From a plasmid, in the sequence record CP060656.1: a stretch of DNA of 31,807 nt. One strand, 5' to 3'. The notes beneath the pieces were generated by a model, which saw only the letters and a list, made by a program, of their open reading frames with translations, did not search any database and was not told the origin of the DNA. Positions 1 through 31,807 of the stretch are shown piece after piece. The translations under genes were made by a program, and so were the position numbers. Every line of letters begins with the position of its first letter. Position 1 is the first letter of the stretch.

Positions 1-16
1 AAAACTGGAAACGACT

Positions 17-271
17 ATGAAACTGATCACTCTACTGAACAAGCATTTTGATACTGATTTAAAGGAGTATGAGGACGAGAACGGCGTTAACCATCCTGCT
101 ATATGGGTTTATGAGAAAGGTGAAGACTGTGAGCCTGTGGTGGTGCTTAAAGCTACTGAACAGCCGGAGATCTGGAAGGTTGGAAACGTATACTCAGCTC
201 TTACTCACAATGCGCTGTTATCAGAGACTGAACTCAAAGCGTTGGTGAAAGCTGGCAAGGTAATGAAGTGA
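17..271 (+). CDS. hypothetical protein (84 aa); GC-richer than surroundings
   Basis: Intact ORF, ATG at 17; weak RBS; no recognisable motifs. Confidence 0.45.
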   Translation: MKLITLLNKHFDTDLKEYEDENGVNHPAIWVYEKGEDCEPVVVLKATEQPEIWKVGNVYSALTHNALLSETELKALVKAGKVMK

Positions 272-323
272 GTGAACAACCAGAGAGAAGAGAACACTAA
301 ACCCGTCCTCTTCTCTTTCAGTC

Positions 324-632
324 TTACAGACGCTTTCTTGTGGTAGCTTCATAGTTGGTTGTGGCCTGTATAGTAGCTGATAGCTGTTCCTGCTGAACTC
401 TAGCGATAAGCTCGCTTGCCAGCTCATGATTGACGTTCCTACAGCCCTGTAGGGTAAATGTGTCTTTAAGAATTGCCTCCCTGATATGTTTCATTCTACT
501 GTTGAGAAAGATGACAGCATTCTCAAACCCTTCTTTTTTGTTGATCTCGTCAAGCACTATTATTGCTTCACCTGCCGAAAGCTGATTAGCCCTATCCTTT
601 AATTGCTCAAATAGCGTTTTTGTTTTTTTCAT
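324..632 (-). CDS. hypothetical protein (about 102 aa), second gene of a 2-gene minus-strand operon
   Basis: Internal ATG at 632-630 preceded by GGAAGAGGT RBS; 4-nt gap from upstream gene stop at 637. Confidence 0.5.
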   Translation of the reverse strand: MKKTKTLFEQLKDRANQLSAGEAIIVLDEINKKEGFENAVIFLNSRMKHIREAILKDTFTLQGCRNVNHELASELIARVQQEQLSATIQATTNYEATTRKRL

Positions 633-636
633 ATAA

Positions 637-825
637 TTACCTCTTCCATTCATTCAAAAAGAAACTCTCGTTAAGTTTAAAAACTTCATAGCAATACATG
701 AAAGCCTGTTGTGAATTATGCAAATCAGGATAAATAGAATATCCCCAATCACAAAACTCTTCCCATATGTGTAAACTTTTAAGTTCATTACAAATATCTT
801 GAACGTTGTATTTTATATCACTCAT
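637..825 (-). CDS. hypothetical small protein (62 aa), first gene of pair with 324-632
   Basis: ORF with AAGGTGA RBS upstream of ATG at 825; tightly linked to downstream gene (possible TA-like pair, unsupported). Confidence 0.5.
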   Translation of the reverse strand: MSDIKYNVQDICNELKSLHIWEEFCDWGYSIYPDLHNSQQAFMYCYEVFKLNESFFLNEWKR

Positions 826-905
826 ATAATCACCTTTATTTATTTACCAGTTCAATTAATAACATATTTAAAATAAAAATCAAAAATAAATATACTAAAA
901 AATTA

Positions 906-928
906 AAAGCCCCCCGAAGGGGCTGTAA
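906..928 (-). terminator. intrinsic terminator (AGCCCC-TTCG-GGGGCT then T-run on minus strand)
   Basis: GC hairpin plus U-run. Confidence 0.6.
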
Positions 929-931
929 GGG

Positions 932-1243
932 TTAGTGTTTCATTTCAAGTGAGTGTCCATCTTTTTTAATGGCATCTATTAGAGAAGAGATAACGTCTTT
1001 AACGTGTTCATTTTTGACTTTCTTACATACTTTGCTGTTTGATTTTATTATAAAGAAAGAACCATCGTCATGTATAGTGTAGCTTTTCGCATATCCTTTA
1101 GCGTTATAGTATGTTCTTCCTATTTCTGTATATTCACAATCATCATTCTGATATAAAGTGAATCCGTTATCTAAATTAAACTCAACCATATTAAAAGTAT
1201 TTATCATTGAGTTGTAAACTGTATTTAAAGTGTTTGTATTCAT
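932..1243 (-). CDS. hypothetical protein (103 aa) driven by inverted copy of promoter cassette A
   Basis: ORF; RBS AAGGAGAT; promoter-cassette copy at 1263-1346 on minus strand; terminator hairpin at 906-928. Confidence 0.6.
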   Translation of the reverse strand: MNTNTLNTVYNSMINTFNMVEFNLDNGFTLYQNDDCEYTEIGRTYYNAKGYAKSYTIHDDGSFFIIKSNSKVCKKVKNEHVKDVISSLIDAIKKDGHSLEMKH

Positions 1244-1262
1244 AACATATCTCCTTTTGTTT

Positions 1263-1346
1263 TTCTGTTATATATAATTAATAACACTTTTAAAATAATA
1301 GTCAAATAAATATATACTTTTATTTTAACTATCCGATAAGCGGTAT
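1263..1346 (-). promoter_or_regulatory. promoter cassette A, inverted copy (reverse complement of TTAAAATAAAAGTATATATTTATTTGACT-N17-TATTAAT) plus CCGCTTATCGGAT upstream motif
   Basis: Near-identical reverse complement of the + strand copies; drives 932-1243. Confidence 0.65.
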
Positions 1347-1410
1347 AAGTAAAACACTCTATATTTAAATGATTATTAATTTAACTGGAAGGATAATAGA
1401 AAAGAAAAAA

Positions 1411-1436
1411 GCCCCGGTGAGAGGGCTTTAGTCATA
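1411..1436 (-). terminator. hairpin AAGCCC-GGTGAGA-GGGCTT with T-run on minus strand
   Basis: GC hairpin in AT-rich spacer; no obvious upstream minus-strand gene. Confidence 0.4.
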
Positions 1437-1691
1437 CACACACATACATAGAAAGGTGAAGCATCATAAACATAAAAACTTTTATATAAAGGACAAGATT
1501 GCTTGTCTCTTATATATTAATTAGCACTTATTATATATAAGTCAACTTTAATTGAGAAAATATTTTAAAAAAGTAGTATAGGTTATCCGTCCGTCCTGTT
1601 TTATTAAAATATATTCCCTTTATTATTTACAATTGGGTTAGATATGTTATCTATTTAATATACACAATAGAAAAGGAAAAAGGTGATTAAC

Positions 1692-2258
1692 ATGAGTATT
1701 ATTTTAAACAAAGTAAAAGCATTTACAAACACAAAAGAAAACAGAATTGAAAAACTTTTATTCAGCAATGATATTGATTTAGTGAAAAGAGTATTAATAA
1801 CTCATCCTGATATTAACTTAAACTTTATAAACGATGAAGGTAAAACAGCTTTGTTTGGTGCTGACTACCTTAAAGCAGAAGCTTTAATAAATGCTGGCAT
1901 CAATATAAATGCTAAAGATAAAGACGGCAATACAGCGTTGTTCTTCTCTGATTATATGACTTCAAATCTTCTTTTAAACAAAGGGGCTAATGTCAATCAT
2001 AGAAACAATGTTGGTATGACAGCGATTTTCAGAGCAGACAGATCAAAAGCAAGTTTGCTTATAAAGGCTGGAGCAAGAGTTAACTTCAAATCCCACGTAG
2101 ACAACACTACAGCTCTTCAAATGGCTTACATAAGACGTGATGAGGCTGTTATGACCGTTCTCATAGAAGCTGGGGCAGACATTCATCACAACTGGAGAGG
2201 CTACTCAGCTCACGCTAAAGCATTCATGACAACCATTAACGAAAGACAAGCAGCATAA
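1692..2258 (+). CDS. ankyrin-repeat protein (about 188 aa)
   Basis: Repeated DGxTALxxA...LIxxGAxVNxxDxxGxTAL ankyrin consensus at least 4 times; ATG 1692 with AAAGGAAAAAGG RBS (track used GTG at 1683). Confidence 0.85.
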   Translation: MSIILNKVKAFTNTKENRIEKLLFSNDIDLVKRVLITHPDINLNFINDEGKTALFGADYLKAEALINAGININAKDKDGNTALFFSDYMTSNLLLNKGANVNHRNNVGMTAIFRADRSKASLLIKAGARVNFKSHVDNTTALQMAYIRRDEAVMTVLIEAGADIHHNWRGYSAHAKAFMTTINERQAA

Positions 2259-2286
2259 GGGGGAAACCCCTTATCAGGAGATTAAT

Positions 2287-2673
2287 ATGAAAAATAAAGT
2301 TGTTAAAACAAAAAAAGATGATGATTACTATAATGAATTAATTGAAGTGTTTATTATGTTAATACTGGCATTAGTTTTTGTATCTTTTATTGAAAGCACC
2401 GAAAACAAAATAAGCATAGAAGAAAATAGTTTATATAACCTACAAACTGATGTTATGAATATCATGCTTTATGACACACCAATACCAATAATAAAATCAT
2501 TAACAGAAGAGCAAAAATCAAAGCTAATTATAATAAACAAGGATATAGATAATTGTATGGAAAGAAAGCAGCAATTAGGTGCTTCAGGATTATCAGAATG
2601 CTATAAAAAAAATGAATTCTTATTTAATGAGCTTAAAGTTGGCTTTTCAGATAGATTGATTTTTAATAATTAA
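2287..2673 (+). CDS. hypothetical single-TM protein (128 aa)
   Basis: ORF with CAGGAGA RBS; one hydrophobic helix; hairpin at 2259-2280 between it and ankyrin gene. Confidence 0.5.
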   Translation: MKNKVVKTKKDDDYYNELIEVFIMLILALVFVSFIESTENKISIEENSLYNLQTDVMNIMLYDTPIPIIKSLTEEQKSKLIIINKDIDNCMERKQQLGASGLSECYKKNEFLFNELKVGFSDRLIFNN

Positions 2674-2912
2674 TTTATCAGGCAGGCGGGATAGTTAGAC
2701 ACAAAAAAACATGGAGCCTAAACCCCATGTTCTAATCGTTGTTATATATTAGGACGCAATCTACAATATATAACTTATCAAATTAAACATCCTATAAGAT
2801 GAGAAATACCCATAACCCATACTTACTTATATTTTATAACGCTTTAATTAATTGTTGTCAAGTTTAAGAACAGCATTTTCGGGATTTTATTTTTAAATGG
2901 ATATGGTTTAGT

Positions 2913-2995
2913 TAAACCGCTCATCTGATATTTAAAATAAAAGTATATATTTATTTGACTAACATTTTAAATATAGTATTAATTGATTATACACA
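2913..2995 (+). promoter_or_regulatory. promoter cassette A copy (AACCGCTCATCTGATA - A-rich UP - TTGACT 2955-2960 - TATTAAT)
   Basis: Sequence identity to other copies; consensus -35/-10 with 16-17 nt spacer. Confidence 0.7.
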
Positions 2996-3012
2996 AATAA
3001 AGGAGAGTTTTT

Positions 3013-3813
3013 ATGAATGAATCATCAGGAAATAAAATAGTTAGTTTTTTTAAAAAGCATGATATGGCATTGTATTTTATCATTCCTTTTTTACTTATTA
3101 TTATATCACAGATAATGAGGGTGATAGTTTCAGAAGAGGTTTTAAATAACCATGAACTTATTAAATTCCTTGTTATTGAAATGCCACTAATGGCAGGAGT
3201 GATGTTTTTAATGTTTTTGGCAATCACAGCAATATGGCATTTTTCCTTATATTTATTAAGTGCGATGATAAAAAGTAAAAGGTTTTATATCCAGATCATC
3301 CCGATAATTTCTTTTGTAAGTTTTTTGCTTGCTGCGACAATAGCCACTAATGAAATAAATCAGGTGAAACCAGAAGACATTTTAACTTCACCTTATTTTT
3401 ATACTTTATTTTTCATATATACAGTTGGATTATGGGTATCATCATGTTTCTTGTGTGTATCTTCAGTTATAGCTGATGAGATTAAAGGCATGAATATTAA
3501 ATCGAAATTTGTATTGAGATTGAAAAAATCAGGAAAAGGCGAGGATATAATACTTGCTCTATTACTAATAATGTTAACGACAATATGTGTGAGTCTATGG
3601 CTTGCTTTAAATATCGAAGATCTTATTTATTATAGATATACATATATAGCATTTCCATTCATTCTAATCTTAGCAAGTGTAGTCATGTTATTGTTTGAAA
3701 TCTGTTCTGGTTTATTTTCAGACGACAAGGTAGAAAACTTAAAAAGAATGAAAAACAAAAAACTAAATAAAAGGCAAAAGAGATTATTAAAAAGAGAAAA
3801 GGAGAGAACTTAA
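3013..3813 (+). CDS. polytopic inner-membrane protein (266 aa, about 7 TM, basic C-tail)
   Basis: ORF after promoter cassette A copy (2913-2995) and AAGGAGAG RBS; multiple hydrophobic segments. Confidence 0.6.
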   Translation: MNESSGNKIVSFFKKHDMALYFIIPFLLIIISQIMRVIVSEEVLNNHELIKFLVIEMPLMAGVMFLMFLAITAIWHFSLYLLSAMIKSKRFYIQIIPIISFVSFLLAATIATNEINQVKPEDILTSPYFYTLFFIYTVGLWVSSCFLCVSSVIADEIKGMNIKSKFVLRLKKSGKGEDIILALLLIMLTTICVSLWLALNIEDLIYYRYTYIAFPFILILASVVMLLFEICSGLFSDDKVENLKRMKNKKLNKRQKRLLKREKERT

Positions 3814-3814
3814 A

Positions 3815-4108
3815 ATGAAAAAAGACATAATGATAGATTTGAAAAGATTAGGTTTACATAACGGAAGTGAGTTTATATCAAGCGCATTTTTAATAAAGGA
3901 TAACAGATTAGTATCAATAATAGCATTGATAGACAGACTTGAAGCACGAAAGATTATACCAGCCCACATTAAGCATGGTTTCAATCAGATTAGAGCATCA
4001 TATAAAAGATCTGGCTACATCAATCAAGCCCTTGCTGTTATACCGTTTAAGGCTTATGTGAACGAGCCAGCAGAGCATTTTAAAGCAGATATATATTGGA
4101 GTATTTAA
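3815..4108 (+). CDS. hypothetical protein (97 aa), translationally coupled to 3013-3813
   Basis: ATG 1 nt after upstream stop; GGAGAG RBS. Confidence 0.5.
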   Translation: MKKDIMIDLKRLGLHNGSEFISSAFLIKDNRLVSIIALIDRLEARKIIPAHIKHGFNQIRASYKRSGYINQALAVIPFKAYVNEPAEHFKADIYWSI

Positions 4109-4124
4109 CAAAAGAGAGGTGAGT

Positions 4125-4262
4125 ATGGGAACAGAAACAAGAGAAAAAGAAATAGAAACATGGTCAGATTTTATTGATGAGTTTCTTAAAGAAGGTGGTG
4201 TTATTTATGAAAATCAAAACAGACAAAAAAGAGAGGTAGTATATGAAGAATGGAATTAGGAA
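4125..4262 (+). CDS. possible small ORF (45 aa) below track cutoff
   Basis: ATG preceded by strong AGAGGTGA RBS; overlaps start of 4243 ORF by 20 nt in another frame. Confidence 0.3.
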
Positions 4263-4647
4263 TATTAAAGAAGACGTATTACAAAAGGTAATGTATAGAA
4301 AGTTAATATGTTATGGAGTTATAGTGTTCATAGCAGGCACATTGATAATGTCAGATATAAATCCTATGTTGAACGCCCTGCTTAATAAAATAAGCAGTAT
4401 CGAAGCTGTTTTTTATACGCTGTTGGTTATATTGTTATTGGAAGTAATTACATACCTAACTTATAACTCATTTAAGTTAATAAAAAATAAAAGGAATAAA
4501 AAAGAACTGGATTTAATAATCAAAGGATATTCTGAAGGTTTTAATGATGGAATTGACTTTCAAAAAAGGGGAGGTAATAACAATATAGGAAATTCTATAA
4601 ACAAAGCAGAAAACAAAACAACAAAGGAGAATGATTATGATAGATAA
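4243..4647 (+). CDS. small membrane protein (134 aa, 2 TM)
   Basis: ORF with GAGGTAG RBS; two hydrophobic helices; overlaps next gene. Confidence 0.5.
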   Translation: MKNGIRNIKEDVLQKVMYRKLICYGVIVFIAGTLIMSDINPMLNALLNKISSIEAVFYTLLVILLLEVITYLTYNSFKLIKNKRNKKELDLIIKGYSEGFNDGIDFQKRGGNNNIGNSINKAENKTTKENDYDR

Positions 4648-4978
4648 AATAACAAGAATATTGAAAGAGTATTCAGATGATGATAGCAAAAGAGGTAAAT
4701 TATTAAAAGATTTCTCTATGTTCGTTATTAGGTTTGGGGTTTTTGTTATGCTGTATTGCTCGACAACCATTCTCTTAAAAAATGAGTTGGGCATAAACAA
4801 AGAAGTCGCTGATAAAATGTTTATATACTATTCATATGGAGTTGGTTTTTATATGGCAGGAGCTTTATTACCTTGGATGTTTCGTCAAAAATACAACATT
4901 ATGAATATTTTTGAAAAGGATAAGAATATCAAATCAAAAAAAGAAAATGAAATTGAAAAAAACGACAAAGGAGAATGA
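4631..4978 (+). CDS. small membrane protein (115 aa)
   Basis: ORF; initiation context AAAGGAGAATGATTATGATA is duplicated at 4966-4990 for the pilin gene. Confidence 0.5.
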   Translation: MIMIDKITRILKEYSDDDSKRGKLLKDFSMFVIRFGVFVMLYCSTTILLKNELGINKEVADKMFIYYSYGVGFYMAGALLPWMFRQKYNIMNIFEKDKNIKSKKENEIEKNDKGE

Positions 4979-5538
4979 TTATGATAAATAGTTTTATATT
5001 ATTAAAAGACAGGAAAAGTAAAAAAGGGTTTTCACTATTAGAATTGCTTTTAACGTTAGGTGTTATAGCTGGAATAATAATAGCCGCTTTTATAGTTTTT
5101 CCAAAAGTTCAGGCTTCACAAAAGATAGACAAAGAGAGCAGAAACATAACAGCTATTCAAGCGGGAGTGAAATCACTCTATGGCGGCAGGGCTAAGATCT
5201 CATCATTGAATACTGATAGCTTCATTGCGTCTAAGAACGCCCCTGACAACATGATCTTGGATGGGAAGTTAGTGAACGAGTGGAAAGGCAATGTAAGCGT
5301 TGAATACAGCGGCAATCATGGCAAATACAACATCATGTATGATGCCGTTCCCCCTGATGCTTGCGCAAAACTCATTACAGCCGTATCAGGTAATTTTGTG
5401 AGTATCACTGTATACAACGACAACGGGAGCACTGATGTTAAGAACTTAGAAGAAGGGTATGGAATAGACATAACCAAAGCTACAGCCGCTTGCGCATCAC
5501 AAGAAAGCTCAACTGTTATGTTTACATCCATCATTTAA
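4975..5538 (+). CDS. type IV prepilin-like protein (187 aa; leader ...KSKKG|FSLLELLL, C-terminal Cys pair)
   Basis: Class III signal peptide: basic leader, G-1, F+1, E+5, hydrophobic helix; two Cys near C-terminus (disulfide loop). Confidence 0.75.
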   Translation: MIMINSFILLKDRKSKKGFSLLELLLTLGVIAGIIIAAFIVFPKVQASQKIDKESRNITAIQAGVKSLYGGRAKISSLNTDSFIASKNAPDNMILDGKLVNEWKGNVSVEYSGNHGKYNIMYDAVPPDACAKLITAVSGNFVSITVYNDNGSTDVKNLEEGYGIDITKATAACASQESSTVMFTSII

Positions 5539-5553
5539 AAAGGAAGGTTATTT

Positions 5554-6099
5554 ATGACACACATATTAAGTAAGAAAAGGAAGAAAGGATTTTCATTGTT
5601 AGAGTTGTTGTTGGTTTTTGGTGTTATAGCAGCAATCATAGTAGCGGTGTTCATGGTTTACCCTAAAGTAAGCTCAAGCCAAAAAATTGACAGTGATATA
5701 AAAATATTAGGCACGTTAAACGCTGGCATTAAAAACCTATACGCCGGACAAGCTGACTTTACAGGTTTATCAGTAGACGCAGTAATCAAGTCTAAGATAG
5801 TTCCAGAAGATATAGTTGATGATAATCTGATTTGGGATAGTTGGGGCGCAAACGTCTTAATAGAACCTTATTACGATGGAAGCTTTTATATTGGGTTTGA
5901 GAACGTATCTGTAGATGCTTGCCCGAAGTTTGTTTCTCAAGCTGGAGCAAGTTATTTTAAAATAGTTGTTGGATCTACAGAAGTTAAAAATATAGAAAAT
6001 GGTTTAGAGCTAAATATGGCTACTACAACATCTGCTTGTGCGAATGGTGAAGATGGATATTCAGACAAACCAATCACAGTTTACTTTTACGATAAATAA
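5554..6099 (+). CDS. type IV prepilin-like protein paralog (181 aa; leader MTHILSKKRKKG|FSLLELLL)
   Basis: Same class III signal peptide architecture and C-terminal Cys pair as upstream paralog; AAGGAAGG RBS. Confidence 0.75.
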   Translation: MTHILSKKRKKGFSLLELLLVFGVIAAIIVAVFMVYPKVSSSQKIDSDIKILGTLNAGIKNLYAGQADFTGLSVDAVIKSKIVPEDIVDDNLIWDSWGANVLIEPYYDGSFYIGFENVSVDACPKFVSQAGASYFKIVVGSTEVKNIENGLELNMATTTSACANGEDGYSDKPITVYFYDK

Positions 6100-6110
6100 A
6101 GAGGTGTATT

Positions 6111-6308
6111 ATGAGAAATAAAGTTTTAGAAGCATGGTTTTATATAGTTGTAGCAATGACATTTACAGGATACTCATTTTATCTGTTTTTCGAGACAACA
6201 GACATATCAAGATATGGTGTGATAGGTGTTATTTTTAATCTGGTTTCATTAAAGCTGTTATATGAGGCTTACAAAATAAACAAAGAAATAAAAAGAAAAG
6301 GTTTTTAA
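6111..6308 (+). CDS. small 2-TM membrane protein (65 aa), last gene of pilin operon
   Basis: AAAGAGGTG RBS; two hydrophobic helices; followed by bidirectional terminator 6326-6353. Confidence 0.5.
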   Translation: MRNKVLEAWFYIVVAMTFTGYSFYLFFETTDISRYGVIGVIFNLVSLKLLYEAYKINKEIKRKGF

Positions 6309-6325
6309 GAATGGTTAATCCAAAT

Positions 6326-6353
6326 AAAAGCCCCTTAACAGGGGCTTGGTTTT
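6326..6353. terminator. bidirectional terminator AAGCCCC-TTAACA-GGGGCTT between pilin operon and hns
   Basis: Hairpin with T-runs on both strands. Confidence 0.7.
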
Positions 6354-6374
6354 CTCTGGTGTTGACGGTTGTTA

Positions 6375-6809
6375 TTAGTCTTTTTTGATCAGGAAATCGT
6401 CTTTTTTTGCCCCGCCTTTAATGGCTTCTTCAATAGGTTTTGGTGGACGACCACGACCAGACCATAAGACCTCTTCACCATCTGCGTTTGTATAAGCATA
6501 CTTAGGCTCTACAGAACCACGTTTAACGCCCTTAGCGCCCTTACCCGGAGCAGGAAGCTCTTGGCCTAACAGGAACGCTCTTACGCTGTCTAAGCTCACT
6601 TCAAAGCCTTCAGACTGGAGTAGTTCAGTAGTAGCTTTAAGCTTGTCTTCAACCAGTAGCTGTTTCTGCTTCTCTTCTTCAATGCGCTTGTTGATCTCTT
6701 CTTTTACAGCTTCAACCTTTTCAGCGAACACTAAGAACTCTTCATCACCAATTTCATTAGCGATTTTACGCAGAGAACGGATGTTTGATAAGTGAGAAAG
6801 ATCGCTCAT
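6375..6809 (-). CDS. hns: H-NS family nucleoid-associated DNA-binding protein (144 aa)
   Basis: N-terminal LSNIRSLRK and C-terminal PKYAYTNADGEEVLWSGRGRPPKPIEEAIKGGAKKDDFLIKK match the enterobacterial H-NS motif (W.G.GR.P...DDFLIK); start ATG 6809 with AAGGGG RBS (track start 6869 is upstream, in frame). Confidence 0.88.
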   Translation of the reverse strand: MSDLSHLSNIRSLRKIANEIGDEEFLVFAEKVEAVKEEINKRIEEEKQKQLLVEDKLKATTELLQSEGFEVSLDSVRAFLLGQELPAPGKGAKGVKRGSVEPKYAYTNADGEEVLWSGRGRPPKPIEEAIKGGAKKDDFLIKKD

Positions 6810-6875
6810 GTTAAACCCCTTAACCATACAGTAAAGGGGTAATCTAACATATAGCATTTTAAATAACAAAATGTT

Positions 6876-7349
6876 TTATAAAGCAATCATGATAGGTTTT
6901 TCAAGGCGAGGTTTTATTTTATAACAACCACATACATACAATAATATTTGGTTTAAAAATGAATAGTTCTTCATATATCCATTGTGAAACTCTTTAGCTA
7001 ACAGCTCTATTTCTTTTGTTAGCTCTTCCTGATTGTATTTTGTGTTATCTATATAAGCCCTTAACTTATCCCTTACAACATAATCAAATAAATCCTCAAT
7101 ATCTTCATCTTTATCACTGTAAGCGAAGATATGGCCTTCTACCCCTTCTTTCATGAAGGTTGAAGCGATAACTTCAGGCTTTAAATTCATTATGTAATCA
7201 AATCTACCACTGTAGTTATTATCTAAATATTTTTTTGCTCTGTTTGTTATTATTAACTTATTGTTGTTGTATTTCTCATCCAGCATATCAAAAGCTATAA
7301 AAGCCAAAAGATCAAGTAGTAGTTTTTTATTCGTATCACATGTTTTCAT
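6876..7349 (-). CDS. hypothetical protein (157 aa), third gene of minus-strand operon
   Basis: ORF overlapping upstream gene by 14 nt. Confidence 0.5.
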   Translation of the reverse strand: MKTCDTNKKLLLDLLAFIAFDMLDEKYNNNKLIITNRAKKYLDNNYSGRFDYIMNLKPEVIASTFMKEGVEGHIFAYSDKDEDIEDLFDYVVRDKLRAYIDNTKYNQEELTKEIELLAKEFHNGYMKNYSFLNQILLYVCGCYKIKPRLEKPIMIAL

Positions 7350-7851
7350 ATTGTTTCTCCTTTTTGGTAATCATCAATGTTTTGTTTTTGGTATCCAGCA
7401 AATCTATTCCATATTTAACAAGGCCGATAACAGCTATCGTATAGTATGAGTTTGTATTTGCTTTTATTCTTTGTATAAAGTTTTCGTAAGCCCAAATTGT
7501 AGTTCTTGTAAGATCTGTGCTTATGTCGCTACGCTCACAAGTGATAGATATATGATTGGTGTCGCTATCACTGTAATCTCTTAACTGATAAGACACATTG
7601 CCTGTTTTCTCTCTCTTTAGAACAAGGTGTTTTTTATTCTTTATCACATCATTAAGAGCATAATCAGCTAAAGAACAAACAGCATATGAAATGCTACCCA
7701 TGCTTATAGCTTTTATCTTTCGTAATAAACTACGCTCAACACGTATAGCTATCTTTTCATCCTGTTTATTTATCTTTGTATCATTAATCACTTTTATATG
7801 ATTTTTACTCTCTATTTCTAACCAGTTCGTTTCACCCATTGTTTTCTCCAT
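7336..7851 (-). CDS. hypothetical protein (171 aa)
   Basis: ATG directly abuts stop of 7852-8403 (TAAATG), translational coupling. Confidence 0.5.
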   Translation of the reverse strand: MEKTMGETNWLEIESKNHIKVINDTKINKQDEKIAIRVERSLLRKIKAISMGSISYAVCSLADYALNDVIKNKKHLVLKREKTGNVSYQLRDYSDSDTNHISITCERSDISTDLTRTTIWAYENFIQRIKANTNSYYTIAVIGLVKYGIDLLDTKNKTLMITKKEKQYENM

Positions 7852-8403
7852 TTAGTTAAAGAACCAATAAGCGACAACAGCCATTATCACAATAAAAATG
7901 ATGATTTGCTTCATTGTGTTATTTTTATCTGTTATGAATACTGGTTTAGCCTTTTCTTCTTCTATTATCTTTGCTTCATGTTCATCTTCATACTCTTCTA
8001 TTTTTAACCTTTTAACTCTATGTCTTTTTAATAGATTAAGTATTCTTTCATTTACGATAAGATCATTTTTTTCGTTCAAATATATTTCTTTTCTTTCTTC
8101 TCCTTTGTTAAATGGTATCAGTCTATACCATTTGGGTATTGTTTTATTTGGATGTTCCATATTGTGTTTAACACTAAACTTTATTTTTAAATCTTCATGC
8201 TTAATGATGTTAACGCAATCAACATTACTTTCTATTAATGTGTTTAATAGCGATCTACTAATCAAATAACAGCCCGGATCGCAATACACTATCTCTTCTC
8301 TTGTTATTATATCAATAACCGCTATTTCTTCTGACTCAAATTTATCTATCGAACACTCACCCGCGACAAAAGGATGAATTACGTATTCTTTTGTATTACC
8401 CAT
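7852..8403 (-). CDS. hypothetical C-terminally membrane-anchored protein (183 aa)
   Basis: Strong GGAGGTG RBS; single C-terminal TM helix; divergent promoter region 8404-8579. Confidence 0.55.
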   Translation of the reverse strand: MGNTKEYVIHPFVAGECSIDKFESEEIAVIDIITREEIVYCDPGCYLISRSLLNTLIESNVDCVNIIKHEDLKIKFSVKHNMEHPNKTIPKWYRLIPFNKGEERKEIYLNEKNDLIVNERILNLLKRHRVKRLKIEEYEDEHEAKIIEEEKAKPVFITDKNNTMKQIIIFIVIMAVVAYWFFN

Positions 8404-8455
8404 TTTTTAACACCTCCTTTCTATATATATAATTAAATATAATTTAAATTTAATA

Positions 8456-8484
8456 TTGTCAAGCAAACCGCTACCTATTGACAA
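8456..8484. promoter_or_regulatory. perfect 7-bp inverted repeat TTGTCAA-N15-TTGACAA forming back-to-back -35 boxes of divergent promoters
   Basis: Read directly; between minus-strand operon (8403) and 8580 gene. Confidence 0.5.
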
Positions 8485-8579
8485 TCTTTTAAAATATATT
8501 ATCTATTTAATAATGGCGTTTAATAAAAATAATAAAAACATCAGAAAAAACTTTTATATAAATTACATGGAGATATTTT

Positions 8580-10790
8580 ATGATTAAAAAAATATTGCTT
8601 ATAATGGCAATGCTATTATATGCGACAAATGCGAGTGCCGACACTATGGATTGGTTAACTCCACTGTCAACAGATTGGTTTATGAACAACTTTGTAGACA
8701 AATACCTTAATCCAGAAGCTATAGGCGCTTTCTCAGGAATAATGGGGTTGTTTCTTCATTTTCTTTTAGTTTTAGGTGGAATATTAGCCGCTTATGTTTT
8801 GATTAGCGGAACTATGGTCACGGCTCATGATGGTGAAATGTTAGGTAAAAAATGGTCTTCTATGTGGCTTCCTATCAGAACAGCTTTAGGAACGGCTATG
8901 CTTCTTCCTATGCCGACGGGCTTTTGTGCTATTCATATGGTGATTTACTCATTGATAAAAACTGGAATTGGTTTAGCAGGAACAATGATCCCAATCGCTA
9001 TTGCGTTCATAACCATCTTTTTTGATTACTCAAGTGTAAGCTCTAATCTTGAAATAAGGAAACTTGCTAAAGATACACTTTTAGGTGCGACGTGCGTTAA
9101 AATCTATAACGAAGAAACAGCAAGAGAGTTTGCTCAATCATCTAAGTATTTCAGAGGTAATATTCAATATTTCAGCGTTCAAAACTTCGAGTCAAAAAGC
9201 GATGGAAAAAGAATAATAGGTTATAACTTTGGTGGTTTAAAAGACGACTGGAGCACTGGTGATAAATCTCAAATGTGCGGCTTTCTTAGATTAGATGTAT
9301 CAAGCTCTGGTGAACAACAAAAAGCTCTTGCTTCTGGTTCTGGATATAAGCCTTTAGTTGATGTTGCTTCGATACAAAATGCGGTTCAACAAGCTCAAGC
9401 TAAAGCACTTAATAAAATGGTTTTAGATGCGATTGCTTACTCAGAGACTTTAGCTAATCCTGATCCTACAAACACGAAAGCAGTAAATGATAAGATTGAA
9501 GAAATGTCATTGGAATATAAAAAATCAATGAATGAAGCTGGGAAGTTAGCAATGGCTCAAGCTATTAAAATTGACTCTATCGCAGATATAACGGAAAAGG
9601 GCTGGGCATTTTTTGGTGCTTACTACATGAAAATTGTTCAGGCGATAAATGGAACTAACGCAGCAATGAACAGTATTCCAGCTTCTTCTGGTCAAGCTTC
9701 TGAACGTTTAAATTATCTTGCTGACAGATTTGAACCTCGCTTTAGCAAAGTCAAAACTTTAATAAATGGCACTGACAAGCTTAACGCTGATTCTACTAAC
9801 ATAGCGGGTGAAGACAGTTCATTATTTACAAGCTTATTAAGAGGGGCAAACTCAAACGGTGGTTGGTTCATGGGTGATGGTAAAGTAGATCAATTGCTAT
9901 CTATCACACAGCAAGTAAACGTAGGTAATCACGTTCTTAATGGTGTAGCGGCAATGGGGATAGGCGCAAGCTCTGTTTCATTGTTGGCGTTGATACCTAA
10001 GCTCTCAGATGTGCTGATAGCAGCAGGTACTGTGATCGGGCCTTTCTTCTCGTTCTTAATGATCGTAGGCTTGATAAACGGCATCATGCTTGCTTACGTC
10101 ATCCCTATGATACCGTATATCATCTGGATGGGGATTGTGTTGTCATACATGGCTACGTGTATAGAAGCTTATGTTGCCTCGCCTATGTGGGTTCTGGCTC
10201 ACTTAGCGCCTGATGCTGATGATGTGGTAGGTAAGCAAGGGCAAGGCTACATGCTTACACTGGTGTTAACACTAAAGCCGGGGTTAGCAATATTTGGTTT
10301 CCTTGCTTCTTTCGTGATGATGTGTGCGGGGGCTGCCCTCATAAACGCAACGTTCTTGATAGCTACAAGTTTTGTTGACTCAGGCTGGTTGGGTATTACT
10401 TACTCTATAGCAATGATTGCTGTTTACATGTGTTTAAACTTAAACAATACGATGAACGCTACAAGAGTTATGTCTACTCTTCCCGACACTGTTTTAGAAT
10501 GGATAGGCGCAAGAGGAACTTCATTAAGCGGTAAAGTAATGGGCGGTTCAGAAGAAGCTCTTAGTAATGCGAAAAGCAATACTACTAATACTGTTGAAAG
10601 AGCAGGGCAAGCTACAGCAAGTTCTATGTCAAACATGGCAAGAAACCGTGAGAAAAAAAGAGATATTGAACCTAAAGGCGGCAATGAAGGTAATATTGGT
10701 AAAGGTAGTAATCAAGAGCCAACTAACAACACGCCAACAGATAAAGGAAATCATGGTCAGTCTATAACAGACCTTAATCCAAAGGAATAA
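8580..10790 (+). CDS. polytopic T4SS-type membrane protein with signal peptide (736 aa): VirB6/TrbL-like or TraY/DotA-like
   Basis: Sec signal peptide (MIKKILLIMAMLLYATNASA), 3 TM, about 300-aa periplasmic loop, 4-5 further TM, hydrophilic G/N/T-rich tail; architecture typical of VirB6/TrbL; size matches IncI TraY. Confidence 0.45.
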   Translation: MIKKILLIMAMLLYATNASADTMDWLTPLSTDWFMNNFVDKYLNPEAIGAFSGIMGLFLHFLLVLGGILAAYVLISGTMVTAHDGEMLGKKWSSMWLPIRTALGTAMLLPMPTGFCAIHMVIYSLIKTGIGLAGTMIPIAIAFITIFFDYSSVSSNLEIRKLAKDTLLGATCVKIYNEETAREFAQSSKYFRGNIQYFSVQNFESKSDGKRIIGYNFGGLKDDWSTGDKSQMCGFLRLDVSSSGEQQKALASGSGYKPLVDVASIQNAVQQAQAKALNKMVLDAIAYSETLANPDPTNTKAVNDKIEEMSLEYKKSMNEAGKLAMAQAIKIDSIADITEKGWAFFGAYYMKIVQAINGTNAAMNSIPASSGQASERLNYLADRFEPRFSKVKTLINGTDKLNADSTNIAGEDSSLFTSLLRGANSNGGWFMGDGKVDQLLSITQQVNVGNHVLNGVAAMGIGASSVSLLALIPKLSDVLIAAGTVIGPFFSFLMIVGLINGIMLAYVIPMIPYIIWMGIVLSYMATCIEAYVASPMWVLAHLAPDADDVVGKQGQGYMLTLVLTLKPGLAIFGFLASFVMMCAGAALINATFLIATSFVDSGWLGITYSIAMIAVYMCLNLNNTMNATRVMSTLPDTVLEWIGARGTSLSGKVMGGSEEALSNAKSNTTNTVERAGQATASSMSNMARNREKKRDIEPKGGNEGNIGKGSNQEPTNNTPTDKGNHGQSITDLNPKE

Positions 10791-10815
10791 GTAATCCTTT
10801 TATCTGAAACTAACT

Positions 10816-10845
10816 AAAAGGTAGCGCGTTGCTACCTTTTTTTTA
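10816..10845 (+). terminator. intrinsic terminator AGGTAGC-GCGTT-GCTACCT-TTTTTTTT
   Basis: Hairpin plus 8-T run. Confidence 0.75.
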
Positions 10846-10912
10846 TCAATTCTATTGACGTGTTTATTTTATGTGTTAATTAATTTATATACATACAAAG
10901 AAGGAGATATTT

Positions 10913-11512
10913 ATGAAAGATAAAGAATTTGAAGATAAGGTAAAAAACACTGCTAAAAATATTTTAAAGTCATACACTACCGTTAATCCAAAAAAGATTG
11001 CGAATAATTTATATGACTCAGCATCTAATACGGTTAAAGTTCCTATAGAAACAGCTCGTTCCAATATAGAGCTTTTTAATAGGTTTAAAGGGAATAATGA
11101 TAAGAAACTATCCTATGAAGAGTTGTATAGTCTAAAGAACGCTGATGAAAATTTAAGACAAAAAAATTATACAAACTTCTCTATAGCTTCTTTAGTGATG
11201 TTTGTTTTTATGCTTGGTGTAGCTATAATGGGTGGTTATAAAATCTATACCGGAATTGATACAGCAGCAAAGGTTTTATCATTTATGTCATTTGGATCGG
11301 GCGTATTCTTATCATTTGCTGTTTATTTTAGATGTGTAGTAAGAGCCTATTGTTTAAAATACGCAACAGTTGATAACAAGCTTAATGCTTTAAAAGGTAT
11401 TGATAACATTTTACCCAATCCATTCTATGATGTTAGAGCTACAACAAACAGTGAAGATAAACCAATAGTTGCTTTCCTTGAAACAAAAGAAGAGCAAGAA
11501 AGAAATAAATAA
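10913..11512 (+). CDS. 2-TM membrane protein (199 aa)
   Basis: Strong AAGGAGAT RBS; central hydrophobic hairpin; terminator 11513-11533. Confidence 0.55.
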   Translation: MKDKEFEDKVKNTAKNILKSYTTVNPKKIANNLYDSASNTVKVPIETARSNIELFNRFKGNNDKKLSYEELYSLKNADENLRQKNYTNFSIASLVMFVFMLGVAIMGGYKIYTGIDTAAKVLSFMSFGSGVFLSFAVYFRCVVRAYCLKYATVDNKLNALKGIDNILPNPFYDVRATTNSEDKPIVAFLETKEEQERNK

Positions 11513-11533
11513 AAGGTGGCTACCACCTTTTAA
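11513..11533 (+). terminator. intrinsic terminator AGGTGG-CTA-CCACCT-TTT
   Basis: Hairpin plus T-run. Confidence 0.6.
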
Positions 11534-11613
11534 AAAATACTTAAAAAATAATTTGAATTCCATAAAACTGTACGATATTATTTAATCAACAAACAACGAG
11601 AGAGGATTTTAAA

Positions 11614-11862
11614 ATGATGACATTACTTAGCACTTTCAACTACATCCCAGCTTTTATTGTTGGTTTAGTAATGATTTTTTTATCTGTTAAAGTAGTTCTT
11701 TTACCAATGGCTGATTTAATCACTAAAATCAGAGACAAAACAACTGATGTTGCTATTTACCCTCTTAGTGTTTTTATGGGTGTTCCGGCTATCGCAGTCT
11801 TTTTTGTAGCTGTATCTTTTACAGTAAGCATGTTTGCTTACATGGTTGGATTAGTTCACTAA
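11614..11862 (+). CDS. small hydrophobic protein (82 aa, 2 TM)
   Basis: GAGAGGA RBS; followed by tandem terminators. Confidence 0.5.
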   Translation: MMTLLSTFNYIPAFIVGLVMIFLSVKVVLLPMADLITKIRDKTTDVAIYPLSVFMGVPAIAVFFVAVSFTVSMFAYMVGLVH

Positions 11863-11885
11863 GAAAATTTCACTCTCTTGTTGTT

Positions 11886-11908
11886 GACCCGCTACGGCGG
11901 GTTTTTTG
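11886..11908 (+). terminator. intrinsic terminator CCCGC-TAC-GGCGGG-TTTTTT
   Basis: Hairpin plus T-run. Confidence 0.7.
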
Positions 11909-11920
11909 TTGCCAAAAGAA

Positions 11921-11945
11921 AGGGGGCTTTCGCCCCTTTTTACAT
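11921..11945. terminator. bidirectional terminator GGGGGC-TTTC-GCCCC with flanking T-runs (serves the convergent 11940-13043 gene)
   Basis: Hairpin plus T-runs on both strands. Confidence 0.65.
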
Positions 11946-13043
11946 TTTTAAACTTCTACCACGTTTAACCTGATACTCAGGCATAAGTTCTTCCTTTTTA
12001 ATCTCTTCTTTTTTTGGTTCGCCAAACTTCATGTAGCGATCTAAATCATAGGCTTTGTGTATCATCTGAAATTCTTCTTCTTGTTTAAGAGATGTAGCTT
12101 CAACTCTGATACCATTTTTTATAGCACTTATATAAGCCTGTTCCATAAAGACAGGATTACCCTTAGTTAAAACAATACTGTTCCATCCTTTTTGTTTAGC
12201 CACATCAATCAAATCAACAGCAATATCATTAGCTTTACGTCTACCACGAATAGCTATAGCGTCTTCTGTTTCTTTAATTAAAAGACCATCCCCGAAATAG
12301 TGAGTTCTTGAAGTAAGTTTTCCTTCCTCAATGTTATCTCTTGAATGAAGATAGTTATCACCAAAAAGATTTTTTAATTCATCGTTGGTTAAATATCGGC
12401 TTCTGCCGTTGGTTTTAACATTCAACTCGGTTTCAGGCATGAGATTTTTTTCGAAGTCTTTCACATATTGAGGTCTGTTATCCTTCTTGATCTCCCCCTC
12501 TTCTTCTTCACGGATGTTAGAACGAACAGACTTGATACGGTCTTTAAGACTCTTGGCCTTAACAGGATGTTTAGCCTCTTCATTCTTCATTTGGGTAAAC
12601 TTGTCCAGATCAGTGAAGTCTTGAGCTGGTATGCTATCAGCAGCGGAGACAACAGCAGCCGGAACGGTTGGTTTGGCCTCTTCTGGTTTCTTAGGTTCTA
12701 TCAGGGAAGCGGTAGGAGCTGGCTCTTCAAGGTTAAGCGTCTTCTGTAGCTTAACGTAAGTGAGTTCCAGTTCTGAAAGCTGGTTCTTAATCATCTTCCT
12801 TTGCTCGTCACTCATACCGAACTTGTCACCAATGTTGAGCACGTCTTTGAAGCTATCTATACGGCTTTTTACTTCCATCATGTCATGCTCAAGGTTAACT
12901 TCTGGTTCAGGTTCTGGCTTCTTAACCGGAGCTGCAGCTGGGGCTACGTTGTCGGCCACAATCTCATAATCAGGGAAATCAGGCATTGGAGCATCCATTG
13001 AAAAAGCCTGTTCAAAATCATTTAAATCGTTATCTTTACTCAT
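11940..13043 (-). CDS. hypothetical protein (367 aa), candidate plasmid replication/initiator-type protein; acidic, Pro/Ala-rich N-terminus with conserved C-terminal domain
   Basis: Divergent from parA across iteron-containing AT-rich region; GC-richer; no catalytic motif recognised. Confidence 0.6.
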   Translation of the reverse strand: MSKDNDLNDFEQAFSMDAPMPDFPDYEIVADNVAPAAAPVKKPEPEPEVNLEHDMMEVKSRIDSFKDVLNIGDKFGMSDEQRKMIKNQLSELELTYVKLQKTLNLEEPAPTASLIEPKKPEEAKPTVPAAVVSAADSIPAQDFTDLDKFTQMKNEEAKHPVKAKSLKDRIKSVRSNIREEEEGEIKKDNRPQYVKDFEKNLMPETELNVKTNGRSRYLTNDELKNLFGDNYLHSRDNIEEGKLTSRTHYFGDGLLIKETEDAIAIRGRRKANDIAVDLIDVAKQKGWNSIVLTKGNPVFMEQAYISAIKNGIRVEATSLKQEEEFQMIHKAYDLDRYMKFGEPKKEEIKKEELMPEYQVKRGRSLKM

Positions 13044-13067
13044 GTTTTTACCTCGCGTTTTTTATGT

Positions 13068-13137
13068 TGAAATGTAGTATATACTAATATATATTAATAT
13101 ATATTGATGGTTAGTCAATCGGCTAACTACATTTAAG
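13068..13137. repeat. iteron cluster 1: three 10-bp direct repeats (TAGTATATAC TAATATATAT TAATATATAT) bracketed by AATGTAGT inverted repeat
   Basis: Read directly; lies in divergent promoter region between Rep-candidate and parA. Confidence 0.7.
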
Positions 13138-13169
13138 TCACTGTAAAACAGGACAAAAGGAGTAGGTGT

Positions 13170-13823
13170 ATGCTTGCTATCTCGATTTACAATAAAAAAG
13201 GTGGTGTTGGGAAAAGTCTCTTCAGCATCGTTATCTCCTCTTGGTTTGGACACAACGGCAAAAAGACAACTCTGTTAGACCTCGATCCACAGGGCGGGAG
13301 TTTGCTCTTTGCGAGCATCGCAGAACAGGCCGGAACAAAACTAACGTTTAACGTAGCTCGTAAGCCAACCTCTAAAGATGTTGATGTGTTCGTATTTGAC
13401 CACAGCCCCGGCATTCATAGCGGTGGTGATGGTCAGCTTGCCCCGTTCGTAATCATTCCAACTATCCTTGATGCCAGCTCATACAGTGCTACGCTCAAGA
13501 GCGTTCAGGAACTACGTGAACAGGGTAAGACAGACAATGATTTTATCGTTGTTCCTAATCGTGTTGAGATCCAGAACAAAGAACAGCTCGACCTGTTAAT
13601 CAAGCTACAGGAAGAACACAGGGCAGCAGGCCATGACTACGATTTGCCATACATCAAAAAGCGTGTTGCCTATCCTCGTTCATACAACAACGGCGTCACC
13701 ATCTTTGAAGACAAGACAGGCTTACCGCTGGTATCTGATGCCCGTAAAGAGTTTGAGTTGTTGATGGAAGCTGTAGGCCAGAAAATCAAAGCCGGTGTTG
13801 AGGCTCGACGCAATAAAAGTTAA
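13170..13823 (+). CDS. parA: ParA/Soj-family partition ATPase (217 aa)
   Basis: Deviant Walker A KGGVGKS at N-terminus, LDLDPQG motif; GC-rich; flanked by 10-bp iterons. Confidence 0.9.
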   Translation: MLAISIYNKKGGVGKSLFSIVISSWFGHNGKKTTLLDLDPQGGSLLFASIAEQAGTKLTFNVARKPTSKDVDVFVFDHSPGIHSGGDGQLAPFVIIPTILDASSYSATLKSVQELREQGKTDNDFIVVPNRVEIQNKEQLDLLIKLQEEHRAAGHDYDLPYIKKRVAYPRSYNNGVTIFEDKTGLPLVSDARKEFELLMEAVGQKIKAGVEARRNKS

Positions 13824-13853
13824 TATATATTAATATATACTAATATATATCGT
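13824..13853. repeat. iteron cluster 2: three 10-bp direct repeats (TAATATATAT TAATATATAC TAATATATAT) immediately downstream of parA
   Basis: Read directly; same unit as cluster 1. Confidence 0.7.
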
Positions 13854-13881
13854 TTCTCGTGAAATCTGATGGAGTTTCAGC

Positions 13882-14253
13882 ATGACAGACCACAAAAAAG
13901 AAAAATCTAAAAAACCTGCCGGATGGCTCGATGATATGGAGACTTTTGAAAAATTGTCTCTGGAAACGGCCTTTTCCGATCCCAATGCTGGCACATACTG
14001 GGCACATCGAGAAGAAGACTTAGGAGAACTCCAGCCGTTCACTACGTCATACGTTCGTTGCGACTTTAAAGTAGTAGCGGAAGATGAACCCCGCTTAATT
14101 GGTTTCCGTGTTCCTAAAGCTCTGGAAGAGAAGTTTAAGCTTCTTTCCCATGATGCTTTATCAAATACTATTCTTGCTCTTGCTGATTTAAAAGCAGATG
14201 AGTTAATCAGAGAAAATAAATCTATTCATTTTACTAAGAAAAAGAAATCCTGA
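13882..14253 (+). CDS. small partition partner (ParG/ParB-like centromere-binding protein) candidate (123 aa)
   Basis: Position immediately downstream of parA and iterons; basic N-terminus; function inferred from synteny only. Confidence 0.4.
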   Translation: MTDHKKEKSKKPAGWLDDMETFEKLSLETAFSDPNAGTYWAHREEDLGELQPFTTSYVRCDFKVVAEDEPRLIGFRVPKALEEKFKLLSHDALSNTILALADLKADELIRENKSIHFTKKKKS

Positions 14254-14305
14254 TAAAAGGCGTAATTAAACAGGATGAACGGACTACCGTTATATTTTCA
14301 AATGT

Positions 14306-14366
14306 AGGATTGTAGGGTAGATTAATATAGTAAGAACAAAAAAAATCTACATTCAAAAAATACATA
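14306..14366. promoter_or_regulatory. AATGTAG...CTACATT inverted motif pair upstream of 14378 gene (candidate operator or oriT-like region)
   Basis: AAATGTAGGA at 14309 and ATCTACATTC at 14355; same heptamer recurs at 13069 and 13127. Confidence 0.35.
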
Positions 14367-14377
14367 GGAGATACATT

Positions 14378-16306
14378 ATGAGTGGAGCAAAAATATTAGC
14401 AGTATTAGATAAAGACGGAATGCGTGATGCTCAGGGCATTAATGGCGGTAAAACAAGTCCATTAGAGCCAACCATCAACGGCGCTACGTATAAAGATAGT
14501 GAACTTGATATAGTTATTAAAGCTGAAAACGGTTTAGAGCTTCTTAAAAAAATTGAAGCTACAATTGACCGTGGGATAATGTCAAAACAGTATTTGAATA
14601 CCATTCAAAGACCTCTTTCAGAACTAAGCACTAATAAAGATCCAAAAGCTCTTTTTGGTGATATTGGAGGCAGGGGGAATGAGTGGGAACAGCTATTTAT
14701 TGATTTATCAGGTTTTAGAGCAGAAGATCAGGTTTTAGCACATGACATAATCACTGACAGTATGGCTAACCCTAATTTTATTTATGTAAAAGATCAGGGG
14801 CCGGGAAAATCAAAGCAATATATGCCTGTTATTGGTAAAAACAGTGTTTTTGCTTGGGGTGTTCATAGCGACCAAAAAACTAAAACTCACTCTCATATAT
14901 TTAGGCATACGCATACCATTACTGATAAAAACTATGAATACAACCCAAATACTGGTGAAGTAATCATAAATCAGTTAAATCCTGACGCAAGAAGAATAAC
15001 AGCAAGTCTTTCATTAAAAGATAACTTTGTAAGAACGCAGGTTCTTAAAAATATCAATGACAATCTTAAAGCCGCTGGTTTACCTCTTTTAGATAACATT
15101 TACTTATCTAAAGGTAAAATGCTTTCTCCAGAAGAAATCAAAGCACAAGAGGTTATTGATACAAATAATAAAGAATATCTTGATGATTTATACACTACAG
15201 CAAGAGAAAAAGCTAAAGAAGAGTCTATTAAAAATCAAGAGCAAATTCCAAAAGAACTTATTGAAGATGCTGTTGTTCAAAATGAAATAAATGAAATAGA
15301 TGCTCTTATCAAGCAAAAACAAAAACTTGCTGCTGAATACGCCGCTAAAGCTATTAAAGAAAACAATGAGATACAAGGCTTTGAAAAGGCTCGTGAAGCT
15401 GTTATAGCTCTTCATCAAGAAAAACGTGTTAATCAGGAACTTACTACAGAGCTGACCAACACTAAGCAATCACTTGAAGAAGAAGCCAAGCTTAGAAGCC
15501 AGTTTGAAGAAAAGGCCAAAAAGACAAGTGAAGAGTTAGCAGAAAAAACAGAAGCGTTTAATGCTCTTTCTGATGAGTATAAAGCTCTTGGTGAGCAGTA
15601 TGATGAGTTAGAACAAACTCATACAGCTACCATTGAAAAACATAGAGAAGTCGTTGAAAGCCTCAATCAACAACTACTTCAACAAGATCTTGAACACACA
15701 AATGAAATTGAGTTGTTGGAAACCACTCATGAAAACGCTATTAAAAAGCTTAATATTGAGCATGAAAACGAGATTGAAACGCTTAAAACTCAACAGGCTT
15801 CTATTGTTAGCGGATTAAATAGCGAAATTACCAATCTTAAAGATGCCGTTGTAAGTATCACAGAAGAAAGGGATGGTTTCAAATTCGATAAAGAACAGCT
15901 TGAGATTGAATTAGCAAAAGCTAAACAAGCTATTATTGATATAGAACGTAAGCACAAAGAAGAGCTTGAAAAACGTGATGAAGAGAAAGCTTCATTTGAA
16001 CAAACCATAAAAGATTTGAAAGAAGAGAAGATTGAAGCTGATGAAGCTATTAAACTTCTTACTGAAAGTAATAGTAAACTTATTGAAGAAGTTAACCAAC
16101 ATATTGACTCTTACAACAAGCTTAAGAGCGAAAATGTTAAGCTGAAAGCTGATTATGATAAAGAGAAGGAAGAAAACTCTACATTAAAATCAGAAAATGA
16201 ACAGCTTAAAATTGATAAACAAGCTTTAGAAGAAGCAATAAGAAAAGATATAGAAAAAAAGAATAAAGCTGATAACAGTAATAAAAATAAACCAACTAAA
16301 AAATAA
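14378..16306 (+). CDS. 642-aa protein: N-terminal about 230-aa domain with HxD(x5)HxH motif (HUH relaxase-like) plus about 400-aa coiled-coil C-terminus
   Basis: Motif VHSDQKTKTHSHIFRH resembles relaxase motif III; C-terminus heptad-rich E/K/L; GGAGAT RBS. Confidence 0.35.
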   Translation: MSGAKILAVLDKDGMRDAQGINGGKTSPLEPTINGATYKDSELDIVIKAENGLELLKKIEATIDRGIMSKQYLNTIQRPLSELSTNKDPKALFGDIGGRGNEWEQLFIDLSGFRAEDQVLAHDIITDSMANPNFIYVKDQGPGKSKQYMPVIGKNSVFAWGVHSDQKTKTHSHIFRHTHTITDKNYEYNPNTGEVIINQLNPDARRITASLSLKDNFVRTQVLKNINDNLKAAGLPLLDNIYLSKGKMLSPEEIKAQEVIDTNNKEYLDDLYTTAREKAKEESIKNQEQIPKELIEDAVVQNEINEIDALIKQKQKLAAEYAAKAIKENNEIQGFEKAREAVIALHQEKRVNQELTTELTNTKQSLEEEAKLRSQFEEKAKKTSEELAEKTEAFNALSDEYKALGEQYDELEQTHTATIEKHREVVESLNQQLLQQDLEHTNEIELLETTHENAIKKLNIEHENEIETLKTQQASIVSGLNSEITNLKDAVVSITEERDGFKFDKEQLEIELAKAKQAIIDIERKHKEELEKRDEEKASFEQTIKDLKEEKIEADEAIKLLTESNSKLIEEVNQHIDSYNKLKSENVKLKADYDKEKEENSTLKSENEQLKIDKQALEEAIRKDIEKKNKADNSNKNKPTKK

Positions 16307-16314
16307 AACATTAT

Positions 16315-16342
16315 TAAGGGGGTTAACGCCCCCTGTTTTTCT
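16315..16342 (+). terminator. intrinsic terminator GGGGGTTAACGCCCCC-TGTTTTTC
   Basis: Hairpin plus T-run. Confidence 0.7.
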
Positions 16343-16363
16343 TACCTCAAGGAGATTACGCAT

Positions 16364-16945
16364 ATGGGATTATCAAAGTCAGTTAGTGATTTATTAAGGC
16401 AAAAGCAGAGTTTAGATAATGAGCCTGATGAAGTTCAGGAAGAAGTTGAAATATCAGGAGAGGAAAAAACTTTATCATTAGAAAGTGATTTGGTTCTCTT
16501 GGGTATTGTCTGGAACGCTATTAGACCTCATGAAACTTTTGAAAAGTTAAAAACTCGCTATCATATTAATGAAAACTTGGTTGTAGAAAAAGGCAATAAC
16601 AGCTTTTGGATTTACGGCAAAGAAGATTTAATATCAGAAAGCATTGTTTCTTTTGTTGATTATTTTGCTAAAGATATTAGAGATTTTAAATTTGTCAGGC
16701 CAGAATCACCCTATGACAGTTTTATTTATTACTTTTTCAAAGAAGCTATTATGTGTAGACTAAATGTTTTAGTTTCAAACTCTTTCCATGAAAGAGATTT
16801 ACAACAAGTAATAATCAAGGATGTTATTAGAGAACTTAAAGACGACGCAAGAAAGATGGATAACATAAATAAAAAATATCATCTTCAAATGATCGACAAC
16901 TGGATAAGTCAAATACTCGTTAAAAACACACACTTATCTATGTGA
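16364..16945 (+). CDS. hypothetical protein (193 aa), acidic N-terminus
   Basis: AAGGAGAT RBS; follows terminator 16315-16342. Confidence 0.55.
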   Translation: MGLSKSVSDLLRQKQSLDNEPDEVQEEVEISGEEKTLSLESDLVLLGIVWNAIRPHETFEKLKTRYHINENLVVEKGNNSFWIYGKEDLISESIVSFVDYFAKDIRDFKFVRPESPYDSFIYYFFKEAIMCRLNVLVSNSFHERDLQQVIIKDVIRELKDDARKMDNINKKYHLQMIDNWISQILVKNTHLSM

Positions 16946-17058
16946 TATACAATTTGACGTGTTAAGTATTGAATTTTCTAGAAAAAATGGTATAACAGTA
17001 AAAGAGTGTGATAACACACCAAAAATACATACATAAAAATATTATAATAGGTGAGATT

Positions 17059-19230
17059 ATGAATAGAGAAAATACAGAAATGGAAGCTGAAAAGCTTCTT
17101 GATAATATGGATTTGTCATTAGATGATGAAGAACAACAATCTGATGAAGATACAACTTTAACGCATCCTGAAATTGATGCTTTCGATAATGCTAAATTAT
17201 ACGACGAGCGTATTACTGATGAAGCTTTCTATGCTTCAAATAACTACGCTATTCATCCTAAAGGCTTCTTTAAAAGGATTTACCCAAAAGATGGTAATCC
17301 TTACTGGAAGCAAATTCACAACTATTTTGCTATTCCATACTTAAAGCTTTCCACTGCTAAACAAGGTTCAGGCGTAAAAACCTTAGAAGCTAATACTGGT
17401 TATACAGGTGTTCGATTTCTCAATAACGATTTAGAAGTAAATGAAGTTGCTCTTTCTTCATCGGATCGAGCAGAGTTTACCAGCTCTAAATCACGTCTTA
17501 CCTTGAACGATTGGACGCCTCCTGCGGGTTCTGACCGTTCAGAAGTGTATAAAGCCTTCATGGAGGCCGCACAAGCTGGCTATGAGCCTCATGTAAGGCC
17601 AAATGGTAAAGTCTATCCTGCTTTCATCAAGCGCATGACAGGCTACACACAAAGAGGCTGGGTGACTCCTGACCTTCATATCCGCTCTAAGCATGATCTG
17701 TATGTCGGCAAGGTTGCTACTCAGAGTGAAAAGAAAGGTGATCCTGAAATCCAGAAGGAAACTACAAGAGAGATAATTAAACACTCTCCGGCAGTTCGTA
17801 TTTTCTTAGCTGGCACATATGCGTCATACACAAAAGGCCGTATTTGTATTTCAGATGAGTTTTGCCCGATTGTTAACTACACGGGTGAAGGTGAAAAAGG
17901 TAAATCTACAACTCTTAAAATATGTGCGGCTACAGAAGGTTCTCCAGCTAAAGGCCGTATGATTATTGAAGCTATAAGTTCAGAAGTTGGCGTTGAAAAC
18001 TTTGCTACTGCTTATAATCATGGCCCTGTTTTTCTTGATGAGATTGACGAGCTACTTAGAACAAATGACTTACCACAAAGGATAATGCGCCTTACCAACG
18101 GCGGTGGTAGAGTTATTTTCGATAAAGATAACACTTTTAAACAACCTAACGTTTGGAACGGTATGTTCTTCACGACTTCCAACCAATCACTAAGACAAAG
18201 TGTTAAAGGTGATGGCAAAGAGTCGGCTATTTTAACTCGTCTTATTGAAATAGATATTCATGATCCTGACCTTCATATCTTCTTCCCTGACAAGAATGAT
18301 GGAGGTAAAGTTTCTCAGTGGATGTCTAAGCTTTCAGAGAATTATGGTCATATATATGATGAAATTATCGCATATATAACAAAAAACGCTGATGAACTTG
18401 AGCAAAAACTTGCTGATTTTGAATCTGAGTTATTAACTACAGAAGAGTTAAGATATTTCAAAAAGAACCGCCGTTCAGCGCATACTTTAGCTCTTATTAT
18501 GCTTGGTGCTGAAATTATGGAAAGCGTTTTAGGCAAAGAAAGTGCTATGTTAACTCATGAAGCAATAAACATTTATAAAAATAAATATGCTCAGGATATT
18601 AACGAACAAATTGATTATGCTGATTATAAATACATTTCTCATATTGAGCGTCTTTATGAATGGATTAATGCTAACAAAGGCATGATCTCTTGGAGTAAGT
18701 TTGCTTATGCTGAACAATCAGATGATATAAACGAAAGTATCAGCAGAACGCAGAAAAAAGCGGCTCAAACGCTTACTAACAATGCTACTCATAGAGGTTC
18801 GGTTTTAGCGGAAGTTAAGATCAATAGAGTCATGGAACACGCTGATGATTTTGACGGAACAATAGTTTTCAACGCTATGGGCATCAAACACCTCAAACAA
18901 CATGCTCAACTTGATTTTAACGAGCTTTGCCAATCTCTTGAGAAGTTAGGTATGGTTGAACATGACGCGAAATTTACAGATAAGAAGAAGGATTATTTAG
19001 GTTTATCCACTACAAGAACTGTTCGCTTAACATTGAAACCTATAGATGAGCTAAGTTCCACCATGTTCACTACAAAGAATACTGTTCTTGTGAACGATAG
19101 TGAGAAAACAGAAGGACAAACCGAAATTCTTAATCAAAACAATGCTGATAGTGAGTTTAACATAAACAAAATACTTGAAGCTTCCGCTCAATACGAAGAA
19201 GATTATTCCGCTTACTTTGATAGAACATAA
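17059..19230 (+). CDS. SF3-helicase-like (P4/D5 primase-helicase C-terminal type) putative replication protein (723 aa)
   Basis: Walker A GEGEKGKST, Walker B VFLDEIDE, motif C FFTTSN; AGGTGAG RBS at 17046; sigma70-like promoter with extended -10 at 16966-16998. Confidence 0.55.
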   Translation: MNRENTEMEAEKLLDNMDLSLDDEEQQSDEDTTLTHPEIDAFDNAKLYDERITDEAFYASNNYAIHPKGFFKRIYPKDGNPYWKQIHNYFAIPYLKLSTAKQGSGVKTLEANTGYTGVRFLNNDLEVNEVALSSSDRAEFTSSKSRLTLNDWTPPAGSDRSEVYKAFMEAAQAGYEPHVRPNGKVYPAFIKRMTGYTQRGWVTPDLHIRSKHDLYVGKVATQSEKKGDPEIQKETTREIIKHSPAVRIFLAGTYASYTKGRICISDEFCPIVNYTGEGEKGKSTTLKICAATEGSPAKGRMIIEAISSEVGVENFATAYNHGPVFLDEIDELLRTNDLPQRIMRLTNGGGRVIFDKDNTFKQPNVWNGMFFTTSNQSLRQSVKGDGKESAILTRLIEIDIHDPDLHIFFPDKNDGGKVSQWMSKLSENYGHIYDEIIAYITKNADELEQKLADFESELLTTEELRYFKKNRRSAHTLALIMLGAEIMESVLGKESAMLTHEAINIYKNKYAQDINEQIDYADYKYISHIERLYEWINANKGMISWSKFAYAEQSDDINESISRTQKKAAQTLTNNATHRGSVLAEVKINRVMEHADDFDGTIVFNAMGIKHLKQHAQLDFNELCQSLEKLGMVEHDAKFTDKKKDYLGLSTTRTVRLTLKPIDELSSTMFTTKNTVLVNDSEKTEGQTEILNQNNADSEFNINKILEASAQYEEDYSAYFDRT

Positions 19231-19262
19231 AAAAAAGGGGTTGCGAAAGCAGCCCCTTAAAC
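19231..19262. terminator. hairpin GGGGTTGC-GAAA-GCAGCCCC (A-run upstream, weak T-run downstream)
   Basis: GNRA-loop hairpin after helicase-like gene. Confidence 0.45.
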
Positions 19263-19300
19263 TTTATTAAATAGTCGTTTTCCAAAATAGAAAACACATT

Positions 19301-19333
19301 ATGAATAGAACTTCAATATACACTCTATTCATG
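19301..19333. promoter_or_regulatory. 9-bp perfect inverted repeat ATGAATAGA-N15-TCTATTCAT
   Basis: Read directly; between helicase-like gene terminator and ankyrin gene promoter. Confidence 0.35.
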
Positions 19334-19471
19334 GAATAATCAATTTTATTTTACTCGATATTTTTCAAATATATGCGCTAAATATTTTATATTAAGCGTG
19401 TAAAATTTGATTTTATTAAAAAAATAGTATATATATTTATTATAAATAATTTAAACTATAAGAGGTGGTTT

Positions 19472-19969
19472 ATGCTTGATTTAGATATTAAAAGAGAGTT
19501 GCTGTTTGCTGAAACAGCCGAAGAAGTAGATATATTGGTAAAGGCCGGAGCTGATGTAAACGGTCTTATGGGTAGTGTTTTTCCTTTAGCTTTAGCTGAA
19601 AACTTAGAAGTAGCAAAGGCATTAGTTGCTAATGGTGCTGATGTTAACTTTACCAATAAGAAAGGTGAAACAGCTATCTTCTATAACAAAAACATCGCTG
19701 TTATCAAATTTTTGATTTCACAAGGCGCAAATATTAACCATTTAAACAACGATGGTGAAACAGCATTGTTTAAAACATCCGACATTGAAATGATTAAAGC
19801 GCTTATCAAGTTGGGTTGTAGTCCATTCCTCAAAAACAAGAATGGAGATCGCCACGACACAAAAATAAAACCAGCAGATAAAGAAGAATACCAAAGCTTT
19901 ATGAATAAGCTTAAAGAAATGATCAGGAACGCACTTGAACAAAAAAAGCAGATGCTACAAGTAGCGTAA
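19472..19969 (+). CDS. ankyrin-repeat protein (165 aa)
   Basis: LVxxGADVN...GETAIF and LISQGANINHLNNDGETALF ankyrin repeats; AGAGGTGG RBS. Confidence 0.8.
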   Translation: MLDLDIKRELLFAETAEEVDILVKAGADVNGLMGSVFPLALAENLEVAKALVANGADVNFTNKKGETAIFYNKNIAVIKFLISQGANINHLNNDGETALFKTSDIEMIKALIKLGCSPFLKNKNGDRHDTKIKPADKEEYQSFMNKLKEMIRNALEQKKQMLQVA

Positions 19970-19995
19970 AAAAATAACCGGACTACCTCTTTAGT

Positions 19996-20027
19996 TTAAC
20001 CCGCTTCTGGCGGGTTTTTTCTTTTCT
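19996..20027 (+). terminator. intrinsic terminator CCCGC-TTCTG-GCGGG-TTTTTTCTTTTC
   Basis: Hairpin plus T-run. Confidence 0.7.
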
Positions 20028-20096
20028 GGCATTGACATATTTTGTTTTTATTTTAATTTATAATTATCACCCAATTGAAAAGAAAAAGGAAAAATC

Positions 20097-20489
20097 ATGA
20101 AAGCATTAACAGACATATTAAAAACCAAAAATACAATTGAAATTGAAAAATTCATTAATGAAAACCGCGTTATTGAAGAAGATTTTTATATTGATGAAGT
20201 AGCCAATATTTTCCATGTTGTTCTACTTACAAAACAATATAAGAGCTATGAAGTAGCAAGAATGCTTACCAAATACTTTGACATTAACAAGCAGGATAAA
20301 GCTGGTAAAACAGTTCTGTTCTATGCCGTTCTCATGGGGAATACTGAAGCTGTTAAGTTCTTTATCTCCGCAGGAGGCGATGTATCAATAAAAGACAATC
20401 AAGGCAGAAAAGCGGCAGACCAGATAACACTACTTGATCTTCAAAATGCTTCTTCAATGTCAAGAGTATTACTATCAGCAGAGAAATAA
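20097..20489 (+). CDS. ankyrin-repeat protein (130 aa)
   Basis: DKAGKTVLFYAVLMGNTEAVKFFISAGGDVSIKDNQGRKA ankyrin consensus. Confidence 0.75.
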   Translation: MKALTDILKTKNTIEIEKFINENRVIEEDFYIDEVANIFHVVLLTKQYKSYEVARMLTKYFDINKQDKAGKTVLFYAVLMGNTEAVKFFISAGGDVSIKDNQGRKAADQITLLDLQNASSMSRVLLSAEK

Positions 20490-20490
20490 C

Positions 20491-20928
20491 ATGGATGAGT
20501 TTTCTTTAGATACGTTAAAATCATATATAGACAGAAATCAAACTTCACTATTCTATGATTACCTCACTAAGCACCAATTAGACACTAATATGAATATTTT
20601 ATCTTGGTGTCTTTTGTCTGTTTTTTCAAAGTCAGAAAATGAAAACCACCAATACTATAATTTGTTCTGTTTAGTAGTGGGATTGTTCAAAGATGTTAAT
20701 ACCCCAATCAATGGAAGACTACCATTAGAAATAGCTTACTCAATTAATAACATTAAGTTTTATATCCATCTTCTTTTGAATGGAGCAGATCCCCAAAAGA
20801 AAAATAGCAAATACAAATCCACGTATGAAATAATAATCAAAGATGAGAATGAAAAGTTTCTTTCCTATATAATGCGGTATGAGCAAAGTCTGATTAATGA
20901 AATACAGAAAAGAAAAGGCACTCATTGA
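20491..20928 (+). CDS. ankyrin-like protein (about 145 aa), coupled to upstream ankyrin gene
   Basis: ATG 1 nt after upstream stop; LLLNGADPQ and LPLEIAYSINN ankyrin-like segments; terminator overlaps stop. Confidence 0.5.
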   Translation: MDEFSLDTLKSYIDRNQTSLFYDYLTKHQLDTNMNILSWCLLSVFSKSENENHQYYNLFCLVVGLFKDVNTPINGRLPLEIAYSINNIKFYIHLLLNGADPQKKNSKYKSTYEIIIKDENEKFLSYIMRYEQSLINEIQKRKGTH

Positions 20929-20942
20929 GAGTGCCTTTTTCT
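20910..20942 (+). terminator. terminator AAAGGCACTC-ATTGA-GAGTGCCTTTTTC overlapping the stop codon of 20491-20928
   Basis: 10-bp stem plus T-run. Confidence 0.65.
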
Positions 20943-21261
20943 AAAAGTGATACTTATATGATGTCAAAACTTACAATAAATAGAAATTGGGTATTAATAT
21001 TTACGTATTAATTAAGTAATCAATTACCTTCCTTCCGTCAATAGCAGTTGAAAAATATTTTCCATTTTCTTGAAAAAAGTGTTGATCGTCATAAGCGTTC
21101 TGTAGATAATTACCAAATCAAAGCAGTCATATGCTTTACGCATCATGTAGGTTCAGGCTTTAAGCCTCCATCTTTCGATAGATGATGATGCACCAACCGC
21201 CGGAATGGTTCCGGCCTGTTCCATGAACTCATGGAGCTGATCTATCTATAGAGGTTGGTTT

Positions 21262-22170
21262 ATGACTGTATCTATCCAAAACACCCCATCTTCAAGCCTA
21301 AAGCCCCTTTACCGTTGGGCTGGCGGCAAATCTAAGCTACTCAAAAGCTACAATCCACATCTACCAGATTTGAACAGCGTAAGCGCATACGTAGAGCCGT
21401 TCTTTGGAGCTGGCGCTCTCTTTGCGTCTGTTAAGTCTACATACAACCAGATCCCTACAATCATCAACGACATTAACCCTGAGCTGGTAAGTCTACTCAA
21501 TACCATCAAACACGATTTTAAAGCGTTCTGTATCGAGCTGCAGGAGCTGGAAGCGGCTTACCTATCTATACGCTCTCAGGAGGTCAGGAACTACCGTTTC
21601 TATCAGCGTAGAGAACAGTATTGGAAAGAACAGATTGGTAGTGTCCGGGCATCGGCCTTACTCCTGTTTTTGATGAGCACCGGCTTTAACGGGATATGGC
21701 AGGTAAACAAGAAGACAGGCCGCTACGGAACAGGCGCAGGGTTGCTTAACCATAAGGGCAGTCTCTTTGATTACTCACTCCTGAACGAGTGGCACAGAGC
21801 TTTACAGGCAACGTCTATCCATTGCGGTTCTTATGCTGATCTCGATGTTCCAGCAGGGGCTTTTGTCTACTGTGATCCGCCTTACAGGGATAGCTACGCC
21901 GATTATGGCCATGCATTCACTGATGAAGACCACAAAGACCTTATCGAATGGTGTCGGCAGCTTCAGGAGCGGGGCTGTGTTGTGTGGTTAGCCAACAGAG
22001 AGGCAAATGATAGCTTCTTTGAAGAAAACGCTTCTGATGCTTCTGTATTGCGGTTTGACATTACCTACACAGCCGGAAGAAAAAAGAAAACGGAAAACGG
22101 ACATGAAGCAGTAAAAGCTAAGGATTTGCTGATGATTTGGAATAATAAAAACATGATTAAAGCCGCTTAA
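21262..22170 (+). CDS. dam: Dam-family N6-adenine DNA methyltransferase (302 aa), orphan
   Basis: RWAGGK, EPFFGAGALF (motif I), YCDPPY (motif IV), FNGIWQVN match E. coli Dam; GC-rich; no adjacent restriction endonuclease gene. Confidence 0.9.
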   Translation: MTVSIQNTPSSSLKPLYRWAGGKSKLLKSYNPHLPDLNSVSAYVEPFFGAGALFASVKSTYNQIPTIINDINPELVSLLNTIKHDFKAFCIELQELEAAYLSIRSQEVRNYRFYQRREQYWKEQIGSVRASALLLFLMSTGFNGIWQVNKKTGRYGTGAGLLNHKGSLFDYSLLNEWHRALQATSIHCGSYADLDVPAGAFVYCDPPYRDSYADYGHAFTDEDHKDLIEWCRQLQERGCVVWLANREANDSFFEENASDASVLRFDITYTAGRKKKTENGHEAVKAKDLLMIWNNKNMIKAA

Positions 22171-22179
22171 TAAAAAATA

Positions 22180-22232
22180 TTTGATTTATGCTTTTGTCAT
22201 AGTGTTAACTTTAATATATAAACTAAAAGAGG
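22180..22232 (+). promoter_or_regulatory. promoter family C copy 1 (TTTGATTTATGCTTTTGTCATAGTGTTAACTTTAA; TTGTCA-17-TATAAA)
   Basis: Duplicated at 27358-27410 with about 90% identity. Confidence 0.55.
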
Positions 22233-22240
22233 AAAATGAA

Positions 22241-22696
22241 ATGAGTTATATGTCATTAAATGTAGTAAGCATTCAGATTAAAAAAGCAAATGTTGAAAAA
22301 CTCACTGCGTGGGTCAGAGATTTTGAAAACATACGTGCATATGGAAGCGCATCAAATATAGATATTATAAAAAATGATGATAGAGAAGAAGATGCTCATT
22401 ACATAAAAACGAAAAGGTATAGAAAAGAATGGTTTGATATTTTCTTTGAATCCTCTGATGAACTTAATCATTTTTATCAAGACGGGTTTTTAGAAGGGAT
22501 CGCGAGAATGTTTGATTGCTATGTCAATATTAGCTCAATAACATCTTGGTGTTGTCCTTATCATGAGTCATATACTATGTATATGGATAACTGGTATGAA
22601 CCGTATTATAAAAACTTTACCGGAGATGAAAGTAGAAAATGGCCTCGCCATATAGGTATGTATTTTTGGAACTGGGTAAATCTTGATGAGATTTAA
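22241..22696 (+). CDS. hypothetical W/Y-rich protein (151 aa)
   Basis: Promoter family C copy upstream; AGAGGAAA RBS; track N-terminus MIYAFVIVLTL is translated promoter repeat. Confidence 0.5.
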   Translation: MSYMSLNVVSIQIKKANVEKLTAWVRDFENIRAYGSASNIDIIKNDDREEDAHYIKTKRYRKEWFDIFFESSDELNHFYQDGFLEGIARMFDCYVNISSITSWCCPYHESYTMYMDNWYEPYYKNFTGDESRKWPRHIGMYFWNWVNLDEI

Positions 22697-22783
22697 ATGA
22701 CGTGAATAAACAGGTCTTGAGTAAGAACTGGCACACCCAAAAAGCAGCGTAATTATTTTTTAATAAAAGAGAGGATACAAAAA

Positions 22784-23077
22784 ATGAGAAAGAAGTTTAG
22801 ACCTGTGGATTTTCATACAAGCAATATGGGAAATAACTATATAACTTTAGAATGTATGATGTCAGCACCATTTCATGAACATTCACCAGAGCTTTTCGCT
22901 AAATGTTTAGCAGAGGTCCCCAAAATAAACAGGCTACTTATTGATAGACGTAAGTGTGATAGCAAGGAACATTACGAAAAGGTTTTGATGGTTGCTGATA
23001 TGTGTTTATCAATGATGATGATTGAGCGCCGTCTTGGTATCGTTAATGAAGATAATAGTTATTTTAATCAAAAATGA
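22784..23077 (+). CDS. hypothetical protein (97 aa)
   Basis: AGAGAGGA RBS. Confidence 0.5.
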   Translation: MRKKFRPVDFHTSNMGNNYITLECMMSAPFHEHSPELFAKCLAEVPKINRLLIDRRKCDSKEHYEKVLMVADMCLSMMMIERRLGIVNEDNSYFNQK

Positions 23078-23087
23078 GAGGTGATAT

Positions 23088-23468
23088 ATGGAATACATGA
23101 ACGTAGTGAGAAGTGATTTCGAAGAGTTCGCAAAAGAGAACGTAGAAGGTTATGAACATAGTAAAACATTAATGATGCCTGAATATGTATCAAACACGGA
23201 TTATCCACAGATTAAACGTGTTCCATTCTTTTCATTTGAGGGTAATAAATTGCTATTTACCTATAATCAACTGGAAGATAACAGGATAAATAAAGCTGTA
23301 TTAAAATATGCTGTTAACCTTTGCTTTAATAGTGATATGAGTAATAAGTATAGAGATATAGAGGCTTTGAGTAATACGTATTCCGCTGTTTATTACTGTT
23401 TACTCGACAACATGTATAAGACATTAAAGAAAAAAGACATTGAGAGTGTTTTATATTGGCTTGATTAA
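23088..23468 (+). CDS. hypothetical protein (126 aa)
   Basis: GAGAGGTGA RBS, 10 nt after upstream stop; terminator 23470-23498. Confidence 0.5.
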   Translation: MEYMNVVRSDFEEFAKENVEGYEHSKTLMMPEYVSNTDYPQIKRVPFFSFEGNKLLFTYNQLEDNRINKAVLKYAVNLCFNSDMSNKYRDIEALSNTYSAVYYCLLDNMYKTLKKKDIESVLYWLD

Positions 23469-23469
23469 A

Positions 23470-23498
23470 TAAGGGGCTTACATAGCCCTGTATTTAAG
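23470..23498 (+). terminator. hairpin GGGCTTACATAGCCC family copy 1
   Basis: Same hairpin at 24040 and 24994. Confidence 0.5.
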
Positions 23499-23559
23499 AA
23501 AATGAAATGTATTTTCAAGGTGGTATCTATTAAACATAACATAAAAAAGGATAAGTAAT

Positions 23560-23991
23560 ATGAAAGACAACAAAGAACTAAAAATAGCAACTATAACAAC
23601 TAATATGTTAGCAAAATACATTTATGAAGGAATAATTAAACTTGATGATGAGAGTTTAGCAAAGTATGAAGATTTAGCTGAGTTTCAATCTCATAAAGTT
23701 GATATAGATGTTTATGATGTTTTAGAGGATATAGAAGCATATCTAAATGACGTTATAGATTTATTAGAAACAGATGTTTTTTGTGAAAATATCCTAACTA
23801 ACTTTAATGGAAAAAATCATGAATATGAAGCAATCCATTTTGATACAGAAGAAGAGTTAAAAGAATTTCTTTTAGAAGAAGATCTATTTATCATTAATAA
23901 CTCTTTAATCATTAACTCTGTTTCTGATGATTTAGATGCTTGCACACAAGTTTTAGAAATGCTTGAAGCTAATAAAATCCATAACGATTAA
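23560..23991 (+). CDS. strongly acidic small protein (143 aa, about 24% D+E)
   Basis: AAGGAT RBS; net charge roughly -25 from composition; DNA-mimic anti-restriction candidate is inference only. Confidence 0.5.
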   Translation: MKDNKELKIATITTNMLAKYIYEGIIKLDDESLAKYEDLAEFQSHKVDIDVYDVLEDIEAYLNDVIDLLETDVFCENILTNFNGKNHEYEAIHFDTEEELKEFLLEEDLFIINNSLIINSVSDDLDACTQVLEMLEANKIHND

Positions 23992-24038
23992 TCGTGAGTA
24001 TTTAGAGAGTGAAATGACTTGCTTGATTTTATTGATTA

Positions 24039-24062
24039 AAGGGCTTACATAGCCCTTTAATC
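24039..24062 (+). terminator. hairpin AAGGGCTTACATAGCCCTTT copy 2
   Basis: 7-bp stem, T-run. Confidence 0.55.
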
Positions 24063-24075
24063 CAGATAATAAAAT

Positions 24076-24150
24076 ATATTTAAAATAAAAGTATTTATTA
24101 ATTTGACTAATATTTTAAAAGAGGTATCTATTTAATATAACATAAAATAA
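24076..24150 (+). promoter_or_regulatory. promoter cassette A, diverged copy (TTGACT 24103-24108)
   Basis: TAAAATAAAAGTATTTATTAATTTGACTAATATTTTAAAA similarity. Confidence 0.55.
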
Positions 24151-24162
24151 AAGGAAAACATT

Positions 24163-24414
24163 ATGAATGAAAACAGTATAATTGAAGAACTCTTTGGGAT
24201 TGTAGAAAACAATAAAACACATAGCCATGATGATTTAATCAGTGTGATTGATGAAAAGATTAAAACCATAGCTGAAATAACCTTAGAAGCAAAATCCAAA
24301 GATAAAAAGATTGAGCAGCTTAAAGAGAGAATAGAGATCCTATCCTTCTTGTTAGCTAAACGTGATTTGAAAATCAGTGCTCTTGAAGATGAAATAGAAG
24401 AGTTAAAAATATAA
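24163..24414 (+). CDS. coiled-coil small protein (83 aa)
   Basis: Diverged promoter cassette A copy at 24076-24150; heptad-rich. Confidence 0.5.
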   Translation: MNENSIIEELFGIVENNKTHSHDDLISVIDEKIKTIAEITLEAKSKDKKIEQLKERIEILSFLLAKRDLKISALEDEIEELKI

Positions 24415-24427
24415 TAAAACAACCATT

Positions 24428-24450
24428 GGGGAGTAATCCCCTTTTTTATA
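24428..24450 (+). terminator. intrinsic terminator GGGGA-GTAA-TCCCC-TTTTTT
   Basis: Hairpin plus T-run. Confidence 0.7.
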
Positions 24451-24471
24451 AGCCAATATAAGGAAATCACT

Positions 24472-24720
24472 ATGAGTGAGAAAACAATAGAACGTCAAGT
24501 TATAGACCAGATCTTAGAACTTAAAACAAAAAACGAGAAAGAGTTAGTTGGTAGATTAAAAATTTTAGAAGATGAAAAGGAATGTATAATAATGAAGTAT
24601 GAACACATTATAAGTGAATTAAAAGATAAGCTTGAATGTGCTCGTAAAGAAAATGAATGGCTTTTGTCTGATATTTATCATATTCAAAGCATCATTAAAG
24701 AGGGTGAAAATGAAAAGTAA
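24472..24720 (+). CDS. coiled-coil small protein (82 aa)
   Basis: AAGGAAAT RBS. Confidence 0.5.
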   Translation: MSEKTIERQVIDQILELKTKNEKELVGRLKILEDEKECIIMKYEHIISELKDKLECARKENEWLLSDIYHIQSIIKEGENEK

Positions 24721-24991
24721 TGATAACTGGAATGGAACAACAAAAAAAGAAGATGAAATATCATTAGATGACTCGACTATCACAATATCTTTATCAAAAG
24801 AAGATGAAGAGGCAGAAAAGAAACAGTCTTTAAGGAAGAGATTTAATATCGAAAATCATTTAGAGAATGCGGCAATGTCAGGAGGTGTTATTGTAGTGAT
24901 CTTAGGCATGATTATCTACCTTCCGGTTATCCTTGTGATGATGACAGGGTTGATGATAAGAGAGTTGATAGACACGGTGAGAGAATGGTGA
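24710..24991 (+). CDS. small C-terminally TM-anchored protein (93 aa)
   Basis: GAGGGTGA RBS; start overlaps upstream stop by 11 nt; terminator 24993-25017. Confidence 0.45.
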   Translation: MKSNDNWNGTTKKEDEISLDDSTITISLSKEDEEAEKKQSLRKRFNIENHLENAAMSGGVIVVILGMIIYLPVILVMMTGLMIRELIDTVREW

Positions 24992-24992
24992 T

Positions 24993-25017
24993 GCAAGGGG
25001 CTTACAGCCCCTTTGTC
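24993..25017 (+). terminator. hairpin AAGGGGCTTACAGCCCCTTTG copy 3
   Basis: Stem plus short T-run. Confidence 0.55.
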
Positions 25018-25101
25018 TTGCCCGTTCTGTAGCTATATCCTGTAGAAAATCGCCTCAACACATGGTATGTTGGTTAAGTTAAGTCCTTATGTGTGTATCT
25101 C

Positions 25102-25476
25102 ATGCTCAAATACAAAAGCCTGAAAGATTTTCTTGATGAACAGAAACAGCAAGAGCTATATAAAAAAAGGCTTGCTGAAAAGCTCTATTACACTATTAAA
25201 AAGGGAACGGCAGAAGAGATATTATCAGTTTTCAAGCAGTGTTCTGAAAGTGGTTTAGATTTCAAACAGGTTAAACATGACTACTTACTTGAATACTTTG
25301 ATACGTTCAGATCTGGATATAACAAACCCTCGATACTTATCACCCGCCTGATTATCAGTTATCAAAAAATCATTTCTGTAAAAGCTATCCAGTCATTTTA
25401 TAACAACATCTATTACAGGCATCTTCTGGATGATGAAGAGCTAATAGAGTTAACTTCTCTTATCATTAAAGATTAA
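25102..25476 (+). CDS. hypothetical protein (124 aa)
   Basis: ORF without clear RBS or promoter; GC-richer leader. Confidence 0.35.
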   Translation: MLKYKSLKDFLDEQKQQELYKKRLAEKLYYTIKKGTAEEILSVFKQCSESGLDFKQVKHDYLLEYFDTFRSGYNKPSILITRLIISYQKIISVKAIQSFYNNIYYRHLLDDEELIELTSLIIKD

Positions 25477-25515
25477 ATCTGTAAGTAATCCGCTTATCTA
25501 AAACACCTTCCGATT

Positions 25516-25560
25516 ATTTGACAATTGGGTTAGTTTTGTTATTTATATTTATATATAACA
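25516..25560 (+). promoter_or_regulatory. promoter family B (TTATTTGACAATTGGGTTAG), related copy at 1620-1665
   Basis: 20-bp shared block upstream of two unrelated genes. Confidence 0.45.
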
Positions 25561-25576
25561 AACAAAGGAGATATTT

Positions 25577-25945
25577 ATGGATTACGCACAAAGCAAAGAG
25601 ATTTCATTACACATTATAAGTTCTATGAAGTTGAGTGTTCACTTTAACAAATTTGAAGTTGATAACGAAAAAGATATGGATGGTATTAAATACATAATCG
25701 AAAGAAACAAAGCAAACATAAAGATCAGCACAGCAAAAATTAAAGTTGTTGAGCCGGGAAGTTTATTATTCTTATCAAGTAAAATGAGGGATACACTAAA
25801 AGCCACTGACCTATTCATTATTTATACTGATGTTGATGAAAGTAATGATGAAGAGATAACAAAGAAACTAAGAGACTTTGCCTTTAGACATAAAGCATTT
25901 GTTGTTCAGATAACGAAAAGCAGAGGTAGTTATGATAATAGATAA
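25577..25945 (+). CDS. hypothetical protein (122 aa)
   Basis: Promoter family B (TTGACAATTGGGTTAG) upstream; AAGGAGAT RBS. Confidence 0.55.
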   Translation: MDYAQSKEISLHIISSMKLSVHFNKFEVDNEKDMDGIKYIIERNKANIKISTAKIKVVEPGSLLFLSSKMRDTLKATDLFIIYTDVDESNDEEITKKLRDFAFRHKAFVVQITKSRGSYDNR

Positions 25946-26240
25946 AATACAATATTGTGATTATGACTACACGTTAAAACAGATTAAACATGGAAATTAC
26001 TATCACTTTAGGATTTATAAAAAACAATCAAATCATAAAGTAGTAAGAGGAACGGAACCAAAATATTTAGTAAAAAGTGAAGTTGATCTTTTAACAGACA
26101 AAAGAGTATATGCCGGAAAAGATAAAGCGAAAATAGAACAGTTTGCAGAATCAATGAAGGATGAGTTAACAAACATAGTTTTTGACGTGATGAGTAAAAC
26201 CAATAGCGTTGATGCAAAAATAAGCATAACAGGAGAATAA
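25932..26240 (+). CDS. hypothetical protein (102 aa), overlaps upstream by 14 nt
   Basis: GCAGAGGTAG RBS. Confidence 0.5.
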   Translation: MIIDKIQYCDYDYTLKQIKHGNYYHFRIYKKQSNHKVVRGTEPKYLVKSEVDLLTDKRVYAGKDKAKIEQFAESMKDELTNIVFDVMSKTNSVDAKISITGE

Positions 26241-26241
26241 T

Positions 26242-26544
26242 ATGATATTTTTAACATTAGTTATTATAGTGAATTTATTGATATTCGTTAACATGGGTAG
26301 TTTTGTTAGTTGGGTTTCAGAACACAAGGTTTATGGGATATGGTATAAAAGAATATTCAAGATCGGTTTTCTTTTCTTATTCGCTATGTTTATTGCCAGT
26401 ATCTTGGGTGGTGAAGCAGTTCAGACAGCAGCTAAATCATTCTTCTTTTATATTGATTGCGTCATCGGGTTTGTCTTAATGACTATAGTTCACGCCTTTT
26501 TCGTCAAACTAAAATCCAAAAAGGACACGTCCAAACCCGCCTAA
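26242..26544 (+). CDS. small 3-TM membrane protein (100 aa)
   Basis: GGAGAA RBS; ATG 2 nt after upstream stop; terminator 26544-26568. Confidence 0.5.
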   Translation: MIFLTLVIIVNLLIFVNMGSFVSWVSEHKVYGIWYKRIFKIGFLFLFAMFIASILGGEAVQTAAKSFFFYIDCVIGFVLMTIVHAFFVKLKSKKDTSKPA

Positions 26545-26568
26545 AGCCCCGCAAGGGGTTTTAAAAGC
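26544..26568 (+). terminator. intrinsic terminator AGCCCC-GCAA-GGGGTTTT
   Basis: GNRA-like loop hairpin plus T-run. Confidence 0.65.
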
Positions 26569-26733
26569 ATTCATCTATTCACTTCTTTACATTGAATGTT
26601 AAAACCTATCAAAACCACCAATCAATTGACAAAACCAATTAATAACTTGATTTTAATTGTCGGTTACGTCATTTTTAACTTGTTTTGAAATTTCTTGTTA
26701 CAAACACTAATCAGAACAGGTAAGGAACACATT

Positions 26734-27033
26734 ATGAAGAAGCAGATTTTAGCAGCAGCGGCTCTTGTGGCATCGCTGGCGCTCTCCGGTTGTGGTGATG
26801 ATGGTATCTATGGAACGTATGAAAACGCCCAGTACGGCGCTGTTCTCGACGTTCAAAAGGATGTGATCAAGTTCAGGGGTGAAAGCTTTCCGGTGAAGTC
26901 ATGGGATGAAAGTCAAAAACCAACCTACATAGCTAAAACTCAACATAGCGTTGTTGGTTCATGGACGTTCAAGCTTGAGAAGACAAAAGACGGCGGCGTG
27001 ATTTATCAAGGCACAAAGTTTAAAAAGGATTAA
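26734..27033 (+). CDS. lipoprotein (99 aa; signal peptide with LSGC lipobox)
   Basis: MKKQILAAAALVASLALSGC; AAGGAA RBS; GC-rich relative to neighbours. Confidence 0.65.
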   Translation: MKKQILAAAALVASLALSGCGDDGIYGTYENAQYGAVLDVQKDVIKFRGESFPVKSWDESQKPTYIAKTQHSVVGSWTFKLEKTKDGGVIYQGTKFKKD

Positions 27034-27038
27034 TCAAA

Positions 27039-27311
27039 ATGGAAAATAAAACTGTTCGCTGTCCTTTCTGTGATCACGAGACTAAGCATGGTTTAGGTGT
27101 GTGTTTACCTTGCGGGGCAAACATAACATACGGTAAAGCGCCATTATGGTTTGGTCAAATTGGAGCTTTATTATCTGTTGTATTAAGCTTTGGTGTCTTG
27201 ATTTTTTCAGAGAATATGTTTATTGGTTTAGCTTCTCTTTTTGTGTTTTTGATATTAACTTTTGTTCTATCTAAAACTATCTATGCGGATAGAGTTGTAT
27301 TCACAAGATAA
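27039..27311 (+). CDS. zinc-ribbon (CPFC...CLPC) 2-TM membrane protein (90 aa)
   Basis: Four Cys in CxxC...CxxC arrangement followed by two hydrophobic helices; terminator 27318-27348. Confidence 0.55.
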   Translation: MENKTVRCPFCDHETKHGLGVCLPCGANITYGKAPLWFGQIGALLSVVLSFGVLIFSENMFIGLASLFVFLILTFVLSKTIYADRVVFTR

Positions 27312-27317
27312 CACCTA

Positions 27318-27348
27318 TCTTTAAGCCCCTTCGGGGGCTTTCTGTTTT
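27318..27348 (+). terminator. intrinsic terminator AAGCCCC-TTCG-GGGGCTT-TCTGTTTT
   Basis: UUCG tetraloop hairpin plus T-run. Confidence 0.75.
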
Positions 27349-27357
27349 ATAAATAAA

Positions 27358-27410
27358 TTTGATTTATGCTTTTGTCATAGTGTTAACTTTAGAAATAAAT
27401 AAACTAAAGG
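27358..27410 (+). promoter_or_regulatory. promoter family C copy 2
   Basis: See copy 1. Confidence 0.55.
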
Positions 27411-27418
27411 AAAATATT

Positions 27419-28099
27419 ATGAATAACATACAGCATTTATCAAAACTCATCACTGAAATAAAAAATCCTTCAACAGCATTAAACGCAGCAAGCATTTTAA
27501 AAGCAATAGAACTCTTTACAGGGTTTTGTCTTTATCTGGTTTGTGATGCGCTACATGCCAAACAAAAAACCTTCCAGATCACTTCCGGTATCTTCGACGG
27601 CAATATCATAGCTAACATGCCAAAAAACGAGATAGAGAAGTATAGCAAGGCGGCAGATGCGGCTTACCAATACGTTCATATCATCAAGCAGAAAGAGGCG
27701 TTTACAGACGTTCTATCAGAGCTGTATGAAGAGATCTATCTTACAGGTAAGTGCGGTGATGGATTAGGCCAGTTCCTGACGCCTGACGATGTGAGCAGTC
27801 TAATAACATCTATTGGTATGCGTTCAAGAGCTGATACAGCGAAAATCAATGAAGAATGCTGTGGTGCTGGCTCTATAGTGCTATCGACACTGAAAGAACT
27901 ACATCAGAAAAATGGAAGCTATCTTAATACAACACTAAATCTGAATGACATAGATCCTCTTATGGTAAAAATGGCAATCATTCAAGTCATGGCTCCAATT
28001 GCTTTTAAAGAAAATGTAGATATTAAAGAGATAAATATTTTTAATCACAATACTTTGTTAAATAAAAATAAGCAGGTTTTTAAATACACTTCGGGTTAA
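27419..28099 (+). CDS. HsdM/N6-adenine MTase-like N-terminal module lacking catalytic NPPF motif (226 aa), truncated MTase or decoy
   Basis: GQFLTP (motif X, cf. GEFYTP), EECCGAGS (motif I, cf. DPACGSGG), LNLNDIDPLMVKMAIIQV (cf. YGQESNPTTWRLAKMNL); ORF ends before motif IV; promoter family C upstream and cassette A immediately downstream. Confidence 0.5.
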   Translation: MNNIQHLSKLITEIKNPSTALNAASILKAIELFTGFCLYLVCDALHAKQKTFQITSGIFDGNIIANMPKNEIEKYSKAADAAYQYVHIIKQKEAFTDVLSELYEEIYLTGKCGDGLGQFLTPDDVSSLITSIGMRSRADTAKINEECCGAGSIVLSTLKELHQKNGSYLNTTLNLNDIDPLMVKMAIIQVMAPIAFKENVDIKEINIFNHNTLLNKNKQVFKYTSG

Positions 28100-28116
28100 C
28101 TACTCCATTCATCCTT

Positions 28117-28190
28117 TATTTTAAAATAAAAGTATATATTTATTTGACTATTATTTTAAATATAGTATTTATTATATATAACATAAAACA
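28117..28190 (+). promoter_or_regulatory. promoter cassette A copy (TTGACT 28144-28149)
   Basis: Identical core to 29320-29385 copy. Confidence 0.7.
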
Positions 28191-28203
28191 TAGGAGAATA
28201 GTT

Positions 28204-28629
28204 ATGAATATAAAATACATTCCAATAAGTTGTGGAAAAAATGAACCGTTAACATTTAATGAAAGTGGTTTTCTTGAGGTGGATGAACTTGATAACATTG
28301 AAGTTCAAAAAAATTCTTTTAGTGATATTGAAAAACTTATAACGTTAATAGAAGTAAAGGCATTAATGTTAAGTATTGTTTATCAGGATATAAACGCTCA
28401 AGATCTGGATATAACATTATCAACAGAAAGAGGCTATGTATGTGCTGAGTTTTGCGGTGGTGTCTATGAGATTAGCATAAGAACAGACATAGGAGCAGGA
28501 CGCTACGAAGCTTCTGTAGGTAATGAGCTGGTTATGTTTAACAGATTGGATGATGCGGTTGAAAGCTTCTTTGACTGTATAGAAGAAGCTGTAAAAGAGG
28601 TAATAAGAAGAGAGGGGGGAGATAACTAA
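28204..28629 (+). CDS. hypothetical protein (141 aa)
   Basis: Promoter cassette A copy 28117-28190; AGGAGAA RBS. Confidence 0.55.
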   Translation: MNIKYIPISCGKNEPLTFNESGFLEVDELDNIEVQKNSFSDIEKLITLIEVKALMLSIVYQDINAQDLDITLSTERGYVCAEFCGGVYEISIRTDIGAGRYEASVGNELVMFNRLDDAVESFFDCIEEAVKEVIRREGGDN

Positions 28630-29237
28630 TGAGCAAACTAATAGAAACAACAACAGCACAAAAGATTTTCAAATCCATGATTGATTTAAATCTTGATAAA
28701 GATGAAGTCATTTACTTTGAAGAGTTCATAAACTTGCTATATGAGGCGGGGTTATTAAACCCCGATTTTCAGGAGCATCAGGAATTCATAGAAAACAACA
28801 GAAACTATTTTATTGAGTTAAAGAGGATTAGAACAGAGGGAAATAAGACTTTCGTAATAAGAAACTATCTAAATGATATGTTCGCAGAGCTAAGAAGGTT
28901 AAACAAGGATTTAGGCTATACCTATAAAGAGAAGGTAGAAGAGCTTATCAAGGAGTTTGAAAGCTTCTCAGAGACAGCAAAGCCTCTTGGTGATGGTAAA
29001 AGCCTTGTTTATCTTGTAATGCTTGGAACTCAGTCAAAGGGAAAATCACACAAAAAGATTGTGTGTGTGTTTATAAGAGATGATGAAAACAAAGAAATGT
29101 TCAATCAATCAATGAACTCTAAAATAATTCTCGCTGAAAAAGTTATTTTCTTTGAAGAAGTAAATACATTCAGAAGACCAAAATACTATCTAAGTGTTCT
29201 TGATAAAGCATTCAATATATTCAATGAAACCATGTAA
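28629..29237 (+). CDS. hypothetical protein (202 aa), start overlaps upstream stop (TAATG)
   Basis: GGGGGGAGA RBS within upstream gene end; terminator 29235-29260. Confidence 0.55.
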   Translation: MSKLIETTTAQKIFKSMIDLNLDKDEVIYFEEFINLLYEAGLLNPDFQEHQEFIENNRNYFIELKRIRTEGNKTFVIRNYLNDMFAELRRLNKDLGYTYKEKVEELIKEFESFSETAKPLGDGKSLVYLVMLGTQSKGKSHKKIVCVFIRDDENKEMFNQSMNSKIILAEKVIFFEEVNTFRRPKYYLSVLDKAFNIFNETM

Positions 29238-29260
29238 TCCCCGCAATGGGGATTTTTTAT
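29235..29260 (+). terminator. intrinsic terminator ATCCCC-GCAA-TGGGGAT-TTTTT
   Basis: Hairpin plus T-run. Confidence 0.75.
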
Positions 29261-29302
29261 TGAGTTAAATTAATAATCAAGGATATATACACCGGATTAA
29301 TT

Positions 29303-29385
29303 AAACCGTTTATCTGGTTGTTTAAAATAAAAGTATATATTTATTTGACTATTATTTTAAATATAGTATTAATTATATATAAACA
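29303..29385 (+). promoter_or_regulatory. promoter cassette A copy with upstream AAACCGTTTATCTGG motif (TTGACT 29345-29350)
   Basis: Sequence identity. Confidence 0.7.
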
Positions 29386-29403
29386 AACAAAAGGAGAAGT
29401 AAT

Positions 29404-29691
29404 ATGAAAAAAATTAAATACATAGAAATCACTGACGCAGCTATTTTAAAATTCATTTCATTAAATAGTTTAGACGCTTCGGTAAAAATAGAAGACGAAA
29501 TAAGAAATGTTGCGGATTGGATGTTAAGCAATGAAATGTTTAAAAAAACTGGAAATAAAAAGATCATTGGAAAAATAGTAGACGCCGCTTCTGATTATCA
29601 TAAAGGTTGCTATTTAATCTATAACTTTGAAAAGTATTATAATATCGAATGTTTTTACACTGTAGATTTTAACGATTATATAAACAGCTAA
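29404..29691 (+). CDS. hypothetical protein (95 aa)
   Basis: Promoter cassette A copy 29303-29385; AAGGAGAAG RBS. Confidence 0.55.
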   Translation: MKKIKYIEITDAAILKFISLNSLDASVKIEDEIRNVADWMLSNEMFKKTGNKKIIGKIVDAASDYHKGCYLIYNFEKYYNIECFYTVDFNDYINS

Positions 29692-29699
29692 TATCTAAC

Positions 29700-29722
29700 A
29701 CAGCCCCGCAAGGGGCTATGGT
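29700..29722 (+). terminator. hairpin AGCCCC-GCAA-GGGGCT without T-run, directly before RBS of 29737 gene (weak terminator or attenuator)
   Basis: Read directly. Confidence 0.35.
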
Positions 29723-29736
29723 AAGGAGAATATAAC

Positions 29737-30123
29737 ATGATTAACTTTTTAATAGGTTTTTTGATAGAAATAAAGGTATTGGTTTTAAAGATAAAGATTG
29801 ATAAAGCCTCACATGTATTAAGTAGGGCTATGCTTTCAAAAGGGTATAGCAAAGACTTTAATGACAAATGTAAAACAGTAAGAAAAAAGCTTTTGGCTTT
29901 CTATGATAAAGATTTAAAACAACCATCCAACTATAGAAACGCTGAATATATGTTAGATGAAGCAATGGTTTTGTGTAATAAGTTTAACTACCTTGTTGAA
30001 AAATCACTTATTACAGAACATAAAAGAAATAGTAAAAGCTCAGGATCGTCAACCTCAGACTCATTTTTTGGAAGTGGTGGAGATTGTGATGGTGGCGGCG
30101 ATTGCGGCGGTGGAGGAGATTAA
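29737..30123 (+). CDS. hypothetical protein (128 aa) with Gly/Asp/Cys-rich C-terminal tail (GSGGDCDGGGDCGGGGD)
   Basis: AAGGAGAA RBS; low-complexity GC-rich 3' end. Confidence 0.5.
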   Translation: MINFLIGFLIEIKVLVLKIKIDKASHVLSRAMLSKGYSKDFNDKCKTVRKKLLAFYDKDLKQPSNYRNAEYMLDEAMVLCNKFNYLVEKSLITEHKRNSKSSGSSTSDSFFGSGGDCDGGGDCGGGGD

Positions 30124-30125
30124 TA

Positions 30126-30341
30126 ATGAATAAAACAGAAAAACCAATCAATATTATAACTTCTTCAATTTTTAATGTGGCGTTCAGTTTAGGGATAACA
30201 TCATTATTTGAGATAACAAACAATATTCCAACAATGATAGCAATGGGGATTTTAACAGAGATTATGACTTTAATAGCATACAAAGAGGAAATAAAAACAC
30301 TAATAAAAAATAGAAACCTAAACCGCTTATCTGATAGTTAA
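30126..30341 (+). CDS. small membrane protein (71 aa)
   Basis: GGAGGAG RBS; ATG 3 nt after upstream stop. Confidence 0.45.
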   Translation: MNKTEKPINIITSSIFNVAFSLGITSLFEITNNIPTMIAMGILTEIMTLIAYKEEIKTLIKNRNLNRLSDS

Positions 30342-30400
30342 AATAAAAGTATATATTTATTTGACTATTATTTTAATATGGTGTAATTAATATATATAAC
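30320..30400 (+). promoter_or_regulatory. promoter cassette A copy with upstream AACCGCTTATCTGATAG motif (TTGACT 30361-30366)
   Basis: Sequence identity. Confidence 0.7.
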
Positions 30401-30421
30401 ATAAAACAAAAGGAGAATATT

Positions 30422-30748
30422 ATGTCAAAATTAAATAGTGAAGATTTTAACGCAATGAAAGAAGCTGGTTTTATTAATGAATGGAAAAAACCCGGAAGTG
30501 ATGAAGTTAGATATTACATCAACACTAAAGAGATAATCAATCTATGGTCAGAAGATAAGATTGAATTAGGTTATTCAAGAAGAGAAAGGTCTGAGTTAGA
30601 AGCACATAAATGGTGGTATGTTGAGTCTAAAAATGGTGGTTTTGTTTTAAAAACATCTATGAGTTATAACAACACTAAGCATAAATATATATTCCCATCA
30701 CTTTCAAAAGTATTGATAGAAGCGTCTAAAAGCGATCTTTCTGACTGA
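30422..30748 (+). CDS. hypothetical protein (108 aa)
   Basis: Promoter cassette A copy 30320-30400; AAGGAGAAT RBS. Confidence 0.55.
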   Translation: MSKLNSEDFNAMKEAGFINEWKKPGSDEVRYYINTKEIINLWSEDKIELGYSRRERSELEAHKWWYVESKNGGFVLKTSMSYNNTKHKYIFPSLSKVLIEASKSDLSD

Positions 30749-30800
30749 ATGTTATAGGATGGTATTGAAAGGTTAATAAACATAAAAAAAGGAAAGTATT

Positions 30801-31076
30801 ATGAATAGAACAAACTTTAATGTAATAATGAAAGATATAGTAGCGGAGCGTTTTGATGATGAAAGTGAAGCTTTGACATTTCTTGTCTCTGAAATGAGAG
30901 CTAATGGATATTATATTAACCCAAATGATTATTATCTATGTTGTGTTAGAGGTGGTTTAAATATTACTAAACTAGATCGCATTCAAAACTACGGTAAAAG
31001 GTTTAAAGCACATCAGATAAAAGAAGAGTTAAAATCAGTTTATGAACACATTAAAGAAAAATGTAAAGAATACTGA
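30801..31076 (+). CDS. hypothetical protein (91 aa)
   Basis: AAAGGAAAG RBS; bidirectional terminator 31080-31108. Confidence 0.55.
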   Translation: MNRTNFNVIMKDIVAERFDDESEALTFLVSEMRANGYYINPNDYYLCCVRGGLNITKLDRIQNYGKRFKAHQIKEELKSVYEHIKEKCKEY

Positions 31077-31079
31077 ATA

Positions 31080-31108
31080 AAAAGCCCCATAACAGGGGCT
31101 TTCTTTTA
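31080..31108. terminator. bidirectional terminator AAAGCCCC-ATAACA-GGGGCTTT between cargo array and vapC
   Basis: Hairpin plus T-runs on both strands. Confidence 0.7.
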
Positions 31109-31507
31109 TCGGTTAGGTATGATGGTAATGTAGTCGCTGACAAACTCAATCAGCTTGCTATCGCTGGTAATTAAAGGAAGCTTGTTATGCTTCGCTTGAG
31201 CCACGATAAGACGGTCAAACGGGTCTTTGTGTAGCTTCTCCGGCAAATCGGCTACAACAAGCGTATGCTCACTTTTAACAGGTATCTCAATCAAGCCAGC
31301 TTCAAACAGACCATCTCTAAACAACGTTGGATTATCAACGTCAAAGGGCTTGTTAAGACTACTTTTAATTACGACTTCCCAAACGCTGGCAGCAGAGAAG
31401 AACAGGCGGTTTTCGGTGTCTTCCAACAGCTCTACAACCTCTTGCTTTAAGCGATCAGGACGAAAACCCATGAATATTAAGATATTGGTATCTAAGAGGT
31501 AATCCAT
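31106..31507 (-). CDS. vapC: PIN-domain toxin VapC (133 aa)
   Basis: N-terminal LLDTNIL, conserved acidic residues, PFDRLIVAQA; start overlaps antitoxin stop (TAATG). Confidence 0.85.
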   Translation of the reverse strand: MDYLLDTNILIFMGFRPDRLKQEVVELLEDTENRLFFSAASVWEVVIKSSLNKPFDVDNPTLFRDGLFEAGLIEIPVKSEHTLVVADLPEKLHKDPFDRLIVAQAKHNKLPLITSDSKLIEFVSDYITIIPNR

Positions 31508-31764
31508 TACTCATATTTCCCTTCAAACATATCTTGAATTTCATCAGCGTTCATATCATCAAAGTTATCAAGGAAGCTATCAGAAACGCTACCTTTGTTG
31601 AGCATGAAACCTAATTTACGCTTAGGCTTCTCTTCTCTGTATGCGATGACTTTTACCAGAGCGTGACCGTTCTTTGCGATCACAACTGGCTCACCAGTCC
31701 GGGCGACCTCTTGAACGATCTTGGACAGGTTAGTTTTGGCATCATAGATGTTAACCTTTTCCAT
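31507..31764 (-). CDS. Phd/YefM-family antitoxin (85 aa)
   Basis: MEKVNIYDAKTNLSKIV...GEPVVIAKNG typical Phd/YefM N-terminus; GAGGTAA RBS; start at internal ATG 31764. Confidence 0.8.
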   Translation of the reverse strand: MEKVNIYDAKTNLSKIVQEVARTGEPVVIAKNGHALVKVIAYREEKPKRKLGFMLNKGSVSDSFLDNFDDMNADEIQDMFEGKYE

Positions 31765-31807
31765 AGTATTACCTCGCATTGAACACATTTTAAGCTTACT
31801 CCCTGTA

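Follow-up and report, generated by a model that had tools for sequence, protein, structure and literature searches.

The window, the whole 31,807-nucleotide stretch analyzed here (record CP060656.1), is a complete phylogroup-E linear plasmid of the pBSSB1 family of Enterobacteriaceae minus its two 706-bp terminal repeats. Plasmids of this family are linear with terminal inverted repeats (TIRs), and vapBC is the marker of phylogroup E (Hawkey 2022). The window corresponds to positions 707-33101 of pKSB1_9E_2 (L007), that is, to all DNA between the two 706-bp TIRs of that plasmid. The window is 97.6% identical to the Klebsiella plasmid CP052179.1, and among 56 matching records in a DNA-level comparison synteny with it is kept in 10 more full-length relatives. 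This plasmid family of Klebsiella and its relatives is already known, though little studied. The G+C content is ~33% for the plasmid and 46% for the Dam gene, and 4-bp palindromes are strongly avoided throughout the plasmid.

The right, telomere-proximal arm of the plasmid carries an island of 22 consecutive plus-strand genes (21262-31076), which encode proteins of 71 to 226 aa except for the Dam methylase (302 aa). The island ends at a convergent vapBC pair, the last module before the right TIR, which itself lies outside the window. The preliminary description had reported about 20 small same-strand genes here, running up to a VapBC module, and this observation was largely correct; the context differs from the one assumed there, being the arm of a linear plasmid. 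The single orientation holds for the island but is a feature of the whole plasmid, where 42 of 51 genes lie on the plus strand. The genes are as follows:

21262-22170, plus: Dam-family (D12 class) DNA adenine methylase, 302 aa, apparently orphan
22241-22696, plus: g02, W/Y/C-rich ORFan, 151 aa, no family found
22784-23077 and 23088-23468, plus: g03 (97 aa) and g04 (126 aa), coupled pair with a 10-nt gap
23560-23991, plus: g05, single-gene module, 143 aa, pI 4.09, net charge -26
24163-24414, plus: g06, 83 aa, probably a coiled coil (dN/dS 0.09-0.37)
24472-24720 and 24710-24991, plus: g07 (82 aa) and g08 (93 aa, C-terminal membrane span), 11-nt overlap
25102-25476, plus: g09, 124 aa, start uncertain (GTG 25093 or ATG 25102; dN/dS 0.12-0.13)
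25577-26544, plus: g10 (122 aa), g11 (102 aa) and g12 (100 aa, 3 membrane spans), overlapping or abutting triple (dN/dS 0.06-0.19)
26734-27311, plus: g13 (lipoprotein, 99 aa, lipobox LSGC) and g14 (zinc ribbon, 90 aa, CxxC...CxxC and a membrane span), 5-nt gap
27419-28099, plus: g15, HsdM-like, 226 aa
28204-29237, plus: g16 (141 aa, acidic, pI 4.18) and g17 (202 aa), 1-nt overlap (ATGA)
29404-29691, plus: g18, 95 aa
29737-30341, plus: g19 (128 aa, N-terminal membrane span, G/D/C-rich tail) and g20 (71 aa, 2 membrane spans), 2-nt gap
30422-31076, plus: g21 (108 aa) and g22 (91 aa)
31106-31507, minus: vapC (PIN, 1e-16)
31507-31788, minus: phd-type antitoxin (PhdYeFM, 3e-10)

Besides the intact Dam methylase and an HsdM-like half-methylase, the island contains 19 small ORFans and the other items listed in the preliminary description: the very acidic 143-aa protein (g05), the lipoprotein (g13), the zinc-ribbon membrane protein (g14), for which profile matches are weak while the cysteine pairs and the hydrophobic span are present, and the overlapping or tightly coupled sets g03/g04, g07/g08, g10/g11/g12, g13/g14, g16/g17 and g19/g20. 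Membrane proteins and the one lipoprotein together make up six of the 21 small proteins. The ORFans had been described as lacking recognizable domains, and searches of Pfam, PHROGs, PADLOC, NCBIfam (8 proteins scanned) and PDB sequences indeed assigned none of the 19 to a family, whether of anti-defense, defense or any other kind. All island ORFs are under purifying selection (dN/dS 0.04-0.47, with 0.13-0.17 for g03/g04 and 0.04-0.07 for g14).

The Dam protein matches PF02086 (2e-34) and, above cutoff, TIGR00571 (3e-43); it has the FxGxG motif at residue 47 and DPPY at residue 205, its best PADLOC matches are MTase_II and oMTase, and its dN/dS is 0.06-0.20. No recognizable endonuclease adjoins it, in agreement with its description as an orphan. 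The match of g15 to the Pfam N6_Mtase profile (5e-9) is limited to positions 3-121 of 311, and that to hsdM TIGR00497 (5e-9) is far below cutoff. The protein joins an HsdM-like N-terminal helical domain to the first half of the methylase Rossmann fold. It retains the SAM-binding motifs and lacks catalytic motif IV (no [ND]PP[YFW]); the missing catalytic motif had been noticed in the preliminary description. Among 96 homologues, 83 are of 212-291 aa, the rest are shorter fragments, and none approaches full methylase length. In 45 aligned members GQFxTP is nearly invariant, CxG and DxD are conserved, and NPPY/F occurs in none. Structure prediction, proposed earlier as a check, gave an AlphaFold model (pLDDT 86.5) whose closest structural matches in the PDB are subunits of type I methylases (TM-score 0.4-0.56 for the predicted model). 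With a dN/dS of 0.06-0.09, g15 appears to be a conserved, catalytically dead, SAM-binding HsdM-like protein, which may interfere with type I or BREX-type systems.

The island is organized in ~14 predicted transcription units, with nine G+C-rich hairpins and ~9 promoter-like cassettes, which were located by repeat search (with alignment for cassette A), terminator scan and hairpin inspection:

24061-24162, plus: cassette A before g06
28100-28203, plus: cassette A before g16
29285-29403, plus: cassette A before g18
30319-30421, plus: cassette A before g21, overlapping the 3' end of g20
1247-1356, minus: cassette A in the left arm, before u03
2895-3012, plus: cassette A in the left arm, before u06
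22180-22213, plus: cassette B copy 1 before g02 (TTGTCA, 17 nt, TATAAA), in a 79-nt direct repeat with 27351-27429
27358-27391, plus: cassette B copy 2 before g15, an exact 34-mer at both sites
25515-25576, plus: cassette C (TTGACAAT...) before g10
23473-23488, plus: hairpin GGGGCTTACATAGCCC after g04, in a 59-nt direct repeat
24040-24056, plus: hairpin after g05, of the same sequence family
24428-24441, plus: terminator-like hairpin GGGGAGTAATCCCC followed by a T run
24996-25012, plus: hairpin AGGGGCTTACAGCCCCT after g08
26545-26560, plus: hairpin AGCCCCGCAAGGGGTT after g12
27323-27340, plus: terminator-like hairpin AAGCCCCTTCGGGGGCTT followed by a T run
29236-29254, plus: terminator-like hairpin AATCCCCGCAATGGGGATT followed by a T run
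29702-29717, plus: hairpin AGCCCCGCAAGGGGCT after g18, without a T run
31081-31102, both strands: hairpin terminator separating g22 from vapC and able to serve either direction

Most genes had been credited with private promoters and terminators. Terminator-like hairpins are enriched (18 versus 5.4 expected) and the cassettes are repeated, but with ~14 units there is not one set per gene. A 27-nt core of cassette A occurs six times at ≤3 mismatches, versus none in 100 shuffles. The layout is an A/T-rich tract, TTGACT, a TATCTAT-type -10 element, a leader of ~30 nt and an AAGGAA Shine-Dalgarno sequence (AAGGAG-type ribosome-binding site). In an alignment of seven copies, TTGACT lies ~65 to 70 nt 5' of a same-strand ATG in the six regular copies, on both plasmid strands; for the degenerate copy upstream of u02 the first downstream ATG is ~60 nt away. 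In L007 the u06 cassette is duplicated and flanks an extra 663-nt gene, while the window has a single copy. Cassette B also precedes homologous genes in L002, a plasmid of another phylogroup with a repeated cassette of its own, and further copies of cassette C stand before ank1 (1623-1660) and traY (8476-8512). The promoters had also been called strong, which fits the good -35 element (TTGACT) of cassette A but not its -10 element, with only 4 of 6 matches, so that strength would be inferred. A generic sigma-70 scan (54 hits versus 58 expected) was uninformative in such A+T-rich DNA. Since it left cassette A uncalled on the plus strand and, within three copies, reported a TTAAAA-17-TATACT match on the minus strand, the direction and strength of the cassette promoters are predictions.

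The 44 structural breakpoints revealed by comparison with nine phylogroup-E plasmids cluster in the arms (right 20, left 17), the 14.6-kb core having 7. Of the 20 right-arm breakpoints, 16 are intergenic or no more than 20 nt from the end of a gene, versus a 25% background (p = 5e-7), with BLAST block ends accurate to ~10 to 20 nt. A 59-nt direct repeat that includes the hairpin brackets g05 (23456-23514 and 24023-24081), and L004, L013 and L014 lack g05, their breakpoints lying at 23514 and 24028. At the 29236-29254 hairpin, L004, L012 and L013 have a 564- to 569-nt insert, located where the annotation of L004 and L012 places a DEDDh exonuclease gene, and in L014, L015 and L016 a 298-nt segment takes the place of g21-g22.

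Exchange extends across phylogroups. Backbone proteins are 27 to 56% identical to those of L002/L003 (u22 27%, TraY 31%, DUF927 32%, ParA 56%), versus 100% for g02, 94% for g14, 88% for Dam and 86% for g05 among arm proteins, and a single protein accession (WP_045307779.1) covers g02 in L002, L003 and L015. Shared DNA segments stop at gene boundaries and can be gene sized, as for g05 (23578-23992, with L002) and for g21 (30384-30748), which is 94% identical in L008/L009 of another phylogroup; g03 is 79% identical there. Homologues of g09 (58 to 59% identity) were found in three other loci of different phylogroups, and those of g05, g13 and g16 are on the opposite arm in L008/L009. The long contigs listed among 169 g05 homologues are mostly of linear-plasmid size (~30 to 45 kb); the AlphaFold model of g05 (pLDDT 37.6) has no usable fold.

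The repeats of the island, the coding status of its ORFs, the gene-end breakpoints and the sharing of its genes across phylogroups are established by these results. With its small ORFans in independent units, the island belongs to the kind of accessory region in which mobile elements keep conflict genes. In our judgment, which here concerns only architecture and mode of evolution, it is likely a hyperplastic cargo region of ~14 short units whose genes are swapped whole between plasmids. Each unit would comprise one to three small protein-coding genes, and many units have a G+C-rich hairpin together with one of a few repeated cassettes in front. Since these cassettes and hairpins are found again and again in both arms, we propose that they offer homology for recombination, by which whole genes could be acquired, lost or replaced, relocated from one arm to the other, and exchanged among deeply diverged phylogroups. 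The position of breakpoints at gene ends could, however, be due in part to selection against gene disruption and not to recombination guided by cassettes; as only four of the ~14 island units use cassette A, many junctions are without a long repeat for recombination. The cassettes may be active sigma-70 promoters that are silent in the established state, with the plasmid's own H-NS homologue as the most plausible guess for the regulator, and that would fire once the plasmid enters a new cell. As to the cargo, a mixture of host-interaction genes is most likely, in which the Dam methylase might serve restriction evasion, the acidic proteins could be DNA mimics, and the small membrane proteins and lipoprotein could act in exclusion. 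An anti-defense or defense role is a plausible candidate for the island, in view of the type III restriction-modification, DEDDh exonuclease, PDC-S51 and ArdC genes of relatives and of the palindrome avoidance of the plasmid; for any given small ORF an anti-defense role is less likely than not.

It is unlikely that the small operons, with their membrane-protein pairs and triples and the lipoprotein/zinc-ribbon pair, are instead host-benefiting defense, abortive-infection or exclusion modules that shield the carrier cell or the plasmid from phages or competing plasmids. The membrane-associated share of the small proteins and the overlapping pairs and triples are in agreement with such modules, as are genes of relatives: type III restriction-modification in this arm of L006 and L008, the DEDDh exonuclease in this arm of L004 (PADLOC model match, 1e-22) and, outside this arm, the PADLOC candidate defense gene PDC-S51 (2e-85). 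The lipoprotein pair also recurs in an unrelated 393-kb Escherichia coli plasmid, where a lipoprotein gene lies directly 5' of a g14 homologue, near a MobA/MobL gene; entry-exclusion genes are often positioned near Mob-type genes. However, PADLOC matched none of the 19 ORFans, nuclease, NTPase and other effector domains were not detected, and most units are single soluble proteins of ~100 aa, more typical of inhibitors than of defense systems.

The preliminary description had compared the island with a leading region. On that reading the arm would be the first DNA to enter the recipient in conjugation, and immediate transcription of its genes, either off the incoming strand or through zygotic induction, would neutralize restriction, CRISPR or SOS. 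An apparently orphan Dam, a methyltransferase-like protein and a toxin-antitoxin pair belong to three classes enriched in leading regions, all island genes share one orientation, and the family has type IVB transfer parts (DotA/TraY, 1.5e-90; two PilS pilins), a coupling-protein-like ATPase in L008 and a true ArdC adjoining an LPD7 gene in L005, outside this arm. If transfer were end first with a 5'-bound protein, the right-end minus strand would be the template for these plus-strand genes. We nevertheless regard this reading as quite improbable. The replicon is linear with TIRs, its DNA-level relatives are typed non-mobilizable (56 of 56), and no relaxase or oriT was found, the sole candidate, u22, having no detectable similarity to solved structures. 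Frpo is marked by single-strand structure, whereas folding of the cassettes as single strands gives no stable hairpins (-5 to -11 kcal/mol, z-scores 0 to -2). Domain and family searches found no ArdA, KlcA, PsiB, SSB or Acr families, the same-strand bias is plasmid-wide, and the same gene families occur on either arm in other phylogroups.

That the ORFs are chance products of A+T-rich non-coding or decaying DNA, as their lack of domains and of homologues beyond the plasmid family might suggest, has next to no likelihood and is rejected on the substitution pattern (dN/dS well below 1 in essentially every ORF, with many synonymous changes), the strong Shine-Dalgarno sequences and tight packing, and the full length kept by 38 to 60% identical homologues in other phylogroups. 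The closest analogue of the island is the PeSL hyperplastic regions of T4-type phages, and of the earlier analogy with phages and conjugative plasmids, the phage half (early, individually promoted small genes) fits better and the conjugative-plasmid half worse.

Hawkey et al. (2022, PMC9453081) described 86 linear plasmids from Enterobacteriaceae, which fall into five phylogroups. Their G+C content is <40%, they end in terminal inverted repeats, and they consist mostly of hypothetical genes, with none recognised for replication or transfer; vapBC is limited to phylogroup E. The window has a low G+C content (~34%), carries vapBC and a ParA gene adjoining an LPD7 (PF18821) gene, and is ~97% identical to deposited members of phylogroup E; as in the plasmids described there, most of its genes are hypothetical. 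Positions 15000-31807 are 97.6% identical to Klebsiella pneumoniae plasmid CP052179.1, and the same gene order is present in 10 more full-length records from Klebsiella, Citrobacter, and Raoultella.

The window aligns to positions 707-33101 of pKSB1_9E_2 (L007), a fully assembled linear member, which is exactly what stands between the two 706-bp terminal inverted repeats of that plasmid (1-706 and 33102-33807). Because the alignment spans exactly this interval, the window represents a whole phylogroup-E plasmid without its ends. Terminal inverted repeats, expected to be ~670 bp long in phylogroup E, are absent from the window itself, and its ends were probably lost during assembly, as Hawkey et al. 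(PMC9453081) suppose for 29 public records. The island (21262-31076) and the vapBC module behind it (to 31788) make up the right arm, adjoining the telomere. A circular conjugative plasmid, with the island wrapping around to an oriT near position 1, was dropped as an explanation once the family had been identified as linear. The first 62 nt of pKSB1_9E_2 form a perfect palindrome, which suggests either an end of hairpin type or an assembly that read round one.

What the preliminary description had observed in this arm was largely right. The genes and gene pairs to which it had given a character are as follows.

21262-22170, + strand: Dam methylase gene at the start of the island
23560-23991, + strand: g05, very acidic protein of 143 aa
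26734-27311, + strand: g13-g14, lipoprotein and zinc-ribbon membrane protein
27419-28099, + strand: g15, HsdM-like protein
31106-31788, - strand: vapC and, upstream of it, phd (Phd/YefM type), sharing base 31507

All 22 genes from Dam to g22 lie on the plus strand, as claimed, although a single direction does not set the island apart, since 42 of the 51 plasmid genes share that strand. The claim of private promoters and terminators for most genes was too strong: the genes are arranged in ~14 units, fewer than one per gene, with 9 G+C-rich hairpins. The first gene product belongs to the D12/Dam family, with both FxGxG and DPPY, and we classify it as a putative orphan Dam-type methylase. Its neighbor g02, which might still be a novel small nuclease, gave no restriction endonuclease or other match in PADLOC, Pfam, and NCBIfam. 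The reported acidity of g05 is borne out (pI 4.09, net charge -26), and g16 is a second acidic protein; the AlphaFold model of g05, built on a 20-sequence alignment, is too low in confidence for use (pLDDT 37.6). A lipobox is present in g13, a membrane span and two CxxC pairs are present in g14, several arm genes overlap or abut, and VapC (PIN, 1.4e-16) and Phd (PhdYeFM, 3e-10), encoded on the opposite strand, close the arm as a VapBC type II toxin-antitoxin pair.

The remaining 19 proteins, most of them said to have no recognisable domains, indeed gave nothing above noise in Pfam, PHROGs, PADLOC, NCBIfam (8 proteins covered), and PDB sequences (the last queried with the concatenated island proteins); the best noise consisted of coiled-coil matches and SNaCT11 at 1e-4, below its cutoff. 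In tblastn searches with the concatenated island proteins, phages yielded three marginal matches, every one to g15, and plasmids yielded essentially the linear-plasmid family alone. Across the whole window, neither Rfam nor a tRNA scan gave any match. Despite belonging to no known family, the arm ORFs are genes, because dN/dS against relatives is low (0.04 to 0.47) with many synonymous changes; the exception is g07, which differs from its pKSB1_9E_2 counterpart by nine substitutions only and has a dN/dS of 0.21 against another relative (L004). We found no functional study of the arm genes in the literature. A counterpart of the g13-g14 pair lies on an E. coli plasmid of 393 kb (L011, 5460-6276), where a lipoprotein gene stands immediately 5' of the g14 homologue and a MobA/MobL gene lies ~1.3 kb away; unannotated g14-like ORFs are also found on small plasmids of 2.8 kb and 3.6 kb.

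Repeat search and alignment revealed that many of these genes are preceded by copies of a few promoter-like elements.

Cassette A, right arm, + strand: ~100 nt, before g06, g16, g18, and g21
Cassette A, left arm: before u06 (+ strand) and u03 (minus strand), with a degenerate copy upstream of u02
Cassette B: before g02 and g15; also present in L002, a plasmid of another phylogroup
Cassette C: before g10, the ankyrin-repeat gene ank1, and traY

The 27-nt core of cassette A occurs in 6 copies at ≤3 mismatches, compared with 0 in 100 shuffles. The layout conserved among the copies is an A/T-rich tract, TTGACT, a spacer of 16-17 nt, TATTAAT, a leader of ~30 nt, AAGGAG, and ATG, and it points in the direction of the downstream gene on both strands. 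Copies sit only in the two arms, and cassette A is limited to phylogroup E, while L002 has a repeated promoter-like motif of its own. A 10-nt A/T inverted repeat flanks the -35 element, and G+C-rich hairpins immediately precede the cassettes at g05/g06, g14/g15, and g17/g18, though not every copy. Promoter activity and its direction are inferred, since the -10 element of cassette A matches only 4 of 6 consensus positions, and a generic sigma-70 scan did not call the cassette A sites on the plus strand but flagged a minus-strand TTAAAA-17-TATACT inside three copies; over 19000-31807, the same scan, uninformative in A+T-rich DNA, gave 54 sites versus 58 expected. The minus strand at 6375-6869 encodes an H-NS homologue that has the N-terminal as well as the C-terminal domain and is a plausible candidate silencer of the A/T-rich cassette promoters. 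The degenerate cassette A copy lies at ~854-908 within a junction at 654-930 (minus strand), with a short unannotated ORF between this copy and u02; this junction is variable, with ~179 nt missing in 5 of 9 phylogroup-E relatives (L007, L012, L014, L016, and L017) and ~176 nt missing in L004 and L013.

Comparison of nine phylogroup-E plasmids with the window as the reference gave 44 distinct structural breakpoints: the 14.6-kb core accounts for 7 and the arms for 37 (20 in the right and 17 in the left). Of the 20 right-arm breakpoints, 16 are intergenic or ≤20 nt from a gene end (background 25%, p = 5e-7). For example, three plasmids lack g05, the breaks falling at 23514 and 24028, and in the window a 59-nt direct repeat containing its hairpin brackets this gene; a different 298-nt segment takes the place of g21-g22 in three plasmids; an insertion of 564-569 nt, located where a DEDDh exonuclease gene is annotated, stands exactly at the g17 terminator in three plasmids; and where the window has one copy of cassette A, pKSB1_9E_2 has two, flanking a 663-nt gene that the window lacks. 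Against two plasmids of another phylogroup (L002 and L003), backbone proteins are 27 to 56% identical, while arm proteins reach 100% (g02), 94% (g14), 88% (Dam), and 86% (g05); g21 is 94% identical to its homologues in L008 and L009. The ends of the DNA segments common across phylogroups coincide with gene boundaries. Genes have also changed sides, with homologues of g05, g13, and g16 on the opposite arm of L008 and L009 and homologues of the left-arm gene u02 in the right arm of L002 and L006. These alignments indicate that the plasmids change in their arms, gene by gene, including by exchange across phylogroups. The available part of Hawkey et al. (2022, PMC9453081) describes neither the cassette architecture of the arms, nor the concentration of rearrangements there, nor near-identical single-gene exchange across phylogroups.

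The repeated cassettes, the breakpoints at gene ends, and the sharing of single genes across phylogroups match the pattern of promoter-early stem-loop (PeSL) cassettes in the hyperplastic regions of T4-type phages, in which repeats that combine a sigma-70-like promoter, an A/T-rich tract upstream of it, and stem-loops stand before ORFans and mediate modular shuffling (Arbiol et al. 2010, PMC2839356; Comeau et al. 2014, PMC4122927). In the plasmid, too, a repeated intergenic motif runs from an A/T-rich tract through sigma-70-like hexamers and a Shine-Dalgarno sequence up to the point where a small ORFan starts, predicted stem-loops before some of the copies would end the upstream unit, the motifs crowd in the variable parts of the genome, and whole-gene insertions, deletions, and replacements have motifs at their edges. 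The differences are that the carrier is a linear plasmid instead of a virulent phage, that there are few cassette types in near-identical copies (6-7 of cassette A) compared with ~50 for PeSLs, that the G+C-rich hairpin, missing at some copies, precedes the promoter, and that only an A/T inverted repeat surrounds the -35 element. PeSLs are further characterised by demonstrated promoter and terminator activity and by the formation of mini-circles. The best-supported description of the region is that of a hyperplastic, PeSL-like arm in a linear plasmid whose family is known. Should the arms evolve through exchange of whole genes bounded by cassettes, this would account for the few genes common to the phylogroups, show where selection is fastest, and carry the T4-type phage mechanism over to plasmids.

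The establishment regulon of the IncW plasmid R388 offers a second parallel: several small operons, including anti-restriction genes, each have a promoter with the same operator, and the repressor ArdK and the functions of several genes are known. The arm resembles it in having short operons of small genes, each behind its own copy of a repeated promoter-like element.

For the role of the cargo, direct evidence is limited to Dam, g15, and VapBC. The preliminary description had called g15 an HsdM-like fragment without a catalytic motif, which agrees with a Pfam N6_Mtase match that covers profile positions 3-121 of 311 and ends there; motif IV ([ND]PP[YFW]) is missing in g15 and in all 45 aligned homologues. 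A protein search retrieved 96 homologues, the longest of 291 aa; 83 have 212-291 aa and the others are shorter fragments. The family is represented by 1-3 copies per plasmid in several phylogroups. In two alignments, 45 of 45 homologues keep a nearly invariant GQFxTP as well as CxG and DxD, and the SAM-binding motifs X and I (GQFLTP and EECCGAGS in g15) are conserved throughout. The AlphaFold model of g15 is confident (pLDDT 86.5), and its nearest solved folds are the type I methylase subunits PacII M, StySJI HsdM, and EcoR124I HsdM; the matched region comprises the helical domain at the N terminus and the Rossmann fold in its first half.

Like HsdM/N6_Mtase proteins, g15 begins with a helical domain, behind which come the SAM-binding motifs GQFxTP, CxGxG, and DxD, but it ends before motif IV (NPPF/Y) and has no target-recognition or HsdS-binding part, a truncation common to 45 of 45 aligned members; of the traits of an active gamma-class N6-adenine methyltransferase, it has the SAM motifs and lacks motif IV and the target-recognition domain. 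Family conservation, the missing motif IV, low dN/dS (0.06-0.09), and the confident model together argue that g15 is a conserved, non-methylating protein with predicted SAM binding, and not a broken gene. Phage proteins of 220-226 aa resemble it, and g15 matches phrog_5696 at 4e-16. A role as an inhibitor or decoy is a hypothesis; our literature search found no report of dead HsdM-like inhibitors.

Several 4-bp palindromes are avoided across the whole plasmid: CTAG (3 observed versus 63 expected), GTAC (3 versus 50), TGCA (10 versus 67), and AATT (143 versus 253) are the four lowest among 136 strand-symmetric 4-mer classes. In the whole window, GATC occurs 72 times (113 expected) and GATATC 0 times (8.5 expected). 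Avoidance is also seen in three plasmids of other phylogroups (L002, L005, and L008), with partly different sets (CTAG, ACGT, and GGCC in L005). Such extreme avoidance points to heavy restriction pressure. The clustering of 8 of the 10 TGCA sites within 21189-26213 is consistent with recent import of those modules. In relatives, the right arm encodes type III restriction-modification systems in L006 and L008 and the DEDDh exonuclease in L004, and the PADLOC candidate PDC-S51 and ArdC are found outside the arm in relatives; the family thus holds both defense and anti-defense genes.

A broader reading would make the arms a common, fast-turning reservoir of undescribed anti-restriction and host-takeover proteins. 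The proteins would be made in a burst from strong cassette promoters on entry into a naive cell; the dead SAM-binding half-proteins, with 1-3 paralogues per plasmid and look-alikes in phages, would be a new inhibitor class that poisons type I or BREX-type complexes; the acidic g05 and g16 would act as DNA mimics; and the cassettes would be plasmid counterparts of phage PeSLs, carrying single genes between unrelated linear plasmids. Taken jointly, we consider these propositions unlikely. The arm genes, the dead HsdM-like family, and palindrome avoidance together mark restriction as a major pressure, and the arm gives a short, clonable list of candidates for new anti-defense or exclusion functions.

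The preliminary description had interpreted the region as the leading-region anti-defense island of a conjugative plasmid. This was right in spirit, inasmuch as these are accessory, conflict-type small genes that are individually expressed, and wrong in frame, as a leading region is not demonstrable. Samuel et al. (2024, PMC11541004) define such islands as adjoining oriT, opposite the relaxase, among the ~30 ORFs that reach the recipient first. Further defining features are Frpo/ssi-type single-strand promoters, whose long stable hairpin imitates the -35 and -10 elements, known anti-defense or SOS-inhibition genes along with SSB, and a gene orientation that makes the transferred strand the template. 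The arm resembles them in its one-way run of small, mostly uncharacterised genes, its orphan methylase, its toxin-antitoxin pair, and its variable content. However, no recognisable oriT or relaxase marks a leading end here, the replicon is linear, and MOB-suite typed 56 of 56 matching relatives as non-mobilizable. Neither backbone candidate tested, u22 or the LPD7 protein, matches relaxase families in Pfam and NCBIfam. ArdA, KlcA/ArdB, ArdC, Acr, PsiB, and SSB are all missing from the island in Pfam, PHROG, and NCBIfam searches, conflict-type matches are limited to the Dam methylase, the methyltransferase-like protein, and VapBC, and the one-directional layout extends beyond the island. Frpo-like single-strand promoters (Frpo/ssi) were also rejected: folded as single-stranded DNA on either strand, the cassettes reach -5.4 to -11.4 kcal/mol, with z-scores of 0.02 to -2.0 against shuffles, and thus have no stable fold. 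In favor of the idea, a true ArdC is present in one relative of another phylogroup, and pieces of a type IVB system occur in the family, so that conjugative mobilisation may take place.

8580-10790: DotA/TraY-family protein (1.5e-90)
4975-6099: two PilS-type pilins
L008 (related phylogroup), 33100-35082: coupling-protein-like ATPase (DUF87, TraG-D_C, TrwB)

The plasmid holds no type IV secretion genes beyond DotA/TraY and the two PilS pilins, and these pieces suggest that "non-mobilizable" plasmids of this family use a type IVB helper plasmid. On balance, we judge the leading-region reading quite improbable.

Hosts of this linear plasmid family include Klebsiella, Salmonella, Enterobacter, Citrobacter, and E. 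coli, with epidemic multidrug-resistant clones among them. The plasmids' replication, their transfer, and ~80% of their genes are still without explanation. They can gain resistance genes, as L005, from another phylogroup, carries qnrB19 with ISEcp1 (20593-22989). Beside the arm, one backbone protein attracted our attention.

14378-16306: u22, 642 aa, with homologues in 9 of the 9 loci first compared (L001-L009, several phylogroups)

Its N-terminal domain is HUH-like, with H163, Q166, and H171 invariant and H or Q at 173; a Tyr at ~38 is mostly conserved, and a long coiled coil and a basic PKxPK tail follow. It has no match in Pfam, NCBIfam, or two profile searches of the PDB. An exhaustive search of 1.84 billion proteins found 19 representatives only, and a word-indexed search gave 16 near-identical homologues, too shallow a set for structure prediction. 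By its motifs, u22 is the foremost candidate for DNA processing, as a putative nickase, terminal protein, or relaxase; the H-x2-Q...H-U-H/Q motif is only a lead. The DUF927 protein (17008-19230) resembles the replicative helicase Cch1 of SCCmec (1e-10) and is likely the replication initiator or helicase of the family. A TAATATATA-type iteron lies on both sides of parA (13075-13108 and 13821-13854) and also within the terminal inverted repeat of pKSB1_9E_2 (621-650); these iterons may serve as centromere-like sites, both at par and close to the two telomeres.

Ankyrin-repeat proteins are unusual on an enterobacterial plasmid. Three are encoded here (1683-2258, 19472-19969, and 20097-20489), with mutual blastp similarity among all three; ank2 has homologues in 9 of 9 loci compared, and ank1 and ank3 in most.

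Follow-up and report, generated by a model that had tools for sequence, protein, structure and literature searches.

The plasmid DNA analysed here (31,807 nucleotides of record CP060656.1, hereafter the window) contains a sharply bounded family of six paralogous putative expression modules, each ~95-115 bp long and made up of a promoter and a ribosome-binding leader. With a probability of roughly 60%, we read each module as a putative promoter for the host RNA polymerase, that combines an UP-like block with a translation leader, serves accessory gene cassettes and doubles as a recombination junction. Comparison with related plasmids shows the six copies to be old paralogues whose positions are the same in all members of the family. 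In the proposed mechanism, the host sigma-70 RNA polymerase would be recruited mainly via the -35 element and the UP-like block, with the A-tracts in the presumed role of an UP element, and would transcribe, in the rightward direction, one to seven accessory genes, with an intrinsic terminator at the end of most units. The output would probably be modulated by H-NS, both host- and plasmid-encoded, and/or by a factor acting on a box further upstream. Being identical stretches, the copies also serve as recombination junctions, at which cargo is exchanged, acquired or lost.

The replicon and its six module copies

The 31.8-kb window has a GC content of ~34% and is 97-98% identical, over its full length, to small plasmids of Klebsiella, Raoultella, Citrobacter and Enterobacter. 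It is a nearly whole phylogroup E enterobacterial linear plasmid of the family described by Hawkey et al. 2022 (PMC9453081), assigned to that phylogroup by its vapBC toxin-antitoxin pair, size and GC content. Its relative pINF118_3 (L001) was deposited as a linear molecule; the ~680-bp terminal inverted repeats of pINF118_3 are absent from the window, past which that plasmid reaches by ~680 bp at either end (its perfect terminal inverted repeat measures 679 bp). Enterobacterial linear plasmids (pBSSB1, Klebsiella phylogroups A-E) occur widely in clinical Klebsiella, Salmonella, Enterobacter and Citrobacter, have no known replication genes, carry ~80% orphan genes and come from a donor lineage that is not known (PMC9453081). 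Recognisable genes of the window encode ParA, an LPD7 protein, a DUF927 primase/helicase-like protein, a DotA/TraY-like protein, two type IV pilins, an H-NS homologue, Dam and N6 methyltransferases, ankyrin-repeat proteins and VapC/Phd, and the remaining genes are orphans (~80% of the window proteins). The Pfam scan took in 51 of the 53 predicted proteins, the two left out being the products of 30126-30341 and 31106-31507, the latter a homologue of annotated VapC toxin. No relaxase or oriT was recognised on the window plasmid, and PLSDB typing lists these plasmids as non-mobilizable. The word 'promoter' is absent from Hawkey et al. 2022 (PMC9453081) and from the pBSSB1 paper, and we found no description of the module in the searchable literature.

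Repeat finding, alignment and profile search each recovered the same six strong copies, all of them intergenic modules, five on the + strand and one inverted. The nhmmer scores on the window were 58-72 bits (E 1e-17 to 1e-21), the next best site reaching 12.6 bits, and all six lie at the places given in an earlier note on this DNA, whose observation is confirmed. The 16-mer TTGACTAWYATTTTAA, allowing for up to two mismatches, matched nine times in the window compared with 0.59 matches expected from shuffles. Copy a (1259-1353, - strand; 71.6 bits, also recovered by alignment; TTGACT at 1305-1300) is the inverted one, reported earlier at 1263-1346, and it does face the minus-strand gene 932-1243; its unit ends at a called terminator on the same strand (908-924). 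Copy b (2905-3002, +; 70.5 bits; TTGACT at 2955) faces the operon 3013-6308, which comprises seven genes, two of them type IV pilin genes, and ends at a bidirectional terminator (6328-6347, +). Copy c (24042-24148, +; 58.3 bits), facing gene 24163-24414 with a terminator at 24428-24441 (+), is the most diverged, as had been said of the copy at 24076, and has a terminator hairpin in place of the upstream box. Copy d (28093-28190, +; 63.1 bits) faces genes 28204-28629 and 28629-29237, and the terminator of its unit lies at 29236-29254 (+). Copy e (29294-29391, +; 65.9 bits; core 29322-29362, TTGACT at 29345), the site on which the earlier note was written, is followed by genes e1 (29404-29691), e2 (29737-30123) and e3 (30126-30341). 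Copy f (30315-30408, +; 67.1 bits) faces genes 30422-30748 and 30801-31076, and its unit is closed by a terminator at 31081-31102 (+). A degenerate seventh copy (851-893, -; TGTTATTAAT), with a TTGATT -35 element and a profile score of 5.2 bits, precedes gene 637-825(-).

The description of each copy as driving one small gene that ends in a terminator holds in part: orphan genes stand behind all copies and a terminator was called after five of the six units, but copy b fronts an operon and no terminator was called between unit e and copy f. The 3' end and stop codon of e3 overlap the upstream box and the first core bases of copy f, and in plasmids without cassette f the C-terminus of e3 differs. 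Between e1 and e2 lies a GC-rich hairpin without a T-run (AGCCCCGCAAGGGGCT, 29702-29717), which may serve RNA stability or processing and not termination. In the window, the cargo consists of orphan proteins, none of them paralogous to another. None was placed in a Pfam, PHROGs or NCBIfam family at E <= 0.001; at E <= 0.01 three marginal matches appeared, to a Pfam Mnd1 HTH stretch below the gathering cut-off and to two PHROGs, one of unknown function (E 0.002) and one 'tail protein' (E 0.009), and a search of the cargo against PDB sequences gave nothing below E 0.08.

Anatomy and direction of the putative promoter

The copies were anchored on TTGACT, with its first T taken as -35. Compared in pairs, the six copies have a mean identity that is 30% at -135..-96 and 39% at -95..-59, rises to 94% (range 90-100%) in the core at -58..-18, and falls to 69% at -17..+8 (the -10 region), 46% in the leader and 35% in coding sequence, while random 41-nt pairs from the window are 28% identical. 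Outside this sharply bounded core, identity in the flanks drops to the background level of 28-30%. The 'near-perfect identity' ascribed to the copies applies to this 41-bp core but not to the longer stretch, since over 58-98 nt they are 62-93% identical to the reference copy. The core comprises A-tracts (-58 to -38), TTGACT and a piece of the spacer; apart from that piece, it coincides with the part of sigma-70 promoters that the alpha-CTD and sigma region 4 touch. The same block (tttAAAAtAAAAGTATaTATTtATTTGACTa..aTTTtaA) is at least 90% conserved in 85 pooled copies, 64 of them unique, from seven plasmids and gut-metagenome contigs. The -35 element TTGACT, a 5/6 match to TTGACA, is present in all six copies and is at least 90% conserved across the 64 unique ones. 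A-tracts at -56..-53 and -51..-48 are invariant in the pooled block and agree only partly with the published UP consensus. Inside the core, a 9-10 bp inverted repeat, TTTAAAATAA-N21-TTATTTTAAA, brackets the -35 element. An A-rich leader (~25 nt) follows 3' of each -10 element, then a strong Shine-Dalgarno sequence (AAGGAG or a near variant) and ATG, both on the gene-facing strand in all copies, with the ATG 58-62 nt from the start of the -35 element. In the tandem class b copies (b1/b2) of pINF118_3, the duplicated unit extends from about -85 to the start codon (~115 nt).

The -10 element is non-canonical. A TAnnnT hexamer 15-19 nt after TTGACT is absent from 32 of 33 unique copies; the best candidates, at N16, are TATTAA, TATTTA and TATCTA, with A instead of T at the normally invariant -7 position, and the element conserved at this place is a 7-mer, TATTAAT, TATCTAT or TATTTAT. 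A sigma-70 promoter scan called the forward module promoter in none of the six copies. With a -10 element that lacks TAnnnT and a forward site left uncalled by the scan, the 'strong promoter' of the earlier note is unsupported, and strength is unproven because TATTAAT itself departs from the canonical form. The form TATYWAT (TA-N4-T), ~16 nt after a good -35 element, was observed at the predicted promoters 825(-), 1627, 8476, 10913 and 25516 as well as in the six modules; its recurrence at the family B promoters, at 825(-) and at 10913 points to a plasmid-wide habit. The two further promoter families that had been noted, B (1624, 8476, 25516) and C (22173, 27351), are real repeats.

On the reverse strand, the sigma-70 scan called a promoter with a canonical TAnnnT, TTAAAA-N17-TATACT (9/12), in all six cores. 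It is conceivable, though improbable, that this is the working promoter or that the module is bidirectional, in which case short divergent or antisense RNAs would arise from the upstream box and this semi-conserved box would be transcribed sequence. The sigma-70 rule speaks for that reading in six of six copies and for the forward site in none, but 9/12 matches occur at chance frequency in this AT-rich DNA, where promoter-like matches numbered 63 against 64 expected and 68 against 66. Moreover, no conserved ORF, terminator or structure lies downstream on the opposite strand, the folds are not significant and an Rfam search of the modules gave 0 matches. The forward strand is the favoured reading of the putative promoter, because orientation and distance to the Shine-Dalgarno sequence and ATG are fixed in all copies and nothing is conserved downstream on the other strand. 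Reading the reverse strand as a FliA (sigma-28) promoter (TATACTTT-N11-TCCGATAA) was rejected, since the decisive C is the variable centre of a TATCnGATA palindrome and varies freely.

The upstream box and candidate regulators

Copies a, b, e and f have in common an upstream box, TAAaCCGyTTATCt, located ~38 nt upstream of the -35 element (centred near -69) and weak in copy d. The CCGyTyATC part of this box lies at 29306-29314 (+) in copy e, with counterparts at 1335-1343(-), 2917-2925 and 30323-30331. Exact CCGCTYATC occurs four times in the window (composition-based expectation ~0.16), three times in modules and once at 25490, in the same orientation and each time upstream of a promoter. The site at 25490-25498 (CCGCTTATC) is part of a family B promoter (25482-25552, +; TTGACAATTGGGTTAG...) that is otherwise unrelated to the modules. 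There the box is 28 nt from the -35 element (promoter at 25516), one helical turn closer than in the modules, and it forms a conserved island in the divergent plasmids L002 and L003, in which the 19 nt between box and -35 are scrambled. A short motif common to otherwise different promoters, here four CCGCTYATC sites including that of the promoter at 25516, is a trait of regulon operators. The box looks like a protein-binding site, and its conservation suggests a regulator.

In the search for a cognate regulator, Pfam identified the H-NS homologue (6375-6809, -; PF00816 and PF22470) as the only DNA-binding protein among the 51 of 53 proteins scanned. Being the sole recognisable DNA-binding regulator on the plasmid, it is a candidate modulator of the AT-rich promoters. 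The product of the gene always found behind module a (protein a) was rejected as an autoregulator: its AlphaFold model (helix, five-strand sheet, helix; pLDDT 70) had no match among PDB folds at E <= 0.001, and no DNA-binding fold was seen.

The upstream box and the 41-bp block might also be conserved mainly as the site of a plasmid-encoded transcription factor, be it an activator, a repressor or a factor that appropriates sigma, so that the modules would form a plasmid-autonomous regulon and not a set of constitutive strong promoters. This is an unlikely alternative, for which several features nevertheless speak. The 41 contiguous invariant bp exceed what a -35 hexamer and an UP element usually need, the inverted repeat TTTAAAATAA-N21-TTATTTTAAA surrounds the -35 element, and the CCGyTTATC box is shared with a different promoter at an offset of one helical turn and conserved there like a footprint; a weak, non-canonical -10 element also fits activator dependence. 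On the other hand, besides H-NS no regulator, sigma factor or RNA polymerase was detected by Pfam (51 of 53 proteins), the protein a model lacks a significant PDB match, and an AT-only inverted repeat of this size has, by our estimate, a chance probability of ~0.1. As a more specific and rather doubtful proposal, the core, the phased CCGyTTATC box and the TATYWAT -10 element could be the joint signal of a plasmid-encoded factor, an activator or one that appropriates sigma, hidden among the orphans; the cassettes would then be a self-contained regulon and the promoter a junction for cargo capture. If true, the accessory cassettes would constitute a regulon taken from host to host by a foreign AT-rich linear plasmid.

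We give little credence to the block being mainly a high-affinity nucleation site for H-NS-type xenogeneic silencing, which would keep costly accessory genes off. The setting is suitable, as a plasmid of ~34% GC resides in hosts of ~57% GC and encodes its own H-NS homologue (PMC9453081), and TpA steps and A-tracts abound in the core. However, H-NS binding needs neither 41 invariant bp nor a TTGACT at a set distance from the Shine-Dalgarno sequence and ATG. Furthermore, silencing is compatible with the explanation of the module as a promoter and hence is not a true alternative to it.

Cargo exchange, distribution and comparison with known systems

All six phylogroup E relatives compared carry 5-7 module copies at the same positions, and this number is also seen in ~31 kb gut-metagenome contigs and in four further assemblies. 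Searching the rest of the replicon and related genomes, as the earlier note had proposed, thus added the degenerate seventh copy and these 5-7 copies per relative. In plasmids of other phylogroups (L007, L008, L009), no module was detected at E < 1e-3. The exact 28-nt core pattern had no match in GTDB representative genomes or IMG/VR, and a looser 22-nt pattern gave 3 genome and 30 metagenome matches, with full modules only in contigs of the same plasmid family; 13 other 22-nt matches are chance core matches without a profile match. According to these searches, the module family is specific to phylogroup E linear plasmids. Homologues of protein a at 59-61% identity are encoded by plasmids whose DNA is still ~92% identical and whose modules do not differ, so no deeper relatives were gained from them.

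The copies group by position (classes a-f) and not by plasmid, and the rare single-base variants are copy-specific, which points to old paralogues whose core identity has been maintained and not freshly homogenised. In the most divergent relatives, orthologous cores are 94-100% identical versus a plasmid mean of 83-84%. This conservation is equalled by 7-13% of same-size windows for cores a, d and e and by 32% for core b in L002; a place in the top 7-32% of windows makes weak evidence alone, so that conservation among orthologues is suggestive and not significant by itself.

Across the window, the six relatives and the gut contigs, classes a and e are always followed by the same protein cluster, class b by at least six unrelated first genes, class c by two and class d by three. 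Breaks in the homology between plasmids lie three bases inside the ORF that follows module b (W3016), in the -10/leader region of module d (W28181), at the 5' edge of module f (W30308) and at a weak partial module (W23514). Other breakpoints are found at gene ends unrelated to modules; the modules are thus one class of junction and not the only one. Cassette f, a module with two genes, is absent from five relatives (L002-L006), and its junction displays only an 8-nt A-rich microhomology (AATAAAAA) and neither terminal inverted repeats nor target-site duplications. An extra unit of gene plus module b in pINF118_3 and L005 measures exactly one repeat period, a length characteristic of unequal homologous recombination from one copy to another. 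Indels between plasmids consist of a module together with its gene or genes and never of the module alone. The modular cassette architecture suspected earlier is therefore supported by the different cargo found behind the same positional promoter, by breakpoints at module edges and by the presence or absence of whole units. The idea of a portable promoter moved between cargo genes fares less well, as the copies stay by position and it is mostly the cargo that is exchanged behind a resident promoter.

Some genes next to the modules are mosaics. Compared with positions 10001-10312 of L043 and L045, module a and the first 20 codons of gene a (932-1243(-)) are identical and the rest of the protein is ~60% identical, on plasmids otherwise 92% identical to the window. 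In some plasmids a second 103-aa gene lies just downstream of gene a (in L001 its product is 24% identical to that of gene a), where the window has 324-825. In L003-L006, only the stretch corresponding to W28181-28348 is replaced, comprising the leader and about the first 48 codons of the gene that follows module d; within the ORF homology sets in again, and the protein has a chimeric N-terminus.

As a dispersed repeat with one inverted copy, the module might be taken for a MITE or IS remnant, for an Frpo/ssi single-strand promoter, or for a set of functionless duplication scars, and the right arm does resemble a leading-region anti-defence island with its orphan methyltransferases and same-strand orphan genes. 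We consider all of these highly improbable. The check for a longer IS or MITE with terminal inverted repeats found neither such repeats nor target-site duplications at the b1/b2 and cassette f junctions, and with no module-only insertion among the indels we exclude MITE/IS elements. Neutral scars are contradicted by the sharp conservation peak between decayed flanks. As single-stranded DNA the modules fold no better than shuffled sequence (z-scores +0.05 to -1.5), the only significant fold being that of copy c (z = -4.5), where the upstream terminator hairpin is part of the fold. By the definition of PMC11541004, an Frpo/ssi promoter was accordingly dismissed for want of a significant stem-loop rebuilding a duplex -35/-10. 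Integron cassettes were likewise rejected: there is no integrase or recombinase (Pfam, 51 of 53 proteins) and no attC-like fold, and the repeat, which takes in the putative promoter, is located 5' of the genes.

The preferred reading, a host-read putative promoter that also serves as a recombination junction, has partial counterparts elsewhere. The early promoter families of lytic phages (T4 early, T5 early such as PN25, and T7 A1-A3) are read by the host sigma-70 polymerase. Like them, the modules are present in many copies per replicon, are conserved past the hexamers into an A/T-rich upstream region, and precede small, mostly orphan genes, often with a terminator of their own. Unlike them, with their near-consensus -10 elements, the modules have a non-canonical, putative -10 element and reside on a stably maintained linear plasmid without phage genes. 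Megablast of the right arm against phage genomes yielded nothing, and the phage context proposed in the earlier note does not apply to a replicon that is a linear plasmid. Phage morons are autonomous promoter-gene-terminator units that some genomes have and their relatives lack. Of the module units, a, c, d and f have this make-up (putative promoter, one or two genes, terminator), from which units b (seven genes) and e (no called terminator) deviate, and presence or absence of the moron type is seen for cassette f, missing in L002-L006, and for the extra class b unit of L001 and L005. In contrast to morons, which have unrelated promoters and belong to prophages, the module units have one common promoter sequence and lie on a plasmid, where usually only the ORF is replaced behind the resident promoter.

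The yeast cytoplasmic linear plasmids pGKL1/2 encode their own RNA polymerase and use a 6-nt promoter motif, the UCS. They are comparable as AT-rich linear plasmids with terminal inverted repeats and a copy of a conserved motif upstream of each gene; the window plasmid differs in having no detectable polymerase, and its module motif holds a bacterial -35 hexamer. The KorA/KorB operators of RK2 are repeated operator motifs of a plasmid backbone regulon. As in the R388 network (PMC3937220), a motif repeated at many promoters of one plasmid implies coordinated control, and the upstream box common to otherwise different promoters adds to the likeness; for R388 and RK2, however, the cognate repressors are known and operators of ~12-20 bp are set in otherwise different promoters, whereas in the modules the whole putative promoter is repeated. 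Frpo/ssi promoters (PMC11541004) are also repeated before same-strand small genes, orphan methyltransferases and toxin-antitoxin genes and have -35, -10 and UP-like elements. They differ in the long stem-loop that rebuilds a duplex promoter, the modules folding no better than shuffled sequence, and they belong to the leading regions of conjugative plasmids, while no oriT or relaxase is recognised on the module plasmids.

The module reveals no new principle of gene expression. It is a defined cis-element common to the variable accessory genes of one phylogroup, and it could serve as an entry point to the expression of foreign AT-rich genes in a GC-rich host with H-NS and as a bait for finding the regulators of these plasmids. 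Recombination at common promoters accounts for part of their mosaic gene content.

Several further observations concern the architecture of these replicons. L007, which belongs to a different phylogroup by gene content and toxin-antitoxin system (not a formal assignment), contains, close to one end (41541-42575), over 20 tandem units of 35 bp and has four copies of its own, different intergenic module of 72-92 nt (3299-3370, 5564-5635, 11678-11749 and 40100-40191); repeated intergenic modules may thus be a general habit of these linear plasmids. Linear-plasmid records open with a perfect terminal palindrome of 60 nt in L007 (1-60; 44244-44303) and 10 nt in L001 (1-10), and that of L006 (1-33) with an imperfect one of ~32 nt, so that the sequence reads through an apex. 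Covalently closed hairpin telomeres would be consistent with such palindromes, as would artefacts of fold-back reads; protein-capped ends like those of pBSSB1 are what the literature assumes. AT-only palindromic repeats (TATATACTAATATATATTAATATATATT) on both sides of parA (13075-13106 and 13811-13849) are candidate centromere or ParA operator sites. The right arm (19472-31076) is a run of small orphan genes on one strand, with the orphan methyltransferases Dam (21262-22170) and N6-MTase (27419-28099), and relatives have a 3'-5' exonuclease as an insertion at W29228/29232; three ankyrin-repeat proteins are encoded on the plasmid, in the right arm and elsewhere. This arrangement is reminiscent of the anti-defence islands found in the leading regions of plasmids. 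The Dam methyltransferase region (21001-22000) has a GC content of 46% versus the plasmid mean of ~34% and is the sole segment held in common with plasmids of other phylogroups at 78-92% identity, which suggests a separate or recent acquisition.
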